Assembly (NCBI GenBank): GCA_035568935.1 | Contig: DATMNP010000121.1 | Location: 6,190 to 70,189, forward strand | Direction: 5' to 3' | Length of the DNA stretch: 64,000 bases | From: Opitutaceae bacterium | GTDB taxonomy: Bacteria; Verrucomicrobiota; Verrucomicrobiia; Opitutales; Opitutaceae | Position numbers and translations under genes: made by a program | The notes under the pieces: model-generated | Database searches by the model: none | Told to the model about the DNA's origin: nothing | The model's input: only the letters and a program-made list of their open reading frames with translations | Shown: positions 1 to 64,000 of the stretch, piece after piece | How positions within the stretch are numbered: position 1 is the first letter of the stretch | Layout: each line of letters begins with the position of its first letter

Positions 1-878
1 TCAAGACCGCCGCCACCAAGCTCGACATCAACCTCGAGGGCATGCGCCTCATCGAGCCGATCCGCAGCGAGGACTTTGAGGTTTTGGCCGGGGAATTCAC
101 CCAGCTCCGCCGCGACAAAGGCCTCACGCCCGACGAGGGCCGCGCCGCGATGTGCGACACCAATTACTTCGCCACCATGATGCTCGCCACCGGCCGGGTC
201 GATGCGCTGGTGGCCGGGGCCACCGTCACCGCCTCCAGCGCCCTGCGCCCGCTTTTCCAGATTATCCCGCGCCTGGAAAACGTCCGCGTCGCCTCGTCGC
301 TCATGATTCTCGACTTCGACGAGAAAAAAGTCGGCAGCGACGGCTCGCTCTTCCTGGCCGACTGCGGGGTCATCCCCGACCCCACCGCCGAGCAGCTCTG
401 CGACATCGCGCTTTCGACGGCGATGATCGCCCACCACCTCACCAACGAGATTCCGCGCATTGCCATGCTCAGTTATGCCTCGAAGAGCACTTCCAGCCAG
501 CCTTCGCTCGTCAAAGTGCGCACCGCCACTGAACTCGCCCGCGCCAAGGCCCAGGCCGCGCACCTCCCGCTTGAGATCGACGGCGAACTCCAGCTCGATG
601 CCGCGCTCGACCCGTACACCGCCGAGGCCAAAAAAATTGGCGGCTCCGTGGCCGGCCGGGCCAACGTCCTCATTTTTCCCGACCTCAACAGCGCCAACAT
701 CGGCTACAAACTCGTGCAGGTCCTGGCTGGCGCCAACACCTTCGGCCAGATCCTCACCGGCCTCAGCAAACCCGCGGCCGAAATCAGCCGCGGCGCCAGC
801 GCCCACGACATCTTTGGTGCAGCCGCCGTTGTCGGCTGCCAGGCCACCGACCGCCGCCTGCTCTACGGTACAACCTGA
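1..878 (+). CDS. pta: Phosphate acetyltransferase (PTA_PTB catalytic domain), 5' end outside window
   Basis: The frame stays open from nt 3 (KTAATKLDINLEG precedes the Met at 42), so the gene starts upstream. Family-typical stretches are VDALVAGATVTASSALRP, ANVLIFPDLNSANIGYKLVQ and GLSKPAAEISRGAS. Confidence 0.8.
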   Translation, partial: KTAATKLDINLEGMRLIEPIRSEDFEVLAGEFTQLRRDKGLTPDEGRAAMCDTNYFATMMLATGRVDALVAGATVTASSALRPLFQIIPRLENVRVASSLMILDFDEKKVGSDGSLFLADCGVIPDPTAEQLCDIALSTAMIAHHLTNEIPRIAMLSYASKSTSSQPSLVKVRTATELARAKAQAAHLPLEIDGELQLDAALDPYTAEAKKIGGSVAGRANVLIFPDLNSANIGYKLVQVLAGANTFGQILTGLSKPAAEISRGASAHDIFGAAAVVGCQATDRRLLYGTT

Positions 879-902
879 TCCATCCCCTGCATTCCCGGCC
901 TC

Positions 903-2060
903 ATGCCTGCGCAAAATCCTTTTGACCAGCCACCGCTGCCGCTGCTTCGCACCCCGACGAACATCATCACCAAGCGCATCTTCGTTGCGGCCACGCGGAT
1001 GAATGACGGCAAGACGACGACCTGCCTGGGCCTCTTTGCCGCACTCCAGTCCCTCTTCCCCCGCGTCGGCTTCATCAAGCCGATCGGCCAGCGCTTCATC
1101 GAAGTCGACGGCCACAAGGTCGATGAAGACTCGTACCTGCTCGACACGATTTACCACGTCCGCGTGCCCATCGAGAGCATGAGCCCGGTCACCGTGGACG
1201 GCACGTTCACCCGCCGCTTCCTCAAGGAGCCCGAGGCCGTATATCCGGAACTCGTGGATAAAATTTGCCGCGCCTTCGACCGCGTCTCATGGGAAAAGGA
1301 TTTCACCCTCATCGAAGGCACCGGCCACGCCGGCGTCGGCTCCGTCTTCGAGCTTTCCAATGCCCGCGTCGCAAAGCTGCTCGGCGCAAAAGTCATCCTC
1401 GTCAGTCCCGGCGGCATCGGCCGGCCCGTCGACGAAATCGCCCTGAACAAGGCCCTCTTCGACCAGGAAGGCGTGGAGGTCATCGGCGCGATCTTGAACA
1501 AGGTCGAAGCCGATAAAATCCCCCAGATCGCGGAATATGCCGGCCTGGGCCTGGCCCGCCTCGGCGTGCCGCTGCTCGGCCTGCTGCCCGTGCAGCCGAT
1601 GCTCTCCGCGCCCAACCTCCTGCAAATCGCCGAGGAGATCGGCGGCCGCTGGCTCAACGCCCGCGCCACCGCGCCCACCGAGCGCGTCTCGCGCGTCGTC
1701 GTCGGCGCCATGACCGCCAAGGGCATTGTCGATTACCTGCAGCCCGGCACCCTGATCATCACGCCCGGGGACCGCGATGACATCATCCTCGCCGCCATTT
1801 CCAGCGCACGCCTGTTCGGCCAGAAAACCATCGCCGGCCTCATCCTCACCAACGACATCCTGCCGCACGAAAAACTCCTCGAGCTGCTCGCGCAGACCGA
1901 CATTCCCGTCATCGCCGCGCGCGAGGAAAGCTACACCATCACCTCGAAAATCAACAGCATGACGGTGAAAACCCAGCCGCAGGACATGGACAAGATCCCC
2001 GTCATCAAACGGCTCATTTTCGAGCACGTGGATCTGAAAAAACTGCTGGCGGCGTTCTAA
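903..2060 (+). CDS. BioD-like P-loop + DRTGG domain protein (equivalent of the N-terminal half of long Pta enzymes)
   Basis: IFVAATRMNDGKTTTCLGL (P-loop-like) and TLIEGTGHAGVGS are followed by LIITPGDRDDIILAA (DRTGG-type). Starts 25 nt after the pta stop on the same strand. Confidence 0.6.
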   Translation: MPAQNPFDQPPLPLLRTPTNIITKRIFVAATRMNDGKTTTCLGLFAALQSLFPRVGFIKPIGQRFIEVDGHKVDEDSYLLDTIYHVRVPIESMSPVTVDGTFTRRFLKEPEAVYPELVDKICRAFDRVSWEKDFTLIEGTGHAGVGSVFELSNARVAKLLGAKVILVSPGGIGRPVDEIALNKALFDQEGVEVIGAILNKVEADKIPQIAEYAGLGLARLGVPLLGLLPVQPMLSAPNLLQIAEEIGGRWLNARATAPTERVSRVVVGAMTAKGIVDYLQPGTLIITPGDRDDIILAAISSARLFGQKTIAGLILTNDILPHEKLLELLAQTDIPVIAAREESYTITSKINSMTVKTQPQDMDKIPVIKRLIFEHVDLKKLLAAF

Positions 2061-2081
2061 TAAGGCGGGGCTCCGCCCGCT

Positions 2082-2744
2082 TTATTTTGCCATCGTCAGC
2101 CGCAGCTTGTTGTCTTCGATGCTCACGTTCGCAAGTTTCTTCCACGCGGCCGAGAGTTCGTCCGGCAGCTCCTGCGCCGCGTAAATTTTTTTCTTCAAAA
2201 ATGACATCAGGACGGGGATGCGTTGGACCGGCAACGACCCGATATAAATCGTGGTCGGCTCATAAACAAATTCATCACCCTCCTTCGCGAAGGCGCCCTG
2301 CAACTGGATGATAACCGCCCCGCTCATTCCAAACAAATCCACCGTATAGGGAATCCCCACTTGCAGCATGCCCCGGCTAAGGTGGAAGTTCACCTCGTTC
2401 GCGGCCGGGGCCTTGGGGTCAGCCGGTTTTTTCGGCGCGCCATTGCTCGAGGCCATCCATGTATTCAGCTCATCCTCGGTCAGGATGACTGAACTGCCTT
2501 CAAGAAAAAGCTGCTGTTTGCGCAGAAGTTGCCCGCCCTTGCCCGCGCCTTTCGCGCCCTGCACATAATAAACCATCCCTGGTTCGCGCTTATCGGCTGC
2601 CGGCAGTTTATCCACCACCGACACGGGTTTGAACAGCAGGTAAAGCCCGGCCAGGACTATACCCAGGGCCAGGCTCAACACCGCACCGAGCACCACCTCG
2701 ACAATACCGGGCCCATACATGGCACGCTGGACTTTTTTATTCAT
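2082..2744 (-). CDS. Hypothetical N-terminally membrane-anchored protein
   Basis: ATG start and a single N-terminal hydrophobic helix (GIVEVVLGAVLSLALGIVLAGLYLLF). Starts 9 nt downstream of the zinc-ribbon gene. No family recognised. Confidence 0.5.
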   Translation of the reverse strand: MNKKVQRAMYGPGIVEVVLGAVLSLALGIVLAGLYLLFKPVSVVDKLPAADKREPGMVYYVQGAKGAGKGGQLLRKQQLFLEGSSVILTEDELNTWMASSNGAPKKPADPKAPAANEVNFHLSRGMLQVGIPYTVDLFGMSGAVIIQLQGAFAKEGDEFVYEPTTIYIGSLPVQRIPVLMSFLKKKIYAAQELPDELSAAWKKLANVSIEDNKLRLTMAK

Positions 2745-2753
2745 GGTTGGCTC

Positions 2754-3023
2754 CTATTTTGCGGCCACAGCCGGCGCGGGCTTGCTTTCGACCGCAGGTT
2801 TGGCCGGCTTGTCCGCCCCGTCAGTTTTTTTTGTGGAAGATCTTTTGTAGTCTGTCTCGTAAAAACCGCTGCCCTTGAAAATCAGCCCGGCACCGCCGCC
2901 AAGCAGGCGCTTGAGCGACTTCCGCCCGCACTTCGGGCATTTTATGAGCGTGGCGTCCTTCATGGATTGGAACACCTCAAAAGCATGGTCGCACTTTGTG
3001 CAAACGTAGTCGTAAGTGGGCAT
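2754..3023 (-). CDS. FmdB-family zinc-ribbon protein
   Basis: MPTYDYVCTKCDHAFE...CPKCG, i.e. two CxxC pairs and the typical MP.Y.Y.C start. The ORF-track start at 3110 is an upstream extension; ATG at 3023. Confidence 0.75.
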   Translation of the reverse strand: MPTYDYVCTKCDHAFEVFQSMKDATLIKCPKCGRKSLKRLLGGGAGLIFKGSGFYETDYKRSSTKKTDGADKPAKPAVESKPAPAVAAK

Positions 3024-3040
3024 AGAGATAACTTCCCATG

Positions 3041-3649
3041 TTATGGCGCCCGTCCGCCGGTTTTGCGAGATTCTTCTATCGCCCGGAAAAATGCCGCGTA
3101 AAAGGTCCATCCGGCGGCCAATCCTGTAAAAACCGTAAAAGTCATCAGGGGGTACCCAACGGTGAGAAACCCGATCAGCGCAAACGTTGGCACCAAAAAC
3201 CGAGCCCGGCCTGCTGCCAGCATCGCGACCAGCACCCGCAGCCGGAATGCATCGCGATATTCCTCCCGTTTTTGGTATTGGTAGATTCCCGCCGCGGTCA
3301 AAGGCCCGGCCAGCAGCATGCCCGGAATCATCGGCACATACACAAAGGCCCCAAATGAAAACAACCGCAACGGCAGCGTCAGTGTCCAGCCCACCGCCAG
3401 CGGCATGACACCCAGCACGAGAAAAATCACGAACGCCGGCACGCCATTGATGAACAGCCGCCGCCAGTCCGCCCAGTCCGGCAGCTCCAGGCTGTCGCCC
3501 CGGCGCGCCCGCGCCACCAATTCATAGAGATAGCCAAACGCAAAAAAATGCGCCACCGGCACCACCAGCAGCACCCCGCCCACCACGCACTTCACGAACC
3601 ATGACGAATCGTTGAATAACCGTTTGCAAACTTGCTCAAGCGTAGGCAT
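3041..3649 (-). CDS. Polytopic membrane protein (DUF4013-like)
   Basis: Start taken at MPTLEQVCKRLF (ATG 3649). The 127-aa R/G-rich extension in the ORF track overlaps ispA antisense. Several hydrophobic helices follow. Confidence 0.55.
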   Translation of the reverse strand: MPTLEQVCKRLFNDSSWFVKCVVGGVLLVVPVAHFFAFGYLYELVARARRGDSLELPDWADWRRLFINGVPAFVIFLVLGVMPLAVGWTLTLPLRLFSFGAFVYVPMIPGMLLAGPLTAAGIYQYQKREEYRDAFRLRVLVAMLAAGRARFLVPTFALIGFLTVGYPLMTFTVFTGLAAGWTFYAAFFRAIEESRKTGGRAP

Positions 3650-3690
3650 TTCGGCAGAGGAAAACTTGCAAGCAACATAGCCGTGCCCGC

Positions 3691-4578
3691 ATGGACTTCT
3701 CAACCAAATTAAACGCCCACCTCGCCCGCATCGAACCCGGCATCGACCAACTGCTGCCGCCCGTGGCCGCCTCCGGCCACGCCGGCCCGCGCCGCATCCA
3801 TGAAGCCATGCGCTACTCCATGCAAGCCGGCGGCAAGCGCCTCCGCCCTGTGCTGGTGCTCGCCGCCGCCGAACTCTTCGGGGAAAAATCCAACGCCCTG
3901 CCCGCCGCCATCGCCATCGAGTGCGTGCACACCTACTCGCTGATCCACGACGATCTGCCCTGCATGGACAACGACGACCTGCGCCGTGGCCGGCCGACGG
4001 CGCATAAAAAATTCGATGAAGCCACCGCACTCCTCGCCGGCGACGCGCTCCTCACCCACGCTTTTGCGCTCCTCGCCGAAAATTACGCGCCCCCCCTCGT
4101 CGCCGAGATGGTGCGCGAACTCGCCACCGCCGCCGGCAGCGCCCACCTCATTGGCGGCCAGATGGAAGACCTCCTCGCCGAGAAAAAAGCCGACGCCACC
4201 GCCGCCGAGCTTGAATTCATCCACCTCAGCAAAACCGCCGCCATGATCAAAGCCTCGCTCGCCCTGGGCGGCTGCTGCGGCAGCGCGACCAAAAACAACC
4301 TCGGCGCACTGCACGACGCCGGCCACCACCTCGGCCTCGCCTTTCAAATCATCGACGACATCCTCGACGCCACGGCCGACACCGCCACGCTCGGCAAGAC
4401 CGCCGGCAAGGACGCCAAGACCGGCAAGACCACCTTCGTAAAACTCCACGGCCTCGGCGCCTCGCGCCGCTTCGCCCGCGAGCATACCGATGCCGCCTGC
4501 GCGTCTCTCGATCGTCTGCCCGGCGACAAAACCTTTCTCACCGCCCTGATTCAAAACATGTCCTCGCGCTCGAAATGA
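3691..4578 (+). CDS. ispA: (E)-polyprenyl diphosphate synthase (FPP/GGPP synthase type)
   Basis: Both aspartate-rich motifs are present: IHDDLPCMDNDDLRRGRPT and FQIIDDILD. Confidence 0.85.
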   Translation: MDFSTKLNAHLARIEPGIDQLLPPVAASGHAGPRRIHEAMRYSMQAGGKRLRPVLVLAAAELFGEKSNALPAAIAIECVHTYSLIHDDLPCMDNDDLRRGRPTAHKKFDEATALLAGDALLTHAFALLAENYAPPLVAEMVRELATAAGSAHLIGGQMEDLLAEKKADATAAELEFIHLSKTAAMIKASLALGGCCGSATKNNLGALHDAGHHLGLAFQIIDDILDATADTATLGKTAGKDAKTGKTTFVKLHGLGASRRFAREHTDAACASLDRLPGDKTFLTALIQNMSSRSK

Positions 4579-5978
4579 GTTCCATGGCCGATTTTACCCA
4601 ATCGGTTCGCAAAGTCTGCACATCAGCCGAGGCCTTTGTCGCCCGAAACGAAAAATGGCTTGTGCCCGCCATCCTGGTGGGGTTCCTGCTCGTTTGCCTG
4701 TGGGTAATCAATAACAACGGCTGGTGCGGCCAGGATTTTAATTTCCATCTCTATTATACGCAACAGCTTTTCAGGAACCCATATGACTGGGTCTATTTGG
4801 ACACAACATCCCGGCCATTGTATTGCTGGATCGGCCTGGCTTGCTTTAAGCTGGAGCCTGGAGCAAGCGGCTTCAGGCTAGTCTCGATTCTTTTTTCAAT
4901 ATCTGGCGCGGCGGCACTTTTCTTGATGCACACTGCCAGCCGGCGTTTCATTCGCTCCCCTCTCTTGCGATGCAGCGCCCTCACACTCATTGCCTCTCTG
5001 CCAGTGACGGTTATCACCACCGTGGTCTACGCAGAAGACACGGTGACGTTATTCCCGTTTGTCTTGGGATGTTGGAGTTTGGTCAAGGCTCTTGAATCGA
5101 CCTTCCATTGGAAAGCGCTATGTTATGCAGCGCTGACAGGACTCACCCTGACGATTGGCTGCTTTGGCAAAGCCACTTTTGCGATCCTTCCACTGGCCGT
5201 GCTTGCGGCGGTAGCGATTTTTTTCCTTTGGAGAAAAATCACGATGCGCAGGGTGGTTTTCATCGTGTTGCTCTCTTCGCTCGCACCGGCATTGGTGGGA
5301 GCCTGGCTCGCCATCAAAAGCAAGAAGGAACTCCACGACGTGTCGTTTAACCACAGTTTCGACTGGCATGGCACCGGCGAAATGACGTGGCGCTCAATCC
5401 TGTTTCCCTATCCGGCCGATGCGCGAATTTTTTCGGCACCGGGCTATTGGGACAAGGACCCTGATGGTTCCCTGCCTTTGCTCAAGAACAACAGCTACTC
5501 CTATCCGGCACTGCTGCACCTGGCCATCTTCACTGACCTCATGGGCTTCGCCAATATCGACCGCCACGCCCGCGGAGCCTGCCGGCCAGAACCCCAAAAA
5601 ACCGAGGCCAGGCTGGCTGTTTGTTCGGGGCTGTTTTTTTCCCTTCCAACGGTTGCAGCAGTCCTGGCCTTTTCCATCCAACTCGGCTGGGCCTGCATCC
5701 GGCGCAATCCCCCGCCCAAGCCATCCTTGGTCGTGTGGTTGCTATTCGCCCTTTTCTGGTATGTTCCCTTGGTGACGATCCTTCCCTATGTCCTGAACGC
5801 CTTTTACTGGGGATTCTGGCTTCCACGCCTCGTTTTGCCTGCCCTGTGGTGTTTTTTTCTCATGCTATTCGCCGCCGTTGATGCCTTGCCGCCCCGTTGG
5901 AGCCGGCCCTTGGCCGGCATTTTGGCACTATCGGTGGCAATTCAAACTTCGTTCGATATCACCAGCATACAATTTTGA
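4575..5978 (+). CDS. Polytopic membrane protein, possibly a GT-C-type glycosyltransferase (function uncertain)
   Basis: 467 aa with more than 10 hydrophobic segments. Its ATG overlaps the ispA stop (ATGA). G+C is visibly lower than in the neighbours. Confidence 0.6.
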   Translation: MSSMADFTQSVRKVCTSAEAFVARNEKWLVPAILVGFLLVCLWVINNNGWCGQDFNFHLYYTQQLFRNPYDWVYLDTTSRPLYCWIGLACFKLEPGASGFRLVSILFSISGAAALFLMHTASRRFIRSPLLRCSALTLIASLPVTVITTVVYAEDTVTLFPFVLGCWSLVKALESTFHWKALCYAALTGLTLTIGCFGKATFAILPLAVLAAVAIFFLWRKITMRRVVFIVLLSSLAPALVGAWLAIKSKKELHDVSFNHSFDWHGTGEMTWRSILFPYPADARIFSAPGYWDKDPDGSLPLLKNNSYSYPALLHLAIFTDLMGFANIDRHARGACRPEPQKTEARLAVCSGLFFSLPTVAAVLAFSIQLGWACIRRNPPPKPSLVVWLLFALFWYVPLVTILPYVLNAFYWGFWLPRLVLPALWCFFLMLFAAVDALPPRWSRPLAGILALSVAIQTSFDITSIQF

Positions 5979-5990
5979 GCCTCTGGAAAT

Positions 5991-6053
5991 CTGTCCGCCG
6001 ACAAAACCTTCCTCACCGCCCTGATCGAGCGCATGGCCAAGCGATCAAGCTGA
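5991..6053 (+). pseudogene. Relic duplicate of the ispA 3' end
   Basis: ctgtccgccgacaaaaccttcctcaccgccctgatcgagcgcatg...tga (LSADKTFLTALIERMAKRSS*) matches the ispA tail at 4516-4578 (LPGDKTFLTALIQNMSSRSK*). Confidence 0.7.
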
Positions 6054-6063
6054 AACCGTGAAG

Positions 6064-6123
6064 GTCGGGGTTTATCCCCGACCCATCCTTAAACGCGGCC
6101 AAATGTCGGGCGCAAAGCCCGAC
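6064..6123. repeat. Bipartite hairpin repeat (gtcggg family)
   Basis: The two hairpins are gtcggggtttatccccgac (6064-6082) and gtcgggcgcaaagcccgac (6105-6123). Related copies lie at 28323-28362 and 33305-33344. Confidence 0.8.
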
Positions 6124-6172
6124 CTACATCGGCTGAATTCAGTCTTCAGTTTTTCAGCCTTTCACCGCGGCT

Positions 6173-6937
6173 TTAGGCTGCGGCCGCGGCGTTGATGAGT
6201 TCGACAAAACTGCGAACTTCGAGGCTCGCCCCGCCAATGAGGCCGCCATCGATGTCCTTTTGCGCCAGCAGCTCGGGCGCATTGGCCGGCTTCATCGAGC
6301 CGCCATAAAGGATGCGGATGCGGCCAGCGGGCTGGTCGCCAAAAATTTTGGTCAAAAGTCCGCGGATGAAAGCGTGCACTTCCTGCGCCTGATCGGCGGT
6401 GGCGTTTTTGCCCGTGCCAATGGCCCAGACCGGTTCGTAGGCGATGATGATATTCGTCGCCTGTTCCTTGCCCACGCCTTCAAGACAGGCCTCAAGCTGG
6501 GTCTGCACAACCTTGAGGGTCGATCCGGCCTCGCGTTCGGCCAGCGTCTCGCCCACGCAGAGAATGGGGCGGAGCTGGTTTTTCAGCGCGGCCAGCACCT
6601 TTTTGTTGATGAACCCGTCGGTCTCGCCGAACAGCGTGCGACGCTCGCTGTGGCCGAGGATGACATGGGTGGCAAAGAATGCGCGCAGCATCGGCGCGGA
6701 GATCTCGCCGGTAAAGGCACCGCTGGCCTCGTGGTGCATGTTTTGCGCGCCGAGTTTGATGGCCGAGCCTTCGACGACCTTGGCCACCGACTCGAGCGCG
6801 GTGAACGGCGGGCACACGACGACATCCACATCGGGCCGGTTGGCCACGGCGAGGACGATTTCGCGCGCCAGTTCCGCCGCTTCGGCGGAGGTCTTGTTCA
6901 TCTTCCAGTTTCCAGCAATGAGCTTTTTGCGAATCAT
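6173..6937 (-). CDS. tpiA: Triosephosphate isomerase
   Basis: LIAGNWKMN, ILGHSERR and AYEPVWAIGTG motifs. Confidence 0.95.
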   Translation of the reverse strand: MIRKKLIAGNWKMNKTSAEAAELAREIVLAVANRPDVDVVVCPPFTALESVAKVVEGSAIKLGAQNMHHEASGAFTGEISAPMLRAFFATHVILGHSERRTLFGETDGFINKKVLAALKNQLRPILCVGETLAEREAGSTLKVVQTQLEACLEGVGKEQATNIIIAYEPVWAIGTGKNATADQAQEVHAFIRGLLTKIFGDQPAGRIRILYGGSMKPANAPELLAQKDIDGGLIGGASLEVRSFVELINAAAAA

Positions 6938-6943
6938 GGTATT

Positions 6944-7037
6944 AGAAAGTAGTGAGTAGCGGGTAGCCAGTAGCGAGTAGAAACTTGATCCGTTGCAAAT
7001 GCTCGCTACTCGATGCCCACTACTCGCTACTTAGAAA
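6944..7037. repeat. Imperfect inverted repeat built from gtagcga-type units (tpiA-pgk spacer)
   Basis: agtagcgagtag at 6969-6980 has its exact complement ctactcgctact at 7020-7031. The flanking arms are made of similar units. Confidence 0.7.
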
Positions 7038-8279
7038 TCAGGTTTCCAGGAAGGCCACTCCCGGCAGCACTTTTCCCTCCAAAAACTCGAGGCTGGCGCC
7101 GCCGCCGGTCGAGCAATGGGACACTTTGGTGTCGACCTTGAACTTCTTCGCGGCCGTGGCGGTGTCGCCGCCGCCCACGACGGTGGTTGCGCCCTTCGCG
7201 GTCGCCTCGGCGATGGCCTCGGCCATGGCTTTGGTCGAGCCGGCAAACTTCTCGAATTCGAATACGCCGGAGGGTCCGTTCCAGATGATGGTCTTGGCGC
7301 GAAGGATGGCCGCGCGGTAAAGCTCGCGCGACTTCGGCCCGCCATCGAGTCCCTGCCAGCCGGCGGGAATGCCGGTGCTGTCGTCGGCCGCCTGCGTGTT
7401 GGCGTTTGCATCGAACTTGTCGGCGCAGATGTAATCGACCGGGAAGATGAGTTTTACGCCGCGCGCCTTGGCCTTTTCGGCGAGGTCAGCGACGATCTTG
7501 GCGCCCTCGGGATCAAAGAGGCTGTCGCCGATCTCCATTTGGTTGAGAACCTTCTTGAAGGTGAAGCTCATGCCGCCGCCGATGATGATTTCGTCGGCTT
7601 TCCCGAGGAGGTTCTTGATCAGCGGAATCTTGTCGGCGATCTTGGCGCCGCCCAGGATGGCCAGCAGCGGGCGCTGCGGATGATCGAGCACGGCGGCGAA
7701 GGCCTTGAGCTCCGCCTCCATCAAGAATCCCGCGGCTTTCACCGGCAACTTCACGCCCACCATGGACGAATGCGCGCGGTGGGCAGTGCCGAAGGCGTCG
7801 TTCACATAAACATCGCCGAGCTTGGAAAGGCTGGCGCGGAATTCCTCGACGGCCTTCGGGTCGGCCTTCTTCGAGGTGCCGTCCTCCAGCTTTACCTTGC
7901 CTTCCTCCTCGATGTGGAAGCGAAGGTTTTCGAGCAGGAGCACATCGCCGGGCACGAGCGCGGCCGAGGCTTTCTCCGCCACGGGACCCACACAGTCCTC
8001 GGCAAAGGCCACGGGCTTGCCGAGCAACTTCCCCAGTTCAGCGGCCACGGGCTTGAGCGAAAATTTCGCGATGCGCTGGCCATCGGGCCGGCCGAGATGC
8101 GACATGAGCACGACGCTCGCGCCTTTCTCGAGGGCAAACTTGATCGTGGGCAGGGCCGCCACGATGCGCTGGTTGTTGGTGATGGCGCCGGTGACTTTGT
8201 CTTGCGGGATGTTGAAATCGACGCGCATGAGCACGCGTTTGCCGGCCAGGTCGAGATCGCGGATGGACTTGAATTTCAT
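7038..8279 (-). CDS. pgk: Phosphoglycerate kinase
   Basis: RVDFNIP, SHLGRP and the GGGDTA C-terminal motif. Confidence 0.95.
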
Positions 8280-8326
8280 GGAAAAACTGAAGGTCTGAAA
8301 GGTTGAAGCGAACCTCGAAAAAAATT

Positions 8327-8394
8327 AACCACGGATTACACGGATGAGCACAGATAAATTTTCTTCATCCGTGTTAATCCGTGCTATCCGTGGT
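8327..8394. repeat. Inverted repeat (ccacggat / cacggatg units) in the pgk-gap spacer
   Basis: aaccacggattacacggatgag faces ttcatccgtgttaatccgtgctatccgtggt. Confidence 0.7.
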
Positions 8395-8419
8395 CAAGAT
8401 GGTTCGTGGTTTGAGTGGC

Positions 8420-9502
<1,083 letters not shown>

Positions 9503-9661
9503 TTAAAGAATCGCATGTGGACGCGAAGAGACCAACAAAGACCCCGCTTTTCCGCTTGGCAAGAGCCAATACACGTCACGCGCTCATGATCCTTGCGCAT
9601 ATTTTGTCATTTTACATTTCTGACGACCGATCCTTGGAAATGGGCATTCTCGCGAAAGGCT

Positions 9662-9711
9662 GAAGGGCTGAAGACTGATTTTGGATTCAGTCTTTCAGTT
9701 GTTCAGCCCTT
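9662..9711. repeat. Hairpin of ctgaagactga-type units overlapping the GH13 stop codon
   Basis: gaagggctgaagactga...tcagtctttcagttgttcagccctt. A related unit occurs at 6131-6159. No T-run follows, so it is not called a terminator. Confidence 0.6.
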
Positions 9712-12174
9712 TTCTTCCCCTTCGTTCACCCAGAGCCCGCAACCAAGCGCGGGTAAGAATAATTCCGCCTCGACCGGCTGCGCCGGCTCGTGCGAGCCGG
9801 CGCCGAAAAATCGCTCATGGTCGGCAAGCTGCCGCCACGCGGCGGAGGCAACGGCTTCGCCGAGCGGGATGGTCGCATCGTTGAGCGTGGGATTGACGGC
9901 AAAAAGCAGGCGGAGCGGGCCGTGGCTCTGGCCGGCATTGTAAAGCACCGCGGCAGCGGTCGAGTCGGGTGCGAAAAAAAACTGGAAGAACGTGTCACCC
10001 GGCGGTGAAAAGAGGCGCAGCAGCCGGCCGCGTTCGCTGCGGCGAAAAGCGATCCAGTCGGCAAAATACGCATGGGTGGAGGGGAAGCGATAAAGCCGGC
10101 GGTAATCGAGGGCATTGAGGTCGCCCTGCTGGTAGGTGTTGTTCACGCCGCGCTTCGAACGCAGGAAATCCTGCCCCGCGGATATCATCGGGATGCCGAT
10201 GCTCGCAAAAAGAATCGCCGCCATGAGGTGGGTGCGCCGGCGGTCGTTGGCCGTGGGGGAGAAACCGTTGCCGCCCTCATTCTCCGTGATGTTGTCGATC
10301 CACGTCCGGTCGTCATGCGACTCGGTGTAGTTGACCGTCTGCGCCGGCCACTTGGCAAAATGCCACGGCGAGCCCTTGAGAAAATACTCGAACCCCCCGC
10401 GCGTGCCGCCCCCGCGCACGAACTCGGCCAGGAATTTCCTGTATCCATCGTTCCATGACGCCCAGCCGGTGTCGCGCAGCGCGCCCGCGATGTGCCCGCG
10501 GAAGCTCCACGGCTCGGAGATGAGCACGACGTCGGGTTTCACATTTTTCAACGATGCCTCGACCTCGCGGAGCACGTCCACGCCGATGAGATCGGCGAGA
10601 TCGAAGCGGAATCCATCCACGCCGTAAGCCTCGATCAGGTGCGTGCAGCTGTCGATGATGAGCCGGGTGGCCATGGCGGAGCGGGCCCGCAGGTCGTTGC
10701 CGCAGCCGCTCCAGTTCGCGAGTTTCCCCTCGTCGTCCTGCTCGAAGTAATAAAGCTTGTCGATGAACATGAGGTGCGCCGGCTCGCCGACATGGTTGTA
10801 GACCACGTCGAGGAGCACGGCGATGCCGCGCCGGTGAAACGCGCGCACCAGTTCCTGCAGCTCGCGCACGCCCGACGCCTGCGCCGGGTCGAGCGAATAG
10901 CTGCTCTCCGGCGCAAAAAAATTGTTCGTCATGTAGCCCCAGTGGTATTCCCCGGGCGCCTGGTTGTCGAATTCCTGCACCGGCTGCAGCTCGACGGCGT
11001 TCACCCCGAGTTTGTGCAGGTAGAACGCCGGGCTTTGCACCCATTTGGCCAGGCCCGCGAAGCCGCTCCGCTCGGCCGGGCTCGCCTTCACCGGGGCATG
11101 GGCCGTGAGGTCGCGCACGTGCGCCTCGACGATGATGAGATCCTGCCATGCCGGCGTCGGGAAATCCCGGTCGCCCCGCCCCACCCAGCCGCGGTCAAGC
11201 ACGATGCCCGGCCCGGTGCGGTCCACCGTGGCCAGCGCGTACGGATCGAGAATCCGCTGCGCCTGGTCGAAAAGCCCAAACTCGTTTTGCGGGCCCTCCA
11301 CGTGATACCAATAAAACCAGCCGTGGAGATTTTGCGCGAGGGTGATCTCCCACACCCCGGGCCCATGCGGATGCCGCGCCAGCCTGTAGCCATGCGCCGT
11401 GTCCTGCGCCGCGAGGCGGTCGCAGACGCGCAGTTCCACCTTCCTGGCCCGCGGCGCGAACAGGCGGAAGATGGTCTCGTCCCTGCCCACGAACGCACCG
11501 AGCGGCAGGTGGGTTTTGAGCTGGTAAAAAAAATCGCCCGGCCGCAGCGGCACGCTTTGCGCCTCCCCGCCTTCCGACCACAAGACCGCCCACGGTTCGG
11601 CGAGATCGAGCGGCGCCGCCACCGTGAAATGAAACAGATGCTGGCCCGTGCGCTCGGGATCGACGAAACGGTTCGCGTTGCCCAAGTCGTCGCGGATGAC
11701 ATTGGGTGCGTCAAGCGGCACCTCGAGCCACCGATGTTCGCCGGTGACAAACTTGAACCGCATGGACGGCTGCGCAAAGAATTGTTCTGCCCGCCGGGCA
11801 AGCAGCAGCACGGGTTCGCCCGCAAGCGTCGCCGGCTGGAGCCGCCATTCAGCCTGGCCCACGGCGTCCGGCCACCCGTTGAAATCGCCCGCCAGGTAAA
11901 CCGCGGTGGCCAAGAAATCGAGGTCGGCCGGCAAACGCGCCATGGGCAGGAAGAAAAAGATTTCGTCCTTTTTGTTGACGAAATAGCCGCTTGAGCGACC
12001 GAACGTGTAGTCGGGCAGGCGCGTAAACGTGGCCAGGTGCGGCGCCGCCGCCCCGCCCAGGCTGAGCGAAAGCGGGGGCTTGTGGCGGGCGCGCCAATCG
12101 TGCGCGAGCTCGATCACGCCACTCGTCGGCGACGTGAGCCAGGCCCGGACAATTTTTTTCTCCCGCGAACGCAT
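9703..12174 (-). CDS. GH13 alpha-amylase-family enzyme, pullulanase / debranching type
   Basis: Conserved GH13 regions are [24 protein letters not shown] and YTESHDD. ATG at 12174; the ORF-track start at 12213 is TTG. Confidence 0.8.
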
Positions 12175-12324
12175 GGGCGTGGAGAAGCATCGGACGTGCG
12201 CGGACGCGCACAAGCCGGAAAATTTTATCCAGGTATTTTGCTTGTTTTTAGAAAAATGCGTGCGCGGGGCTTTTCATTCGTCATTCGTGTTTGCCCCTCC
12301 CGCCAGGAATCCCACCTTAAAGAA

Positions 12325-13413
12325 ATGCCTGCCCGCGAAAAAATCCTCGTCGCCATGTCCGGCGGTGTGGACAGCTCCGTCGCCGCGCTCCTGCTCAAAC
12401 AGCAGGGGCACGACGTGGCCGGTGCTTACATGAAAAACTGGATCAACGAGGATGGCGTCCCCGCCCATTGCCCATGGGAACAGGACATCACGGATGCGCG
12501 CGCGGTGGCCGAACGCCTCGGCCTCGAGTTCCAGGTCGTCAACCTCATGCGCGACTATCGCGAACGCGTCGTGCAGTACCTGCTCGACGGCTATGCGCGC
12601 GGCCTCACGCCCAACCCCGACATCATGTGCAACCGCGAGATCAAGTTTGGCGTGTTTCGCACCTGGGCGCGCGAGCATGGCTACGATGCCGTGGCCACCG
12701 GACACTATGCGCGGCGCGAACAGACCGCCGACGGCGGCCTCACGCTGCTCGAGGGCGCGGACAAGAACAAGGACCAGTCGTATTTCCTCGCCCTGCTTTC
12801 GCCGGCACAGCTCGCCGACGCGCGGTTTTCCATCGGTCACCTGAAAAAGCCGGAGCTGCGCCAGCTCGCGCGCGAGGCCGGCCTGCCCAACGCCGACAAG
12901 AAAGACAGCCAGGGCATCTGTTTCATCGGCCAGGTAAAAATGACGGACTTCCTGCGCGCCTACGTGCCCGACCACCACGGCCCCATCGTGTGTGCAACCG
13001 ACGGCCGCGTGCTCGGCGAACACCGCGGCCTGCATTTCTACACCCTGGGCCAGCGCCGGGGCATCGGCGTCCCGTCAAACACCGATGGCAAAAACTATGT
13101 CGTCGTGGGCAAGCGCGCCGCCGACCACGCACTGCTCGTGGCTTTCGAAGAGCCGGCGGCCCCGGGGTTGTTCACCCGCGAAATCCGCGTGCACCACCTG
13201 AGCTGGATCGGCGCGCCCGTCACTGCGCCAGGCGGGCTCGAGGGCCGCGTGCGTTACCGCGATCCGCGCGTGCCGCTGGAATTTTTCCCGGAGGAGGATG
13301 GCCGCGGCTCCGCCCGCGTGGTGTTTCGCGATCCGCAGCGCGCGCTGGCGAGCGGGCAGATCCTCGCCTTCTACGATGGCGAAAAACTCCTCGGCGGCGG
13401 CGTTTACGAGTGA
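12325..13413 (+). CDS. mnmA: tRNA-specific 2-thiouridylase
   Basis: [17 protein letters not shown]-loop and DQSYFL. Start moved to ATG 12325 ([11 protein letters not shown]). Confidence 0.9.
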
Positions 13414-13432
13414 GGTCGAGGTCGGACTACGA

Positions 13433-15181
13433 TCAGGCGGTTGCTTCCTTCACCGAATGCTTTGAGCCCTTGTCCAAATCGGGCGGCACGTTTGCGATGG
13501 CTTCTTCCATGGTCGTCAGGCCTTCCTTGACCTTGAGCATGCTGTCCTGGTGAAGCGTCTTCATACCGTTGCGCATGGCGATTTTTTTCAGCTCGGCGGT
13601 CTCGATTTCCTTGTTGATGCCCTCCACCAGCTCCTCGCTGATGACCATCAGTTCGTGAATGCCGACGCGGCCTTTATAGCCGTTGTTGGAGCACTTGGTG
13701 CACCCCTTGGGGTTGGCCTTGAAAATTTGCCCGCTCCAGCCGAGCGCGGATTCGAGAATGTCCTTTTCCCGGCCCTTGGGTTCAATGGGCACGCGGCAGT
13801 TTTTGCACACGCGGCGCATGAGGCGCTGGGCACAGACACAGAGCAACGACGACGAAATCATGAAAGGCTCGATGCCCATGTCCGTGAGGCGGGCGATCGT
13901 GCTGGGCGCGTCGTTCGTATGCAGCGTGCTGATGAGCAAATGGCCGGTGAGCGCGGCTTCGACGGCAATGTCCGCCGTCTCGCGATCGCGGATTTCGCCG
14001 ACGAGGATGATGTCGGGATCCTGGCGCAAAAAGGCTCGCAGCGCCGTGGCAAAGGTGAGGCCGATCTGCTTGTGCATCTGCATCTGGTTGATGCCGTCCA
14101 GCGTGTATTCGATGGGATCCTCGGCGGTGCGGATGACGAGCTCGGATGAATTGATTTCGTTGAGCGCGGAATAAAGCGTCATCGACTTGCCGGAGCCGGT
14201 GGGGCCGCAGTGGAGGATCATGCCGTAGGGCTGGCGGATGACTTCGCGGTATTTGACCAGATTCTCCGCGGAAAAGCCGAGGGATGCGAGCGGCAGCGTC
14301 GATTTCTGTTTGTCGAGGATGCGCATGACCACGCCTTCGCCATGGTTGAGCGGCCCGGTGGAGACGCGCAGGTCGATATCGATGCCCTTTTTTGAGTACT
14401 GCTTGAAAACAATGCGGCCATCCTGCGGCAGGCGGCGTTCGGCAATGTTAAGGTCGCACATGATCTTCAAGCGGGCCACCAGCGCGGGGCCAACCTTGGC
14501 CGGCAGCCGGAGCTTTTCCTGGCAGATACCGTCGACGCGGTAGCGGACAATCACCTCTTTTTCCTGCGGCTCGATGTGAATATCGCTGGCCCCGGCAAAA
14601 TAGGCATCCTCGATGATGCGGTTGCTGAGCTGGATGATCGGGCCGGATTCCTCGGTGACGTCCTCGATGTTAATCCCAACGTCCTTCTCGCCAAACTCCT
14701 GGCCGATCTCCTTGACGACTTCGGCAAACTGCGCGTCGCCCTGCGTACGATCCCTGATAAATTTGTCGCGGAGATCCTTTTCCCGGCTGAGCAGGCGAAT
14801 GACGCGCAGGCCCGTCATTTCAGTGATTTTATTTGGCACCGAGACCTCGAATGGATTGGCAAAGGCCACGAGGAGAAAGTTGCCCACCTTGCCCACGGGC
14901 ATCACGAGGTTCTCCTTGCAAAACTCGAGCGGCAGATGCTCGTAGGTTTCGTTGTTCACACGATAGCGGCTGACGTTGAAGGGCGCGAGGCCGAGCGCAC
15001 TCCCTTTGGCCACGAGGATTTGGAAAGGCGTAAGGTTGTAATCGTCCTGCAGCAGCCGGTCGAGGACGTCACCGGTGGGCTCACCGGGAACGGCGCCAAT
15101 GGCCGAGCATTGCTCGGGGGTGATCAGCTCCATTTCCTCGAGCTTGGCGACGATCTGGGTCTGGATTTTTCCGAGCGGCAT
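13433..15181 (-). CDS. PilB/GspE-family secretion ATPase
   Basis: N-terminal T2SSE_N-like domain, Walker A GPTGSGKS, Walker B ILVGEIRD, and a CxxC...CxxC tetracysteine motif. Confidence 0.9.
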
Positions 15182-15185
15182 GGTG

Positions 15186-15707
15186 TTAATTGGCGCTGGC
15201 AGCCTGGGTCAGGCCGGCAAGCTGCGTCCGTTCGGTGTCGATTTTTTCGAGACTGTCGGCGATCACCTCCAGCGTGGTGCCATACCAGAGGATCTGGCCG
15301 CCGAGTTTCTTCTGCCAGTGCGCGCGCACGGCCGGGCTGAGAAGGTGGGCGGTGGCGACAAAATGAAAATTTTCCTCTTGGTCGAAGGGCAGCGTCCACG
15401 TGGCCCAGCAATCGACGGTGTCGATCGATTTCCTCAGGTCATCAGGCATATCGTAATTGTGCAGCTCGACCAAGCCGACGCCCTCGGTCTCCACCAGGTG
15501 CTGCAGCACGTCCTCTTCCTTCACCACTTTCATCTCATAGGCCAGGATGGCAAGCACGCTGGTCTTGCGTCGGTCGCCCGCCATCACCGCATCCAGCAGG
15601 CGCTCGTTGGCAGCCTCGAGGTTTTCGATTTTCACCAGGTTGTGTTCAACCAGCGCGGCACCAAGCAAACGATTGACGCGCATGAGCAAGGGACGGTTTT
15701 CTGCCAT
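15186..15707 (-). CDS. Stand-alone T2SSE_N-like domain protein
   Basis: [25 protein letters not shown] followed by [15 protein letters not shown] resembles the N-domain of GspE/PilB. Ends 4 nt upstream of the ATPase start. Confidence 0.5.
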
Positions 15708-15740
15708 GGCAGTGAAACTTAACCAAACTGGGCGGAATGG

Positions 15741-16826
<1,086 letters not shown>

Positions 16827-19800
16827 TCAGGGTTCTTCCGCCCGGCCGAGCAGGCGAACGGGCTGATGGGTCCGCATCGGCTGCCTCAGAACGTCGCGGA
16901 TCGTGCTGATCAGCTGCGATGTGCTGACGGGCTTGGACAAGAACCGCTCATCGGTCTTCGTGCTTCCAGCGCGCAAAATCATGTTTTCGGCGTAACCCGA
17001 CATAAAGACGACCGGCAGATCGGGACTGACTTGGCGCAGCCGATCACCCAGTTCCAAGCCGCCCAAGTCCGGCATGACCACGTCGGTAAGGACGAGATCG
17101 ACCTTCGTGTCCGTCCGGCCGAGGATTTCCAGCGCCTCGCGGCCGTTTCGCGCCGTGAGAACCTTGTAACCATTGGCCTCAAGCGCATCACGCACGAAGT
17201 TGCGCACGGACTCCTCATCCTCGACCAGGAAGATCGTTTCGCAGCCACGGGGCGGCTCCGCTTTCACCACAGGTTCCGCGGGGCCGCCGGGCGTGGATTC
17301 ATTACTGGCCTCCCGGAAGTAGATGCGAAACGTCGTGCCACGGCCCACCTCGCTCGTAACGTCGATGCCGGCACTGCTTTGCTTGACGATCCCATAAACG
17401 ACCGAAAGGCCCAGGCCCGTGCCTTTGCCGATTTCCTTGGTGGTAAAAAATGGCTCGAAAAGCCGTGCCTTCACCTCGGCCGTCATCCCCTCTCCCGTAT
17501 CGGTGACCGCCAGCATGACATACGAGCCAGGCGTGATCTCGGGATGCAATGCCGTGTAGTTTTCGTCGAGCATGACATTGTCCACCTCGACGACGAGCTT
17601 GCCGCCGGTAGGCATGGCGTCGCGCGCGTTGACCGCCAGGTTCAGGATGATCTGCTCCACCTGTCCGCGATCGACCAGGACGTCGTGCCTGCCGGGATGC
17701 AGGATCGTGAAAAAATCGATGTCCTCGCCCACGATGCGCCGCAGCAGCGCCTCCATGTGGGACGCGATCCCGTTCAAGTCCCACCGTCGGGGCACCATCA
17801 CCTGCTTGCGGCTGTAGGCCAGAAGCTGGTGGGTCAGGCCACCGGCCTTTTCGCCCGCCATCAATATCTGGCTAAGATAATTGTAGAGCGGGCTGGCTGG
17901 CGTCAGTTTTTGCAACGCGAGCGAGGCGTAGCCATTGATGGCGGTCAGCAGATTGTTGAAGTCGTGGGCAATTCCTCCGGCCAGCCGGCCAATGGCGTCC
18001 ATCTTCTGCGATTGGCGCAATTGCTCCTCCATCAGCTTTACCTGGGTCATGTCGGTGGACATGCCGCAGAGCGCGTAGGGCCGGCCGGTCGCGTCGCGCA
18101 ACGGGCACTTGATCGAGAGATAGGTGCGAGCGCCATCGGCAAAGGCGAGCGTTTCCTCCAACTCCACCGGGTCGGCGGTCGACAGCGCCTTGCAGTCGTT
18201 GGCATCAAACACAGTGGCCACCGCGGTCGGGAACACATCGTAGCCGGTCTTGCCCAGGAGGGATTCTTTCGTCGTGCCGCACAGCTCGGCGAAGCGCCGG
18301 TTGACGAGGAGGAAGTGGCCGGCCAGATCCTTCATGTAGATGATCGCCGTGGAGCCATCGATGATCGCCTGGAGCAGCTCGCGGTTTTCATGCAGGGCCC
18401 GGGTGCGCTCAGCCACCTGTTCTTCCAGGTGCTCCTTGTAGCCCCTCAGCTCCTTCGTGCGTTCGTCGACAACTCGCACCAGCGTCCGCTCGTGCGCCCG
18501 CATGATTCGCGTGCGATAATAGTGCAGCCCCAGGGCTGCCATCAGCGCGCCCAGGGCGCTCAAGCCGTAAAACCAACGGGTCTGGTAGAAATGCGGCTGA
18601 AGCTGGAAGGCAAAGGACGCGCTCGCTTCGTTCCACACACCGTCGTTGTTCGCCCCAATGACCTTGAACGTGTATTTCCCCGGCGCGATGTTGCTGTAGT
18701 AGGCTGCCCGGCGGCTGCCCGGGTCGACCCAGCCCATATCGTAACCCACCAGCTGGTATTTGAACCGTACTTTCTCGGGCGCGAGAAAGCTGAGTGCGGT
18801 GTAGTGAAACTCCAGATCACCCCTGCCGGGTGGAACCGTCGCCACCCCGTCCAAGGCATAGTCCTGCCGGTTGATGCTCACGCGTTCGATATGCACCGGC
18901 GGCGGCAGCGTGTTGGTCACCACCTTCGCAGGGTCGATCACCGCCACGCCTCCAAACAGGGCGAACCACAAACGCCCGTCGGGAGCCCGGCTGGACGTTG
19001 GAGCGTATCCGACGGGAATCGCCGTCGAGCTCAAACCGTGCTCTTGCCCAAAGACGGTCGCCTTGATTGCAGGAATCCGGCCATCGGCGCAATCATCGAG
19101 CTGCCGCTTGGCGACACGGAAGATTCCCTTGCTGTACGTCCCCCAGACGTTGCCGAGGTCGTCCTCGATGAAGCTATACACGAAGTTGGTGGGCAGCCCA
19201 TCCTTTACGGTAAGATTCGTGAAGCGCCCGTCCTTGAATCGGCTCACCCCATAGCGGGTGCCGATCCACAATGCGTTTTCGCGATCCCGATACATCGGGC
19301 CAGTCACATTGCCCGCCAGACCATCCTTGGTCGTGAGGGTGGTGAAGGTGCCATCCCGAAAACGATTCAGGCCATCACGTGTGCCCAGCCAGAGATTGCC
19401 TTCCCGATCCTCGCCCAATGAACGCACGGCGTTGTGCGCGAGGCCGTCCTTGGTCGTGTAGGTAGTAAACCGATTGTCGCGGAAGCGCGCGAGTCCCTCG
19501 CCGACGGTGCTGATCCAGATGGCACCCGATCGATCCTCGAATAGTCCTCTCGCCGACATGTTGGGAATGTCAGGGTTGGGGACAGGGACGAATTGCGGAT
19601 CCGCCATCCAAGCGGGATCGTCGATGCTCGCGCTGGTCCGATAAAGGCCGCTGACCGAGCCAACCCACAGCCGCCCGGTCCGATCTTTAAGCAGGGCCTC
19701 CACCGGCCGGCTCGGCAGCCCGTTTTGTTCGCTCAAGGCGGTAAATTTTCCGTTCTCCAATCGCTGCAATCCGATGCCCGTGCCCAACCAGACGCGATTC

Positions 19801-20867
19801 TGCCGGTCGCAGAGCACCACGCTGACGCTCGAATCCAGCAAACCATCGCTTCGCGTATAGCTCTTGAACAACCCCTGGCGCACACGGGCCAGGCCGCTGG
19901 TACGCAAACCGAGCCACAGGCTGTTTTCATGATCCTGGCAGATCGCCTGCACCGGGTCAGCCGGCGTCGGTTTGTATTCATTGCGAAAAACACCCTGCCC
20001 CGGCAGGTAGCGATCGAGCCCGACCTCCGTGCCGGCCCAGATGTTTCCCTCCCCATCCTCGAACATGCTGTAGATCCGCACCGCCGACAGTCCTTCGCCC
20101 GGAGTGAAGCGGATCGTCTTGCCTTCATGCAGGCGAAACACGCCGTTGAACGAACCGATCCAAAGGTCGCCGGCCCGATCACGAAGGAATGCGCGGATTT
20201 CCCACGACGGAAGGGGGCCGGCCATTGCCGGCCGTTGGAAGCGTCCGCCCACAAAATGATTGATTTCGCCTTTGACCGTGCCCACCCAAACGCTGCCGTC
20301 GCGATCGACAAAAAGCGTGCGGACTCGTTCTATGCCTGGCGCGTCCTTCGCCGTGTAGTTCGTGAACCTTCCCTCGTGGAACCGGCTGATCCCCTGGTCC
20401 GTGCCAATCCAGATCCCGCCGTCGGCATCCCTTGCCAGGCAGCTGACGAAATTGTTCACCAATCCGTCCGCTGTCGTGTAAGTCGTGAATCGGCCATCTT
20501 TGAACCGGGTGACACCGCCGCCGAACGTGCCGATCCACAAGCTGCCATCGGGATCTGCGAGCAGCGTCCAAACTTCCAATTCCTTCAATTGGTTCTCCTT
20601 GAGATCGTCAAACGTGTCGAAGTTCACGCCATCAAACCGGCTCACGCCGCCCCGCGTGCCGGTCCAGATGTAGCCGTCTTTTGTCTGAACGACGGCGTAG
20701 ACCATGTTCTGCGGCAGTCCCTGCGCCTGCCGCCACGTGTTGATGCAATACCAGCCGGGATCGTCCCGCGGTTCGAGTGCGGCAAGGCGGACACCGGCCG
20801 TGAGCAAGCCTGCTCCTAACATTGCCGCTGCGGTGCGAAGCCAGGGGTACTCGCAAACCCGTTTCAT
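16827..20867 (-). CDS. Hybrid sensor histidine kinase: periplasmic propeller repeats + Y_Y_Y, TM, PAS, HisKA/HATPase, receiver
   Basis: Repeated DG.LWIGT..G..RF units, FHYTALSF...KYTFKV (Y_Y_Y), [11 protein letters not shown] (H-box), GTGLGLS, and C-terminal [11 protein letters not shown]...[13 protein letters not shown] at 20867; the track start at 20906 is TTG. Confidence 0.85.
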
Positions 20868-20956
20868 TTGCACAAATAGGATAATGGCATGGCTCGGATG
20901 GTGCAAGCTCCTCCCGTCCCCATTTTCAGCGCCTTTTATGGGGACAAAATTGCAGT

Positions 20957-22039
20957 TTACGGGTTCTCGTCACGACCGAATTGGGAAGGCCGAAGGCGAA
21001 GAATTGGCCGCTCCACCAAATAATAAACCAAACCAGAAACCATAATGGTGCCAAAGACAAAAACCGGGAGCGGCAAGCCCTGTATATCTGCCACGTACTC
21101 GATTGTCAGGAAATATACCGGCCAATGAAAAAGATACATTCCATAGCTAATCTTCGCAATAAAACGAATGATGGCTGCGAGAAACCCGGTCATGTGCAGC
21201 CCCATGATTAGCGGCAGCAGCGATGAAAAGCTCAACGATGCCACTGAAAGGGCGAAGATGCGCCCATAAATTCCATCCAGCATCGAAGAATGCCAGAACA
21301 AGTAAATATTCAAAAGAAAGAGCGCAACCATGGCCCACCAAAACCGCCTGATCCAGCGCAAGTAAGCATCATGAAACTGACGAAAGGCCACCACCGAGAG
21401 GATGCCATAGCAAATCGCATCAAGCCTTCCCGCCACGCTGGTGCGGACGATGCTATCCCACGAGCCCGCACGTGAAAGCAGGATGACCCGCACGCTGAAA
21501 GCCAGCAGGCACATGGCCAATGTGCCCGACAACACGGGGCGCTTTGTCCGCCCAAAGAGGCCAAAAACGACCAAGGGCAGGAGCAGGTAAGACCATTCCT
21601 CAATGGTGAGTGACCAGGATATGGCGAACCAGTCCCCGGGCGGCATGCTGCCAAAAAGATTCTGGGTCAAAGTCACAAAGGACAAAAATCCCACCCGCCG
21701 GTGGGGATCGAGCTGCGGGAAGTCGGAAATTACAAAGAGCACGAGGTAATAGAGCGGAAGCGTTCTCATCCAACGCCGAACATAGAAGATCCCCACCGTC
21801 CGGCGCGACGGCCCGGCGGCTTCCAATCCAAGAAGAATGCCCCCGATGAGAAACCCGGACAAACAAAAGAACAACTCCACGCCAGTCACTCCGGTAAACA
21901 CCCGCCAATTGTGAACATCGATATGATGACGCTCCAGGATTGGCTTATAAAACGGAGTGGCGTGGCACAATAATACCATGCCGATCGCCACCGCCCTGAC
22001 CGCATCGAGCCCAAGATTTCGCGACGTTGTTTTTGGCAT
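20957..22039 (-). CDS. Acyltransferase family 3 membrane protein (copy 1)
   Basis: NLGLDAVRAVAI...ELFFCLSGFLIG is typical of acyltransferase_3 (OafA-like). Polytopic, with lower G+C. Confidence 0.8.
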   Translation of the reverse strand: MPKTTSRNLGLDAVRAVAIGMVLLCHATPFYKPILERHHIDVHNWRVFTGVTGVELFFCLSGFLIGGILLGLEAAGPSRRTVGIFYVRRWMRTLPLYYLVLFVISDFPQLDPHRRVGFLSFVTLTQNLFGSMPPGDWFAISWSLTIEEWSYLLLPLVVFGLFGRTKRPVLSGTLAMCLLAFSVRVILLSRAGSWDSIVRTSVAGRLDAICYGILSVVAFRQFHDAYLRWIRRFWWAMVALFLLNIYLFWHSSMLDGIYGRIFALSVASLSFSSLLPLIMGLHMTGFLAAIIRFIAKISYGMYLFHWPVYFLTIEYVADIQGLPLPVFVFGTIMVSGLVYYLVERPILRLRPSQFGRDENP

Positions 22040-22592
22040 GGAACGTTGGTTTTAAACCATGAGGCCCGAAAACGGGCACGGCCGACGGCAAAACATTATG
22101 CCTTCAGTATCCATGACCACGGGTTAAGATATTGTTCATAACAGCCTCTTGGTTTGTTTTTCGGTAAATTGAAAATGGGGGAGCTCGGGCAGCATCCTGG
22201 TCGCCCCAGCGTGGCCAGTCCACTCCTTTGGCTCTGCCCCTGGCTCAGCTATCATGATCACTTTAAAATATCGAACCGCGTGGATCCCCTCCGAACGGCA
22301 TGCGTTCCCAGGATCTGCCTTCCATTCTTCACCCCAGATCGCGGAACGCGCAGGGGTTTGCCGTGCCCTTCGCAGCGCGCAGGGCTTAGGAGGGTAAGGG
22401 TCAAGACCCCGTCCGGCCCTCCCTCCTTTCCGTTGTGTGCCTCGATCACGGTGTGGCCCACCTGGGACAGGATGGGAAGACAGGAGGGTTCGAACGAGTT
22501 GTCGCCGTCGATGAATCGGATTTTGGAGCCATGATCGGTGTGGAAAGACCGCGGCGCGGTTTCCTCTTTTTTATGAATAAATGCATTGGGTT

Positions 22593-23714
22593 TTAGCGGG
22601 GACTGGCGGGCGGTCGTGCTGAAAACGCAATTGGCTGGCTTCCGCCACGGCCGTACTGCGAAGGGCGCATGCGAAGAATCGGCTGCTCCACCAAATAGGA
22701 AACCAAACCTGAAACAAAAACAGTCCCCAAAATGAAAGCCGGGAGGAGAAGGCATGGCCGGTTCGCCAGATGCTCGACAGTCAGGAAATAGATCGGCCAA
22801 TGAAAAAGATACATCACATAGCTGGTTGTCGAAACAAAGCGGATGACAGCCGTCATGGCGCCTCGCATCTGAAAACCCGTGATCAGCGGCAGCAGCGAGG
22901 AAAAGGCCAGCGACATCACCGGCAGGGCGAATACGCGTCCATAAATTCCATCCAACACGGAATAACGGTAGAACAAGCCCACATGCAAAACGAACACTGC
23001 GACCATGATCCACCAAAACCGCCTGATCCAGCGAGCGTATGCGGCGCGGAACTGACGATAAACCACCACGGAAAGGACACCATAACATATCGCATCAAGC
23101 CTTCCCGCCACGCTGGTGCGGATGATGCTATCCCACGAGCCCGCACGTGAAAGCAGGACGACCCGCACGCTGAAAGCCAGCAAGCACATGGCCAGCGTGC
23201 CCCACAATACAGGACGCTTCGCCCGGCCAAACACGCCAAAAACGACCAGGGGCAGGAGCAGGTAAGACCATTCCTCAATGGTGAGCGACCAGGATATGGC
23301 AAACCAGCCTCCCGTCGGCATGCTGCCAAGCAAATTTTGGGTCAATGTAACAAAAGAAAGAAATCGCCCCCGCAGATGGGGATCGAGCTGTGGAAAATCG
23401 GAAAGTGCAAAAAGGACAAAATAGTATAGAGGAAGGGTTCGCATCCAACGCCGAATATAAAAAATTGATATTCTGCCCCATGACAGCCCGGCTGCTTCCA
23501 ATCCAAGCAGAATCCCCCCAATGAGAAATCCCGACAGGCAAAAGAAGAGCTCTACGCCCATGCATCCGGTAATCTCGCGCCACCCCAGGGGGTCTACATG
23601 ATAATGCTCTAAAATTGGACTATAAAATGGCGTGCTATGGCCGATCAAGACCAGCATGATGGCCACCGCCCTGACCGCATCGAGCCCAAGATTTCGCGAC
23701 GTCGTTTTTGGCAT
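22593..23714 (-). CDS. Acyltransferase family 3 membrane protein (copy 2, paralogue of copy 1)
   Basis: Collinear with copy 1 and roughly three quarters identical by eye, with the same MPKTTSRNLGLDAVRAVAI start (ATG 23714). The track start at 23753 is TTG. Confidence 0.8.
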   Translation of the reverse strand: MPKTTSRNLGLDAVRAVAIMLVLIGHSTPFYSPILEHYHVDPLGWREITGCMGVELFFCLSGFLIGGILLGLEAAGLSWGRISIFYIRRWMRTLPLYYFVLFALSDFPQLDPHLRGRFLSFVTLTQNLLGSMPTGGWFAISWSLTIEEWSYLLLPLVVFGVFGRAKRPVLWGTLAMCLLAFSVRVVLLSRAGSWDSIIRTSVAGRLDAICYGVLSVVVYRQFRAAYARWIRRFWWIMVAVFVLHVGLFYRYSVLDGIYGRVFALPVMSLAFSSLLPLITGFQMRGAMTAVIRFVSTTSYVMYLFHWPIYFLTVEHLANRPCLLLPAFILGTVFVSGLVSYLVEQPILRMRPSQYGRGGSQPIAFSARPPASPR

Positions 23715-23749
23715 GGAATGCCAGTGGCCGTAGGTTGGGCTGCTGCGCT

Positions 23750-24382
23750 TCAAAACGGCTCGGGCTTGGCGACCGTCAGCGCCTGGATGAGCTGGATTCC
23801 GCGGTGCAAGGCTTTGGCCAGTCGCTGGGCCATGGCATAGTCCGAGACCGGAATTACTATATAATGCAGTTCATGCCACTGCAAAAAGGGAACGCCCAGG
23901 TTGGCCATTTTAATGGCATCGGAGTTGGGATCCTTCTGGGTTATGATCAGGGCGTAGCAGCCCTGGGCATCAAAACCCAGGGCGTCCGGGCCCAAATCCT
24001 TTTGGTCGAGCTTCCTGACTTCCACTGCATCGCTGACGTCTTCAGCGCGAAAGGTCGCAACCGACCCACCGTCATTGTCGTCGGCATAGTCCTTGACCTG
24101 GATGTTCGCGTAAAAACGTATCATGCAACCCGGAGGCTTCGCATCGGGATGATTCTTTTTTAGGACGAATTCGATTTTTCGAATCGTCATCACAAAGTGC
24201 TTTTGGGAATCGTTGGAAAAGGCGAACGAGCTGGTGAAATCTTTCCCATGGTCTTTCAGCCAATCCCTGGTCTCGCCCAAGGTTGGCCCTTGGTCGTTCG
24301 CCGTGCCCGCGCTTGCGCCGACCCTTGCTCCCATCAGCGTTGCGAGGATAATCCATGCCAGCAGGTTAAAATATTTTTTCAT
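23750..24382 (-). CDS. Secreted hypothetical protein
   Basis: Signal peptide MKKYFNLLAWIILATLMGARVGASA. No family recognised. Confidence 0.55.
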   Translation of the reverse strand: MKKYFNLLAWIILATLMGARVGASAGTANDQGPTLGETRDWLKDHGKDFTSSFAFSNDSQKHFVMTIRKIEFVLKKNHPDAKPPGCMIRFYANIQVKDYADDNDGGSVATFRAEDVSDAVEVRKLDQKDLGPDALGFDAQGCYALIITQKDPNSDAIKMANLGVPFLQWHELHYIVIPVSDYAMAQRLAKALHRGIQLIQALTVAKPEPF

Positions 24383-24540
24383 GGCAGTGTTTGGGGTGAT
24401 TTTTTCGTGAATCGAAGCTCAGGAAAGGCTCGGGCGGCATTCTGGCGGTTCCCACCGGGCCAGTCCACTCCTCAATTTTTCATCGGTGCATAATGCGCGG
24501 CATGTTCGTAATCCGCGGTCAGAATGGCGATATCGGGGAA

Positions 24541-24876
24541 ATGACTCAGGCCATCCCGCACCTTGCAAGAGATTCACCGCATTAAAGCCGGATTCCCACG
24601 CGCGTTGGCCATGTGCTTAAAACTCCAGCTCACGAGACAGTCGAGGCGGGCGGCAGAGCCCACCGCGACATGCCGGGCATCGTCGGTGTAATTACCCAAA
24701 CCACTCTAGCCACAAAAGGTCACCAAGATCACAGCGAACGACGCAACTGTTGGAGTCATTGGGTTGCTGTCGGATTTTCACACCTTATCACACACGTTTT
24801 CTATGCGATCTTTGTGATCCCTTGTGACCACCTCAAGCCTGTGGTCTTCCACCTCGCTACTGCGAGCAGCGGTCAT
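24541..24876 (-). pseudogene. Decayed copy of the PIN toxin gene at 25800-26276
   Basis: 24541-24670 matches 25861-25990 but has a 1-nt deletion (cgccggg -> cgtggg) that shifts the frame. The ATG and leader (24877-24950) are conserved. The middle is replaced by a hairpin repeat. Confidence 0.7.
24711..24832. repeat. Inverted repeat (ggtcaccaagatcaca units) occupying the centre of the PIN pseudogene
   Basis: cacaaaaggtcaccaagatcacagcg faces gcgatctttgtgatcccttgtgaccacc. Confidence 0.6.
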
Positions 24877-24950
24877 CCCCTCACTCTAGCGCGATTTACA
24901 ACCCGACTCGTTTTAAATTTAACACTTAGAAACCCGACCCGGTTGGCTTG
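24877..24950 (-). repeat. Leader repeat, copy A (5' region of the PIN locus)
   Basis: cccctcactctagcgcgattt...cgactcgttttaaattt...cccggttggcttg matches 26277-26351. Confidence 0.75.
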
Positions 24951-24977
24951 GCCCATCTTGACCCGCTTGACTAAATC

Positions 24978-25220
24978 TTGGTCATGGATCTGACTTGTAT
25001 CATGGACATGCTCACCGTTTCGATTGCCAAGGCCAAGTTCAGCGGGATCGCCCGCAAGGTCGTCCGTTCAAAAAAGCCCGTCATTGTCCGTGTTCCCAAT
25101 GGTTTCATCCAAATCGCCCCCTACGCGCTGCCCAAAGAAATCGCACCCGCACCCAAAGGCAGCATCCATCGCCTGCCTGCTGAGATCGAACTCGGCAATA
25201 CGCTCGGGGATTCCTTTTGA
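24978..25220 (+). CDS. Phd/YefM-like antitoxin
   Basis: MLTVSIAKAKFSGIARKVVRSKKPVIVRVPNGFIQIAPY fits the Phd/YefM N-terminal pattern. The real start is probably an internal Met (25002 or 25008). Confidence 0.55.
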   Translation: MVMDLTCIMDMLTVSIAKAKFSGIARKVVRSKKPVIVRVPNGFIQIAPYALPKEIAPAPKGSIHRLPAEIELGNTLGDSF

Positions 25221-25222
25221 TC

Positions 25223-25555
25223 ATGCATCGTTGGGATGTCGTCTTCGTCAAGGCTGATGAAAAAGACACCGTCGGACACCCGGCGGTTCTTCTCTCGTCT
25301 GACGACATTCTTGCCGACCACAAGCAATTGCGGCTAAACGCAGTGGTCGGCACCAAAAAACCGCCGGCCGGCAAGGCCCGCGATCACCACGTCATCCTTA
25401 ACGGTGCGGACGGCTTGGAGTTCCTCACCCTCATGGATTGTTCGCTTGTTTACATGGTGCGCAAGTCGTCAATCCTCCGCCATGTCGGCTCCGTGACAGT
25501 GCACCGTCGCCAGGAAATCCAACGCAAAATTCGCGCCTGCCTGGGCTTGGGTTGA
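25223..25555 (+). CDS. MazF/PemK-like toxin
   Basis: MHRWDVVFVKADEKDTVGHPAVLLSSD resembles the MazF/PemK N-terminus. ATG lies 3 nt after the antitoxin stop. Confidence 0.55.
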   Translation: MHRWDVVFVKADEKDTVGHPAVLLSSDDILADHKQLRLNAVVGTKKPPAGKARDHHVILNGADGLEFLTLMDCSLVYMVRKSSILRHVGSVTVHRRQEIQRKIRACLGLG

Positions 25556-25642
25556 ACCTTTCGGAGTTTCCAAACCCACCCGCTGACCATGTTGGATTAA
25601 TGAAATAGAGGCCCGACCCCACTGCTGTCCTCGGCGGCAGCT

Positions 25643-25828
25643 TCAGCGGTGCACCGGCGTGCGGCGCACACGCTTGGCCACAGATACGACGGACAAGTTG
25701 GCAAGCCGGCGGTTCAAAAACGCGATCTGTTCTTCGGCCTTCATCTTGTTGAGCCGCTTGCTGGTGGCAATCCGCCAGCGGCGCGATTGCGCCACCGCGT
25801 CAAAGGTCTTTTTCTTGGTCGTCGCCAT
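25643..25828 (-). CDS. Small basic protein, putative partner of the PIN toxin
   Basis: 61 aa, overlapping the 3' end of the PIN gene by 29 nt on the same strand. Confidence 0.4.
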   Translation of the reverse strand: MATTKKKTFDAVAQSRRWRIATSKRLNKMKAEEQIAFLNRRLANLSVVSVAKRVRRTPVHR

Positions 25829-26276
25829 GGATGAGGAAGGTTGGCGCTACTATGCGTAAAGCCGGGTAGCCTTGCAAGAGATTCACCGCATTAAAGCCGG
25901 ATTCCCGGCGCGCATTGGCTAGGTGCTTAAAGTTCCAACTCACGAGATAGTCGAGGCGGGCAACGGAGCACACTGCGACATGCCGGGCGTCGTCGGTAAA
26001 ACGAGCGGGCACCACCTTCTGCGCGAGGTAATGGGCCGCTAGTTCCAGCGCCTCGGCCGTCATCGGCAGCATTTCGGCTGGGGCGAAGGTCGCGCGCATG
26101 AGCGCCCGCACTGGCTTCGGCGCGCGGGCGGTTTCCTGATCGACGAGCACCGAGGAGACGAAGCGGAAGCGGCCTGCTTCGCGCAGCCGCCACAGCGCGC
26201 GGGTGTCGGCCATAAATTCGGGATCAAAGTAACCGCCGATCACCGAGGTATCGAGATACAGCGAGCGAGCGTGCAT
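25800..26276 (-). CDS. PIN-domain toxin (VapC-like)
   Basis: LYLDTSVIGGYF (N-terminal acidic residue), DARHVAVCSVARLDYLVSWNFKHLAN (C-terminal PIN signature). Confidence 0.75.
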   Translation of the reverse strand: MHARSLYLDTSVIGGYFDPEFMADTRALWRLREAGRFRFVSSVLVDQETARAPKPVRALMRATFAPAEMLPMTAEALELAAHYLAQKVVPARFTDDARHVAVCSVARLDYLVSWNFKHLANARRESGFNAVNLLQGYPALRIVAPTFLIHGDDQEKDL

Positions 26277-26351
26277 CCCCCCACTCTAGCGCGATTTCCG
26301 GCCCGACTCGTTTTTAAATTTAATTCTTAGAAACATGACCCGGTTGGCTTG
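26277..26351 (-). repeat. Leader repeat, copy B
   Basis: See 24877-24950. Confidence 0.75.
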
Positions 26352-26379
26352 TTCGTGCGTCAGGTCAGTAGAACATGGA

Positions 26380-26550
26380 TTATTTCGCCTTAGTATCATC
26401 AAGAATCGTAATTTCTCCGGTCGCTCTTCTGGCAACTCGCTTCTGGCCTTCCATATATGGATTAAATGGAGCATACCCCTGCACGTAGCTATAAGTTTCT
26501 AGAACTGGAGTGCCAGAGTAAGCTCTACCACTAGCGATCGAATCCGCCAT
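26380..26550 (-). CDS. Small hypothetical protein (weak call)
   Basis: ATG at 26550 (MADSIASG...). Low-G+C patch, same strand as the neighbouring lipoprotein ORF. No family recognised. Confidence 0.25.
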   Translation of the reverse strand: MADSIASGRAYSGTPVLETYSYVQGYAPFNPYMEGQKRVARRATGEITILDDTKAK

Positions 26551-26609
26551 ACGCTTCCACGCCTGGAGCAAAAAGTCATCGTATCCCGATTCAGGGCCAT
26601 TGGCTTAAA

Positions 26610-26774
26610 TCAGATAAGATACACGCCGTCTGCTTTCTTCCAAAAATTCGTCGGCAACAGTGTACCACCATACCAATACGCATCGTGATACTCGGTCGCC
26701 TTACTGAAATCTGTAGCACACGAAGTAAGGCCAATTGCGACAAGGATAAGTGCCAGTGTGCTTTTTAGCGACAT
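26610..26774 (-). CDS. Small putative lipoprotein
   Basis: MSLKSTLALILVAIGLTSC has a lipobox-like LTSC. Lies in the low-G+C patch just downstream of ftsZ. Confidence 0.35.
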   Translation of the reverse strand: MSLKSTLALILVAIGLTSCATDFSKATEYHDAYWYGGTLLPTNFWKKADGVYLI

Positions 26775-26818
26775 ATAGGAAAGCAGACGGGGTCTTGACT
26801 CTTGACAATTCTGACACC

Positions 26819-28084
26819 TCACAGCGCCAGCTTGATGCCTTTGCGCAGGTAGGTCGGCACGTCGAGGTCCTGGCCTTCAAATAAATTCCGGTCGGTCTTG
26901 TCGAAATAGCCGCGGCTTTCGACGTCGCGGTCGAAGCCAAACTCGTCCTGCGCCACCGGCACGGCGTGCACGGCGGGTTTTTCCCCGCCCTCGCCCGCGT
27001 GTTCCATGGCGGCGGTGACCAAAACTTTTTCTTCCGCGCGCGCGCGACCCTGGGCCTGTCGAAGGGCGGGTGACGCCAGGCGGCGCGGCGGCAGGCCGCG
27101 GCCGCCGACGTCGCTCGTGCCGAGCACGCAGATTTCCACCCGGTTCTGCAGGCTTTCGTCGATGACCGCGCCCATGAAGACGTGGGATTCCTTGCCGAAT
27201 TGCTCGGTGACGGCCGTCATCAGTTCGTTGACTTTCGGCAGCGTAAGATCGGTGCCGCCGGTAATGTTGACGAGCAGGCGGTCGGCCTTGCGCGAAAATT
27301 CCGGCGTGTGCAGCAGCGGGCAAAGCTTCAGGCTTTCGATCGCCTCGGCCACGGCGTTGGCGCCCTCGCCCGTGCCCAGCCCGAAAAGCGTCTTGCCGCC
27401 GCGATGCTGGAACGCCTGGCGCAGCGTGGCAAAGTCGAGGTTGATCAGGCCGGTGCGATACATCATCGACCAGATCGATTTCACTCCGCGGCCGATCCAC
27501 TCGTCGGCCCGCGCGAAGGAATCGAGCACGGTCTCGTTGTCGGCCGCCTCCTGCATGAGCACGTCGTTGGGCAGCGGGATGACGGCGTCGCACACGCGGC
27601 GCAGCGCCTGCAGGCCTTCCTCGGCCTGCTTGAGGCGGCGTCCGCCCTCGAAACTGAACGGCATCGTGACGAATGCGATGACCAGCGCGCCTTCCTCGGC
27701 GGCAATTTCCGCGACAATCGGCGCGGCCCCGCTGCCGGTGCCGCCGCCCATGCCCGCGAGCAGGAAGACGAGGTCGCAATCGCGCACGACGGCCGCGATT
27801 TTTTCGCGGTCGGCCTCGGCCGCGAGCCGGCCCGGCTCGGGATCGCCGCCCGCGCCCAGCCCGCGCGTGACGCTCGTGCCGATGAGCACCTTGTCCTGCA
27901 CGGGCGAACTCGACAGCGCCTGATGATCGGTGTTGATGACCGCGAGCTGCAGGCGCTCGAGGTTTTCCATCTTGAGCCGATCCACCGCATTGGACCCGGC
28001 GCCGCCAATGCCGACGAGCTTGATCGCGATGTTGCGGTCGGCGAGAAGTTCGGACGTGAGAGGAAGTTCGTCGGGAGGTGGCAT
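26819..28084 (-). CDS. ftsZ: Cell division protein FtsZ
   Basis: GIGGAGSNAV, GMGGGTGSGAAP tubulin signature, and C-terminal DLDVPTYLRKG peptide. Confidence 0.95.
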   Translation of the reverse strand: MPPPDELPLTSELLADRNIAIKLVGIGGAGSNAVDRLKMENLERLQLAVINTDHQALSSSPVQDKVLIGTSVTRGLGAGGDPEPGRLAAEADREKIAAVVRDCDLVFLLAGMGGGTGSGAAPIVAEIAAEEGALVIAFVTMPFSFEGGRRLKQAEEGLQALRRVCDAVIPLPNDVLMQEAADNETVLDSFARADEWIGRGVKSIWSMMYRTGLINLDFATLRQAFQHRGGKTLFGLGTGEGANAVAEAIESLKLCPLLHTPEFSRKADRLLVNITGGTDLTLPKVNELMTAVTEQFGKESHVFMGAVIDESLQNRVEICVLGTSDVGGRGLPPRRLASPALRQAQGRARAEEKVLVTAAMEHAGEGGEKPAVHAVPVAQDEFGFDRDVESRGYFDKTDRNLFEGQDLDVPTYLRKGIKLAL

Positions 28085-28127
28085 TCCAGTGGGAATTTAA
28101 GATTTGAAATTTAAGATTGGGAGGTAG

Positions 28128-28197
28128 GGCGCGTTATCCTTAACGCGCCGGTTTAATTCTGTAGAACCCAATGACGGCGGATTAAGGATAATCCGCC
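28128..28197. repeat. Bipartite hairpin element in the ftsZ-ftsA spacer
   Basis: ggcgcgtta-tcct-taacgcgcc (28128-28149) and ggcggatta-agga-taatccgcc (28176-28197) are inverted near-copies with 9-bp stems. They are flanked by gtag...ctac. Confidence 0.85.
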
Positions 28198-28322
28198 CTA
28201 CCCTCTGAGCCTGAGATTCCTCGCCCGGCTCGGAATGACACTGGGAAGCCCGGAATGACATCGGATTATTTGGCGTTTGGCGCTTTGGAATGTGTTTCCC
28301 AATTTGAGAAACACAATTGCAG

Positions 28323-28362
28323 GTTGGGGTTTACCCACAACATGTCGGGCGTAAAGCCCGAC
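28323..28362. repeat. gtcggg-family bipartite hairpin, degenerate copy
   Basis: The two halves are gttggggtttacccacaac and gtcgggcgtaaagcccgac, followed by ctac as at 6124-6127. Confidence 0.7.
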
Positions 28363-28383
28363 CTACCTTTTTCGTGTTTGAAA

Positions 28384-29592
28384 TCAGGCATGGGCAAAAA
28401 GTTTGCTCAGCAGGCTGCGGCGGGGCGCGGTGGCACGGTCGGCCTGGGCGTTGAGGGTGAAATGGAGGAGTCCCAGCGCGGTCGAATAGGCGGGATCGCG
28501 CAAGTTTTCGCCGATCCACGAGGGCGCTTCGCCGAGGCGCGCACTCGTGCCGAAAACCTTCGCGGCGGCCTCGGCGATGGCGGGCAGCTTGGCGGTGCCG
28601 CCGGTGAGCACGACGCCGGCCGGAATTTTCTCCGGGGCGAAGGACGCGCCGAGTTTCTTCCGCACCACTTCAAAAATCTCCCACACCCGCGCCTCGGTGA
28701 TCTGCTCGATGGTCAGGCGCGGAAACTCACGGTCGCCGATGGAAAAATCGCCGATGAGCATGACCTTCTCCTTTTTGTCGCGCGCCTGCACGACGCCGCG
28801 GCCGTAGCGGATCTTCAGTGCCTCCGCCTGGCCCTGCTGGACGCGCAGACCAAGCGCCAGGTCGTTGGTGAGATGGCCGCCGCCGATGGCGACCACGCCA
28901 GTCTTGTGGGCGCAGCCCTCGCGGTAGAGGGCAAAGTCCGTGGTGCCGCCGCCAATGTCGATCGCGAGCACGCCGTTGTGCCGCTCCTCGGCGGTGGTGA
29001 CGAGCGCGCCCGAGGCGAGGCTGGAGAGAATGAGCTTGGTCACGCGTACGCTGAATCCGTTGATCACATGCGTATTGTCGGCGACTTTGCTTTCGAGTCC
29101 GTGGATGGTCCAGTAACTCACGTCGAGCCGGCGCCCGACGAGGTGTTCCGGGTCGGGCACGAGCCGCCCGTCGAGGCGGAAGGGCCGGCGGATGTGGTGA
29201 ACGACGATGCGGCCTTCGGGCAGTTCCTTGGCCATGGCCAGGCGGCAGACCGTGTCGGTGTCCATCGCGCTGACGGTGTTGTCCGCAGCCGCGACATTGA
29301 CCGAGGCTTCGTTTTCAAAGCCTTCGAGATGCCCGCCGGTTTGCGCGAGATAAACCTCATCGACCCGGGTGCCGGCGCTTTGCTCGGCGGCGAGAAGTGC
29401 GCTGTGCGTGGCCTCGCTGGCGGCCTTGAAGTCCATCACCGCGCCCTTGATGACGCCGCGCGAGGAGGCTTCGCCCACGCCGATGATGCTGAGTTCGCGG
29501 CCGCGGGCGATCTCGCCCACGAGCACGGTGACTTTGGTGGTGCCGATTTCAACGGCGCCGACGATCTTGGTGTTAGAAATCACGTTGGGCAA
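28384..29592 (-). CDS. ftsA: Cell division protein FtsA
   Basis: Actin-fold motifs VEIGTTKVTVLVGE and AIDIGGGTTDFALY. No ATG near the 5' end, so the start is TTG 29592 or GTG 29583. Confidence 0.9.
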   Translation of the reverse strand: MPNVISNTKIVGAVEIGTTKVTVLVGEIARGRELSIIGVGEASSRGVIKGAVMDFKAASEATHSALLAAEQSAGTRVDEVYLAQTGGHLEGFENEASVNVAAADNTVSAMDTDTVCRLAMAKELPEGRIVVHHIRRPFRLDGRLVPDPEHLVGRRLDVSYWTIHGLESKVADNTHVINGFSVRVTKLILSSLASGALVTTAEERHNGVLAIDIGGGTTDFALYREGCAHKTGVVAIGGGHLTNDLALGLRVQQGQAEALKIRYGRGVVQARDKKEKVMLIGDFSIGDREFPRLTIEQITEARVWEIFEVVRKKLGASFAPEKIPAGVVLTGGTAKLPAIAEAAAKVFGTSARLGEAPSWIGENLRDPAYSTALGLLHFTLNAQADRATAPRRSLLSKLFAHA

Positions 29593-30559
29593 TATGGGTT
29601 AACCTGGGCAAAGGGAAAAGGCCGTTGCCGGGCGCCGGCGCACTGGCGGGCGTCTGCAACCCCGCCACGGTGTCGACCGTCACGGGAACCTGCAGGCCAT
29701 TGGCGAGGTTGACCGACTTGAGCGGTTTGTCGGGCTGCGTGCGGGCGAGATCGAGCACGTAGTCGAGCCGGGCGAGCTGGCGGAAAAAATCGTCGCGCGT
29801 GTTGAAGGTAATTTCCGGGATGTCTTTCGAGCGTACGACGAGTTCGCCATCCGAGGCGAGGCGGGCGAGTGAGATGACCAGGAACGTACGATAGAGATGT
29901 TCGGCCTGGTTGTGGGCGGTGGCGAGCAGGTCGGCCACCGTGTCCATGCCGTCGATGGGCGCAAAACTGTCGCCCGCGCGGACGAGCTTCACGCCGTCGA
30001 GCCACGGCAGCGTGGTGAGCAGGGCCGGGGCATAATTATTTCCGTCGTAAACCACCCCATCGCGCGCCACGAGAAAGGCCCGGGGCGGTTCATCGCCAAC
30101 CTGCACCTGGACGCGCGCCACGGGTGACCGCTCCTGGATGTTTACCGCCAGCGTGGCGGGGAAATTTCGCGTCAGCACCGCGGCTTTGACCTGGCCATTG
30201 GCGAGCAGCCGGGTGCGCAGCGCATAGAGGTCGAGCGACATGAGGGTCGCATTTTTCGGCACCGTGAGCGTGCGCTCGGCCCAGGCCCGGTCGAGCACGC
30301 CGTCGGTGGCCAGCGCGATGTCTTTCAGCGGCGGGCCTGAATCAGCCAGGCCAAGCTTGTTCGGGCTGCCGCCCATCGTTTCGGCAATTTCAATCGCGCC
30401 CCACACGATGAGGGCGAGCACGCTGGCCACGCCGGCAAACTTGAGCGTGCAGGCCAGGCGGCGCCGGCGGCCGGCCTTCGACATCGCGCGCGGATTCACG
30501 CTCTGGCTGATGTCCTGCCATGTGCGGGCAAAGGGAGCGGTGGTGGCGATTTTGCTCAT
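29573..30559 (-). CDS. ftsQ: Cell division protein FtsQ (POTRA + FtsQ domain)
   Basis: Position between ddl and ftsA, a single TM (VASVLALIVWGAIEI), and ATGA overlap with the ddl stop. Confidence 0.75.
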   Translation of the reverse strand: MSKIATTAPFARTWQDISQSVNPRAMSKAGRRRRLACTLKFAGVASVLALIVWGAIEIAETMGGSPNKLGLADSGPPLKDIALATDGVLDRAWAERTLTVPKNATLMSLDLYALRTRLLANGQVKAAVLTRNFPATLAVNIQERSPVARVQVQVGDEPPRAFLVARDGVVYDGNNYAPALLTTLPWLDGVKLVRAGDSFAPIDGMDTVADLLATAHNQAEHLYRTFLVISLARLASDGELVVRSKDIPEITFNTRDDFFRQLARLDYVLDLARTQPDKPLKSVNLANGLQVPVTVDTVAGLQTPASAPAPGNGLFPLPRLTHIAQRDF

Positions 30560-31485
30560 GCGGGAATGCGAGCCGACGCAAAACGCTGCACCGCGGGCGT
30601 GACCAATTCTCGAACCAACGCCGTGAAATCCAGCCCCGCGCTGCGCGCGCTCATTGGCAGCAGGCTGGTCTCCTTCATGCCAGGCAGCGTGTTAATTTCG
30701 AGCAAAAACGGTTCATTTTTTTCCGAAAGCATGAAATCGATCCGCGCGTAATCGCGGCCGCCGCACGCGGCGAAAGCCGTCTCGGCCGCGCCACGCACCA
30801 TTGCCGCAATGGCGTCGGGCAAGGGCGCGGGACAGAGATACTCGGTCAGGCCCTTGGTGTATTTCGAGGTGTAATCGTAGCGGCCGGACTTCGGGCGAAT
30901 TTCCACGATGCCCATCGCCCGCCCGCCGAGGACGCCAACGGACAGCTCGCGGCCGAAGACGCGGCGCTCGGCCAGCCAGCGCCCGGCGGAAATTTTTTCG
31001 AGCGCCGTCGCGAGCTCCATCTGGCCGGAAACGATTTGCAGGCCGACGCTGCTGCCCTCGTCGTTGGGCTTGAGCACGACATCGTTGCCCAGTTTGGCCG
31101 TGAGGGCCGCCGCCGCCGGCTGGCGCCCGGCGTCGAAACACATGCCGGGCACGACACCCACGCCGGCTGCGGCGATGCGCTCCTTGGCGGCGGTTTTGTC
31201 CATGCACAGCGCGCTGGCGGCCGCATCGCAGCCCGCGTAGCCCGCCTGGGCGGCGTCGAGCAGGCGCTGCATCCCGCCATCTTCGCCAAATTTTCCGTGC
31301 AGCGTGGAAAACACCACATGGCGCCCGGGATCGAACTCCGCCGGCAGCGCGTTGGCGTCTATTCGAAACAGCCGGGTGGGAAACGAACGCGCCAGTGCCA
31401 CCGCGCAAGCCTGGCCCGAGCCGAGCGAAACTTCGCGCTCCGCGGACGTGCCGCCGGCAAAGACCGCGATGCTGGGGAGGCTCAT
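30556..31485 (-). CDS. ddl: D-alanine--D-alanine ligase
   Basis: IAVFAGGTSAEREVSLGSG, VVFSTLHGKFGEDG, and LLEINTLPGM at the C-terminus. Start moved to ATG 31485. Confidence 0.9.
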   Translation of the reverse strand: MSLPSIAVFAGGTSAEREVSLGSGQACAVALARSFPTRLFRIDANALPAEFDPGRHVVFSTLHGKFGEDGGMQRLLDAAQAGYAGCDAAASALCMDKTAAKERIAAAGVGVVPGMCFDAGRQPAAAALTAKLGNDVVLKPNDEGSSVGLQIVSGQMELATALEKISAGRWLAERRVFGRELSVGVLGGRAMGIVEIRPKSGRYDYTSKYTKGLTEYLCPAPLPDAIAAMVRGAAETAFAACGGRDYARIDFMLSEKNEPFLLEINTLPGMKETSLLPMSARSAGLDFTALVRELVTPAVQRFASARIPA

Positions 31486-31499
31486 CGGGATGCCTCCGC

Positions 31500-31672
31500 G
31501 AACATCGAACATCCAACTCCGTGAACATCCAAAATCGACCATCGAACGTCCAAGGCCGGTAGTTGAAGAATTTGTCTCACGCTCGTCTGCCATAGCCTCT
31601 GCAACGAGCCAAGAGAGGAATACTCCGTCTGACTTCGGCGTTCGATGTTCGACGTTCGATGTTCGATGTTCA
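31500..31672. repeat. Long imperfect inverted repeat of gaacatc heptad units (murC::murB-ddl spacer)
   Basis: The left arm gaacatcgaacatcc...gaacatcc...atcgaacgtcc faces the right arm gcgttcgatgttcgacgttcgatgttcgatgttca. The right arm reaches the murC::murB stop. Confidence 0.75.
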
Positions 31673-34048
31673 CAAGACTTCCTCCCATTTTTTCCCGTAG
31701 AGCAGCACCTCGGGCTCGAGCTCGACGCCGCGCGCCTCGCGCACCTGGGCGCGCACCCGGCGCATGAGCGCGATGACGTCCGCGCCGGTGGCGTGGCCGC
31801 GGTTGATGATAAAGTTGGCATGCACGGTGGAGACTTCCGCGTCGCCCACCCGCTCGCCCTTCAGGCCGGCCTCGTCAATGAGGCGGCCCGCGGAATTGCC
31901 CGCCGGGTTCTTGAAAATGCATCCCGCGCTCGGCTCGCGCGGCTGCGTCTCGTGGCGCTTGCGGCGGTAAACATCGATCTGGCGGCTGATCGCCTCGGTG
32001 TCGGCCTGCGCCGCGGGGCGGAGGAGCACGCCGAGCGCCATGGCATCGAGCAGCTCGGCGCAATGGCGGTAGGCCACGTGCATGTCGGCCTTGCGCAGCG
32101 TCTTCACTTCGCCGGCGGGCGTCATGATCTCGACCTCGTCCACGACGTCGAAGATCCAGCCGCCCATCGCGCCGGCATTCATGCGCAGCGCTCCGCCGAC
32201 CGAACCGGGGATGCCCTCGAGGAATTCGAAGCCGACGAGGCCGGCCTTGCCCGCGAGGCCGCAGAGATTTTTCAGGCGCAGGCCCGCGCCCGCCCAGACC
32301 CGGCCGTCGGGCCGCGGCTCGAAGCGCTGCCAGGCTTCATGCGAAAGCGCGATCACGAGGCCATCGACGCCCGCGTCGGGCACGATGAGGTTGGAACCAC
32401 GGCCCAGGAAAAAAATTTCCACGCCGCGCGCCTGCGCCTCGCACAGCAAAACCTGCAGGTCCGCCACCGTGGCCGGCTCGGCATAAACCCGCGCCGCGCC
32501 GCCGACGCGCATCGTCGTCTTCGCCGCGAGCGATTCCTCGCGGGCCAGCCGCGCCCCGGCGGAAAGCCGCGTCCGCAGTGCGTCGGCGAAGTCGTCCCAA
32601 ATTTTGGCCTTCATTTCGTCCGCGCGGCGCAGTTCGAGCCACGCGCGCGCTTTTTGATCGATATCACCGGCGCCGACAAAAGCGACCAGATCTCCGCGCT
32701 GCAACTCGCGGCTGAGGGCGCGAAACAGCGCCGCATCGTCGCCCGGCAGGTAGTCCACCGGCAGCGCAGCGGAATTTTTCTTCAACTCGGCATAGATGTC
32801 GGCCGTCGTGCCGCCGGCGAGCGGCGCCTCGCCCGCGGCATAGACATCGAGCAGGTGCACGCGGTCGGCCAGCGCGAGCGCGGCGGCAAACTCCGCCTTG
32901 AATTGCGCGGTGCGGCTGAAACGGTGCGGCTGGAAGAGGACGATGAGCCGGCCGCGCTCCCCCACCCGGCCGCGCAGGCTGGCGAGAAGCGCACGGATTT
33001 CCGCCGGATGATGAGCATAGTCCTCGAGCACGGTGAGCCCGGGCGCGGCGTGGATCACGCTTTGGCGGCGGCACACGCCCGCGTAGTCGGCCAGCAGGCG
33101 CGGCGCGAGCCCGGCGCCCATGAGCTGGGCGGCAGCCAGTGCCGCCGTGGCATTCGCGGCATTGAACTCGCCCCGGGCGCGAACCTGCGCCTCGGCCATC
33201 GGAAAACGCCCGCCCAGGCGCAGCCGCAGATGTTCGCCCGTTTCCCCGGTAATTTCGCCGGCAAAATCGCCGCTGCGGCCAAAGGTGAAATATTTCGGCC
33301 GCAGGTCGGGGTTTATCCCCGACCGGTCGGGCGCAAAGCCCGGCCCACCGGCGGCCAGCCGCTGCGACAGCGCACAAGTATCGGATGTGAGCACGGTGGA
33401 TTTTGTGCGCGCAAACAGCGCGGCAAAGGCGGTCGCGAAGTCGTCGAGGCGGCGGTAATGGTCGGGATGATCCCAGTCGAGATTGGTCGCGAGGGTGATC
33501 TCCGGCGAAAAAGCATCGATGGTGCCGTCGCTTTCGTCGATCTCGGCCACGACCCAGTCGCTCGAACCGGTGCGCGCGGGTGGCATGGCGTCGTCCGCAA
33601 AGATGCCGCCCAGCACCCAACCGGCGGGAAACTGGGCCCGGCGCAGCGCGGTGACCAGCATCGCCGTGGTCGTGGTCTTCCCGTGCGCACCGCAGACCGC
33701 GACGAGTTTTTTTCCACGCAAGACCTCGGCCAGCAGCTCGCCCCGGCGCACCAGCGGCAGGTTGCGCGCAACGGCGGCAATGCGGGCGGGATGCGATGGC
33801 GCGATGGCCGAGGAATAGACCACGAGCTGGCAGCCGGCGGGCACGGCGCCGGACGGCACCACCGTCACGCGTTCGCGGGTGAGCAGCGCGCGCATCGGCC
33901 CTACCAGCGCATCGTCCTCGCCGGTGACCTCAAAGCCGAGCTGCGCGAGGTAAACCGCCAGCGGACCGACGCCCATGCCGCCCACGCCGACGCAGTGGAT
34001 GGAGCGCACATCGCGCGAATAAAGCGATGGAAGCGGAGCGGATCTCAT
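31670..34048 (-). CDS. murC-murB: Fused UDP-N-acetylmuramate--L-alanine ligase / UDP-N-acetylenolpyruvoylglucosamine reductase
   Basis: The N-terminal half is MurC (IHCVGVGGMGVGPLA, GAHGKTTTTAM). The C-terminal half is MurB (TTMRVGGAARVY, LGRGSNLIV, GGWIFD, SAGCIFKNP). A single 792-aa ORF. Confidence 0.9.
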   Translation of the reverse strand: MRSAPLPSLYSRDVRSIHCVGVGGMGVGPLAVYLAQLGFEVTGEDDALVGPMRALLTRERVTVVPSGAVPAGCQLVVYSSAIAPSHPARIAAVARNLPLVRRGELLAEVLRGKKLVAVCGAHGKTTTTAMLVTALRRAQFPAGWVLGGIFADDAMPPARTGSSDWVVAEIDESDGTIDAFSPEITLATNLDWDHPDHYRRLDDFATAFAALFARTKSTVLTSDTCALSQRLAAGGPGFAPDRSGINPDLRPKYFTFGRSGDFAGEITGETGEHLRLRLGGRFPMAEAQVRARGEFNAANATAALAAAQLMGAGLAPRLLADYAGVCRRQSVIHAAPGLTVLEDYAHHPAEIRALLASLRGRVGERGRLIVLFQPHRFSRTAQFKAEFAAALALADRVHLLDVYAAGEAPLAGGTTADIYAELKKNSAALPVDYLPGDDAALFRALSRELQRGDLVAFVGAGDIDQKARAWLELRRADEMKAKIWDDFADALRTRLSAGARLAREESLAAKTTMRVGGAARVYAEPATVADLQVLLCEAQARGVEIFFLGRGSNLIVPDAGVDGLVIALSHEAWQRFEPRPDGRVWAGAGLRLKNLCGLAGKAGLVGFEFLEGIPGSVGGALRMNAGAMGGWIFDVVDEVEIMTPAGEVKTLRKADMHVAYRHCAELLDAMALGVLLRPAAQADTEAISRQIDVYRRKRHETQPREPSAGCIFKNPAGNSAGRLIDEAGLKGERVGDAEVSTVHANFIINRGHATGADVIALMRRVRAQVREARGVELEPEVLLYGKKWEEVL
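33305..33344. repeat. gtcggg-family bipartite hairpin inserted in-frame in murC
   Basis: gtcggggtttatccccgac-cg-gtcgggcgcaaagcccggc is translated on the minus strand as ...PGFAPDRSGINPDLRP... Confidence 0.8.
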
Positions 34049-34120
34049 TTCAACTTAGATATCTTGGCACTTGTTGCTTTGTTGGAATTTGATCCTTTGG
34101 GATTTGGCGTTTTGCGGCCA

Positions 34121-35272
34121 TCATGCAACGTGGGGCTGGATCGCCGACGGATGGTTCGCGGGGGGATTCTTTTCAGCCGCGGAAGGCCCGATCAGCCCGG
34201 TCAGGTCGTCGAGCAGCAGGTCAAACGACGCGGCATGATCCATGCGCGCGAGATTGGTGCGGAATTTGTTCAGCAGCCAGTCGTTGAAAATCACATCCAG
34301 CACCTCGGCGTGAAGCGTGGAGATAAACATCTGGTCGACGACCACACCGCCGCCCTGTTTTTCGAAAAAAGCGGCGTTGGCCCGCTGGTGGTCGGAGGCG
34401 GCGTACGGATACGGCACGAGGATGGCCGGCGTGGTGCAGCGGATGAGTTCGGCCATGGTGCCGGCGCCGGCCCGGGCCACCACGAGGTCGGCGGCGGAAA
34501 GCAGGCCGGCGACGTCATCGCAGAATGGCGTAAAAACCGCCCGAATGGGGGCGTAGGTCTGCGTGCTGAGTTGAAGGATTTCGTGCCGGCCCTTGCCGAG
34601 CCCGGTGACGCAATAAACCTGCACGCCGGCGTGCGCGAGGCGATCGAGCTGGCTGCGCGCCCAGTCATTGAGCGCCCCGGCGCCCTGGCTGCCGCCGAAA
34701 ACGACGAGGACTTTCTGCCTGGGATCGAGCTCGAGGCGCTCCTGGGCGGCGGCACGCGGCTGGCGGGAAATTTCCCGGCGCACCGGCAGGCTGACGTGCC
34801 GCGTGGCGGAAGCCCGCACGCTGGACAAGCGCACGCCCTGGGGCAAATAGACGCGCTGCACCAGCCGGCCAAGCAGGCAGACCGTGCGGCCGGGCACGCG
34901 ATTGGCCTCGTGCAACGCCACCGGGATGCGGAGCATCCGGCCTGCGATCACCGCCGACACGGAAGTGAAACCGCCAAAACCCACGATGACATCGGGGCGC
35001 ATCTGTCGCATCGCGCGCAGGCTGAAAACGAAACCGCGGACTTGCGACACAACGAAACGCCCCAAGCCCAGCGGGTGCCACGAGAAGCCGGCGCCGGGCA
35101 CGGGCACGAAATTAAAATGTGGATACTTTTCGATGAGCCGCGCATCCACTTTTTTCTGGCTGATAAAAAGAATGATCTGGTGGCCGCGCGCCGTCAGGCC
35201 CTCGGCCAGGGCAATGCCCGGGGCGAGATGTCCGCCCGTGCCGCCGCAGGTGATGATGATTCTTTTGCCCAT
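34121..35272 (-). CDS. murG: Undecaprenyldiphospho-muramoylpentapeptide beta-N-acetylglucosaminyltransferase
   Basis: IIITCGGTGGHLAPGIALAE and VFGGSQGA motifs. Confidence 0.95.
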   Translation of the reverse strand: MGKRIIITCGGTGGHLAPGIALAEGLTARGHQIILFISQKKVDARLIEKYPHFNFVPVPGAGFSWHPLGLGRFVVSQVRGFVFSLRAMRQMRPDVIVGFGGFTSVSAVIAGRMLRIPVALHEANRVPGRTVCLLGRLVQRVYLPQGVRLSSVRASATRHVSLPVRREISRQPRAAAQERLELDPRQKVLVVFGGSQGAGALNDWARSQLDRLAHAGVQVYCVTGLGKGRHEILQLSTQTYAPIRAVFTPFCDDVAGLLSAADLVVARAGAGTMAELIRCTTPAILVPYPYAASDHQRANAAFFEKQGGGVVVDQMFISTLHAEVLDVIFNDWLLNKFRTNLARMDHAASFDLLLDDLTGLIGPSAAEKNPPANHPSAIQPHVA

Positions 35273-35273
35273 G

Positions 35274-36437
35274 TCAGCAGCCGGTTAAAACCCCGTTGAA
35301 CTCGCCGCCGGCCACCGTCAGCGATGGCCGCGACCAGCTCCGCTGGGTGTTGGCAAGGATGCCGAGCAGCAGGCCCATCAGGAGCAGGTTGGACAGGCCG
35401 GCGCTGATGAACGGCAGCGACATGCCCTTGGTGGGAAACAGGCCCGTGACCACGCCGAGGTTGACGATCGCCTGCACGCAGATGAGCAGCAGGCAGCCGG
35501 TGACAAGGAGAAATTGAAACAGATTCGGTGCGCGCCGCAGGTGCACCAGCCCGGCGACAAACATCGTGGTGAAAAGAAGCACGACGCCGAGCGTGGCCCC
35601 CAACCCGAGCTCCTCGCCAATGACCGCAGCAATAAAGTCGTTGTTCGCCTCGGGCAGGAAATTATGCTGCTGGCGGCCGTTGCCGAGTCCGACGCCGGAC
35701 GTGCCACCCGCCGCAAAAGCCGCCTCGGATTGATAAAGCTGGTAGGTGCCGCCTTGTTTGTTGCCCTCGACATCGAGGAAGGCCACGAAACGCCCGAGGC
35801 GATTCGCATTATGCGCCATGGCCACGCCAAAAACCACCACGGCCAGGACAATGGTCGGCACGATGAAGCGCCATTTGGCGCCGGAGAGAAACAGCAGCGT
35901 CAGCCCGACCGTGAGGATCAGCGCCGCCGTGCCGAAATCCGGCTCCTTCAAGACCAGCGCCGAAAAGAGGCCAACAATTCCCAGCGGGTAAACATAGCCG
36001 CGCTTGAGTTCATCGATTTTCGTCTGGTGGATGGCCACGTAGTGCGCGAGGCAGAAGACCATCGTGAGTTTGGCAAACTCGGAGACTTGCAGCCGCAGCG
36101 GCCCGAGGCCGAGCCAGCGCCGGCTGCCCTTGACGGAAACGCCGAGATGCGGCACGAGCACGGCGACCAGGAGGAGAATCGTGACGCCGCCAATGATCCA
36201 CACGTAGCGGCGCAGATAGTCGAGATTCACCCGGCTGGCGATCCAGCCGAGCCCGATGGCGAGCACCACGCCCACGAGCTGTTTTCCCAGGTAGAAATAC
36301 GGCCCTTCCTTGAAATAGGCGCTCGCGCTGAACAGGCTGATCAACCCAAGGATGGTGAGCCCGACCGCGCAGACGACAATGATCGCTACCGGGTTGACCG
36401 AGAAGCGCGGCCGGGGCGAGTCAGAGGCATCAGGCAT
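35274..36437 (-). CDS. ftsW: SEDS-family lipid II polymerase/flippase FtsW
   Basis: FQPSEF-like VSEFAKL, NDFIAAVIGEELG, and about 10 TM segments. Start moved to ATG 36437; the upstream extension overlaps the LysM gene. Confidence 0.9.
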   Translation of the reverse strand: MPDASDSPRPRFSVNPVAIIVVCAVGLTILGLISLFSASAYFKEGPYFYLGKQLVGVVLAIGLGWIASRVNLDYLRRYVWIIGGVTILLLVAVLVPHLGVSVKGSRRWLGLGPLRLQVSEFAKLTMVFCLAHYVAIHQTKIDELKRGYVYPLGIVGLFSALVLKEPDFGTAALILTVGLTLLFLSGAKWRFIVPTIVLAVVVFGVAMAHNANRLGRFVAFLDVEGNKQGGTYQLYQSEAAFAAGGTSGVGLGNGRQQHNFLPEANNDFIAAVIGEELGLGATLGVVLLFTTMFVAGLVHLRRAPNLFQFLLVTGCLLLICVQAIVNLGVVTGLFPTKGMSLPFISAGLSNLLLMGLLLGILANTQRSWSRPSLTVAGGEFNGVLTGC

Positions 36438-36441
36438 GGGT

Positions 36442-37575
36442 TCAGGGAGCGGTCGGCGTACCGGACTGGTCGGCAGTTGGAGCCGGGGCGGGCGCAGGCG
36501 CGGTGTTATTGCTGTCGTCCACCTTGATGACAGGCGGCTCGGTGGCCGTCGGCTTGAGGCCGGCGTCAAGATCCCCGCTCGTCGGCGGTGGCGGCGTGGT
36601 CTCCGGCGGAGTTGCCTCCGGGGTGGATTTTCCGCTGGAAGCGGAGCCATTGGGAATGACCAGCTCCTGGCCGGCGCGGATCTTGCTGGGATCGGAAATA
36701 TTGTTGGCCGTGGCGATTTCGCCGACGGTGACGCCGTATTTCTTGGCAATGGTGCCAAGTTTTTCGCCCGCCTTTACGGTGTGAGTGATGCGACCACCGG
36801 CGCTTGTCGCCGGTTCGTTGCTGGTCGTGTCAGGCGCAGGTGTCGTTTCAGCCACCGGCGCGGAAACTTCAGGTGGGGAACCCGCCGGAAGTTTCAATTG
36901 TTGGCCGAGCCGGACATTGTCGCTTTTCAGATGGTTGATCGACCGAAGCACCCCCACGGTGGTGTGATGGTGCTTGGCGATGAGCCTGAGCGAGTCGCCG
37001 GCTTTCACTTTGTAAGTGGCGCCAGTCGCTCCTTTGTCAGTCGCGGTGGCGGCAGCGGCGCGGGTTCCCGCCGACGAGGCTTTGCCAGGGATAATCAGCT
37101 TCTGGTCGATTTTGATCATGGAACCAGACTTGAGCCCGTTGGCCTTGGCCAGCTCGCTGCGCGTAAGGTGATATTTGGCGGCGATTTTGGAAAGGCTGTC
37201 GCCTTTCACGACCACATACGTGGCGACGGGCGTGACATTGGCGGCCGGCTCGGAGGATTCGATGGCCACGGCGGCGGGCGTGCCTGGACGCGTGGGACTG
37301 TAGAGCGCCGGTCCGCTGTTAAGGTTGATCGTCGGTGTCGCCGACGTGGTGGCCGGATTCAAATCGGCTCCAGCCGGCGAAGGGCTTGCCATCGTGACCG
37401 GCGAGGGATCAAGGGATAAATTGGGTGGCACCGCCGGCGAGGCGTTGTCCGCCGTGCCGGCCACCGACGGCGGCACGGATTTGGTGGTGGAACTGCAGCC
37501 TTGGATGGCAAAAAGCATTCCAATAACCACGACGTGGACGGCCAGGACAATGCCGAGTGTTTTATGTATTTTCAT
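36442..37575 (-). CDS. Lipoprotein with three LysM domains
   Basis: Lipobox AIQGCSS. Three LysM units (YVVVKGDSLSKIAAKY..., YKVKAGDSLRLIAKHH..., HTVKAGEKLGTIAKKY...) are separated by P/T/A-rich linkers. Confidence 0.8.
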   Translation of the reverse strand: MKIHKTLGIVLAVHVVVIGMLFAIQGCSSTTKSVPPSVAGTADNASPAVPPNLSLDPSPVTMASPSPAGADLNPATTSATPTINLNSGPALYSPTRPGTPAAVAIESSEPAANVTPVATYVVVKGDSLSKIAAKYHLTRSELAKANGLKSGSMIKIDQKLIIPGKASSAGTRAAAATATDKGATGATYKVKAGDSLRLIAKHHHTTVGVLRSINHLKSDNVRLGQQLKLPAGSPPEVSAPVAETTPAPDTTSNEPATSAGGRITHTVKAGEKLGTIAKKYGVTVGEIATANNISDPSKIRAGQELVIPNGSASSGKSTPEATPPETTPPPPTSGDLDAGLKPTATEPPVIKVDDSNNTAPAPAPAPTADQSGTPTAP

Positions 37576-37607
37576 AGGAAACGATGGGTTGAAATAAGAG
37601 GTAAAGG

Positions 37608-38903
37608 CTAGCGAAAAACAACGGTTGCTCCCAAGTTATTCACAAGGCGTTCGAATTGTACGCCACGGTCTTCGTAGCTGCGAAACAGATCGAAGCTGGC
37701 AAAGGCGGGACTGAGGAGGACGTGGTCGCCGGGCGCGGCCGCGGCCGCGGCTCGCTCAACCGCTTCGGCGAGCGTGAGGCAGAGCGCACAAGCCACGCCA
37801 TACTCGGCACAAGCCGCGGCCAGGGCATAGCGTGTTTCACCGAGCAAAAAGGCAAATTTCACTCGTGGCGCGATGCGGCTGACAAAGCTGGCCAGATCGC
37901 CGCCCTTGCTCTTGCCACCGGCGATCAGCAGCACCGGGCGGGGAAAATTCGCGAGCGCGCCCTCGACCGCATGGAAATTGGTGGCCTTGGAATCATTCCA
38001 GTAGACCACGCCGTCACGCTCGGAGACCCGGGCGAGGCGGTGGGGGCCAAGGCGGAAGCTGCGGGCGGCGGCCAGCAGGGCCTCGGGCGGAAGTTGTTCA
38101 CTGCGCCACCAGGCGGCGGCCAGGAGGAAATTCTCCCGCTGCGGATAGCCGGCAAAAGGGGTGCCGGCGAGGCCCGAATCGGCGGGGCGGGCCTCGCTGG
38201 CGACCGCGGCACCGGAGGGGAAAGCCCGGCCAAATTTTTCCGCGAAACGCACCGCCGAGCTGCCCGCAAAAACCGTCCCCGGGGAGGCCCGCGCGACCAG
38301 GTTCCACTTCGCGGCAAAGTAATTTTCCATCGTGCCGTGGCGCTCAAGGTGGTCTTCGGCAAAATTCGTCCACAGCACGGCGTTGGCCCGGAAATACTTC
38401 AAGGTCTCGGCCTGGAACGAGCTCACTTCGCACACGGCGGTCGCATTGGCCCGGTCGCCGTTGTCCTCGGTGACAAGCTGCGAAAAGGCCTGGCCGATGT
38501 TGCCGGCGACCCGCGCATCGCGGCCGATCGAGCGCAGCGCATGGGCGAGAAATTCGGTGAGCGTGGTCTTGCCGTTGGTTCCCGTGATCGCGAGGACGCG
38601 GCCCGGCCAGAACAGCGAGGCGAAATCGAGTTCGCCCAGGCAGGTCGCGCCGGCGGCGCGCGCCGCCGCGAGCCACGGATGCCCCGGCGCAAAGCCGGGA
38701 CTGAAGACCACAAGGCTGTGTCCCGGGGCCGCGGATACAAAATCGACCGCCGCGCCCTCCCCGCCCTTCTCATCGTAAAGCCCGGCGCGGGCTCCGAGTT
38801 GCCCGAGCAACCCCGCGACGGCGCGTCCGCTCACGCCGGCCCCGAGCACGGCGACGGGTTTCGCAAGCAGCGGCTTTAAAAAATCGGGAACGGCGAGAGA
38901 CAT
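37608..38903 (-). CDS. murD: UDP-N-acetylmuramoylalanine--D-glutamate ligase
   Basis: VLGAGVSGRA and ITGTNGKTT, plus its position in the dcw cluster. Confidence 0.9.
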   Translation of the reverse strand: MSLAVPDFLKPLLAKPVAVLGAGVSGRAVAGLLGQLGARAGLYDEKGGEGAAVDFVSAAPGHSLVVFSPGFAPGHPWLAAARAAGATCLGELDFASLFWPGRVLAITGTNGKTTLTEFLAHALRSIGRDARVAGNIGQAFSQLVTEDNGDRANATAVCEVSSFQAETLKYFRANAVLWTNFAEDHLERHGTMENYFAAKWNLVARASPGTVFAGSSAVRFAEKFGRAFPSGAAVASEARPADSGLAGTPFAGYPQRENFLLAAAWWRSEQLPPEALLAAARSFRLGPHRLARVSERDGVVYWNDSKATNFHAVEGALANFPRPVLLIAGGKSKGGDLASFVSRIAPRVKFAFLLGETRYALAAACAEYGVACALCLTLAEAVERAAAAAAPGDHVLLSPAFASFDLFRSYEDRGVQFERLVNNLGATVVFR

Positions 38904-38921
38904 GGGGGCTATAACAGGCAG

Positions 38922-38976
38922 GGGCGGCTGACCTCAGCCGCCCGCTTGTGCGGCGGTCCGTTGAGGTCAACGGACC
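38922..38976. repeat. Bipartite hairpin element in the murD-mraY spacer
   Basis: gggcggctg-acct-cagccgccc (38922-38943) and ggtccgttg-aggt-caacggacc (38955-38976) are inverted near-copies. They are flanked by gcag...ctgc. Confidence 0.85.
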
Positions 38977-39029
38977 CTGCCACGACAAAATAAATGCGAC
39001 ATTGCAAGAGCATGCTAATGGAAATTTTT

Positions 39030-40151
39030 CTAGCGGAGTTTTAACGTGCCGAGCCCGATGAGCGCGCACATGAGCGAAAGTATCCAAAAACGCAGGACAA
39101 CTTTCGTCTCGGGCCAGCCGAGTTTTTGAAAGTGGTGGTGAACGGGAGCCATGAGGAAAAAGCGCTGGCCGACACCGGTGCGGCGGCGGGTGGCCTTGAA
39201 ATACCCGACCTGGATGATGACCGACATGGCTTCCATGACAAACACGCCGCCGACGATGACGAGGGTGAGCGGTTGTTGCACCATGAAAGCGATCACGCCG
39301 ATGAGGCCGCCGAGCGCAAGGGAGCCGGTGTCGCCCATGAAAACCTCGGCGGGATGCGAGTTATACCAAAGAAAGGCCATGCCGGCGCCGACCAGCGCGC
39401 CGCAAATGACCGCCAGTTCACCCGTGCCCGGCACGAAACCGATCAGCAGGTAGTCCGCCAGCCGGGTGTTGCCCGCGGCGTAGGCCATGAGCCCGTAAAC
39501 CAGCGCCACCGTGATCGTGCAGCCGATGGCGAGGCCGTCGAGGCCGTCGGTGAGGTTGATGGCGTTGCTAAAACCGACGAGCCAGAAAAACATCAGGACA
39601 AAGAGCGAGCCGAACCCGCCCAGGCCGGCAAAGATCAAAATCGGATGCTTGTTGAACGGCACCCACAGCTCGCGGATTTTTTGCGCACTGAGCGGGTGCC
39701 ACAGCAGCACCGCCAGCGCCACGGCGGTGATGAGCGTCTGCCAGGAGATCTTCTCCAGCGAATTTATTCCGGCCCGGTTCTTGCGCACGACCTTGAGGTA
39801 GTCGTCGCGAAAGCCCACGGCCGTAAGCGCAACATAGACGAACATCGCGACCACGACCCAGATGTTGGGCGCCGCCCACAGGAAGGTCGCGCCAAAGACC
39901 GCCGTAAAAACGAGCAATCCGCCCATCGTCGGCGTGTTTTTCTTGTCGAATTTTTTGGCGAGGTCGCCGGTGCGGTCGTCGTCGTAGCTCTGGCCAAACT
40001 TCAGGCGGCGAAGGCTGGCGATGAGCCGCGGCGCGATGGCAAAGCCGATCAACGCGGCCGTGACCGTGGCCAGGAGCGTGCGAAAGGTGATGAACCGCAG
40101 CAGGCGCAGCGGGCCGAAGTAATCTGCGAAATTGGCGAGGTAGCTCAGCAT
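39030..40151 (-). CDS. mraY: Phospho-N-acetylmuramoyl-pentapeptide transferase
   Basis: PTMGG, NLTDGLDGLA and FMGDTGSLALGG motifs. Start moved to ATG 40151 (MLSYLANF), overlapping the murF stop. Confidence 0.95.
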   Translation of the reverse strand: MLSYLANFADYFGPLRLLRFITFRTLLATVTAALIGFAIAPRLIASLRRLKFGQSYDDDRTGDLAKKFDKKNTPTMGGLLVFTAVFGATFLWAAPNIWVVVAMFVYVALTAVGFRDDYLKVVRKNRAGINSLEKISWQTLITAVALAVLLWHPLSAQKIRELWVPFNKHPILIFAGLGGFGSLFVLMFFWLVGFSNAINLTDGLDGLAIGCTITVALVYGLMAYAAGNTRLADYLLIGFVPGTGELAVICGALVGAGMAFLWYNSHPAEVFMGDTGSLALGGLIGVIAFMVQQPLTLVIVGGVFVMEAMSVIIQVGYFKATRRRTGVGQRFFLMAPVHHHFQKLGWPETKVVLRFWILSLMCALIGLGTLKLR

Positions 40152-41557
40152 GCGACGTTTTCCGCCTCCGCGGGAATGCGCGAGGGCTCGAGGGCTGTTT
40201 CCAAGGCATGGCGGCGGCTGCCTTTCATGAAAACCGCGCCGCGAAAACCGGCGAGGCGCGCGCGCACCGCATCGAGGCTCGTGGCGACCTGGATTTGGTC
40301 GGGACGGCCGCCGGCGACAATGGCGCCGGCCTGCACCTCGCGGGCGTGCGGGCCGATGACGACCACATGGTCCCGCTCGCCCAGGCAGAGGGAAAGGCCG
40401 AGCTCGCAGTGGTAGTCCGCCGCGCGCGCGCCGAGTTCCTCCATGCCGCCAAGCACGAGGAGGCGGGGCTCGTCGGCCGGCGCGGTGGCAAAAAACATTT
40501 CCAGCGCATCGGCCATCGAGGCGGGGTTCGCATTGTAGCAATCGAGATAAATCGAGACCCCCTCTTCGCGGCGGAGTTCACCGCGCCACTTCGCGGGCTG
40601 CCAGGCCGCAAGGCGCTCCTGCACGACCTTGGGCGGCACGCCGAGCCAGAGGGCGGAACAGATGGCCAGCGCCGCATTTTGCGCCATGCCATTCGAGATC
40701 CGGCGCAGCGTGAAAATGAGCGGCGGCGGCGGGCCGTACGCAATAGCCAGGACGGTGTTGTCGTCGCGCTGCGACACGGCGAAGAAAACGCGGTCCTTCG
40801 GCGGCTCGGCGGGGCGCAGCACCTCGGCGGGCTCGACCACGAGCGTGCGCACGCCCAGTTCGCGGAACGGGGTGAATTCCGCGCATTGCCGGGGAAAAAC
40901 CGCGATGCCGCTGGCGCGGAGGGCCATGGGCAGCTTAACTTTTTCGCGCGCGACGCCATCGATGTCGCCGAGCTCCTCGATATGCGCGGGGGCGATGAGC
41001 GTGATGAGCGCAAGGTCGGGCTCGATCATCCTGGCCAGCGGGGCCATCTCGCCGGGCGCGCTGATGCCGGCCTCGACGACGGCGAACTTGTGCCGCGCGG
41101 GATCGAGACGCGTGAGCGTGAGCGGGACCCCGAGGTGGTTGTTGAGATTGCCCTCGGTGGCGAGCACGTCGCCGGACTCGCCGCCGAGCAGGAGCGCGAG
41201 GAGATTCTTGGTGGAGGTCTTGCCGCAACTGCCGGAAATGCCGACGACTTTTCCCGGAAAATTTCCGCGGTGTTCGCGGGCGATGGCCTGGAAGGCCGCC
41301 AGCGGATCGGGCACGATGAGCTGCGGCAGCGCGCTGAGCGGGTCGGCCAGTGCGACCAGTGCCGCGCCGGCCCCGGCCGCATACGCCGCATTGAGAAAAT
41401 CGCGTCCGTCCCGCTTGTCGGTTTTCAATGCGACAAAAACCTGGCCGGCGGAAAGCAGGCGCGAATCGATGGCGAACCCCGTCAGCGGCGCCGTGGGCTG
41501 CACGGTCCAAGTGCCACCGGTCCAGGCGGCGAGTTGCATCGGGGAAAAAAGGCTCAT
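40145..41557 (-). CDS. murF: UDP-N-acetylmuramoyl-tripeptide--D-alanyl-D-alanine ligase
   Basis: ISGSCGKTSTK P-loop and DCYNANPASM. Confidence 0.9.
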   Translation of the reverse strand: MSLFSPMQLAAWTGGTWTVQPTAPLTGFAIDSRLLSAGQVFVALKTDKRDGRDFLNAAYAAGAGAALVALADPLSALPQLIVPDPLAAFQAIAREHRGNFPGKVVGISGSCGKTSTKNLLALLLGGESGDVLATEGNLNNHLGVPLTLTRLDPARHKFAVVEAGISAPGEMAPLARMIEPDLALITLIAPAHIEELGDIDGVAREKVKLPMALRASGIAVFPRQCAEFTPFRELGVRTLVVEPAEVLRPAEPPKDRVFFAVSQRDDNTVLAIAYGPPPPLIFTLRRISNGMAQNAALAICSALWLGVPPKVVQERLAAWQPAKWRGELRREEGVSIYLDCYNANPASMADALEMFFATAPADEPRLLVLGGMEELGARAADYHCELGLSLCLGERDHVVVIGPHAREVQAGAIVAGGRPDQIQVATSLDAVRARLAGFRGAVFMKGSRRHALETALEPSRIPAEAENVAC

Positions 41558-41563
41558 CCGGTA

Positions 41564-43129
41564 TTAAGAGTTTATCTTGAGTTGCTTGATGCCGATGAGC
41601 TCCCGGACGACCTGCCGGTCATCGAAGGGAATGACCGTGTCGGCGAACTCCTGGTAACTTTCGTGGCCCTTGCCCGCGACGAGGATGCAGTCGCCGGGCT
41701 TCGCGACGTCGAGCGCGAGGCTCAGCGCGCGGCGGCGGTCGTCAGTCCAGCAGATTTTTTCCGGCGCGGTGACACCGGTTTTCATGTCGGAAAAAATCTG
41801 CGCGAGCGGTTCGCTGCGCGGGTTGTCGGCCGTGGCCCAGGCAAAATCGGCGAAATCCTGCACCGCCCGCGTCATGAGCGGGCGCTTGGTGCGGTCGCGA
41901 TTGCCGCCGCAGCCGAAGACGACGAGCAGGCGGCCAGGCGTGATGGCGCGGAGCATGCCGAGGGCGTTGCGCAGGGCGTCATCGGTGTGCGCATAGTCCA
42001 CCAACACGTTGAAGTCCTGGCCTTCCTCGATCCGTTCCATGCGGCCGGGCACGCCGCGAAACGTGGCGAGGCTCGCGAGAAAAACCTTCGGGTCCCGGCC
42101 GAGCGCCCAGGCCGTGGCGGTGGCGGCGAGGAGGTTGCTGATGTTGTAGCGGCCGATGAACGGGGAATCGACGTCGGCCGAGTCTTCAACGGTGCCGGAG
42201 TGGGCGCCGCCGACCCTGCCGGACTCGTCGCCGCCGGCCTGCCCGCCGAAGCCTGGGCGAAGGCGGGGCCAGGCGAGGCGGAACGTCGTGTTCTTGAAAT
42301 TGAGCGCAATATTCTCGGCCCGCACATCGGCGCGGGGATTTTCGCCAAAGGTGACGACGCGGACGGCCGCGGGAATCCTGGCGACGAGTTCCGCGCCATG
42401 CGGATCGTCGAGGTTGACGACCGCGAGGCCCGGCACCGGGCCGACTTCGCCTGTGAAGAGGCGCGTTTTCACCGCGAAATAGGCCTCGAGGGTCTGGTGG
42501 TAATCGAGATGGTCGCGCGTGAGGTTGGTGAAAACGGCGGCGGCAAACTGCAGGCCGAGGACCCGCTGCTGGTCGATGCCGTGCGAACTGACCTCCATCA
42601 CGGCATGGCGGCAGCCGGCGTCGCGCATCTGCGCGAGCATGCCGAAGAGGTCGACGGCCTCGGGCGTCGTCTTGAACGATGGCACGCTGCGCGCACCGAG
42701 GTCGTAATTGATGGTGCCGATGAGGCCGGTGCGACCCTCGTTATCCAGGAAATGCTTGGTCAGGTGCGCGACCGTGGTCTTGCCGTTGGTGCCCGTGACA
42801 CCGATCACGCCGAGGTCGCGGTCGGGAAATTTATAGTAACGCCGGGCGACGCGGGCCAGCGCGGCCCGGGCATTGGCCACCTGGAGAAAAACGACCTTGG
42901 CATGCGGATGCACCGGCGGTTTTTCCGTGACGACCGCCACGGCTCCCCGGCCGATGGCTTCGTCAATGAAGCTGGCGCCATCGGCCCGGTGGCCGGGCAG
43001 CGCAAAGAAGAGGTTGCCGGGCACGACGCGACGGCTATCCATCACGAGGCCGGAGATGGGCCGGTCAAGCGCACCCTTCACGGCGACAAGTTCGCCGTCC
43101 TCAAAGAGATCCTGGAGTTTGGGAGCCAT
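41564..43129 (-). CDS. murE: UDP-N-acetylmuramoyl-L-alanyl-D-glutamate--2,6-diaminopimelate ligase
   Basis: DSRRVVPGNLFFALPG, VTGTNGKTT, and DNPR near the C-terminus. ATG 43129 is preferred over the GTG at 43234. Confidence 0.9.
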   Translation of the reverse strand: MAPKLQDLFEDGELVAVKGALDRPISGLVMDSRRVVPGNLFFALPGHRADGASFIDEAIGRGAVAVVTEKPPVHPHAKVVFLQVANARAALARVARRYYKFPDRDLGVIGVTGTNGKTTVAHLTKHFLDNEGRTGLIGTINYDLGARSVPSFKTTPEAVDLFGMLAQMRDAGCRHAVMEVSSHGIDQQRVLGLQFAAAVFTNLTRDHLDYHQTLEAYFAVKTRLFTGEVGPVPGLAVVNLDDPHGAELVARIPAAVRVVTFGENPRADVRAENIALNFKNTTFRLAWPRLRPGFGGQAGGDESGRVGGAHSGTVEDSADVDSPFIGRYNISNLLAATATAWALGRDPKVFLASLATFRGVPGRMERIEEGQDFNVLVDYAHTDDALRNALGMLRAITPGRLLVVFGCGGNRDRTKRPLMTRAVQDFADFAWATADNPRSEPLAQIFSDMKTGVTAPEKICWTDDRRRALSLALDVAKPGDCILVAGKGHESYQEFADTVIPFDDRQVVRELIGIKQLKINS

Positions 43130-43230
43130 GCGGAAAATATTTGAAACAAACTTAACCTCTTTTCGCGTGCGGCCAAGGGGTCGGGTCTGAAAGGCGTGGA
43201 TGAGCGGATAGTTATGGACGAGATAGCCGA

Positions 43231-45081
43231 TCACCGCAGGCCTCCTTCCATCGCAAACTGTGACCCTGCGGACGCGACCGGGGGCTGGATGTTGAGATAC
43301 TGGATAAGTTGCTCACCGAGGCGCTTGAAGACAGGAGCAGCCACGATATTGCCGTAAGCCGTGCCGCCAGGAGTGCCGGCGTCGGCGTCATCCACGATGA
43401 CGGTGATGGCGACCTGCGGATTGCTGGCGGGAAAAAAACCGACGAACGACGCGATGTGGTGGCGTTCCGAATAATGGCCGTTGATGATTTTTTGCGCGGT
43501 GCCGGTTTTGCCGGCGACCTCAAAGCCGGGGATCGCGGCCTGGGGCGCCGTGCCGTCGGGCGAAGCGACGCCCATCAGCAGGCGGGCCATGGTCTGCGCG
43601 GTGCGTTCACTGATGACGCGGCGCTTCACCAAGGGCGTGAATTGATAGACCACCTGGCCATCGGTATCGCGGATTTGTTTCACAACCTGCGGGCGCATCA
43701 ACACGCCGCCGCTGGCGATCACACCCATGGCGCAATGAATCTGCATGGGGGTGACCGCGACGGACTGCCCCATGGGCATGCGCGTGATTGTCAGGCCGTC
43801 CCATTTCGACGGCGGCGCCATCTCGCCCGCGATCTCGCCACCGACCGGAAACCCGGTGAGCTGGCCGAAGCCAAAGGCGCGGGCGTAATCATAAAATTTT
43901 TGCGCGCCGAGCAATATGCCGAGTTGCGCCGCGCCTTTGTTCGACGACTTCGCCACGATCTCGGCCACGGTGAGCGGGGCGTCAAAATGGTCCGACTTGT
44001 CCTCGCGCGGCAGGCGGCGCAAGATGCCATTGCAGGCGACGGACTCGAGCGTGCAGTCGAACGTGGTCGCGGGCGACACCAGTCCTTCGTTGAGCGCGGC
44101 GGAAGCGGCGACGATTTTGAACGTGGAGCCCGGCTCCATCATGTCGGCCACCGCCGTATTGCGCTGCGCATCGAGGCTGGCCTTGTTGTAGTCGTTGACG
44201 TTGAACGTGGGCCAGTTGCCCAGCGCGAGAAGAAAGCCGGTGCGCGGGTCGCTGATAATGATCGTGGCTTTAAGCGGGTGATATTTGTCGGCGATTTTTT
44301 GCAGCTCCTCCTCGACCATGTGCTGCACCACCGTGTCGATCGACAGGACGGTGCCGTAGCCATCGGACGGGGCGACGGCGCGCGAACGAAACTGGGCAAG
44401 CTCGTGGCGCAAGCCATCGCGCTCGGACTCAAGCCAGCCATTTTGGCCGCGCAGGTAAAAATCCAGGTAGCGCTCAAGGCCGGTGACGGGGTCGCCTTCC
44501 TTGTTCACATAGCCGATGACATGGGCGGCCAGCTGGTTCTGCGGATACGCCCGCGAGTAAATGCGGCTGCCGTAAACGCCGCGGATGTTCAGCGCCTTGA
44601 CCTGGTCATAGGTGGACTCGTCCACGGAATCGCTGAGTTTGACCCAATGGACCTCGTGCGTGTCGTCCGCGGAAACAATTTCCTGGGCATCGGCGTCATT
44701 GTCCCCGTGGGTCCCGGCTGACAGGCGGGTTTTTTCCGTAAACTTTTTCTGCAACTCGGCGAGCGGCTGGCCCAGCAAACCGGCCAGCGCGGGCCATTTC
44801 GCTTCGTCTTCCTTGGCCAGCGCCGACGGGTCGACGCCGAGGACGACGAGCGAGCGGCTGCTGGCCAGCAGGCTGCCGTGCACATCGAGGATGTCGCCGC
44901 GGCGCGCATTCTGGACGATGATTTCGTCACGGGCTTTTTCAATGTAGCTGAGAAATTTTGCGCGCTGCAGCACATGCAGCGAGACCAGCCGGGTGCCAAT
45001 GCCGGCGAGGCTGGCCAGGATGGCAGCGGCGACGAGGGCGATGCGGTAATTCGATGCGAAACCTCTCGACATGGCCCTCAC
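43231..45081 (-). CDS. ftsI: Penicillin-binding protein (class B transpeptidase, FtsI-type)
   Basis: STFK, SSN and KTGT motifs. The start is GTG 45081 (overlapping the ftsL stop) or ATG 45072. Confidence 0.9.
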   Translation of the reverse strand: MRAMSRGFASNYRIALVAAAILASLAGIGTRLVSLHVLQRAKFLSYIEKARDEIIVQNARRGDILDVHGSLLASSRSLVVLGVDPSALAKEDEAKWPALAGLLGQPLAELQKKFTEKTRLSAGTHGDNDADAQEIVSADDTHEVHWVKLSDSVDESTYDQVKALNIRGVYGSRIYSRAYPQNQLAAHVIGYVNKEGDPVTGLERYLDFYLRGQNGWLESERDGLRHELAQFRSRAVAPSDGYGTVLSIDTVVQHMVEEELQKIADKYHPLKATIIISDPRTGFLLALGNWPTFNVNDYNKASLDAQRNTAVADMMEPGSTFKIVAASAALNEGLVSPATTFDCTLESVACNGILRRLPREDKSDHFDAPLTVAEIVAKSSNKGAAQLGILLGAQKFYDYARAFGFGQLTGFPVGGEIAGEMAPPSKWDGLTITRMPMGQSVAVTPMQIHCAMGVIASGGVLMRPQVVKQIRDTDGQVVYQFTPLVKRRVISERTAQTMARLLMGVASPDGTAPQAAIPGFEVAGKTGTAQKIINGHYSERHHIASFVGFFPASNPQVAITVIVDDADAGTPGGTAYGNIVAAPVFKRLGEQLIQYLNIQPPVASAGSQFAMEGGLR

Positions 45082-45482
45082 CGCGCCCCCCCGAGATTGA
45101 AGACCGCGGGCGCGACCGCCGGCCCGTCACTGGCGGCATAAAGTTCGGCGTGATTCTTCGCCATCAGGCGCTGCTCGACGTCGTCGGGCACGCGCACGAC
45201 CTGGGGCTCGCGCGGCGGTACGAGGCCGAGGTGCCACTCGGCATTGCGGCGCACGAGCGCATCGGGCGACTGTTCGGCCGCAATGGCGGCGGTCGTCTCG
45301 TCAATGTGGCGGTCGATTTCGGCGAGCCGCGTCTCCAGCTGCTTGTTCTGGTTGGCGGTGAGCGAAATGGCATGGCGCAGCCACACGGTGCTGAAACCCA
45401 GCGAGCCGCTGAAGCAAATCATCACCAGCGCTCCGATCAGCATCTGGTTAACGAAAGCGTGGTTCGAGGATTTGTTCATCAT
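45078..45482 (-). CDS. ftsL: FtsL-like division protein
   Basis: Position between rsmH and ftsI, with one TM (MLIGALVMICFSG) followed by a coiled-coil-like stretch. Confidence 0.6.
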   Translation of the reverse strand: MMNKSSNHAFVNQMLIGALVMICFSGSLGFSTVWLRHAISLTANQNKQLETRLAEIDRHIDETTAAIAAEQSPDALVRRNAEWHLGLVPPREPQVVRVPDDVEQRLMAKNHAELYAASDGPAVAPAVFNLGGAR

Positions 45483-45491
45483 CGCGGTGGT

Positions 45492-46415
45492 TTATAGTTT
45501 GCGCAGGGCGCGGAGCTTGGCGCTGCGGCTGCGGGGGTTGGCGGCGAGTTCGGCCTCGCCCGGCGTCACGGGACGGCGCGTGAGCGGCTCGGCGAATTTT
45601 TCGCGGAACTGCTGCGGCGTGGCGTCGTCGGCGCTCTCAGGCTGGCCGCACTGGCGGCGGAAGAATTGCTTCACGATGCGGTCTTCGAGCGAATGAAAGC
45701 TGATGACGCAGAGCCCGCCGCCGGGCGCGAGCTTGGCAAAGGCCACGGGCAGCGCGCGCTCGAGCGCGCCGAGTTCGTCGTTGACCGCGATGCGCAGGCC
45801 CTGGAAGGCGCGCGTCGCGGGATGGATTTTCATGGTGCGGCGGTCGCGCGCCGGAATGGCGTCGGAGATGAGCGAGGCGAGGCTCGACGTGCGCTCGAGT
45901 GCGCCGGTGCCCCGAGCGGCGATCAACGCGCGCACGACGCGGCGCCAGTGCGGTTCCTCGCCGTAATCGCGGATCGCGCGCACCAGCATGTCCTCGGTGG
46001 CGGTCTCGAGCCACCGCGCGGCCGAAACGCCGGCGCGCGGATCCATGCGCATGTCGGCCGGCGCATCGGTGCGGAAGGAAAAACCCCTCTCCGCGTCGTC
46101 GAATTGGAAAGAAGACACGCCGAGGTCGAAGAGAATGCCGTCAAAATGGGCCGCGGGAATTTTCCCGAGCCCGCCAAAGTCGAGGTCAAGCAGCGCAAAA
46201 CGTCCCTCAAATTCGACATGCAGCGGCTCGGCCCGGGCCGCCGCAGCCGGGTCGCGGTCGAGCGCGAGGACATTCACCTCGGGCGCGGCGTTGAGCAGCG
46301 CGCGGGTGTGGCCGCCTCCGCCAAAGGTGCAGTCGAGGTAACGGCCACCAGACCGCGGCCCGAGGAACTCCAACACCTCGTTCAGCAGGACAGGCTGGTG
46401 GCCGGTTGATGACAT
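45492..46415 (-). CDS. rsmH: 16S rRNA (cytosine1402-N4)-methyltransferase
   Basis: [30 protein letters not shown] and [11 protein letters not shown]. Start moved to ATG 46415. Confidence 0.95.
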
Positions 46416-46726
46416 GGCCGGCGTAATGAAGTCAGTGTGCGCGCCGCGCATGCAAAGATTCCGGAGCAAAGAAGTTGGCGGTGCGGGAGAAGACACAACG
46501 CAGCGTGAGGTTGTCGCGCACGCGCGGCATGACCGGGCTGAGTGAACGGGCGGCCGAAGCGCCGTCCGTGTCGATCCAGGCAGGAAAACCCTGGCGTGAT
46601 CCGAAAGCGGCTGCGCCGAACAGTGGCAGTCGCGAGTGCTGTCTTTTGGTGGATGTGTTCATGAGCAATCTCTGGTTGGTTGTTGGCTGATGCTCGTTGA
46701 AGCGGCGTGGATGATTGGCTGACTGG

Positions 46727-47179
46727 CTAGATTCCGATGCGGCGCATGAGGTCGCCGAAGTTTTCTCCCGAGGTGCGCACCTCGACCTTGGTCCAGCGGT
46801 CGGGCGCCCAGATGGCGAATTTGTTGAGCGAGCCGACCAGGACGGCGTCTTTCGCGATCCCGGCGTACTTCAGGAGTTCGGCGCTCACGCCGAAGCGGCC
46901 CTGCTTGTCGAAGCTGAAGGAAAGGGTCTGCGCGAAGAAACGCGCGAAGGCGTCCTGCGCGTCGCGATCGGTGAGCGCCTTGGCGGAAACTTTTTCGTGG
47001 AGCTTCTCGACCTCGGCCGGCGGGAGCACGGCGATGTAACCGTCGGGGTGCGGCGTGGCCAGGAACGTATCGGTCTCTTCGTGCGCAAAACGCCAGGCCG
47101 ACGGAATCGTGAGGCGACTCTTATCGTCAAGGGTGTGCCGGAAGAGGCCGGTATAAAAAGGTTTGCCGTTTTGAGCCAT
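46727..47179 (-). CDS. mraZ: Transcriptional regulator MraZ
   Basis: Two SpoVT/AbrB-like halves carry DDKSRLTIPS and DKQGRFGVSA (DxxxR motifs). Start at ATG 47179. Confidence 0.9.
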   Translation of the reverse strand: MAQNGKPFYTGLFRHTLDDKSRLTIPSAWRFAHEETDTFLATPHPDGYIAVLPPAEVEKLHEKVSAKALTDRDAQDAFARFFAQTLSFSFDKQGRFGVSAELLKYAGIAKDAVLVGSLNKFAIWAPDRWTKVEVRTSGENFGDLMRRIGI

Positions 47180-47202
47180 GAAGGGACGGTGTAGCACAAG
47201 TG

Positions 47203-47238
47203 CCCCACCATCCCCCATTATTCCCCATATTAACCCAC
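47203..47238 (-). promoter_or_regulatory. Putative MraZ operator: four TGGG(G) direct repeats with exact 10-bp phasing
   Basis: On the plus strand, ccca occurs at 47204, 47214, 47224 and 47234. This is 25-58 nt upstream of the mraZ ATG. A TTGACT -35-like hexamer lies at 47247-47242 on the minus strand. Confidence 0.55.
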
Positions 47239-47281
47239 CGAAGTCAAGAAAACTCCTGCCCGTTTACGTAGTTTTTTGGGG

Positions 47282-47369
47282 AAAATTTGCGCTGAGACCG
47301 AAAGGTTGAGCCGTTTCAAGTTTCAGTGGAATGATCCCGAATTATCCTGAACGATTGCGAAGGCCAATG
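47282..47369 (+). repeat. Direct repeat, left copy (partner 57174-57250)
   Basis: aaaatttgcgctgagaccgaaaggttgagccgtttcaagtttcagtggaat[gatcccgaatt]atcctgaacgattgcgaaggccaatg. It is near-identical to the right copy apart from an 11-nt indel and a few substitutions. Confidence 0.85.
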
Positions 47370-47467
47370 AGTTATAAAATCAGCGGCGGCCTTCGGAAAA
47401 AATGAATCTGTAGCACCAAAGAAAATCCGTAGCATTTTCCATGTCCAGCGCTGTCCCACCATTCGCA

Positions 47468-47500
47468 TTTGTAACACACGTAAATTAATGTGTTAACAAA
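47468..47500. promoter_or_regulatory. Near-palindromic site tttgtaacacac-N9-tgtgttaacaaa (candidate operator / end-binding site)
   Basis: The TTGTAAC half-site recurs at 48227-48233 in the divergent promoter region, and inverted at 57151-57157. Confidence 0.35.
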
Positions 47501-47522
47501 TCACTCGGACATTTCGCCGCGC

Positions 47523-47549
47523 AAAACGGCTCAAGTTTTCAGTCTCAGC
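47523..47549 (-). repeat. Inverted partial copy of the repeat core
   Basis: aaaacggctcaagttttcagtctcagc is close to the reverse complement of gctgagaccgaaaggttgagccgtttc (47291-47317 and 57182-57208). Confidence 0.7.
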
Positions 47550-47650
47550 TTGGGGTGGGACGAGGGACATGGTTTGCATCGTCCCGATTTAGGCAAACCG
47601 GTGGCCAATGTTGAGGCCTCGACAAATTTCGAGACGCAGCCGTCGACCTT

Positions 47651-48211
47651 CTATAGCGAATGAGGCCTATTTGTGATTTTTTTGGTTTTGGCAATTGCTA
47701 ATCGGATCTCCTCCAATTGAGCCATGACCGAAGCAGCCTGTTCCATAGCTTGGCGCGGATCCGGGTTGTTTTTCACATGTTCTATTAGATCCGCAAGCGT
47801 CTGGGCAAATTGCTTTGTGCCACGAGTCAGTTTGTACCGCGACGATCTAATCAGCGGGACGAAACAGCTGTCATAAATTTCGCTAAACCGGCCTTTTTGT
47901 GCTGCCGACTTAGCCGGTTCAGAAAATGTGACGGGGATATAATGATCGAGCTTGCCGTGGCCAGTTGCTAACCACGCTTGGCTGACGTTCAGCACCTCAC
48001 ACACTCGGTCGCCTACAATCCACGGAAGAGGTACGCGCCCATGCTCATAGCTCGATAACCTGTCGCTGCTCACACCAATTCTGACGGCTAGAGCTGATCG
48101 CTTTGCGAGGCAGTTCTCACGTATATCGCGCAATCTTTGGCCGATTGCCTTCTCTCTTTCTGGAACTGGATTTTGCCTGGGCACGATAAAATCATTGGTC
48201 TCCCCCAACAT
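47651..48211 (-). CDS. XRE/cI-type repressor
   Basis: HTH IGQRLRDIRENCLAKRSALAVRIGVSSDRLSSYEHG. Divergent from the Ner-like gene. Start taken at ATG 48211 (MLGETNDF). Confidence 0.65.
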   Translation of the reverse strand: MLGETNDFIVPRQNPVPEREKAIGQRLRDIRENCLAKRSALAVRIGVSSDRLSSYEHGRVPLPWIVGDRVCEVLNVSQAWLATGHGKLDHYIPVTFSEPAKSAAQKGRFSEIYDSCFVPLIRSSRYKLTRGTKQFAQTLADLIEHVKNNPDPRQAMEQAASVMAQLEEIRLAIAKTKKITNRPHSL

Positions 48212-48253
48212 AGTGCAAGATTGCGCTTGTAACGTACACAGAAACACGGAAAC
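48212..48253. promoter_or_regulatory. Divergent control region between the repressor and Ner-like genes
   Basis: A 42-nt spacer containing cttgtaacgtacacag. Confidence 0.4.
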
Positions 48254-48640
48254 ATGATTCTCGTGACCCAAGGCACGACTACACTCAGGGCTATTCTCGC
48301 CATGCGCGGTCTTTCGCATTCTTATCTTGCAAATCAAATCGGTCTATCCCGCGGCACCGTCAAAAACATCTCATGTGGAAGCAGCCCTAGTCTACGTGGC
48401 CGGAGTAAGATCGAGAATTTTTTAGGGATTCCTATTGCGTGGCCTACACGACTGCCTCGCAAAAATGCCACCGGCTTCCAGATCACTTGCGCCGCACCAG
48501 CAAACACACTGCAGGGATCGAAATCCGAGCTTCCCCTACCCTTGCCATCTGAGCCTGTAACACGGGACAGCGTGGACGGGGTCGGTCACTCACAGAGCCA
48601 CAACAAAATCCTGGAAATAATCAATGAGCAGCCTGGTTGA
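48254..48640 (+). CDS. Ner-like DNA-binding protein
   Basis: LRAILAMRGLSHSYLANQIGLSRGTVKNISCG...IENFLGIPIAWPTR parallels the phage Mu Ner pattern (...LS.SALSRQ.G....T..N......I.N.L.....IWPSR). Confidence 0.6.
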   Translation: MILVTQGTTTLRAILAMRGLSHSYLANQIGLSRGTVKNISCGSSPSLRGRSKIENFLGIPIAWPTRLPRKNATGFQITCAAPANTLQGSKSELPLPLPSEPVTRDSVDGVGHSQSHNKILEIINEQPG

Positions 48641-51473
48641 ACTCATCTTCTCCGCCGTTGGCACCGAGGCGGCGGGGAGCGCCATCGAAGGCGTCAGCGG
48701 TAAGATCGCGGACATGACCCGCGAGCTCGGCCGCTTTGCGACCGTCGGCCTGACGGTCGAATCCGCGTTCGAGGGCGTCAAGGGCGCCCTGGCAGACGGG
48801 GAAATGTTTACCCAGCTAAAGGCCAGGACCGGCGAGAACATCAAGGATCTGGTCGTCATGACCCAGGAGTTCAAAAACGCCGGTCTTGGTGCCGAATTTA
48901 TCGGGACTTCGGCGAACCTTCTCCAGCGCGCCCTGGGCGGCGTCAACGAGATGGGGGGGCGGACCGAAACGGCATTTCAGCGCCTCGGCACTTCCATTGC
49001 CCAACTCAAGCCGCTGACCTATGCGCAACAGCTGCAGGTGCTGGGCGAAGGTTTTTCGAAAATCCAAAACCAATCTGAACGCGCCAATATCGCGATGCAG
49101 ATTTTTGGCCGCGGCGGCGGAATGATGCTGCAGCTGCTCGGCGATCCGAAGGCAATGAAGGAAGCGGCGGAGCAGGCCGGCCGCTACGGCGACATGATGC
49201 AGCAGAACGCTGCGCACCTCAAGGAGGTCGAAGAGCATCTTGGCGTGGTGAACCAACGCATGAAGGAATTGTATCTCACGGCTGCGGAGTCGTTGCTCCC
49301 GACGATGGAAAACATTGCCGGCCTTTTTAAAGAGCTAGATCTCAGGCCGGTGGGGTCATTTCTCGGCGGCTCCGTTCCGATCGTATTTGCCTCGGGCATG
49401 GCCACAATGCTGGTCAAAACGTTGGACAATTCTGTTCTCGATTGGGCAACGCGCTCGGGAAACCCAATCGGCCAGGCTTTCGCTGGGCAATTCGTCGCTC
49501 CTATTACCGGTCTTTTGTCTCGCGCGCTTCCAGTGGCATTAGCGGCGGCTATTGGATTCGCTATAGGAAAAGGCATTCACGATGCGATCGACGAGGCCCG
49601 CGCCAATGAGATCAATAAATTATCCGCGATCGAGGGTGACGTGGGAGACACGACGACGAAGGACCTCCATGGTTTGCGCGATGCGACGAATCAAGGCGAA
49701 CTCGACGCCGCCAAGAATCAAATCCGCGCGGACATCAAGGAGGCACAGTTCACGATCTATGAATTGTCCAGGAAGAAAAAATTGCATGACGAAGGCGCGG
49801 CGGCTGGACCATGGGCCGGACCCAAGTTCAACGAGGAAGATCAAACCCGCCTCGACGCCACCAAGCAGCAACTGGAGACGCTGCAGCGAACATTCGATCA
49901 TCCGGTCAATGCGCAGTCGATTTTCGCCCAGAATAAGCTCAAGGAAATCCGCGAGTCCCTGGAACCTCTCGTCACCGATTTATCGCAGCTTCGCGAGCAA
50001 AACGACAAGCTGACGATGCAGGACATGGATCCGGCGCAAAAGGCGAAGCTGCTGCAGTCCAGGCGCACCGACGTCGAGAGCCAGCTAGGCCAGACCATGC
50101 CGGCCGGCCTGGATAAAGATTCGGTCGAGGCGCGGCGGCTCAGCCTGGAAAATCAGCTTCTCGAAATCAAACACCAGCAGGCCGAGAACAACGCGAAGCT
50201 CACGGAGCAGGAAACCAAACTGACCGAAGAGAAAAAGAAGCAAGCTGACGCCGCGGAGCGCCAGCAAGTCTATGCCCTGGAGACGCAGATCAAGGTCGCC
50301 GAGGCGGCCGGCAACGATCAGCTCGCGCAAAAGCTGAAGCAAGAGCTCGAACTCAAGCAGGCGCAATATTCGATGTCCGGGCTCGATCTGGATCTTGCAA
50401 AGCAGCGCCTCTCGGCCGAACTACAGATTTTCGAAGCGGAGCAAAAGCAAAAGGGCGCCAAGGCAGAAATCGAAGCGGAAAAGAGCGCCCTCGAAAAACA
50501 GCTTTCGGACATCCGTGAAAACATCGCCTCCATGCAAGGCGACGAAACTCATACCCAGGCCGAACAATGGTCCACGCGCAAGCAGGCGATTGAGGAAGAA
50601 ATTGCCACAATCAAAAAGACGATCGACACGGAGAATGCGCTGGCGGCCGCTGCGCGTGGACCTGGTGGTGCTGGTGAGCAGGTCGCGGTCCTGCATGACA
50701 ATGCCGCGACGCAGGCCAGCAACCAGCTCGCCGGCGCGCAGCATGAGAAAGCGGGTCTAGGACCAAACCCCGACGATGTTGGCGAGCAATTGCAGGTAGA
50801 GAGCCAAAAGGTGGCAAACAGCATGGGCACGGTCGCGGAGCAGATCGGCCGCTCCTGGGGGAGCGCCGCCGAATCGATGCGTTCCTCGATGGCGAATTCG
50901 CTTTACGATATGCTGGAGCATACGCGCAATTTCAAGCAGGCCGCCGGCGCGCTTTATATCTCGCTCGTGCAGGACCTCGCTCGCAGCGGCTCGCAGATGG
51001 CCTCGAATTGGATGATGACGCATGTTGTCATGGACGTGGCTCGCCGTGGGTTTCATGCGCTGGGCGTAGGCGAACAGGCAACCGCCACCGGCACGGAGAC
51101 CACAATCCATACCGGCGGCGAGGCGGCTAAAACGGCTGCGACAGCAGGTGGAGCGGCGGCACGCGGCGGAATTCGAATACTGGAAACGGTTTTTCACGGC
51201 ATCCAAGTTGGAATCAGGACGACGATGCATATCGCGGGAGAAGCCATGCAAACCGCCGTAACGATGGTGCAAACCGGCTTGCGCATCGCTGCTGCCATTG
51301 CTGAATCGATCGCTAAAATCATAAGCGCGGCCGCGGGCGCAATGGCGGCGATGGCTTCCATTCCCTATGTCGGCCCGATCCTGGCGGTCGCGGCCATGGC
51401 CGCGATCGTCGCGGCAGGCATCCAGGGCATCGCTCACGAAGTATCGATGAGCAATATCCGCAAATACGCTTGA
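48624..51473 (+). CDS. Tape-measure-like protein (TMP N-terminal core, long coiled coil, G/A-rich hydrophobic tail)
   Basis: ETAFQRLGTSIAQLKPLTYAQQLQVLGEGFSKIQNQSERANIAMQIFGRGGGMMLQLLGD is TMP-core-like. Residues about 330-640 are E/K/Q/L-rich. The C-terminus is ...AAAGAMAAMASIPYVGPILAVAAMAAIVAAG. Confidence 0.65.
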   Translation: MSSLVELIFSAVGTEAAGSAIEGVSGKIADMTRELGRFATVGLTVESAFEGVKGALADGEMFTQLKARTGENIKDLVVMTQEFKNAGLGAEFIGTSANLLQRALGGVNEMGGRTETAFQRLGTSIAQLKPLTYAQQLQVLGEGFSKIQNQSERANIAMQIFGRGGGMMLQLLGDPKAMKEAAEQAGRYGDMMQQNAAHLKEVEEHLGVVNQRMKELYLTAAESLLPTMENIAGLFKELDLRPVGSFLGGSVPIVFASGMATMLVKTLDNSVLDWATRSGNPIGQAFAGQFVAPITGLLSRALPVALAAAIGFAIGKGIHDAIDEARANEINKLSAIEGDVGDTTTKDLHGLRDATNQGELDAAKNQIRADIKEAQFTIYELSRKKKLHDEGAAAGPWAGPKFNEEDQTRLDATKQQLETLQRTFDHPVNAQSIFAQNKLKEIRESLEPLVTDLSQLREQNDKLTMQDMDPAQKAKLLQSRRTDVESQLGQTMPAGLDKDSVEARRLSLENQLLEIKHQQAENNAKLTEQETKLTEEKKKQADAAERQQVYALETQIKVAEAAGNDQLAQKLKQELELKQAQYSMSGLDLDLAKQRLSAELQIFEAEQKQKGAKAEIEAEKSALEKQLSDIRENIASMQGDETHTQAEQWSTRKQAIEEEIATIKKTIDTENALAAAARGPGGAGEQVAVLHDNAATQASNQLAGAQHEKAGLGPNPDDVGEQLQVESQKVANSMGTVAEQIGRSWGSAAESMRSSMANSLYDMLEHTRNFKQAAGALYISLVQDLARSGSQMASNWMMTHVVMDVARRGFHALGVGEQATATGTETTIHTGGEAAKTAATAGGAAARGGIRILETVFHGIQVGIRTTMHIAGEAMQTAVTMVQTGLRIAAAIAESIAKIISAAAGAMAAMASIPYVGPILAVAAMAAIVAAGIQGIAHEVSMSNIRKYA

Positions 51474-51476
51474 GCC

Positions 51477-52019
51477 ATGACCATGAAGGCACGCAATACC
51501 AGAGACCAGGAGAGCGAACGCGCAATTTTTCTGCACGAAGTTTTTCTCAAGATCAAAAAACGCATCGCAAATGGTGACACACTGAAATCCGCCATCGCTT
51601 GGGCCGCCCGCCGCCGTAATTTCCGCCTGATCCGCGAGGGAATGCTCGGGGAAAACAGGTTGGTCGCCTTATATTATATTTGGCGCCAGAATCCATCGCC
51701 CAAGGTTTTTCACAGGCATTACAAGGGGCCGGAGCGGCGTATTCCAATTGACCTGGCATTGGAAGCCTTGAACCGCATGGCAGGCGATAAAGTCCGGCCA
51801 GCAGCGATCGTGATCCGCGAGCTGCGCAACGATTTCTCAGCGGGCCAGCGGATCACCGATGCGACGCTGAAACTCCTCGCGAGCATCGATGCCTTTAACA
51901 ATCGGTTCGAGCTTCTACTCTTTCGCCTTCGGACGCGTCACTGGGAAACCAGCAACGCCGCTGCAATCCTCGAATTCAAGGCTGAGGGGACAAGCGCCAA
52001 AGCTGCAGGCAGCAACTGA
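51477..52019 (+). CDS. Hypothetical protein
   Basis: ATG 3 nt after the TMP-like stop. No family recognised. Confidence 0.5.
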   Translation: MTMKARNTRDQESERAIFLHEVFLKIKKRIANGDTLKSAIAWAARRRNFRLIREGMLGENRLVALYYIWRQNPSPKVFHRHYKGPERRIPIDLALEALNRMAGDKVRPAAIVIRELRNDFSAGQRITDATLKLLASIDAFNNRFELLLFRLRTRHWETSNAAAILEFKAEGTSAKAAGSN

Positions 52020-52027
52020 TTCTCCGC

Positions 52028-52375
52028 ATGAACGCCCGTAAAAAACCTGGGATATTGCCCCGGCTGCAGCTGATGCAGCCGGGGCAGATCGATGCCCTGG
52101 TCAAGTGGCTGGCTGAAGATAAGCTCACCTATGCCCAGGCGCGCCAGAGATTGAAGACTGAATTTGGTGTGGTCACGACCGACTCCGCGCTTTCGGGTTT
52201 TTGGCAGCAAGTCGTCGCCCCACGGCAATGGGCAAAGTTGGTCACCGCTGAGCGAGCCAAAGTCTTTGTCGGTGAAAGTAGAATCCTTCTCGAAATCCAG
52301 GTGCGGGCAGAAGCAGACAATACACTCCGCATCACCGTGTCCGGCCCAGCCGCGGCTGCAACCACACCGGCCTGA
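52028..52375 (+). CDS. Small hypothetical protein (weak resemblance to Mu gp27/DUF3486-type HTH proteins)
   Basis: ILPRLQLMQPGQIDALVKWLAEDKLTYAQARQRLKTEFGVVTTDSALSGFW. The similarity is judged by eye only. Confidence 0.45.
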   Translation: MNARKKPGILPRLQLMQPGQIDALVKWLAEDKLTYAQARQRLKTEFGVVTTDSALSGFWQQVVAPRQWAKLVTAERAKVFVGESRILLEIQVRAEADNTLRITVSGPAAAATTPA

Positions 52376-52377
52376 CC

Positions 52378-52719
52378 ATGAAAATTGACTGGCCACGGGT
52401 ACTTGCCCGCCTCGAACGCGAAAATCGCGTCTGCCTAAAAGTCAGGGAAGCGGCGGATATTTTTGGCGTCTCTGGTGCCCATATCGTCAATTTTATTGAG
52501 GACGGGACACTTACCGCCATCGACTTCGCCCGCCGGGAGAAGCCAAACAAGCACTGTTACCGTATCCCGGCAGACTCGTTGATGGAATTTGCCCGCCGCC
52601 GCTCTACCATGGCCAGCGACGGATCAGACCCTGAATCGCCAGTGAAATCGAACGTGAAGGAATACCCTGGCGTCCTGCTTTACCTAAGTAGGGCCGCGCG
52701 CGAGCTAAATCATTCCTGA
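52378..52719 (+). CDS. Excisionase/MerR-type HTH protein
   Basis: CLKVREAADIFGVSGAHIVNFIEDGTLTAIDF...YRIPADSLMEF is typical of excisionase-family HTH domains. Confidence 0.5.
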   Translation: MKIDWPRVLARLERENRVCLKVREAADIFGVSGAHIVNFIEDGTLTAIDFARREKPNKHCYRIPADSLMEFARRRSTMASDGSDPESPVKSNVKEYPGVLLYLSRAARELNHS

Positions 52720-52745
52720 CGATCTGCTATACTGATTCTAATCCT

Positions 52746-55358
52746 GTGAATGCTCTCTCTCCAAGCCGCCAATCCCAGCTGATGCCAGCAGAAATGCCGA
52801 CGTTTGGGTTTAAGGGCCCTTTGTCTCCCGCGGCGGGTCAAGCGCCGGTGGGTGGCGGGAAAATGGCGGGAAGCCCAGTTGCAAGAGCTGCAAGGACTTG
52901 TTCTATAACGCGTCAAACTTCGGTGCAGGCTGGCGCGCTGGCCAGCAAGCCGGTTGTTTTAACGGCCGCACAGGTCGGTGTGGCACTCGGACGCCCTGCG
53001 CGCAGCATCCGCCGAGACCTTGCGGGGATTGAATCCGATGGCACCGTCATCACAAGCGGTAACCCAACGCAGTCCTGGGCGCTTTCTAATCTGCCGCCCA
53101 AGCTGCAATCAGCCCTGCAAACTGAAGCCACGCGGCGGGGTTACGCATCAGTCGAGCGTTTGCTTGAATTTCCGCCTCAACGCTGGGAGCCAGTGCAACC
53201 GCTTAACTCGTTGGATCCTGCGCCGGTGGCAGAGGCATCGAAACTTCAGAAGGCGCTCGCCCCGACCCTGCTCCGCCTTTCAGACCTGAGCCTCTCCCAG
53301 GAGGAAATCTCCGCACGGGGTCTGGCAGAATATACGGCCGCTTTTGGCCACTCTGTTTCAAAACGCCATTTTGATCGGCTCCTGAAACGCACGCTCGACC
53401 GGGATGCTGGTGCAGAGGATTGGTCGCGCCTGGAGTTATTTTTGCCCGACAGGTTGGCGACGAAGAAATCCACCGCGATCTCATTTGGATTTTCCGAAAA
53501 TTGGCCGGGAGTTTTAGCCACCGTGGCCATGGTAAAGGATGTGGCCAAACCAACGAGCGATGAACTTTCGCTTTTTTGGGATGCCGCCTGCGCCGACTAC
53601 GAGGCCGCGGTTGAGTCCGGGATGCCTGAACGGCGAGCCCGTCGTGAGCTGCGAAAAATGATCGAGGCCAAAGTGTCTTTTGTTCGCTCTTCCGGGCGCG
53701 CCCTTGAGCAAAAATTTCGTCGGGTGTTGGAAAAATGGATAGAGGGCGATCGCACAGCGACGGCCGTGGCCGATCTCCGGCACGAAAACTCCGGGCGCAA
53801 AAAACCCGTAACACTACCGAAGGAATTCAAAGAAAAACTTTTGGCGCGGGTACACGGCAACGGCGGCCGGTATGCGCAATCGTGGCGAGAAGCGATCAAA
53901 CAAGGGTGGATGCCCGCCGACGTTGCAGCCGCTTACCCTTTTAACTGGGAGCACAAATCTTACGTCCCGGCCGCCATTCGCAGCGCACTGGGGCCTGATG
54001 TTGAGATATTGAAGCCGCTGCGCATCGGCCCCAAGAATGCGCGGCTTAAGGGATCGTATATCAGCCGGGACTATTCCAACGTTCCTTCGGGAAAAATTTT
54101 CTCCTCCGACGACTGTACCGCGCCGATCTTCTTTTGGGTCCCTGATGAGACCGGCCGGCCGCTCCTCAATGATGCAGGAAAGCCCATAATAACTCGCGGC
54201 CAGTGGTTGCCGTGGATCTGCGCACGCACTCAATTCATTGTTACTTTTCAACTTATCCCGGAACGTGGTTACGATTCCATCGAGATCCTGCGCGGCATCG
54301 GACGCCTTCACGACGAATATGGCCTCCCGGAGCAATTGCTTTTCGAAAACGGAATCTGGAAATCCAGGTTAATCGATGGCACCCGTCAAGAAGGTGTCGA
54401 GTTGCCCGACTACTTCTTCGGATTAGCCGGGGTTGGAGTGAGAATTCGGCACGCCCGGCCTCGCAATCCACGCGCGAAGATCGTCGAGAGTGTCCTTGGC
54501 CAATTGCAAAATCAGATGGACCGGCTGCGCGGCTACGGGGGACGGAAGCCCGATCAAATCCCAGAAGAAACCCAGCGCGCGCAGCTATTGGTGGGACGTG
54601 GAGAGGCGCATCCAAGCGAATTCTTCTACTCGCATCCAGAGGTGGTCAAAGTCTACGAGGGCATCTGCAACAATTTCAATGAAGAGCCTCAGAACGGAAA
54701 AATGCTGGAGGGGCTGAGCCCCCGCGCAGCATTTGAGAAACTGCAGGAATCGCCGCCGATGAAACTGACACCAGAGCTTCGATATCTCCTCGCCCGCTCT
54801 CGCGTCGAGACAACGGTAAAACCGAATGGCATCCAGATCGGAAAATTTTGGTACAAGGGCGAGCGAGCGTCCGCCCTGGTTGGGCAGCGTGTTTTAGCCT
54901 GGTTCAACGCCGAGCATCCGGAATCGATCTGTGTAACAGACTTGGATCATAAAAACCCGTTCACCCTCCGCCGTACCGACGAAGTTCCTGCTTTCGACGC
55001 AACACCGGAGCAGTTCGCGGCCGCCGAGCGCGCAAATCACGCCCAAACCAAATATCAGCGCACACTGTTTGGGAATCTGATCCACAATTTTCCAGAAGAA
55101 TTCCTTCGCCGTCGACGTGGCGTCGTCATCGCACCCGAACAAGCTGTCGCTCTCGGCATTGAAATGGAAAACCAGCGGCAGCAAAACAATGAAGAGGCCA
55201 CAAAGACGGAGCGGCGCCGTGCGAAGGGCGAGCGGCACGCGCGCGCGGTTGGTTTAAATGGCCTCGGTCGCCGGGTAGATGATGAAACAGTTGAAGCTCT
55301 GGGCAGGCTTGAGCGCGCCGGAGTGAAAGCCACCAACCCATTAGCCGAACAGCCATGA
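52746..55358 (+). CDS. MuA-like DDE transposase
   Basis: The core aligns by eye to MuA. IFSSDDCTAPIFFWV matches WNGDGYLHNVFV, WLPWICARTQFIV matches TWFWQDVKTRKIL, LLFENGIWKS matches ITIDNTRGAANK, and RAKIVESVLG matches QAKPVERAFG. The track start is GTG 52746; ATG alternatives are 52782 and 52863. Confidence 0.75.
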   Translation: MNALSPSRQSQLMPAEMPTFGFKGPLSPAAGQAPVGGGKMAGSPVARAARTCSITRQTSVQAGALASKPVVLTAAQVGVALGRPARSIRRDLAGIESDGTVITSGNPTQSWALSNLPPKLQSALQTEATRRGYASVERLLEFPPQRWEPVQPLNSLDPAPVAEASKLQKALAPTLLRLSDLSLSQEEISARGLAEYTAAFGHSVSKRHFDRLLKRTLDRDAGAEDWSRLELFLPDRLATKKSTAISFGFSENWPGVLATVAMVKDVAKPTSDELSLFWDAACADYEAAVESGMPERRARRELRKMIEAKVSFVRSSGRALEQKFRRVLEKWIEGDRTATAVADLRHENSGRKKPVTLPKEFKEKLLARVHGNGGRYAQSWREAIKQGWMPADVAAAYPFNWEHKSYVPAAIRSALGPDVEILKPLRIGPKNARLKGSYISRDYSNVPSGKIFSSDDCTAPIFFWVPDETGRPLLNDAGKPIITRGQWLPWICARTQFIVTFQLIPERGYDSIEILRGIGRLHDEYGLPEQLLFENGIWKSRLIDGTRQEGVELPDYFFGLAGVGVRIRHARPRNPRAKIVESVLGQLQNQMDRLRGYGGRKPDQIPEETQRAQLLVGRGEAHPSEFFYSHPEVVKVYEGICNNFNEEPQNGKMLEGLSPRAAFEKLQESPPMKLTPELRYLLARSRVETTVKPNGIQIGKFWYKGERASALVGQRVLAWFNAEHPESICVTDLDHKNPFTLRRTDEVPAFDATPEQFAAAERANHAQTKYQRTLFGNLIHNFPEEFLRRRRGVVIAPEQAVALGIEMENQRQQNNEEATKTERRRAKGERHARAVGLNGLGRRVDDETVEALGRLERAGVKATNPLAEQP

Positions 55359-56971
55359 TTAAACCCGCTCAACTCGAAGAAGTGGCCGCCGCAGGCCCAA
55401 TTCTAGGCCACCATGCCGGCCAGACCGTTGCCTATATCTCCGATCCGAAAAAGAGACCATTAATATGGTTTCTTCACTGGCGCTCTCACCAGCCGGGCGG
55501 TCTCAAGCGGTTTTGTTACGAACTAATCAACCGGAATCTTCGTGCCCGACTTGGCTCAGAAACTATGCACCGGATCGGATTTAATCCATCAACGGTCTAC
55601 GCTGGGCAGCCTTTCGAGGATATCTGTAACGAGCTGTCTTTTTTCCCTTCTGGGGCGCGCAATCATCTTGAGTGGACGATCGAGATTCACGCGTCGATAT
55701 TTAGAGGGCTTGAACAGGACGGCGAATTAGCGAAGGCAAAAAAGCTTCTTAGCCCAGAGAGCCGGCGGGCCTCGGCGGCAACATTCCTTAACGAATGCCG
55801 AGATTTGGCATGCTCTGGCCTGGCGCATCACATTCGGAATTTCTGCAGCGATCACAGCGCAAAGTGGGAAGTCCGATATCTTCACGACTTGGTCGGAGCC
55901 ATCACCGAGATGATGAAGGACCAGGCTGACTTCGCCCGCTCTCAGACCGCCGAAACAAAAATTGCGAGTAATGTAAGCGATACCCTTGAGTTTTCCTATC
56001 GGACGCGCGGCCTGGTTGTCATTTACGGAATCGAGCGGATCGGTAAAACCAAAGCGGCAGAACGATGGGTTGCGATGAATCCAGACAAGGCGCGGCTAAT
56101 CCGGTTGACCGCCACCACAAATGACCTCCTGTTTTTTTCCGAGGTGGCCGAAGCGATCGGTTGCGGAGACATGCGCGGCCAGACGGTCGGTGAAATGCGC
56201 GACCAAATTCGGGGCACGGTGAAGAGCCGGGATCTGATGCTGATTTTTGACGAGGCCCACTGCCTCTTCGGCCTTTCTCCCAAGGGATCTATTAAACGCC
56301 TGGAGTATATTCGCACTGAACTTGTGAACAACGATATCCCAGTTGCGCTCATCATCACCCCGCAGTTCGCAAATCGGCTGGCCGGCCTAGAGCGCTCGAC
56401 CGATTTCAACCTCAATCAATTTAGGGGCCGGGTCACAAAATGGGCGGAACTCCCTGCGAAGCCCTCGCGCGCTGATATCGAGAGCATTGCCCGCTTCGGT
56501 CTTCCAGAAATTGACGACAAATGCCTTGCCTTGTTGGCAGATTCCGCGGCTGGCAGCGAATTCCCGCTTGCAGCGTTGCACAACGCCATTCTGGAAGCGA
56601 AAACCATTATAGAAAAAAACGGTAGCGCAATCACGCTGGATCTGGTCAAGCAGGCGGTTGGATTTGCCATGTGGACCACCGCCCGGCTCGCGGAAACAAT
56701 CCCGGCTCCCGCCTCCAAAACAACAAAGCGGCGTAATCGCGTCGTGACGGTCGATACGTCGATGTCGAGCCGTGCTTCTGGTGATGGGTTGCAAGCTGCA
56801 TCGCCGGCGGTTGCAGGCCGCCTGCAATCTCCTGGAAACGATACCTCTCTAACGGCCGCACAATCACCCGATCGCGGTTCAATGCCAGGCCGCTCGATCA
56901 TCCCTTATGACGAGCCAATATCGAGCAGCCGTCAGCGCCAGGGCGTTTTGATTCCAGCATCCATTTTGTGA
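55355..56971 (+). CDS. MuB/TniB-like AAA+ transposition ATPase
   Basis: Walker A YGIERIGKTKAA and Walker B LMLIFDEAH. ATGA overlap with the transposase stop. Confidence 0.7.
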   Translation: MIKPAQLEEVAAAGPILGHHAGQTVAYISDPKKRPLIWFLHWRSHQPGGLKRFCYELINRNLRARLGSETMHRIGFNPSTVYAGQPFEDICNELSFFPSGARNHLEWTIEIHASIFRGLEQDGELAKAKKLLSPESRRASAATFLNECRDLACSGLAHHIRNFCSDHSAKWEVRYLHDLVGAITEMMKDQADFARSQTAETKIASNVSDTLEFSYRTRGLVVIYGIERIGKTKAAERWVAMNPDKARLIRLTATTNDLLFFSEVAEAIGCGDMRGQTVGEMRDQIRGTVKSRDLMLIFDEAHCLFGLSPKGSIKRLEYIRTELVNNDIPVALIITPQFANRLAGLERSTDFNLNQFRGRVTKWAELPAKPSRADIESIARFGLPEIDDKCLALLADSAAGSEFPLAALHNAILEAKTIIEKNGSAITLDLVKQAVGFAMWTTARLAETIPAPASKTTKRRNRVVTVDTSMSSRASGDGLQAASPAVAGRLQSPGNDTSLTAAQSPDRGSMPGRSIIPYDEPISSSRQRQGVLIPASIL

Positions 56972-57173
56972 ACCGCAACTTACCCTCTTCTTTTCTAACC
57001 GGGATCCATTCCAAGCACAATCGCCGCTAACCCTCCACCACACTTCATTTTATAGTCCAATTCCGACCGTTGATTCGGCCATTTTTTACCGGGCATTTTG
57101 ACCCGGTTTTTGTGTTTCCCGCGACTTTTGGACATCTGACACTCAAAACGTTACAACTTTTCGGTGACTGTAC

Positions 57174-57250
57174 AAAATTGCGCTGAGACCGAAAGGTTGA
57201 GCCGTTTCAAGTTTCAGTGGAATCATCCTGAACGATTACGAAGGCCAATG
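57174..57250 (+). repeat. Direct repeat, right copy (partner 47282-47369)
   Basis: aaaattgcgctgagaccgaaaggttgagccgtttcaagtttcagtggaatcatcctgaacgattacgaaggccaatg. Confidence 0.85.
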
Positions 57251-57296
57251 TCCTGAAGAGCGGCATACACTAAGGTCTTAGGCTCAATCAAAGGTT

Positions 57297-57788
57297 TCAG
57301 AACCTCGTCAAAAATCCGGCTGAATGTTGCCCGTTTTGGCACCCGCACGAGGTGCTTGTTCCAATCAAGTGTAATGTATGGAGAATATGGGCCAATATCG
57401 CCCTCGCGATATTGAAGCCAAAAGATGCAGGACCTAAAGTAAATTTCCCAAAACCAAAAATGGCCGCAAAAAAAAGGATCTGCAGGCCCGTTTGGATGCT
57501 AGTCATTAGGAATACGAATTTCCGCTCGCGCAGCGACTTGGTGCGGTCAGCTGCCGCTCGCGCCGAGACAAATCCGCTGCCAAGCAGGGCAAAAAAGCTA
57601 CCCATCGATCCCAAGATTGCGGCACTTTTTGCAGCTGTGCCACCTGCGGCCAGGGTCGCGCTGACGGCGGTGGCTTTGGCCGAATAGGCCGCCACCGGCA
57701 AGGCCGACAGCACAAGTTGCGTGAACCTCGGGCCCGGCGAAGTTTTTCCCAGCGCGCCTTCGACAAAAGCGAGAACCTCCTCTGACAA
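57297..57788 (-). CDS. Membrane protein fragment or gene with a non-ATG start (possibly 5'-truncated)
   Basis: Three or four hydrophobic helices. The only start in frame is TTG 57788, directly abutting the 66-nt repeat. Confidence 0.35.
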   Translation of the reverse strand: MSEEVLAFVEGALGKTSPGPRFTQLVLSALPVAAYSAKATAVSATLAAGGTAAKSAAILGSMGSFFALLGSGFVSARAAADRTKSLRERKFVFLMTSIQTGLQILFFAAIFGFGKFTLGPASFGFNIARAILAHILHTLHLIGTSTSCGCQNGQHSAGFLTRF

Positions 57789-57817
57789 GCTGGTCCCCAG
57801 ATTTACTTCCGCGTATG

Positions 57818-57883
57818 CCCAGCCATGTTTCCAGGGCGCTTATGCCGACGTATCTCTTTTTTTGACCTGTCCCCAATCCGACA
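57818..57883 (+). repeat. 66-nt direct repeat, copy A
   Basis: cccagccatgtttccagggcgcttatgccgacgtatctctttttttgacctgtccccaatccgaca has 3 mismatches to 62545-62610. It is followed by tandem ccccaatccgaca units. Confidence 0.85.
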
Positions 57884-58046
57884 CCGTCCCCAATCCGACA
57901 CCAATCCGACATCCAAAATGCCGAGCAATGCCAGCTTCAGCTATTTTGTATATTAGGCGAAAAACTCATGTAAGGATCATACACTTCTGGCCGATTGGCG
58001 AAATTGGAGGCGCCCCCTCTTTTCACTAAGGGATATTAGAGCATGA

Positions 58047-59600
58047 TTAGGGCATGGCTTTTAGAGAGAGGGCCGCCTGCATGGCGGTCCCCAGCGAATG
58101 AAGCGTGGCGGGTTTGAGCAAGAGCTGGCGAATGCCCGCCGCTTCGACTTGTGCAGCCGTGAGCGACGCGCTGTATCCGGTCATTAAGATGATGGGTAAC
58201 TCGGGACGGATTTGCAGGAGCTGGATCGCGAGATCAAAGCCCGTCATCACAGGCATGGTCTGGTCCGTAAGCACGAGCGCAAAGCGTAGCGGATCGGCTC
58301 GCACCATGGCGAGCGCAGCTGCGGGCTGCGTCGTGATTTTGACCTCGTAGCCGAGCGCAGCTAATGCGTTCTGGCCAAGATGGACGAGTACGTCCTCGTC
58401 ATCGACAAATAGCACCTGTTCGCCATGACCGCGTGGTACCGCTCCCTGCTCGACCGCGGCCGTTGTGGCCTCGCCGGCATGCGCGGGAAAATAGAGGTAA
58501 AAGATGGTTCCCTCGCCAGGCTGGCTGTGAACCGTGACCGCGCCGTCGTGGTTTTTCATGATGCCATGTAGCACGGACAAACCCAAGCCGGTGCCTCCAC
58601 AGCGCGGCCTCGTCGTGAAAAACGGTTCAAAAGCCCGCTGCACCGTGGCCAAATCCATACCGCATCCGGTATCACGGACGGACAGGCGCGCGTAGTCGCC
58701 CGGCTTTAGCTGCGCTTGCGTGGCAGCAAAGGTCTCATCGACCAGGTATTTTTCCAATTTCACTTGTATCTGACCGGGGCGGTCTTTCATCGCGTTCCAG
58801 GCGTTGGTCCCTAGGTTCATCAGAATCTGATGAATCTGGGTCGCGTCGGCGAGCACCGTGGGAACATCCGACGCGAGCGACGTATCAAATTCGATGGTCG
58901 AAGGGATCGTCGAACGCAACAGTTCGAGACTTTCGGTTATCACTGGCTGTAGATGGATCGGCCGGCGCTCCAGTGGCTGCTGGCGGCTGAAGGTGAGAAT
59001 CTGCCGCACGAGATCGGTGGCGCGTTTCGACGCCTGCAAGATCGCGCCGAGATGAACGCGTACCTCGGAATTTTCCTTCAGCTTCATCTGCGCGAGCTCG
59101 GTATAACCCATTATCGCAGTCAGGATGTTATTGAAGTCGTGCGCGATTCCGCCGGCCAGCGTGCCGATCGCCTCCATCTTTTGCGCCTGCCGGAGTTGCT
59201 CCTCGATATTACGATGCTCCGCGTGCAGTCGGCTGGATTCCAAGGCATGGCTGACGGCTGACTCCAAACGCGCCAATTGACCTTTTAGCAGGTAATCCGC
59301 TGCGCCTAGCTTCATCGCCGCAACGGCGGTATCTTCGCTGATGGTTCCCGACACAATGATAAACGGCACCTCCAGTCCGTGCTGTTTCAGCACCTCCAGT
59401 GCACGCAGCCCGCTGAATTGCGGCATCTGGGAGTCCGACAGTACCAGGTCGAGCCCGTCGTGCAGGTGCTCGAGAAATGCCGCCTCGGTATCCACCCGCT
59501 GCCAGTCGGGCTCGAACCCGGCGTGGCACAGGCTTCGCACCAAGAGCTCGGCATCGGCGGAGCTGTCTTCGACGATCAGGATTTTGATTGGATGTGGCAT
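58047..59600 (-). CDS. Hybrid histidine kinase with N- and C-terminal receiver domains
   Basis: ILIVEDSSADAELL...DLVLSDSQMP (REC1), [11 protein letters not shown] (H-box), [18 protein letters not shown]...ALVLTDQTMP (REC2). Confidence 0.85.
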   Translation of the reverse strand: MPHPIKILIVEDSSADAELLVRSLCHAGFEPDWQRVDTEAAFLEHLHDGLDLVLSDSQMPQFSGLRALEVLKQHGLEVPFIIVSGTISEDTAVAAMKLGAADYLLKGQLARLESAVSHALESSRLHAEHRNIEEQLRQAQKMEAIGTLAGGIAHDFNNILTAIMGYTELAQMKLKENSEVRVHLGAILQASKRATDLVRQILTFSRQQPLERRPIHLQPVITESLELLRSTIPSTIEFDTSLASDVPTVLADATQIHQILMNLGTNAWNAMKDRPGQIQVKLEKYLVDETFAATQAQLKPGDYARLSVRDTGCGMDLATVQRAFEPFFTTRPRCGGTGLGLSVLHGIMKNHDGAVTVHSQPGEGTIFYLYFPAHAGEATTAAVEQGAVPRGHGEQVLFVDDEDVLVHLGQNALAALGYEVKITTQPAAALAMVRADPLRFALVLTDQTMPVMTGFDLAIQLLQIRPELPIILMTGYSASLTAAQVEAAGIRQLLLKPATLHSLGTAMQAALSLKAMP

Positions 59601-59609
59601 GGCGGGAGT

Positions 59610-60062
59610 TTATTCGCTTAATTTCGGCGGCTGGTTGTGGAGCAACCAATAGAGCCCGAGGTCGCGCACGGCCTCGGCGAACTGTTCAAAGTTAACCGGC
59701 TTCACGATATAACTGTTCACGCCGAGTTGGTAGCTCTCGACCACGTCGCTCTGCTCTTTCGACGAGGTGAGCACGACAATTGGGATCATTTTTGTGCGCG
59801 AGTCGCCCTTGATGCGCTTCAGCACTTCCAGCCCGTCAATCTTGGGCAACTTCAGGTCGAGCAGGATCACTTTGGGGCTGTCCGTGATCCGGCGGGCAGC
59901 GTGCGGGCCTTCACAAAAGATAAACTCCAATGCCTCGGCGCCGTCGCGGGCAACGTGGATTCGGTTCGAGAGATTGGCCTTGCGCAGGGCGCGCAGGGCC
60001 AGTTCAAGGTCCTGCGGATTATCCTCGACGAGCAAAAGCTCGACGGTGTTGGTTTCATTCAT
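59610..60062 (-). CDS. Single-domain response regulator (Rcp1-like)
   Basis: [18 protein letters not shown]...[17 protein letters not shown]...PIVVLTSS...SYIVKP. Confidence 0.9.
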
Positions 60063-62122
60063 GATGTAGTTTCCTTTTCCAGGGTGAAATAAAACGTCGC
60101 TCCACGATCAATGGCCGCCTCCCCCCACACCCGCCCGCCATGGCGTTGGATGATTCGCTGTACGATGGCGAGACCGACGCCCGTGCCCTCGTAGTCCTCC
60201 GCGCGATGCAACCGCTGGAAGACGCCAAAGAGTTTGTTGGCATAGCGCATGTCGAAGCCGGTGCCATTGTCGCGGACAAAAAAAGTTTCGGCACCGTTGG
60301 TCTTCATGCAGCCGATTTCCACCACGGTTTTTTCCCGCTTGCGCGTATATTTCAGTGCGTTCGAGAGAAGGTTCAGCCAGACTTGTTTCAACAATACCGG
60401 ATCGCCTGGACTCGCCGGCAAGTCTCTGGCAAGAATCTCGACCGATCGGTCCGACCACGGGGATCCCAACTCGTCGAGCGCATCGCGCACGAGTTTGCCG
60501 GTGTCAATTACCCGTTTGTTCAGTTCCTGGCGATTGAGCCGCGCAAACGTCAGCAAGTCGTCAATCAACGCGCCCATCCGCTGCGCGCCTCCACGGATGG
60601 TCTGCAAGTAACGCCGACCTTCCTCCGGCAACTGAGGGCCGTAATCCAGCAGCACCGCTTGCGAAAATCCATCCACGGCGCGCAACGGAGCGCGCAGATC
60701 GTGCGACACGGAGTAGGAGAATGCCTCCAGTTCTTTGTTCGCTGTTTCCAATTCAGCCGTGCGTTGGATCACACGCTGCTCGAGTTCGGTGTTGAGTTGC
60801 CGGACGGTTCCTTCCGCCGCCTTGCGCTCGGTAATGTCGGCCCTGATGGCGACGTATTGGCGGGGTTTGCCCCGGTCGTCGAGAAACGGCACGATGGTCG
60901 TGTCCACCCAGTAAAATGAACCGTCTTTTGCCTTGTTCTTGATTTCACCATGCCACACGCGCCCGTGCCCGATGGTCGTCCATAGCTTATGGATGAACTC
61001 TTTGGGGTGGTAGCCGGAGTTGATGATGCGATGGTCCTGGCCGAGCAACTCTTCACGCGAGTACTTGGAGATGGTGCAGAACTTGTCGTTGACGAAGGTG
61101 ATCTTTCCCCGCGAATCGGTGATCGCCACGATCGCGTGCTCGTCGAGTGCTGCCTTCAGGTCGAGCACTTCCTTGGTCGATGCCTTCAACTTTTCTTCCG
61201 CCGTCTTGCGCTCGGTGATGTCGGCGCGGATGGCGACGTATTGGCGGGGCTTGCCCTGGTCGTCGAGAAACGGCACGATGGTCGTGTCCACCCAGTAAAA
61301 TGAACCGTCTTTTGCCTTGTTCTTGATTTCGCCATGCCACACGCGTCCGCGCCCAATGGTCGTCCACAGCTCATGGATGAACGCTTTGGGATGATAGCCC
61401 GAGTTGATGATGCGGTGATCCTGGCCGATCAACTCTGCGCGAGAGTACTTGGAGATGGTGCAGAACTTGTCGTTGACGAAGGCGATCTTTCCCCGCGAAT
61501 CGGTGATCGCCACGATCGCGTGCTCGTCGAGTGCTGCCTTCAGGTCGAGCACTTCCTTGGTCGATGCCTTCAACTTTTCTTCCGCCGCCTTGCGCTCGGT
61601 GTTATCGGTGCCGATCAGCAGATAGCCGATGATTCCGGCTTGCGCGTCGCGCAGCGCCGTGACCGACACTACCGCCGGGAACCGGCTGCCGTCCTTGCGG
61701 ATGTAGGTCAATTCATAGATGTCCTCGATCCCGCGCGAGGCCTTGAAGACCAAAGCTTCGAAACCCGGCGCGATGGGAGTGGCGAACTCGAGGCTCAATC
61801 CGGTGGCGCGCGCAATCAATTCCTGCGGGTCGGAGATTTCGGCCGGGGTGCTCTTGTTCAATACGTCAGCGGCCGCATAGCCAAGCATGCGCTCGGCGCC
61901 GACATTGAAAACCTGGATTACACCCTTCTCGTCGGTGGCGATGCTGGAAAAGTTGGCGCTGTTGAGAATCGCATTCTGCAAGATCCCGGCCTTGAGCACA
62001 GCCTCTTTGCGTCGAGCTTCGGTGATCACTTCCACCGAGGCACATGCAAGCAGTTCGGCCTCTTTGGGGAGCAAGGGTGGTTTCATGGGTGATAGCGGGA
62101 CCAGCGGAACTCTTTGGAACAT
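60059..62122 (-). CDS. Multi-PAS sensor histidine kinase
   Basis: Three PAS units, then [14 protein letters not shown] (H-box), DNGTGF and [13 protein letters not shown] overlap with the response regulator start. Confidence 0.85.
60830..61597 (-). repeat. Tandem duplication (2 x 384 nt) encoding two near-identical PAS units
   Basis: Residues 176-303 and 304-431 differ at only a handful of positions ([38 protein letters not shown]...). Confidence 0.9.
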
Positions 62123-62544
62123 CCATCAACATCGACAAATACTGAGCTCTCCGCAGCCGAAGAAACCGATATTGCGACGTCACTGTATGCGTGTTTTCGG
62201 CGAACGGCTCATTATATAAATCGATTAATGCAAATACGATACATATTGCCTTGCACGTCGCGATACGTTGCGCGGCCAACTGGTTGAGTGACCTTTTAGC
62301 GAGCGTGTATATGGGGTGTTACACTACCCCGGGTATTGGCGAACCAAGTGCGAGTCTATTGCGCCACAGACCGCTGGTTGGTACCCGTGTAAATCCGTCG
62401 GCATGGATTCTGCCCGTTTTCCGCAAAAACAGGCCATTTTGTCGGCATGAGTCGTGATTTCTTACACACGGAAGTAAATGTGGGTGCCGGCGCCAAACGG
62501 CGCTAATTCGGCACTTTTGCCAGCAGCTACCGCCAATTTCCCTC

Positions 62545-62610
62545 CCCAGCCATGTTTCCAGGCCGCTTATGCCGACGCATCTCTTTTTTTGACCTGTCCC
62601 CAATCCGACA
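62545..62610 (+). repeat. 66-nt direct repeat, copy B
   Basis: See 57818-57883. Confidence 0.85.
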
Positions 62611-62934
62611 TCCATTATTTTCCGGTTAAGAAAGCCGGCCATACCCCGATTTCCCCGGGTGAGTTTCGGGGTTCAAATTGACAACCTTATGCAAAGCTAA
62701 TCCGGTTGCTTTTTGGTTGGTGCCTTAGTTAGTTTTCCCTACCCCAACCCATCCCACCGAGCCCTGCCCGTGCAGTCAGTTGCTCAGGGCACTACCCCCT
62801 CTTTAGCGTCATCTGGATGATGAACAATACCCCTAGTCAGCAGCGTCAATCCCGGGTCTCTTCCCCTCGCTTGGCAGCTCGTCGGCGCCGGCGAGTTCAG
62901 CGGCACCAGCCAGCCTGACTTTTTTTCAGAGTCC

Positions 62935-64000
62935 ATGAAAAGAATCCTCCTGAAACTCCTTATTGTCGGCGCGCTGCTGGCGACATCCTGCTGGCGGACC
63001 GAGGCCAGCGGAACCTGGTCTCACCTCACCAATCCGGCCCCCGTTGGTTTTTCCAACTGTTTGTTGCTATCCGATGGCACCCTTATTTGCGCCCACAGCG
63101 GCAGCACCTGTTATCGCTTGACGCCCGACAGCCACGGCAGCTACGCCAACGGCACTTGGTCGCAAATTGCGTCCATGAACAACACTCGGCTCTTTTATGC
63201 GTCGCAAGTCTTGACCGATGGCCGCGTCTATGTCGCCGGTGGCGAATACGGCACGGGCAAAGGTTTGGCCGAAACTTACAATCCGCTGACGAACGTCTGG
63301 ACGCTCACTTCACCCGGCCCTTTTTCGGTTATCTCCGATGCCATCTCGGCCTTGCTGCCCAATGGCGACGTGTTGCAATCGAACAGCCAGTCGTCTGCAG
63401 CGATTTATCATCCCACCACGAACACTTGGAGCTTGGCGGCCACGCCGGGCGATCAGAACGAGGCGGACTGGGTCAAACTGCCCGATGACAGCATCCTGAC
63501 CATTATTGCTTATGGCCGCAACACGCAACGCTACATCCCGTCGCAAGACAAGTGGGTGAGCGAACCGTCGGTGCCGGTCGATATGTTTAATGGTCAGGGC
63601 GAACTTGGCTCCGGCCATCTGTTGCCCAACGGCAAAGTGTTCTGGCTCGGCGGCACTGGCAATACCGTGATCTACACGCCCACCGGCAACACCAATCCCG
63701 GCTCTTGGGTCACGGGCCCGGTTCTTCCAAACGGGGATGGCGCAAACGATGCGCCTGCCGCCATGATGGCCAATGGCAGGATCCTCTGCGCTTTCGCCGA
63801 CTCCACGACCAGTTTTGGGACCAAGACCTTCTTCTACGAATACGACTATGCCACGAATAACTTCACCCAAATCCCCGACCCCAATCACACGGCCGACCTG
63901 AGCGATCCGATCGCGACATACAACACGTCCATGATCGATCTCCCGGATGGCAGCGTGTTTTACTGCGGTGCCAACAGCAAGTCTTACATCTATACTCCGG
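62935..64000 (+). CDS. Secreted Kelch/galactose-oxidase-like beta-propeller protein, 3' end outside window
   Basis: Not in the ORF track because no stop is reached. ATG 62935, signal peptide MKRILLKLLIVGALLATSC, and repeated units such as DGRVYVAGGEYG, NGDVLQS, NGKVFWLGG and NGRILCAF. I read it through to 64000 without a stop. Confidence 0.6.
   Translation, partial: MKRILLKLLIVGALLATSCWRTEASGTWSHLTNPAPVGFSNCLLLSDGTLICAHSGSTCYRLTPDSHGSYANGTWSQIASMNNTRLFYASQVLTDGRVYVAGGEYGTGKGLAETYNPLTNVWTLTSPGPFSVISDAISALLPNGDVLQSNSQSSAAIYHPTTNTWSLAATPGDQNEADWVKLPDDSILTIIAYGRNTQRYIPSQDKWVSEPSVPVDMFNGQGELGSGHLLPNGKVFWLGGTGNTVIYTPTGNTNPGSWVTGPVLPNGDGANDAPAAMMANGRILCAFADSTTSFGTKTFFYEYDYATNNFTQIPDPNHTADLSDPIATYNTSMIDLPDGSVFYCGANSKSYIYTP

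Follow-up and report, generated by a model that had tools for sequence, protein, structure and literature searches.

A GTAG-tagged REP dimer lying in frame in a loop of the MurC::MurB fusion protein of an Opitutaceae bacterium

The murC::murB fusion gene of an Opitutaceae bacterium, located in the window (the whole stretch of 64,000 nucleotides that was analysed), contains a short palindromic element which by its sequence is a GTAG-tagged dimer of REPs (repetitive extragenic palindromes) of the REPIN/BIME, RAYT type, a kind of repeat usually located between genes. Very probably a mobile dimer of this kind inserted in frame into a tolerant loop of MurC, where it encodes a passenger peptide, and has been decaying since. 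The locus is a well-documented case in which miniature mobile DNA has become part of the coding region for an essential enzyme. It offers a natural allelic series in close strains (dimer, two kinds of monomer, none) together with an independent insertion of a second repeat family into the same loop, and thereby a natural system in which the decay or recruitment of REP-derived peptides can be measured.

The element and its host gene

The coordinates of the element, of its relatives in the window and of the host gene are compiled in Table 1. On the plus strand the unit has the organisation GCAG-hp1-CG-hp2-CCAC, and on the gene-sense strand it reads GTGG-GCCGGGCTTTGCGCCCGAC-CG-GTCGGGGATAAACCCCGAC-CTGC. 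The initial annotation had described an element of 40 nt at 33305-33344. Its sequence was quoted exactly and consists of two 19-nt hairpins (GTCGGGGTTTATCCCCGAC-CG-GTCGGGCGCAAAGCCCGGC), but the full unit with its degenerate end tags extends over 48 nt. The 7-bp stems and 5-nt loops of both hairpins correspond to the short palindromes of GTAG-type REPs. The hairpins are inverted relatives with their tags pointing outward, which is the inverted-dimer arrangement of REPIN and BIME elements, and 19 of 23 positions are identical between them when the tag is included. The tags of this copy (GCAG and GTGG) are degenerate, canonical copies having GTAG...CTAC. The 48-nt unit has a folding energy of −18.8 kcal/mol when treated as single-stranded DNA (z = −4.9). 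Neither terminator-like nor promoter-like sites were found in 32800-33800, and an Rfam search at the element returned no matching family; a sub-threshold match to proV, at 18 bits vs a gathering score of 88.5, was taken as chance.

Table 1. Positions of the murC element, its parts, related repeats and host gene in the window.
Feature	Position	Strand	Remarks
REP dimer (REPIN/BIME-like), degenerate end tags	33301..33348	-	48 nt = 16 codons
Hairpin 1, GTCGGGGTTTATCCCCGAC	33305..33323	+	7-bp stem, 5-nt loop; identical to family consensus at 19/19 positions
Hairpin 2, GTCGGGCGCAAAGCCCGGC	33326..33344	+	vs consensus GTCGGGCGTAAAGCCCGAC: one stem mismatch (T.G), one loop change
Intergenic family-A dimer, GAAG-hp1-...-hp2-CTAC	6060..6127	+	22-nt spacer
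Intergenic family-A dimer in ftsA-ftsZ spacer	28319..28366	+	AT spacer, decayed hairpin 1, canonical hairpin 2 then CTAC
murC::murB fusion gene, host of the insert	31670..34048	-	792 aa; sole long coding-like ORF there

The host gene lies in the dcw cluster, with murG upstream and ddl downstream, and its product shows the Pfam domains Mur_ligase, Mur_ligase_M, Mur_ligase_C, FAD_binding_4 and MurB_C. The insert in MurC explains the truncated or weak Mur_ligase_M match of these proteins. The fusion itself is published (PMC4803751) and had rightly been set aside as no novelty. The hairpins are in frame at amino acids 235-248 (codons ~234-249 with the tags) of the 792-aa ORF and are read as ...AAGGPGFAPDRSGINPDLRPKYFTFGRSG..., just as first described, directly ahead of the conserved TFGRSG block. 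The 48-nt insert would be translated as G-G-P-G-F-A-P-D-R-S-G-I-N-P-D-L.

In the AlphaFold (AF2) model, which is similar to MurC structures (TM 0.80) and MurB structures (TM 0.87), the only part of MurC with pLDDT <50 is the stretch 236-247, located between helix 226-234 and strand 252-257. The model thus places the insert in a loop on the surface of the central MurC domain, as the initial annotation had surmised, and predicts it to be disordered. The loop is a site of MurC that permits insertions and could be exploited for tagging or engineering.

The window probably derives from a metagenome-assembled genome (MAG), and repeats are classic sites of misassembly. Nevertheless, an origin of the insert by faulty assembly or binning, or a pseudogene status of the gene, has a vanishingly small probability. 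Identical junctions occur in an independent 153-kb metagenome contig (L118/L127), an identical protein (P0001) comes from another sample, and the insert is also present in additional members of the protein cluster with 792 aa (P0131, P0133, P0124). Against a pseudogene speak the intact ORF, the presence of all five Pfam domains, the low dN/dS (see below) and the normal dcw context.

A dispersed repeat family with a putative transposase

Hairpin 1 has a second exact copy in the window at 6064-6082, and five matches with up to 3 mismatches were found over the whole window, vs 0.02 expected from shuffled sequences. Further copies of hairpin 2 are at 6105 (1 mismatch) and 28344 (2 mismatches), with 0.11 expected. 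The proposed kinship of the murC element with intergenic repeats is borne out by the matches at 6064, 6105 and 28344, except that in the copy at 28323 the half with hairpin 1 has decayed (GTTGGGGTTTACCCACAAC). The window contains 3 copies in 64 kb of this family, termed family A. A palindrome in murD (38640-38676), with a "SPGFAPGHP" motif resembling hairpin 2, was also considered; it is native, conserved MurD sequence with no insertion.

A family consensus, GTAG-GTCGGGGTTTATCCCCGAC-spacer-GTCGGGCGTAAAGCCCGAC-CTAC, was drawn from the 127 exact copies of hairpin 1 in Opitutaceae MAGs among the matches listed. In this set GTAG precedes 83 copies and GTGG 7, so that the GTAG tag is present at the level of the family, and most copies are followed by GTCGGGCGTAAAGCCCGAC-CTAC after a spacer of 1-45 nt. 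The end variants GTGG...CCAC occur together in family A. A scan for the family returned at least 117 stretches from dozens of Opitutaceae MAGs, at least 11 of them in a single one (JACRKC01). At least 7 of ~100 Opitutaceae-type copies are intragenic; dimers lying in frame with Pfam domains on both sides were found in UvrA (three loci), MnmA, MnmE and an ABC exporter.

A related MAG (L028) has a Y1 (IS200-like) transposase gene at 1180-1692, whose 170-aa product matches Y1_Tnp (PF01797, E = 1.6e-6) and contains the motif DHLHLL. The gene lies between inverted copies of hairpin 1 at 1157 and 1823, their GTAG tags facing outward. Of the material analysed, only this MAG shows the REP-flanked Y1/HUH transposase arrangement that is typical of RAYTs. 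No RAYT was found in the 64-kb window by tblastn with the L028 protein (best E = 0.68) and hence the link to a transposase rests on one other MAG. The dimer structure with GTAG tags, the repeat-flanked Y1 transposase and the presence or absence of copies between relatives support the mobility of family A, which had been suspected from the window's repeats. The ftsA-ftsZ spacer provides an example, the window having a dimer there and the orthologous spacer of L118 none. RAYT-mediated transposition is the presumed way of insertion: a RAYT-type Y1 (HUH) transposase would recognise the hairpins in single-stranded DNA and mobilise the Opitutaceae-wide family, one copy of which would have entered the codons of the MurC loop between the helix ending in SQRLA and the strand containing YFTFGRSG.

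Alleles, insertion history and selection at the MurC loop

Among 120 Opitutaceae MurC::MurB proteins, the full dimer peptide is present in the query and P0001 only, and most others have RIAPxAxTFG at this position. The basal loop comprises 9-15 aa (73 distinct loci). The insert had been put at roughly 13 aa; the alignment instead gives 9 aa more than in the nearest REP-free alleles and 18 aa more than in the basal loop. The fetched locus nearest to the window is L118 (~90-93% identity; 92.8% nt identity between the two genes), and none is near-identical. In murC, L118 has a canonical dimer: its stems are perfect, its spacer is AT and its tags are GTAG and GTGG. L209 and L119 carry monomers representing two different 21-nt in-frame deletion products, and L120-L123 are without the element. 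The expectation that orthologues would identify the segment as an insertion was confirmed, since most lack it and REP-free alleles occur even within the window's own 90%-identity protein cluster, where all four loop states are present, including dimer, monomer (21-nt deletions) and REP-free.

A neighbour-joining (NJ) tree of the top-matching proteins left this shallow clade unresolved, with REP-bearing and REP-free alleles mixed. Site patterns in the DNA took its place; in these, shared derived positions support ((window, L118), L119) over the L121 allele. The REP-free alleles hold an unrelated filler of 8-9 aa in the loop, so that there is no clean empty site, and ~21 nt of older loop sequence are missing where the 48-nt dimer sits. 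The history is therefore either a gain of 48 nt with a loss of ~21 nt, or a series of several steps. No target-site signature is visible at the murC insertion.

According to the preferred explanation, the copy survived because its 48 nt are a multiple of three, because the frame used is one of two stop-free frames (those of a dimer with a 2-nt spacer) and because the loop tolerates extra residues. The insert would be translated as a disordered passenger peptide of ~16 aa, whose amino acids would evolve unconstrained. After insertion, it would have decayed and shrunk by slippage between the repeated GTCGGG arms, giving rise to the dimer, monomer and hybrid-monomer alleles of close relatives.

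The substitution pattern is in line with this. Outside the insert, comparison of the window with L118 gave pN 0.026, pS 0.199 and dN/dS 0.11, whereas inside it pN (0.122) is about equal to pS (0.107), albeit on small counts (~6 differences). To judge from these sequence comparisons, the gene is under purifying selection, and the insert peptide is not and is presumably neutral. A peculiarity is that hairpin 1 equals the consensus at 19/19 positions in the window, L118 and L209 despite the gene's pS of ~0.2. This could reflect a recent event, or a constraint on the hairpin instead of neutrality. The invariant hairpin, and the fact that hairpin elements fill the same loop in two clades, would suit a co-opted insert under selection, acting either as a functional loop peptide of MurC::MurB or as an mRNA or DNA hairpin (ribosome pausing, mRNA processing or stability, protein binding). 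We consider such a role highly improbable. About three quarters of the substitution steps in the insert (4.5/6, window vs L118) alter the amino acid, sister alleles have lost 7 of the 16 codons through two different deletions, and the same 90% cluster also contains REP-free alleles. In addition, a stem pair is broken in hairpin 2 of the window copy, the segment is predicted to be disordered, the element coincides neither with a terminator-like or promoter-like site nor with an Rfam family, and the sequences in the two clades are unrelated.

The second clade is another group of Opitutaceae than that of the window. In its locus L126, the same MurC loop contains an unrelated REPIN with a perfect 26-bp stem (−34.3 kcal/mol, z = −11.5), decayed versions of which were found in the loops of L124, L125 and L128; this family, too, has dispersed copies elsewhere. 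Both REPIN families start after SxR[IL]A, at points no more than one codon apart. The recurrence might thus stem from targeting, and not from tolerance, if REPs prefer a resident sequence or a relic hairpin, e.g. that of an older decayed REP, one insertion seeding later ones. Such a relic could be sought in the filler, which makes the basal loop longer by 9 aa (27 nt), as much as one tagged REP monomer; in L120 it has GGTCGGGC in common with the REP arm, in the same register (shuffle P ~0.05). Local alignment against shuffled sequences was, however, marginal for L120 (235/5000), and the fillers of L121, L122, L207 and L208 have no significant REP similarity. An origin of the filler as decayed REP is retained as no more than a conjecture. 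Moreover, other lineages have long non-palindromic inserts in the same loop, as expected of a generally permissive site, and family-A dimers are present in many unrelated genes. Targeting is hence regarded as unlikely. The entry of two families at one point, taken together with the invariant hairpin 1, would fit an insertion targeted to a relic hairpin, a conversion event there, or selection for a DNA or RNA structure within a gene that is essential for the cell wall. The stronger proposition that the helix-to-strand loop of MurC is a preferred landing pad for REPs in Opitutaceae, with hairpins that are maybe not mere passengers, is one to which we give very little credence.

Relation to known palindromic elements

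Rickettsia palindromic elements (RPE; Ogata et al., 2000, via PMC3733652 and PMC3184786) are likewise mobile palindromes found in frame in essential genes and, as far as these secondary accounts go, their extra peptide is thought to be located at the surface and to leave the host protein functional. By the same accounts, RPE-1 has 100-150 bp and no known transposase, and the hosts belong to a different phylum and are intracellular with reductive genomes. The murC element, a 48-nt unit with GTAG-REP architecture, without sequence similarity to RPE and without an Rfam match, is not an RPE and resembles them in behaviour only, namely in-frame insertion.

With the REPIN-RAYT systems (Nunvar et al., 2010, PMC2817692; Bertels and Rainey, 2011, PMC3116915), family A has in common inverted REP doublets with a GTAG tag, a single REP-flanked Y1/HUH transposase gene and presence/absence polymorphism, and probably also a large number of dispersed copies. 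Those systems, in contrast, are known mainly from Pseudomonas and Enterobacteria and are described as extragenic, and for family A the RAYT link comes from one related MAG only. The diverged halves of the murC dimer (19/23 identical) bring it nearer to the Y and Z REPs of E. coli BIMEs than to a perfect REPIN.

The closest precedent is also from the Opitutaceae, where Di Nocera, De Gregorio and Rocco (2013, BMC Genomics 14:522; PMC3733652) described 70 intragenic GTAG-REP inserts in Opitutus terrae; the general picture for the family is therefore unchanged. As here, these are short palindromes, single or in close dimers, lying in frame in known genes. They encode ~7-30 aa, their hosts include uvrA and tRNA-modification genes, as is the case for family A, and GTGG tag variants occur in both. 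A location in flexible loops was already suggested by these authors, who also noted different REPs at about the same recB site in two Xanthomonas species. The repeat sequences themselves differ, GTAG-17, -18 and -19 of Opitutus terrae encoding VAGVADPGPGSASPA, VGPALAAG and GTGVPPV, and the present element SGF[AT]PD-SGINPDL. Neither murC nor murB is among the 70 listed inserts. New with respect to that list are the allelic series of dimer, monomer and none, the structural mapping and the second family in the same loop.

A GTAG-tagged REP dimer inside murC::murB

The core of the murC element, GTCGGGGTTTATCCCCGAC-CG-GTCGGGCGCAAAGCCCGGC at 33305-33344, is identical in the window to the sequence quoted in the initial annotation, which had placed it in one family with intergenic copies. 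A search of the window returned one further exact copy of hairpin 1 and two near matches of hairpin 2 (Table), against 0.02 and 0.11 matches, respectively, expected in a shuffled window, and the assignment holds. The 48-nt unit folds into two stem-loops (−18.8 kcal/mol, z = −4.9). The end tags of the window copy are degenerate (GCAG...CCAC) and one stem pair of hairpin 2 is broken; the gene-sense strand reads GGTG-GGCCGGGCTTTGCGCCCGAC-CG-GTCGGGGATAAACCCCGAC-CTGC. Neither a terminator-like nor a promoter-like site was found at the element, nor a match to an Rfam family.

The enclosing ORF contains the Pfam domains Mur_ligase, Mur_ligase_M, Mur_ligase_C, FAD_binding_4 and MurB_C and is a MurC::MurB fusion located in a dcw cluster. 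Such a fusion is, as previously stated, not new, being known from Verrucomicrobium spinosum (PMC4803751). The element is in-frame and read through as ...RLAAGGPGFAPDRSGINPDLRPKYFTFGRSG..., also as proposed.

Scanning species-representative genomes for hairpin 1 gave at least 117 stretches, those listed coming mostly from Opitutaceae, Lacunisphaera and Oleiharenicola MAGs. The aligned flanks of 127 listed copies define the unit GTAG-GTCGGGGTTTATCCCCGAC-(1-45 nt)-GTCGGGCGTAAAGCCCGAC-CTAC, with GTAG directly 5' of hairpin 1 in 83 of them; GTGG...CCAC end variants occur together. Hairpins 1 and 2 are inverted, diverged versions of each other (19/23 positions identical, tag included). This unit (family A) is a GTAG-tagged REP dimer of the REPIN/BIME type. 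In L028, a locus from a related MAG, an ORF with a DHLHLL motif, matching Y1_Tnp (PF01797, E = 1.6e-6), lies between inverted copies of hairpin 1 whose GTAG tags face outward, which is the REP-RAYT arrangement. The 64-kb window itself contains no RAYT gene.

The identical 19-mer of hairpin 1 is also present in MAGs of Nitrospirae, Deltaproteobacteria, Cloacimonadota and Bipolaricaulota (L008, L009, L012, L021, L024, L035, L037, L045, L054, L055, L065, L073, L078 and others), with a GTAGC tag and different second hairpins ending GCTAC; several phyla thus have this REP stem-loop in common. A nested insert of ~35 nt splits hairpin 2 of a family-A dimer in two loci (GTCGGGCG-TTCCGCCTTCGCCCCAGGCTACGGCGGACAAGA-AAGCCCGAC; L041 ~6880-6937, L088 ~1500-1563).

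Features of the window and of the compared loci, and loop states in the 90%-identity cluster of the window's protein
Feature	Locus or protein	Position	Strand	Remarks
murC::murB fusion ORF	window	31670-34048	minus	792 aa; encloses element
Hairpin 1, second copy	window	6064-6082		exact
Hairpin 2, further copy	window	6105		1 mismatch
Hairpin 2, further copy	window	28344		2 mismatches
Y1_Tnp ORF	L028	1180-1692	minus	170 aa
Family-A host murC::murB	window			in-frame
Family-A host UvrA	L007, L058, L083	aa 937, 256, 316		in-frame; three different MAGs
Family-A host ABC exporter linker	L017	aa 403		in-frame; encodes RSGFTPDMSGINPDL, same peptide as P0001
Family-A host MnmA	L079	aa 213		in-frame
Family-A host MnmE	L102	aa 361		in-frame
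Family-B loop REPIN	L126	10686-10754		in-frame
Family-B dispersed copies	L020, L043, L052	5714, 7506, 5821-5889		other Lacunisphaera and Opitutae contigs
Dimer state	P0001, P0121 (window's protein), P0124, P0131, P0133
Hairpin 1 monomer state	P0122, P0134
Hybrid monomer state	P0010, P0135
REP-free state	six members

Allelic series at the MurC loop

An alignment of 120 MurC::MurB proteins from Opitutaceae is hypervariable from ...S-x-R-[IL]-A to TFGRSG. Most (770 aa) have a RIAPxAxTFG loop, the nearest relatives (783 aa) have an unrelated 8-9-aa filler, and the complete dimer peptide is confined to the query and P0001 (95% identity). Across 73 distinct metagenome loci the basal loop measures 9-15 aa, as anchored here, versus 27 aa in the window.

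An AlphaFold2 model from a 61-sequence alignment (mean pLDDT 84.7) superimposes on MurC (1p31, TM 0.80) and MurB structures (1hsk, TM 0.87). Residues 236-247, between helix 226-234 and strand 252-257, are the only MurC stretch with pLDDT <50, and the insert is accordingly predicted by the model to occupy a loop, as had been suggested. The Mur_ligase_M match ends at profile position 120/200, immediately ahead of the insert. In the sequence alignment with H. influenzae MurC, the insert falls on the central-domain turn from helix to strand (...ELVPKVGRQVITYGF...), exactly where the HMMER alignment is unreliable.

We compared gene-sense DNA of the window, L118, L209, L119, L120-L123, L207 and L208. 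The orthologous copy in L118 has the canonical form, with GTAG, perfect stems and an AT spacer; six intergenic sites show this form too. L209 retains both outer tags and hairpin 1 and misses 21 nt, consistent with slippage between repeated GTCGGG arms; in L119 a different stretch of 21 nt is deleted, so that the hairpin 2 5' arm runs into the hairpin 1 3' arm. The element is absent from L120-L123, L207 and L208. All four loop states occur within one 90%-identity cluster (Table). Shared derived sites prefer ((window, L118), L119) over L121 (15 and 14 sites versus 1-6 for the alternatives), with some conflicting signal, a sequence pattern that fits one insertion followed by deletions. No allele represents a clean empty site: the 48-nt dimer stands in place of ~21 nt of filler (net +27 nt). 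As an old decayed REP the filler gives a marginal in-register match in L120 (P ~0.05) and none in the other fillers tested. An assembly artefact is ruled out by independent contigs and samples carrying the insert.

Outside the insert, window and L118 differ with pS 0.199 and pN 0.026 (dN/dS 0.11), while in the 17 insert codons pN (0.122) is about equal to pS (0.107), on small counts (4.5 non-synonymous, 1.5 synonymous). From these sequence comparisons the host gene appears functional and the insert peptide unconstrained.

Other host genes and a second family in the same loop

Of ~100 family-A copies of the Opitutaceae type in the loci compared, at least 7 lie in-frame inside genes and have Pfam domains to either side (Table). 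With a 2-nt spacer, stop codons close all but 2 of the dimer's 6 frames; spacers of other lengths open one more (VGRALRPT...VGDKPRPT).

The MurC loop of L126, from another Opitutaceae clade, holds a REPIN unrelated to family A (family B), GTAGGGCGAATCCTCCGGATGAGCCG-17 nt-CGGCTCATCCGGAGGATTCGCCCTAC, whose 26-bp stem is perfectly paired (−34.3 kcal/mol, z = −11.5). Decayed versions are found in the same loop of L124, L125 and L128, and close relatives (e.g. L197, L129, L177) have an empty RIAPxAK loop. The six longest-loop loci with family A or B (27-32 aa) all form strong hairpins, as does a seventh, L132 (27 aa), counted apart from them. On L126 (contig_112644_np1212) murD, ddl, ftsQ and a PBP are in pieces, probably due to long-read frameshift errors, and murC::murB with its REPIN is intact.

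The best-supported account is that a RAYT-mobilised REP dimer inserted into MurC loop codons and survived because its length and frame were suitable and the loop permissive; it would now be a translated, presumably neutral passenger, eroding through point mutation and slippage deletions. The REP-RAYT layout of L028 and the allelic series favour the earlier proposal that the repeats are or were mobile, transposition being the likely route. Tolerance of extra peptide by the loop, also proposed earlier, is supported as well. Two observations stand out: hairpin 1 equals the consensus in three alleles, and the unrelated families A and B start within one codon of each other. They would fit targeting of the loop or selection on the hairpin, which we consider improbable; loop tolerance is the simplest explanation.

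GTAG- and CGTC-tagged REPs were defined by Di Nocera, De Gregorio and Rocco (2013; PMC3733652), who catalogued 70 inserts in O. terrae, both single REPs and dimers, with the two uvrA genes among the hosts. They proposed a flexible-loop location and noted that recB of two Xanthomonas species has different REPs at roughly one position. The O. terrae inserts represent the same phenomenon as the murC insert, but their families differ in sequence from those seen here and their list does not include murC; the family-A UvrA inserts echo those in O. terrae uvrA. Rickettsia palindromic elements are the classic analogue in behaviour. The murC insert is real and was correctly interpreted, intragenic REPs as such being already known; the additions are the range of allelic states, the mapping of the insert on a structural model and the independent occupation of this loop by a second REPIN.

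Further repeats in the window

Beside its family-A dimer, the ftsA-ftsZ spacer contains a second inverted dimer with GTAG tags, which belongs to another family (28124-28201; GTAG-GGCGCGTTATCCTTAACGCGCC ... GGCGGATTAAGGATAATCCGCC-CTAC); the whole ~190-nt block is absent from the orthologous L118 spacer. Copies of a short motif, TGTCATTCCGAGC...GAGGAATCTCAGG, another small dispersed repeat, lie in this spacer in the window (28200-28260) and L123 (~6930-6990). In the mraY-murD spacer (38918-38980), two inverted hairpins with 9-bp stems and a GCAG tag (GGGCGGCTGACCTCAGCCGCCC, GGTCCGTTGACCTCAACGGACC) probably represent a further REP family. A repeat finder returned, for 60808-61615 and 20947-23718, three tandem copies of a ~384-nt unit (83-92% identity) and a duplication spaced 1675 nt (74-80% identity).

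Follow-up and report, generated by a model that had tools for sequence, protein, structure and literature searches.

The 64,000-nt stretch of DNA analysed here (the window) comes from an Opitutaceae bacterium of the phylum Verrucomicrobiota (GCA_035568935.1, contig DATMNP010000121.1, positions 6,190-70,189 of the forward strand) and carries, next to the operator of mraZ, a compact unit of eight genes (Table 1). An earlier note on this DNA had described these genes as one tight unit, and both the open reading frames (ORFs) and their junctions were confirmed: a 17-nt overlap, gaps of 3, 8, 2 and 26 nt, and an ATGA overlap that couples the ATPase gene to the transposase gene. The order runs from a repressor gene, which adjoins the left end and reads towards mraZ, and a divergent Ner-like gene, through a tape-measure gene and three small genes, to a transposase and an ATPase gene that abut the right end. 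The cI-type and Ner-like assignments made in the note found support in profile matches (HTH_31, Phage_CI_repr, HTH_3 and phrog_769) and depend on weak profile scores. The real start of the repressor is probably the Met at 48214, and gene callers start the transposase at 52782 (858 aa) instead of 52746 (870 aa).

Table 1. Coordinates of the element, its ends and the adjoining host landmark (positions in the window).
Feature	Position	Strand	Remarks
mraZ operator and -35-like box (host landmark, outside the element)	47204..47247	-	four TGGG repeats and TTGACT
Target-site duplication, left copy	47283..47287	.	AAATT; final 5 nt of the conserved host promoter block
Left end, site L1	47288..47347	+	5'-TGCGCTGAGACCGAAAGGTTGAGCCGTTTCAAG...; terminal inverted repeat partner of the right end
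End-type repeat L2	47409..47460	+	direct; contains ATGTCC...GTCCCACC; conserved in L004
Inverted end-type repeat(s) L3	47499..47575	-	26-nt inverted copy of L1 at 47524-47549, and inverted ATGTCC...GTCCCACC
Repressor, cI/c-type HTH	47651..48337	-	HTH_31 3.8e-9, Phage_CI_repr 2.5e-4, phrog_2328 7e-9
Ner/Cro-like HTH gene	48254..48640	+	HTH_3 1e-3, HTH_35 4e-3 (below Pfam cut-off), phrog_769 5e-5
Tail tape-measure homologue, 949 aa	48624..51473	+	intact; best PHROG phrog_9483 1.6e-12
g4, 180 aa	51477..52019	+	homologues in L004, L065, L052, L075; no family assigned
g5, 115 aa, homeodomain-like HTH	52028..52375	+	HTH_32 in 4/6 family members, best 1.1e-4
g6, 113 aa, excisionase/MerR-type HTH_17 protein	52378..52719	+	HTH_17 6e-7; TIGR01764 8.6e-4
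MuA/TnsB-family transposase, 870 aa	52746..55358	+	phrog_310 2.4e-25; Mu-transpos_C 1.1e-4
MuB-like AAA+ ATPase, 538 aa	55355..56971	+	phrog_296 (DNA transposition protein) 7.4e-21; AAA_22 5e-11
Terminator-like hairpin, then T run	57088..57117	+	downstream of the ATPase gene
Right end	57116..57174	-	...TTTGGACATCTGACA...CTTTTCGGTGACTGTACA-3'; conserved in L002, L004, L005, L042; nhmmer E = 4e-14
Target-site duplication, right copy	57175..57179	.	AAATT
Stand-alone left-end copy (stump)	57180..57250	+	71 nt; left-end positions 2-82; one substitution and a 10-nt gap relative to L1

The two right-hand genes had been read as a MuA-like transposase and a MuB-like ATPase, and this assignment held: Mu-type families were matched in profile searches (with a Mu-transpos_C score of 22.5 bits against a cut-off of 21.7), and fold comparison and an alignment to Mu B agreed. 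For the predicted transposase fold (model pLDDT only 62), the top Foldseek matches were TnsB strand-transfer complexes and the MuA transpososome 4fcy (E 1e-8 to 1e-6, probability 1.0), the best of them being TnsB of the type V-K CAST and of Tn7. A transposase profile searched against the PDB gave no sequence-level match, MuA included, and neither the transposase nor the tape-measure protein matched the INPHARED phages. The acidic triad is probably D456, E534 and E581, where the position of the expected second catalytic Asp (E534) is a Glu that is invariant across the clade and lies in a stretch in which the model is poor. The ATPase retains intact Walker A (GIERIGKT) and Walker B (LIFDEA) motifs; its residues 199-434 align to phage Mu B (PDB 8xvb, E = 0.005), which among solved structures it matches rather than TnsC, and it bears an N-terminal extension of ~200 aa without counterpart in phage Mu B. 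The unit thus contains both an RNase-H-fold DDE transposase of the MuA/TnsB family and an adjacent gene for a MuB-type AAA+ ATPase, as expected of a Mu-type element.

The tape-measure assignment also proved sound. The protein is 36-45% identical to three others (P0008, P0009 and P0013; 39% over ~97% of the query for P0009), all of which lie in complete siphovirus-type tail modules, with chaperone-sized genes upstream and Phage_BR0599 and Phage-tail_3 genes downstream of the tape-measure gene. On this similarity, we regard the predicted 949-aa protein as a genuine, full-length tape-measure homologue. In the window it stands outside any tail module, as its neighbours (the ner-like gene, g4, g5 and g6) gave no match to a tail family in profile searches. 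More broadly, searches of Pfam, NCBIfam and PHROGs with the eight proteins yielded no match to capsid, portal, terminase, tube, baseplate or lysis families, so that the tape-measure gene is the only structural gene and the unit is, as the note had argued, neither an ordinary Mu-like prophage nor a plain insertion sequence. The same databases returned no TniQ/TnsD match for any of the eight proteins, and no TniQ-like protein was found among the proteins flanking the transposase in relatives; there was likewise no match to the TnsA endonuclease among the eight proteins, and no resolvase or Cas gene was found in the element. PADLOC defence models gave only HTH noise on the element, and Rfam and tRNA scans of the element region, as well as a scan of IMG/VR, gave nothing. 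In all close relatives g5 keeps its place a short distance before the transposase gene. As a small terminase, g5 was considered and set aside, since the PHROG match was weak (0.038) and its AlphaFold model (pLDDT 65) had no significant match in the PDB or BFVD.

The limits of the unit differ from those first proposed. Positions 47370 and 57250 turned out to be the ends of a ~80-nt direct repeat (copies at 47283-47369 and 57174-57250), and the true ends of the element are 47288 and 57174, which gives a length of 9887 bp (~9.9 kb). With these ends, the 5-bp target duplication that the note had proposed looking for is present and perfect (AAATT/AAATT), the left junction reading ...gggga AAATT TGCGCTGAG... 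and the right junction ...GACTGTACA AAATT gcgctgag.... The termini have the form 5'-TG...CA-3' and are accompanied by sub-terminal repeats, of which the left side carries two direct and one inverted. L1 agrees with the reverse complement of the right end at 29 of 50 positions, a value reached in none of 200,000 shuffles, and an nhmmer profile of the ends finds L1 (E = 3e-7), the right end, the stump and L3. A left end at 47409, initially chosen for its likeness to the right end, gave no target duplication and left the ~80-nt repeat unexplained; it was dropped because starting at 47288 yields the TG, strengthens the inverted repeat, and leaves a perfect 5-bp duplication both in the window and in the related element L004 (see below). 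Position 47409 is a second, internal site.

The right-hand copy of the ~80-nt repeat directly follows the right AAATT duplication and is ~95% identical to the current left end. It would be a stump left by a previous insertion here, and its high identity marks it as recent. Other origins of the repeat were examined and rejected: attL/attR sites of a site-specific recombinase, as there is no integrase among the element proteins; a 125-nt target duplication, as the repeat extends over the first 71-81 nt only; and an assembly artefact or circle junction, as the copy differs from L1 by the substitution and the gap given in Table 1.

On the host side, the element adjoins the mraZ operator, as the note had claimed. 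The start of mraZ is most likely at 47179. Four TGGG repeats at a 10-nt phase (47204-47237, minus strand) are followed by the reverse complement of a TTGACT box (47242-47247), beside the element end at 47288, and 35 nt separate this -35 hexamer from the target duplication. The conserved promoter block reaches 47287, and in the relatives L008-L012 it is conserved as far as ...GGGAAAATT; AAATT is native host sequence in element-free relatives. Synteny could not be used to define an empty site, because the genes that precede mraZ vary from relative to relative and the intergenic DNA beyond the promoter block is unalignable. The site is A+T-rich (GC ~0.51 versus 0.65 in the dcw genes); such richness in a G+C-rich genome would by itself attract a MuB-type ATPase. 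A simple scan of the minus strand from the repressor stop to mraZ found no terminator-like site, and read-out transcription from the repressor into mraZ is conceivable.

The same site is used in another genome. In a distant Opitutaceae genome, the element L004, whose transposase is 57% identical to that of the window, lies upstream of mraZ in the same orientation and again with a spacing of 35 nt from the -35 hexamer to the duplication. Its junctions read ...attca CCAAC TGGGCCG... and ...GACGATACA CCAAC tccggg..., so that the duplicated pentamers differ between the two elements (AAATT and CCAAC) but are perfect within each; its terminal inverted repeat matches at 26 of 50 positions (reached in 11 of 200,000 shuffles), and its counterpart of the right-hand stump comprises only ~20 nt, with two indels. 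A left-end stump is all that a third genome (L013) carries upstream of mraZ, and the surrounding 10 kb contain no element genes; this stump lies 23 nt from the promoter box instead of the 35 nt found elsewhere, i.e., 12 nt closer. The comparison with relatives lacking the insert, which the note had recommended, found no element genes at the mraZ loci L008-L037, about two dozen of which have more than 2 kb of upstream sequence, and many of these element-free relatives are closer to the host of the window than the host of L004 is (MraZ identity up to 93% versus 72%). Since a diverged relative sits at the identical position, the elements appear to aim at this site. The case comprises two full elements and two stumps, and in this small sample the insertion is site- and orientation-specific at a set distance from a conserved landmark, a pattern that indicates repeated, targeted insertion at the mraZ promoter, akin to the behaviour of Tn7.

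The block of g5, transposase and ATPase is kept in L002, L004, L005 and L006. The closest relative is L002 (63% identical), whose left flank is missing; a full-length tape-measure gene lies upstream of the block in L002 and L004, and the 3' end of one is seen at the contig edge of L005. Beyond these, the transposase clade comprises 964 representatives at E <= 1e-3. Among its more distant members, tRNA genes abut at least 12 loci, and ends and duplications (L038, L049, L066, L078, L081 and others) are ambiguous. One member, L078, has genes for a major and a minor head protein, a protease, a chaperone and a tape-measure protein; the ORFs scanned there include neither a portal nor a large terminase. 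Other members carry differing partial sets of phage structural genes. Such tRNA adjacency and assorted structural genes suggest that the distant members may be satellite-like elements. The only hints that such elements may be mobilised and packaged by a helper phage are the partial structural gene sets across the clade and the weak small-terminase signal in g5.

We propose, with a probability of about 0.62, that positions 47288-57174 hold an apparently intact element from a small and little-described clade of the Mu/Tn7 superfamily, targeted to mraZ and resembling a natural mini-Mu or satellite. It would move by Mu-type strand transfer with a 5-bp stagger, and its target choice would be directed, as in Tn7, with the landmark on the mraZ side being either the operator/promoter block itself or a protein that binds there. 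Because such a landmark would survive each insertion, the site could be hit again, and older copies would be pushed outward and decay. As no TniQ/TnsD was detected, the selector would probably be one of the HTH proteins g5 and g6, the N-terminal extension carried by the ATPase, or operator-bound MraZ of the host; a very diverged TniQ/TnsD-type selector may also serve. We infer from the compact conserved layout and the scattered structural genes of the clade that a helper-dependent natural mini-Mu or satellite would fit better than a decayed prophage. A more specific version, which we offer tentatively and would not yet bet on, is that these are transposable phage satellites that replicate in the manner of Mu, keep only the virion genes that they need (in this case a tape-measure protein), and home to safe landmarks on the chromosome, which would be the mraZ promoter for this subclade and tRNA 3' ends for others, without TniQ/TnsD or a CRISPR guide, possibly by reading the MraZ-bound operator or by using an element-encoded HTH protein. 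If true, this would add a third targeting mode to the MuA/TnsB superfamily.

Alternatively, the window could hold a dead, immobile remnant of a full-length Mu-like prophage, with the tape-measure gene left by chance after deletions and rearrangements took out the head, tail and lysis genes, and the position at mraZ reflecting only a MuB-type preference for A+T. The nearest relatives of the tape-measure gene do occur in complete tail modules, the other structural genes are absent from the element, the site is A+T-rich, and clade members carry different scraps of structural modules. We nonetheless consider a remnant unlikely, given that all eight ORFs are intact, that the transposase and Walker motifs are present, and that both ends and the 5-bp duplication are perfect. 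Furthermore, the compact gene order recurs in relatives at 57-63% identity and cannot be derived by deletion from the Mu order c-ner-A-B, as the note had held in arguing against a simple deletion remnant, and that two genomes share both the insertion nucleotide and the orientation relative to mraZ is beyond chance. The fold matches of the transposase to TnsB, the site- and orientation-specific insertion with a 5-bp duplication, and the clade members that abut tRNA genes, as many Tn7-like elements do, would also suit a Tn7-like or Tn5053-like branch that has escaped recognition, with a TnsB-type transposase, a TnsC-type ATPase, no TnsA, a divergent TniQ/TnsD concealed in one of the small ORFs, and cargo consisting of the phage-like genes. 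This is quite unlikely in our estimate: the eight proteins gave no TniQ/TnsD match in the three databases, g4, having no cysteines, cannot form a zinc ribbon, the ATPase resembles phage Mu B instead of TnsC among solved structures and matches a PHROG of Mu-type transposition proteins, a left-end repressor/Ner switch is characteristic of Mu, and the transposition genes are at the end distal to the target landmark, the reverse of the arrangement in Tn7.

Vertical inheritance of a single ancient insertion in an Opitutaceae ancestor, with loss in most lineages and possibly domestication for dcw regulation, would account for the identical position and orientation in the window and L004. Between these two, the element proteins (transposase 57%, ATPase 46%) have diverged about as much as those of the hosts (FtsI N-terminus 55%, FtsL 37%, RsmH 76%), and the L013 stump demonstrates that loss by deletion does occur. 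We find this scenario very improbable, because the differing pentamers, each perfect, are unexpected after a divergence that scrambled the surrounding intergenic DNA, because AAATT is native in element-free relatives, because the window stump is recent, and because a separate loss would be needed in each of many closer relatives.

Considered against known systems, the proposed targeted element is close to Mu and engineered mini-Mu (ends, c, ner, A and B), and to the latter also in content. Shared with Mu are the MuA-family transposase, the MuB-like ATPase, the 5-bp target duplication, the TG...CA ends, several sub-terminal repeats (one inverted), and divergent repressor and Ner-like genes at the left end. 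However, its A and B homologues lie at the right end, whereas in Mu they follow ner; it has no head, tail-tube, baseplate or lysis genes and only one tape-measure gene; its transposase is too diverged for a sequence-level match to MuA, with an invariant Glu replacing the expected catalytic Asp; and it occupies a defined site and orientation, whereas Mu is the textbook case of near-random transposition. Siphoviral Mu-like phages (B3, D3112 and RcapMu type) are likewise transposable, with long tape-measure genes and siphovirus tails, and homologues of the window tape-measure gene come from tail modules of this kind, with Phage_BR0599 and Phage-tail_3 proteins encoded next; these are, however, complete 35-40-kb phages with c-ner-A-B at the left end and near-random insertion. 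TnsA-less Tn7-like elements (Tn5053/Tn402 and type V-K CAST) share the TnsB-like fold, an AAA+ partner, the 5-bp duplication, a fixed distance and orientation to a landmark, tRNA-adjacent relatives, and stumps or tandem copies at the attachment site. In contrast to them, the window element lacks TniQ/TnsD, Cas and resolvase, its ATPase is nearest to Mu B, and it has phage-type repressor/Ner control and a phage tail gene. As an insertion landmark, the mraZ promoter goes unmentioned in the main text of the Tn7 surveys searched. With phage satellites (P4-like, PICI and capsid-forming PICI), the element has in common a small size (10-16 kb), repressor control and a partial virion gene set, some relatives in its clade carrying capsid, protease and chaperone genes, along with a weak small-terminase-like HTH candidate; but satellites integrate by tyrosine or serine recombinases, whereas here the recombination enzyme is a Mu-type transposase. 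We know of no phage satellite described as keeping a tape-measure gene as its sole structural gene.

To our knowledge, precise targeting in the MuA/TnsB superfamily has so far been tied to Tn7-type selectors (TnsD/TniQ, TnsE and CRISPR guides). A Mu-type element that revisits one nucleotide without a recognisable selector would, if our main reading is true, imply that targeted insertion arose in another way, and its few components (the ends, two enzymes and possibly a single small protein) would make it a compact object for dissection or engineering. The element puts a mobile unit under repressor control 35 nt away from the master promoter of the cell-wall and division genes, and its repressor gene reads into that promoter, an arrangement that could matter for dcw regulation. 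The kept tape-measure gene and the partial virion sets of the relatives would point to a type of phage satellite, so far undescribed, among soil Verrucomicrobiota and their neighbours.

Occupancy of the site can be read from its junctions. The filled left junction is GGGGAAAATT followed by TGCGCTGAG, and the filled right junction GTACA followed by AAATTGCGCTGAG, while an empty allele that keeps the stump alone would read GGGGAAAATT followed by GCGCTGAG...CCAATGTCCTG. An independent JGI contig from the same organism (L102) stops exactly at 47287, possibly as a result of polymorphic occupancy.

The earlier note took 47370 and 57250 as the limits of the Mu-like module upstream of mraZ; these positions proved to be ends of an ~80-nt direct repeat that brackets the genes (47283-47369 and 57174-57250), and the element itself runs from 47288 to 57174 (9887 bp). 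Homology between the window and L004, which carries a second full element at mraZ, extends leftward in the alignment as far as 47288, where the left end reads 5'-TGCGCTGAGACCGAAAGGTTG. The right end, ...GTGACTGTACA (57174), was set by alignment with related loci and is common to the window, L002, L004, L005, and L042. The left end agrees with the reverse complement of the right end at 29 of 50 positions (0 of 200,000 shuffles), and AAATT flanks the element on both sides as a 5-bp target duplication. A left end at 47409, which resembles the right end, was ruled out as it yields no target duplication; because 47288 gives both the inverted repeat and the AAATT duplication, 47409 is a second, internal end-type repeat. 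The presence of several such repeats, some of them inverted, is akin to the multi-site ends of Mu. The L004 element (2706-14093) starts TGGGCC..., finishes ...GATACA, and has CCAAC on either side and an inverted repeat of 26/50 (11 of 200,000 shuffles). The GC content of the window element is 0.56, versus 0.65 for the dcw genes and 0.57 for the right side.

Beyond the right AAATT, 57180-57250 is a further copy of left-end positions 2-82 that differs by a single substitution and a gap of 10 nt. These differences rule out an assembly echo and mark the repeat as a separate sequence, which is most simply read as the probable stump of a previous element at the same pentamer. L004 has a counterpart beyond its CCAAC that is shorter and more decayed. 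The live left end carries a 10-nt tandem duplication at 47330-47349 (GAATGATCCC GAATTATCCT), which the stump lacks.

All eight open reading frames and every junction listed in the earlier note were found in the sequence, and its observation and main reading of the element were upheld. The Mu-type assignment of the transposase and ATPase was borne out by profiles, and the reported absence of virion and lysis genes also held, as no capsid, portal, terminase, baseplate, or lysis family was matched in profile searches. NCBIfam and PADLOC searches of the element proteins added nothing further.

Features of the window element and their best profile matches
Feature	Position	Strand	Matches or remarks
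Second end-type repeat	47409
Inverted copies of end-type repeat	47499-47575
Repressor	47651-48337	-	HTH_31 3.8e-9, Phage_CI_repr 2.5e-4, phrog_2328 7e-9
Ner/Cro-like gene (weak, putative assignment)	48254-48640		HTH_3 1e-3, HTH_35 4e-3 (below cut-off), phrog_769 5e-5
Tape-measure, 949 aa	48624-51473		tape-measure PHROGs, best 1.6e-12
g4	51477-52019	+
g5	52028-52375	+	homeodomain-like HTH in 4/6 members, best 1.1e-4; faint small-terminase signal
g6	52378-52719	+	HTH_17 protein
Transposase, 870 aa	52746-55358		phrog_310 transposase 2.4e-25; Mu-transpos_C barely over Pfam threshold
ATPase, 538 aa	55355-56971		phrog_296 DNA transposition protein 7.4e-21; AAA_22
Terminator-like hairpin	57088-57107		3' of ATPase gene

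By sequence, the transposase matched neither MuA in the PDB nor any deposited phage. Its AlphaFold model (six-sequence alignment, pLDDT 62) gave significant PDB matches exclusively to TnsB strand-transfer complexes and the MuA transpososome (E 1e-8 to 1e-6, probability 1.0), suggesting a fold of this type. The second catalytic Asp lies in the motif DNT in MuA and DNG in TnsB. At the expected position, we found instead F-E-x-G-(I/M)-W, with a Glu (E534 in the window) that is invariant in the ~55 clade members (among loci L001-L101) whose sequence spans the motif, and because this Glu occupies the place of the second Asp, the acidic triad may be D-E-E; the remaining two motifs are (S/A)DDxT and K-x-(I/V)-E-(R/N). 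The ATPase has both Walker A and Walker B motifs, and its residues 199-434 align to phage Mu B (PDB 8xvb, E = 0.005). Fold searches with g5 returned nothing informative.

MraZ protein relatives place the host in Opitutaceae, Verrucomicrobiota, and the tape-measure protein is HWZ95536.1 ("MAG TPA Opitutaceae bacterium"). The longest mraZ reading frame (46727-47218, 163 aa) overruns the TGGG operator; the start is most likely the conserved Met at 47179, giving 150 aa, which is also the start called in L004 and in L102, a JGI contig from the organism of the window. The region upstream holds four TGGG repeats in 10-nt phase, a TTGACT box (reverse complement 47242-47247), and an A+T-rich promoter block that is conserved in relatives up to ...GGGAAAATT (47279-47287). 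The element does adjoin the mraZ operator, as originally described: It is inserted immediately outside this conserved block. The repressor gene is oriented toward mraZ with 363 nt of left end in between, where a simple scan of the minus strand found no terminator-like site, and read-through into mraZ is possible.

In both the window and L004, exactly 35 nt separate the -35 hexamer from the duplicated pentamer, and both elements lie in the same orientation with the repressor end beside mraZ. Four points argue that these were independent insertions: The hosts are distant (MraZ 72%, RsmH 76%, and FtsI N-terminus 55% identical), GTDB relatives show no element gene at this place, the pentamers, perfect in each lineage, differ between them (AAATT versus CCAAC), and the window stump is recent, as it shares ~95% identity with the live left end. 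None of 30 GTDB relatives (L008-L037; ~two dozen with >2 kb of upstream sequence) has element genes upstream of mraZ, although several share as much as 93% MraZ identity with the window, so the block is not a conserved fixture, in keeping with the mobility proposed in the earlier note; AAATT is native host sequence in relatives without the element. An end profile did find a left-end stump upstream of mraZ in one of them, L013 (an Opitutus sp. GAS368-like MAG, MraZ 85%; 9854-9908, minus strand). This stump is of the L004 type and oriented as in the full elements, has no element genes within 10 kb, and lies 12 nt closer to the promoter, its putative target pentamer being 23 nt from the -35 box in place of 35 nt. 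Assemblies made independently break off at element ends or a few bases away (position 1 of L102, which carries mraZ, = 47287, the final base before the element; the L005 end; the L001 end = 57207). The L102 break is what a fork between filled alleles (next base T) and stump-only alleles (next base G) would give, and such breaks fit a population in which filled and empty sites coexist. From few complete examples, the mraZ location thus appears to be a target, not an accident.

Seen directly are ends of Mu type, a target duplication of 5 bp, the transposase-ATPase pair, and a site that has been occupied more than once. We infer that strand transfer would be aimed at a set distance from some landmark lying toward mraZ; this landmark would outlast insertion and so permit re-insertion. 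Candidates for the selector are g5, g6, the ATPase's N-terminal extension of 200 aa, and operator-bound MraZ. Family profiles detected no TniQ/TnsD among the element proteins, nor was one found beside the transposase in relatives. The main text of the two Tn7 attachment-site surveys searched does not list mraZ, and our literature search surfaced, among the papers listed, no report of a transposon or prophage inserted there. We class the element as a member of the Mu/Tn7 superfamily that would combine machinery of Mu type, homing of Tn7 type, and content like that of phage satellites.

Close resemblance to the transposase is limited to five other proteins in a 5.8-billion-protein set. An exhaustive phmmer search returned 964 cluster representatives with E <= 1e-3, 401 of them with E <= 1e-30. 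The g5-transposase-ATPase block is kept in L002 (transposase 63%), L004 (57%), L005, and L006, with a full-length tape-measure gene upstream in L002 and L004 and its 3' end at the contig edge in L005. The lineage has therefore inherited this compact layout, which is not a one-off deletion product; the earlier note had likewise argued against a simple deletion remnant. Across 64 metagenome loci (27-63% identity), the transposase-ATPase pair is found throughout, with a minus-strand repressor a few kilobases upstream where the flank suffices; five have a tape-measure homologue (ten loci in all, counting the window, L002, L004, L005, and the neighbours of L006). One ~16-kb relative, L078 (4897-17671), has major head (phrog_1005 2.6e-40), protease, minor head, chaperone (tail), and tape-measure genes around the pair; portal and large terminase were absent among ten ORFs scanned, and the locus resembles a capsid-encoding satellite.

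At least 12 loci have a tRNA gene directly against the element (L040, L051, L066, L078, L081/L082/L067, L070, L076, L080, L007, L096), on the ATPase side in L085 and L088. The types beside distant clade members are Leu, Arg, Asp, and Val, and in five cases an end-like TG sequence starts 8-15 nt beyond the CCA end of the tRNA. This adjacency and spacing suggest that other subclades home to tRNA genes. The right flank of the window (58047-62122, minus strand) encodes a sensor kinase, a response regulator, and a 687-aa protein. Homologues (36-53%) come directly after the right end of an element with 37% identity in L042 (7422-12289), but these genes have the opposite orientation there; this could reflect an ancestral neighbourhood, inversion, or coincidence. 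Two-component genes also lie 3' of the ATPase gene in L040, L007, and L002.

The gene described as tape-measure-like is a real homologue, with relatives (P0008, 45%; P0009, 39% over ~97% of the query; P0013, 36%) in complete siphovirus-type tail modules, where genes of chaperone size precede them and Phage_BR0599 and Phage-tail_3 genes follow. In L107 (1939-4593), the phage with the closest homologue (45%) also has a diversity-generating retroelement (mtd, bAvd, reverse transcriptase).

Follow-up and report, generated by a model that had tools for sequence, protein, structure and literature searches.

A predicted tail tape-measure gene in a compact Mu-type element of a putatively satellite-like Verrucomicrobiota family

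What could a tail tape-measure protein (TMP) do in a transposition operon that is not accompanied by tail genes? The question is raised by the ORF at 48624..51473 (forward strand, 949 aa, ATG start) of the window, i.e. the whole 64,000-nt stretch of Opitutaceae DNA analysed here, in which neither the mobile element carrying the ORF nor the remaining DNA contains tail genes. Outside the element the window is chromosomal (FtsZ, dcw cluster, histidine kinases, T2SS ATPase), and no phage genes were found elsewhere in it. The other ORFs of the element have no virion match, and tblastn with the ORFs of related phages finds only the TMP in the window, in agreement with the initial annotation, which had described this gene as the only morphogenesis-like one.

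At the level of sequence, the ORF is confirmed as a real homologue of phage tail TMPs. Against PHROGs it matches phrog_9483 'tail length tape measure protein' (E = 1.6e-12, aa 70-237), phrog_2854 (E = 2e-7, aa 76-934) and phrog_27190 (3e-4), and its relatives in complete siphovirus tail modules share 36-45% identity with it across 82-97% of its length. The protein has no match in Pfam, NCBIfam and PADLOC searches, nor among 50,697 deposited phage genomes. The Pfam family PF10145 PhageMin_Tail is matched by the homologue from the related locus L047 (1.5e-9), which also matches many TMP PHROGs, and not by the window copy. The AlphaFold2 model is all-alpha, with nearly all residues in helices, and of low confidence (mean pLDDT 56); when it was searched against BFVD, tape-measure or tail proteins made up nearly all of the named matches with E ≤ 1e-3 (best E = 5e-8); the TM-scores were low. 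The PHROG matches, the homologues in tail modules and the structure matches together bear out the TMP-like N-terminus proposed earlier, and the motifs quoted for it, TAFQRLGTS and SERANIAMQIFGRGGGMMLQLLGDP, are present at aa 116-175. The coiled-coil-type part of about 300 aa and the Gly/Ala-rich hydrophobic tail of that description are found as long, charge-rich helices at aa 400-700, a hydrophobic segment at aa 888-940 and a Gly+Ala content of 34-41% in the final 150 aa; further hydrophobic segments lie at aa 246-264 and 290-319. The protein is thus long, mostly alpha-helical and provided with hydrophobic segments, as is typical of a TMP. It is identical in three independent assemblies, which rules out an assembly artefact and says nothing on selection.

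The gene belongs to a discrete element of 9,887 bp (47288-57174) with eight ORFs, namely a CI-like repressor, a Ner-like HTH protein, the TMP, three small ORFs, a MuA-like transposase and a MuB-like ATPase; its termini are of the TG...CA type, its ends are imperfectly inverted, and it is flanked by a 5-bp target-site duplication AAATT (47283..47287 and 57175..57179). The left end (47288..47369, forward strand, 5'-TGCGCTGAGACCGAAAGGTTGAGCCGTTT...) combines a terminal inverted repeat, which agrees with the reverse-complemented right end at 22/33 positions without gaps, and a transposase-site-like motif. Its TG occupies the same alignment column in five elements, and contig L012, from another sample, ends exactly at 47287. 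A terminus at TGT 47409 was dropped in favour of TG 47288 after the alignment of five junctions and the recognition of the duplication. Further inside, a repeat region (47409..47549) comprises the subterminal repeats TGTAGCACC...GTAGCATTTTCCATGTCC (47409-47446) and an inverted copy of the end motif (47521-47549), with the inverted repeats I1 and I3 covering the subterminal blocks, which are kept among the window element and the related elements L026 and L027. The operon is closed by a terminator-like hairpin (57088..57117, forward strand); in 6/6 aligned elements the right end has a hairpin and a subsequent T-run at the corresponding position, with differing stem sequences. The right end proper (57126..57174, forward strand, TTTTGGACATCTGACACTCAAAACGTTACAACTTTTCGGTGACTGTACA-3') is a block conserved in the window element and L025-L029, where conservation ends at ...TACA. 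Duplications are also seen in the relatives: L026 has a perfect CCAAC/CCAAC pair, L027 and L028 have exact pairs with the junction shifted by one base, and L029 matches at 4/5 positions.

Directly beyond the right end, positions 57179..57250 (forward strand) are 95% identical to 47288-47369, with a 10-nt indel, and 47288 and 57179 are the only positions of the motif TGCGCTGAGACCGAAAGG. The resulting direct repeat of 76-87 nt (47283-47369, 57174-57250) was rejected as an integrase att site, since no integrase is present, the conserved right-end block terminates at ...TACA (57174) and what is repeated is the left end of the element itself. The best explanation is a solo left end that stems from an older copy inserted in this position.

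The element carries one tightly packed operon consisting of ner, the TMP gene, three small ORFs, MuA and MuB. The TMP ORF overlaps the upstream HTH ORF by 17 nt and is separated from the next ORF by 3 nt. Its placement between ner and the transposase, noted earlier, is only approximately right: the gene does not directly adjoin the transposase, because the ORFs 51477-52019, 52028-52375 and 52378-52719 intervene. Divergent from the operon, on the reverse strand, lies the CI-like HTH repressor (47651..48319; Pfam HTH_31 3.8e-9, Phage_CI_repr 2.5e-4; phrog_2328 'transcriptional repressor' 7e-9), with homologues at the same position in L026-L029. All other genes are on the forward strand. The first of them, the Ner-like HTH protein (48254..48640; weak HTH_3, 1e-3, and HTH_35, 4e-3; phrog_769 5e-5), is kept in L026 (53% identity), L027 and L029. 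The 180-aa ORF after the TMP gene (51477..52019) has no family match in Pfam, PHROGs or NCBIfam, and its C-terminal motif is common to the 174- and 177-aa ORFs adjoining the TMP genes of L026 and L027. It was rejected as a tail assembly chaperone after profile-profile comparison (hhalign) with the chaperone-position ORFs of the phages (probability 0.1%); the searches revealed neither a tail assembly chaperone nor a hub gene beside the window TMP. The following 115-aa ORF (52028..52375) is conserved across the family, with homologues directly upstream of MuA in L025 (70% identity), L026, L027, L028, L029 and L019. A putative resemblance to the Mu-type DUF3486 had made it a candidate small terminase; this was discarded, as it has no match in Pfam, PDB or BFVD and its AF2 model reaches a pLDDT of 61. 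Nor does the element contain any recognisable packaging function (small terminase, pac site). The third small ORF (52378..52719) is a predicted DNA-binding protein of the HTH_17 (excisionase/MerR-like) type (Pfam 6e-7), with a homologue in L025 and an HTH_17 ORF at the same position in L047.

The transposition genes are of the Mu type, a MuA-type DDE transposase adjoined by a MuB-type AAA+ target protein. The MuA-like ORF (52923..55358, alternative start GTG 52746) matches phrog_310 'transposase' (2.4e-25) and Pfam Mu-transpos_C (1e-4, just above the curated cut-off). Its candidate catalytic residues D444, D511 and E569 are invariant in ten homologues, with a spacing of 67/58; that of phage Mu MuA is 67/56. 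No BLAST-level match to it was obtained among the 50,697 deposited phage genomes. The MuB-like AAA+ ATPase (55355..56971) matches AAA_22 (5e-11) and phrog_296 'DNA transposition protein' (7e-21), and its sole PDB match is phage Mu MuB (8xvb, E = 0.005).

Comparison with related loci indicates that the association of such a gene with MuA and MuB is recurrent. A TMP gene is carried by seven compact MuA/MuB elements, i.e. the window element and six others, either upstream of MuA or downstream of MuB. In L025 the TMP is 35-37% identical to that of the window over 800-850 aa, in the same synteny; in L026 and L027 the gene also lies upstream of MuA; in L047 (the same as L038), L048 and L050, whose MuA is just 33-36% identical to the window's, it directly follows MuB. 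The TMP ORFs of the elements, of 819-1007 codons, stay open across this divergence, which suggests that they are under selection. Elements of this type can do without the gene, because none was found in the close relatives L028 and L029.

The recurrence next to the transposition genes could also be read in another way, namely that the TMP, being the virion protein to exit the tail before the DNA does, enters the new cell with the DNA and shields the linear, host-flanked element at its ends, or bridges them, for integration by MuA. This reading draws on the analogy with the N protein of phage Mu, which is injected, and on the position of the TMP genes directly upstream of MuA or downstream of MuB in diverged elements. 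Nevertheless, no DNA-binding domain was detected in the protein (Pfam, PHROGs, NCBIfam), and L028, L029 and L024, all devoid of TMP, retain intact MuA and MuB, so that a role in delivery or transposition appears very unlikely.

The virion genes vary from element to element. In the window element, L025 and L026 the TMP is the sole virion gene. L027 adds a capsid protein (phrog_1005) and a protease that is 60% identical to that of phage L001, L047 and L048 add a capsid protein and a head protein that shares 30-36% identity with a protein of a phage head module, and L024 carries portal, protease and capsid protein instead of a TMP. A full virion gene set is absent from every element. A single internal-deletion remnant of a Mu-like prophage is rejected at the family level, since the gene order cannot be produced by one deletion, the ends are intact and the architecture recurs. 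The expectation that homologues would always sit in complete tail clusters, which would have made this copy a random remnant, holds for the closest homologues only and not for the family as a whole. The element looks like a transposase-driven phage-satellite type, not a random prophage remnant, because genes of this kind recur in related Verrucomicrobiota elements, in some of them together with capsid genes.

The virion genes of the elements are homologous to those of one siphophage lineage, as is expected of a satellite and its candidate helper. Relative to the phage loci L001, L004, L006, L007 and L059-L061, identities amount to 60% for the protease, 34-35% for the capsid protein, 30-36% for the head protein and 36-45% for the TMP. 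The phage TMP homologues P0002, P0003, P0005 and P0007 occupy the TMP slot of complete siphovirus tail modules, between the chaperone and the distal tail or tip genes, in the order TAC, TMP, Phage_BR0599, Phage-tail_3; they are preceded by ORFs of 137-156 aa, plus ORFs of 33-35 aa in 3/4 phages. The window TMP is closest to a phage protein (45% identity to P0002, vs 35-37% to the TMP of L025), and the nearest relative of the L025 TMP is likewise from a phage (P0007, 41%), despite 63% identity between the MuA proteins of the window and L025. This pattern points to TMP exchange between elements and phages. No homologues of the tail-tube or terminase genes of the sampled phage regions occur in any MuA locus, these regions mostly lacking portal and terminase themselves because they begin around the protease or capsid genes; the sole portal in a MuA locus is the PHROG match in L024. 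A pattern scan of viral contigs for MuA found a single 6.6-kb contig, and no helper phage was identified. Some siphophages of the lineage carry diversity-generating retroelements (DGRs).

The window TMP departs from its family at the C-terminus. A module of about 105 aa is present in all 12 other sequences of the alignment, which include five complete element TMPs and four phage TMPs, and is missing from the window copy by an in-frame loss unique to it. In siphophage TMPs such as those of lambda (gpH) and TP901-1, the C-terminal part is the end engaging the tail tip. Given this absence, the window TMP may be a modified version that disturbs tail assembly, or a weakening or decaying copy. The co-option suggested in the initial annotation, as a membrane-active, exclusion or DNA-transfer factor, becomes somewhat more plausible for the same reason. 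If it interferes with tails, the element TMP, above all the window copy, would not become part of working tails and would act as a decoy that titrates the chaperone, tube or tip proteins of infecting or co-resident siphophages and blocks their tails, thereby protecting the host population or favouring the element. Such a function is consistent with what the window TMP retains, namely its N-terminal core, the long helices and the hydrophobic segments, and with the predicted location of the gene in an early, repressor-controlled operon. Mobile-element defences against tail assembly or TMPs are documented, namely Rta of PLE11 (PMC12987554), a prophage assembly blocker (PMC10884400) and Tai in PICIs (PMC11364771). 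On the other hand, the other six element TMPs are full length and contain the C-terminal module, which excludes interference by truncation as the general role in the family, and the protein has no PADLOC match. Moreover, we know of no defence that works via a decoy TMP. Interference with tails is consequently regarded as unlikely.

The case of a decaying copy is that the family took virion genes from phages and that the window member is being reduced, its TMP now being an idle leftover. The in-frame loss would fit, as would the existence of relatives without TMP, the low number of virion genes (the fewest of the family, with no capsid or protease gene) and the size of the window element, the smallest of five measured (9,887 bp vs 10.7-13.0 kb). 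The frame is nonetheless open over all 949 codons, alignment with the family C-terminus is retained by the final 16 residues, and the gene is tightly packed in its operon; the identity of the protein in the three assemblies speaks against an artefact, without measuring selection. A non-functional remainder is therefore distinctly unlikely.

The insertion site is also shared. Five elements of the family are inserted 103-124 nt upstream of mraZ, and that of the window lies about 108 nt upstream of it, adjoining GTGGG/TGGGG repeats, which we take to be the MraZ operator by analogy with E. coli. Insertion at this site may also alter the expression of the dcw operon.

Considering this evidence, which is comparative and derives from metagenome contigs, it is on balance probable that ORF 48624-51473 is a genuine tape-measure gene and a working part of a compact Mu-type element in a satellite-like Verrucomicrobiota family. 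The satellite-like reading offered in the initial annotation is favoured by the bounded 9.9-kb MuA/MuB transposon, the six other TMP-carrying elements and the virion genes of one phage lineage, with the satellite status itself deduced from gene content, i.e. a small integrated element lacking a full virion set and carrying genes that would act on helper assembly. In the satellite life cycle, lifting of the repressor, probably by helper infection or induction, would lead to co-expression of the transposition proteins and the TMP. The element would multiply via MuA/MuB transposition, its TMP would substitute for that of the helper in helper-built tails, giving chimeric tails by analogy with the PLE satellites of Vibrio phage ICP1, and the element would be packaged in helper heads, or in heads of its own capsid protein in relatives having capsid genes. 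Once in a new host, it would transpose to the site near mraZ.

It is conceivable, if somewhat short of probable, that the family constitutes a previously undescribed satellite class, which uses MuA/MuB transposition instead of an integrase, homes to a site about 105-125 nt upstream of mraZ and bears interchangeable TMP, capsid protein, protease and portal modules exchanged with a Verrucomicrobiota siphophage lineage. The genome size of a satellite of this class could differ from what the helper capsid holds, because the transposon can be cut from any headful of flanking DNA after injection. To our knowledge, almost no phages of Verrucomicrobiota have been cultured. If confirmed, the family would widen the definition of satellites to Mu-type transposition, site-specific homing to the regulatory region of a cell-division operon and swappable virion genes; it would provide a natural targeted MuA/MuB system without a recognisable TniQ-type selector, and a handle on the interplay of phage, host and satellite in Verrucomicrobiota. 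No description of a Mu-type satellite was found in the literature, where the satellite families cited here with stated mobility are integrase-driven and satellite-encoded TMPs were recognised only in 2025-2026 (PMC12822802, PMC12987554).

Among known systems, the PLE satellites of Vibrio cholerae, with helper ICP1, encode their own TMP, distantly related to that of the helper, and form chimeric tails with it (Mathur, Boyd et al., Nature 2026, PMC12987554). The window element similarly has its own TMP without a full virion gene set and, like the helper-dependent PLEs, would require a helper. Unlike PLEs, for which MuA/MuB are not reported, whose genes extend to a tail chaperone and a baseplate hub and whose helper is a myovirus, it is a MuA/MuB transposon in which no chaperone or hub gene was found and whose related phages are siphovirus-like. 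The tail-assembly defences cited above are likewise mobile-element proteins acting on tail assembly or on the TMP; Rta, however, is a small protein (80 aa) that targets the phage TMP and is not a TMP homologue (PMC12987554). Putative tmp genes also occur in PLE-like elements and capsid-forming PICIs (cf-PICIs; PMC12987554), and the EPIP satellites of Mycolicibacterium carry a TMP as well (PMC12822802). Like L024, L027, L047 and L048, cf-PICIs and EPIPs are small islands with a subset of head genes and, in some, a putative TMP (PMC12987554 Extended Data Fig. 10; PMC12822802). In contrast to EPIPs, which use a serine integrase, and cf-PICIs, for which an integrase is predicted in the gene maps, the present family relies on a DDE transposase paired with an AAA+ protein, and the window copy has no head genes.

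The order of a divergent repressor, a Ner-like gene and then an A/B-type transposase and ATPase is that of phage Mu, of the B3/D3112-type phages and of the hankyphage-like 'Mubacviridae' (bioRxiv 10.64898/2026.05.11.724261), and the TG...CA termini, subterminal repeats and 5-bp duplication are also shared with Mu-like phages. The latter, however, measure 35-40 kb, insert nearly at random and possess complete head, tail and lysis modules, whereas the elements, of 10-13 kb, occupy one fixed site and lack lysis genes as well as complete head or tail modules. Features shared with Tn7-like transposons are a MuA/TnsB-type transposase accompanied by an AAA+ regulator, ends of the TG...CA type, the 5-bp duplication, insertion at a constant distance from a conserved gene and, as the solo left end suggests, a new copy stacked beside an older one at the attachment site. 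Neither TnsA nor TniQ/TnsD was found among the element ORFs (Pfam, NCBIfam, PHROGs), and a divergent selector among the small ORFs is possible. The family differs from Tn7-like transposons in that the only PDB match of its ATPase is MuB and in that it combines a phage-type repressor/Ner switch with virion genes.

On the best-supported reading, the window carries a transposable element of Mu type that depends on a helper, in other words a satellite, and has its own tape-measure protein (TMP). The open reading frame at 48624-51473 (plus strand) is real: it starts with ATG, encodes 949 aa and contains the motifs quoted in the initial annotation. Its tape-measure-like character, proposed there from the sequence, is borne out by PHROGs, in which phrog_9483, "tail length tape measure protein", matches aa 70-237 (E = 1.6e-12) and phrog_2854 covers aa 76-934 (E = 2e-7); no match was found in Pfam, NCBIfam or PADLOC. 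The computed hydropathy and composition are likewise consistent with the earlier description of the protein. The AlphaFold2 model is nearly all helix at low overall confidence (pLDDT 56), and of the named BFVD hits at E ≤ 1e-3, almost all are tail or tape-measure proteins; the best has 5e-8, and the TM-scores are low. The subfamily is rare, since only 14 relatives were found among 5.8 billion clustered proteins.

Four phage TMPs (P0002, P0003, P0005 and P0007) share 36-45% identity with the window TMP over most of its length. Each lies in a complete siphovirus-type tail module, arranged as a 137-156-aa ORF, the TMP, a protein of about 680 aa with Phage_BR0599, two small ORFs and a 900-1000-aa Phage-tail_3 protein; a 33-35-aa ORF is inserted between the first ORF and the TMP in three of the four phages. 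In the phage loci L004, L005 and L007, a diversity-generating retroelement (DGR; mtd, bAvd, reverse transcriptase) is located upstream of the genes for the chaperone and the TMP (at 5860-8514, 977-3631 and 1939-4593, respectively), and in this respect these phages resemble the hankyphage-like transposable phages of Bacteroidales. An Mtd_N protein is encoded at 756-2783 of phage locus L009.

Within the element, a CI-like HTH repressor (47651-48319, minus strand) is followed by plus-strand genes only. The Ner-like HTH ORF (48254-48640) overlaps the TMP start by 17 nt, and downstream of the TMP lie ORFs of 180 aa (51477-52019) and 115 aa (52028-52375) with no assigned function, a 113-aa ORF with an HTH_17 domain (52378-52719), a MuA-like transposase (52923-55358; phrog_310, 2.4e-25; Mu-transpos_C) and a MuB-like AAA+ ATPase (55355-56971; AAA_22; phrog_296), whose sole PDB match is Mu MuB (8xvb). 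The TMP gene had been placed between ner and the transposase; its position in the early operon holds, with three ORFs intervening before the transposase. For a TMP encoded together with MuA, a role in delivering or protecting injected DNA for the transposase is an alternative to service in tails. The operon is closed by a terminator-like hairpin (57088-57117), with counterparts of different stem sequence in all six right ends compared. The Ner-like ORF shares 48254-48319 with the longest reading of the opposite-strand repressor ORF, whose true start probably lies further downstream; it has no gene call in public assemblies, yet is kept in the related elements L026, L027 and L029.

The limits of the transposon are set by its ends. 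Six related elements have the block TTTGGACAT.AGACA...AAA.G.GACAAC.TTT..G....TACA in common at their right ends, and their similarity stops at the final TACA, window position 57174; on the left, TG occupies the same alignment column in five elements, corresponding to 47288. Aligned without gaps to the reverse complement of the right end, the left end agrees at 22 of its first 33 positions. A 5-bp AAATT is present on both sides (47283-47287 and 57175-57179), and the equivalent duplication is perfect in L026 (CCAAC/CCAAC), exact after a one-base junction shift in L027 and L028, and 4/5 in L029. The conserved ends and flanking duplication therefore define an element of 9,887 bp (47288-57174); four measured relatives span 10.7-13.0 kb. 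Contig L012, from another metagenome, stops exactly at 47287. In the transposase alignment, D444, D511 and E569 are invariant.

To the left of the element lies the host dcw cluster (mraZ, rsmH, ftsL, ftsI, murE, murF and further genes), to its right are two-component system genes, and the remainder of the window is ordinary chromosome. The left terminus falls 103-124 nt upstream of the mraZ start codon in the window and in four relatives (mraZ-side intervals: window 47179-47288, L026 2602-2706, L027 2225-2329, L028 3415-3529, L029 3298-3423). This spacing holds despite transposases only 50-58% identical to that of the window and MraZ proteins 58-75% identical. The insertion point lies just past conserved GTGGG/TGGGG-type repeats (47190-47240, minus strand), which resemble an MraZ operator; no TniQ/TnsD-like target selector was recognised. 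Furthermore, the 72 nt directly right of the element (57179-57250) repeat its left end (47288-47369) at 95% identity, with a 10-nt indel, and lie directly after the right-hand target duplication. The presence of a solo left end beside this duplication points to repeated insertion at the same nucleotide position; the arrangement fits a newer copy inserted at the spot of an older one, whose first base it overlaps and of which only a solo end is left. At locus L052 (7409-12579; also L051), two MuA/MuB pairs on opposite strands meet head-to-head near 10000, perhaps the result of two back-to-back insertions.

The region 38615-62073 was also compared with the same-element contigs L010 and L011. All 41 differences from L010, and all 10 SNPs and the 9-nt indel found in L011, are located left of 47017 in dcw genes. 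No differences among the three assemblies fall in the element or in at least the next 4.9 kb to its right; recent spread or a recombination tract may account for this. L010, which comes from a different sample, lacks 595 bp (58712-59306) in the hybrid histidine kinase gene (58047-59600), which is called there at 317 aa versus 517 aa. A 66-nt direct repeat (97% identical; 57818-57916 and 62545-62615) with reiterated GTCCCCAATCCGACA motifs flanks the three-gene two-component operon (PAS kinase, response regulator, hybrid kinase). Three tandem 384-nt repeats at 60808-61615 (83-92% identity over aligned stretches) in the gene for the 687-aa PAS-domain kinase are presumably repeated PAS domains.

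Family members were found with transposase searches and then examined with TMP profiles. Six more compact MuA/MuB elements carry a TMP gene. It lies upstream of MuA in L026 (828 aa) and L027 (819 aa); in L025 (1007 aa), the 115-aa and HTH_17 ORFs have homologues just after it, ahead of MuA and MuB. In L047 (=L038; 821 aa), L048 (902 aa) and L050 (truncated where the contig ends) it directly follows MuB, and MuA is only 33-36% identical to that of the window; the L047 TMP is matched by Pfam PhageMin_Tail as well as by about a dozen TMP PHROGs. No TMP is encoded in L028 or L029, which have a 532-aa protein with no assigned function in its place. At about 60% G+C, reading frames of 819-1007 codons would not stay open without selection. 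The window TMP is nearest to phage P0002 (45%) and that of L025 to phage P0007 (41%); between these two elements, identity is only 35-37% for the TMPs, over 800-850 aa, versus 63% for the transposases. Such a contrast would be expected if the elements swap in TMPs compatible with their current helpers.

A conserved C-terminal module (GG.xG...AG..H..E.V.SAPA..., then H.YLD.S.Y..A...D..GIAHEV) is present in all six other element TMPs and in all the phage TMPs. In the window TMP, the hydrophobic segment runs straight into QGIAHEV, so that about 105 aa are lost in frame. Three independent assemblies encode this identical protein, which excludes an assembly error. The tail tip of well-studied siphophages is engaged by the C-terminal end of the TMP; by analogy, with this module missing, the window TMP may be unable to start tail assembly. 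The loss could mark functional decay of the TMP in this copy, or the protein could act as a decoy interfering with tail assembly. In the satellite reading, which we prefer, it would be built into tails.

Other virion genes of the family are homologous to those of one phage lineage. In L027, one product is a capsid protein (phrog_1005, 2.9e-15) and another is protease-like, sharing 60% identity across 193 aa with the protease of phage locus L001. The capsid proteins of L047 and L048 match phrog_283 and phrog_1005; both elements also encode a protein of 267-273 aa with 30-36% identity to one from the head module of phage loci L001, L004, L006, L059 and L060. L024 carries portal, protease and capsid protein genes upstream of MuA, its portal, a PHROG match, being the sole case among the MuA loci. 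No homologues of the tail-tube or terminase genes of the sampled phage regions were found in more than 40 MuA loci, these regions starting around protease or capsid genes and mostly being without portal and terminase genes. The flanks are cellular wherever identifiable (L025, L027, L028, L029 and L048). These gene contents indicate a family of compact elements whose sets of virion genes are incomplete and differ between members, the genes coming from the phage lineage that also has the TMP homologues. The window element would be packaged with the aid of a helper. The L024 element (5806-13786), compact and located in a Verrucomicrobia MAG, has its virion genes immediately upstream of MuA and no TMP; by its gene content, it looks like a capsid-forming variant.

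No description of a MuA/MuB-based satellite type homing to mraZ was found in the literature searched, and 50,697 deposited phage genomes gave no match to the window TMP or MuA. Satellite-encoded TMPs are newly known: PLE satellite TMPs replace that of phage ICP1, giving chimeric tails, and putative tmp genes are present in PLE-like elements and cf-PICIs (PMC12987554) as well as in EPIPs (PMC12822802). These cases are the precedent for a satellite-borne TMP; for the window TMP, incorporation into tails is what we infer.
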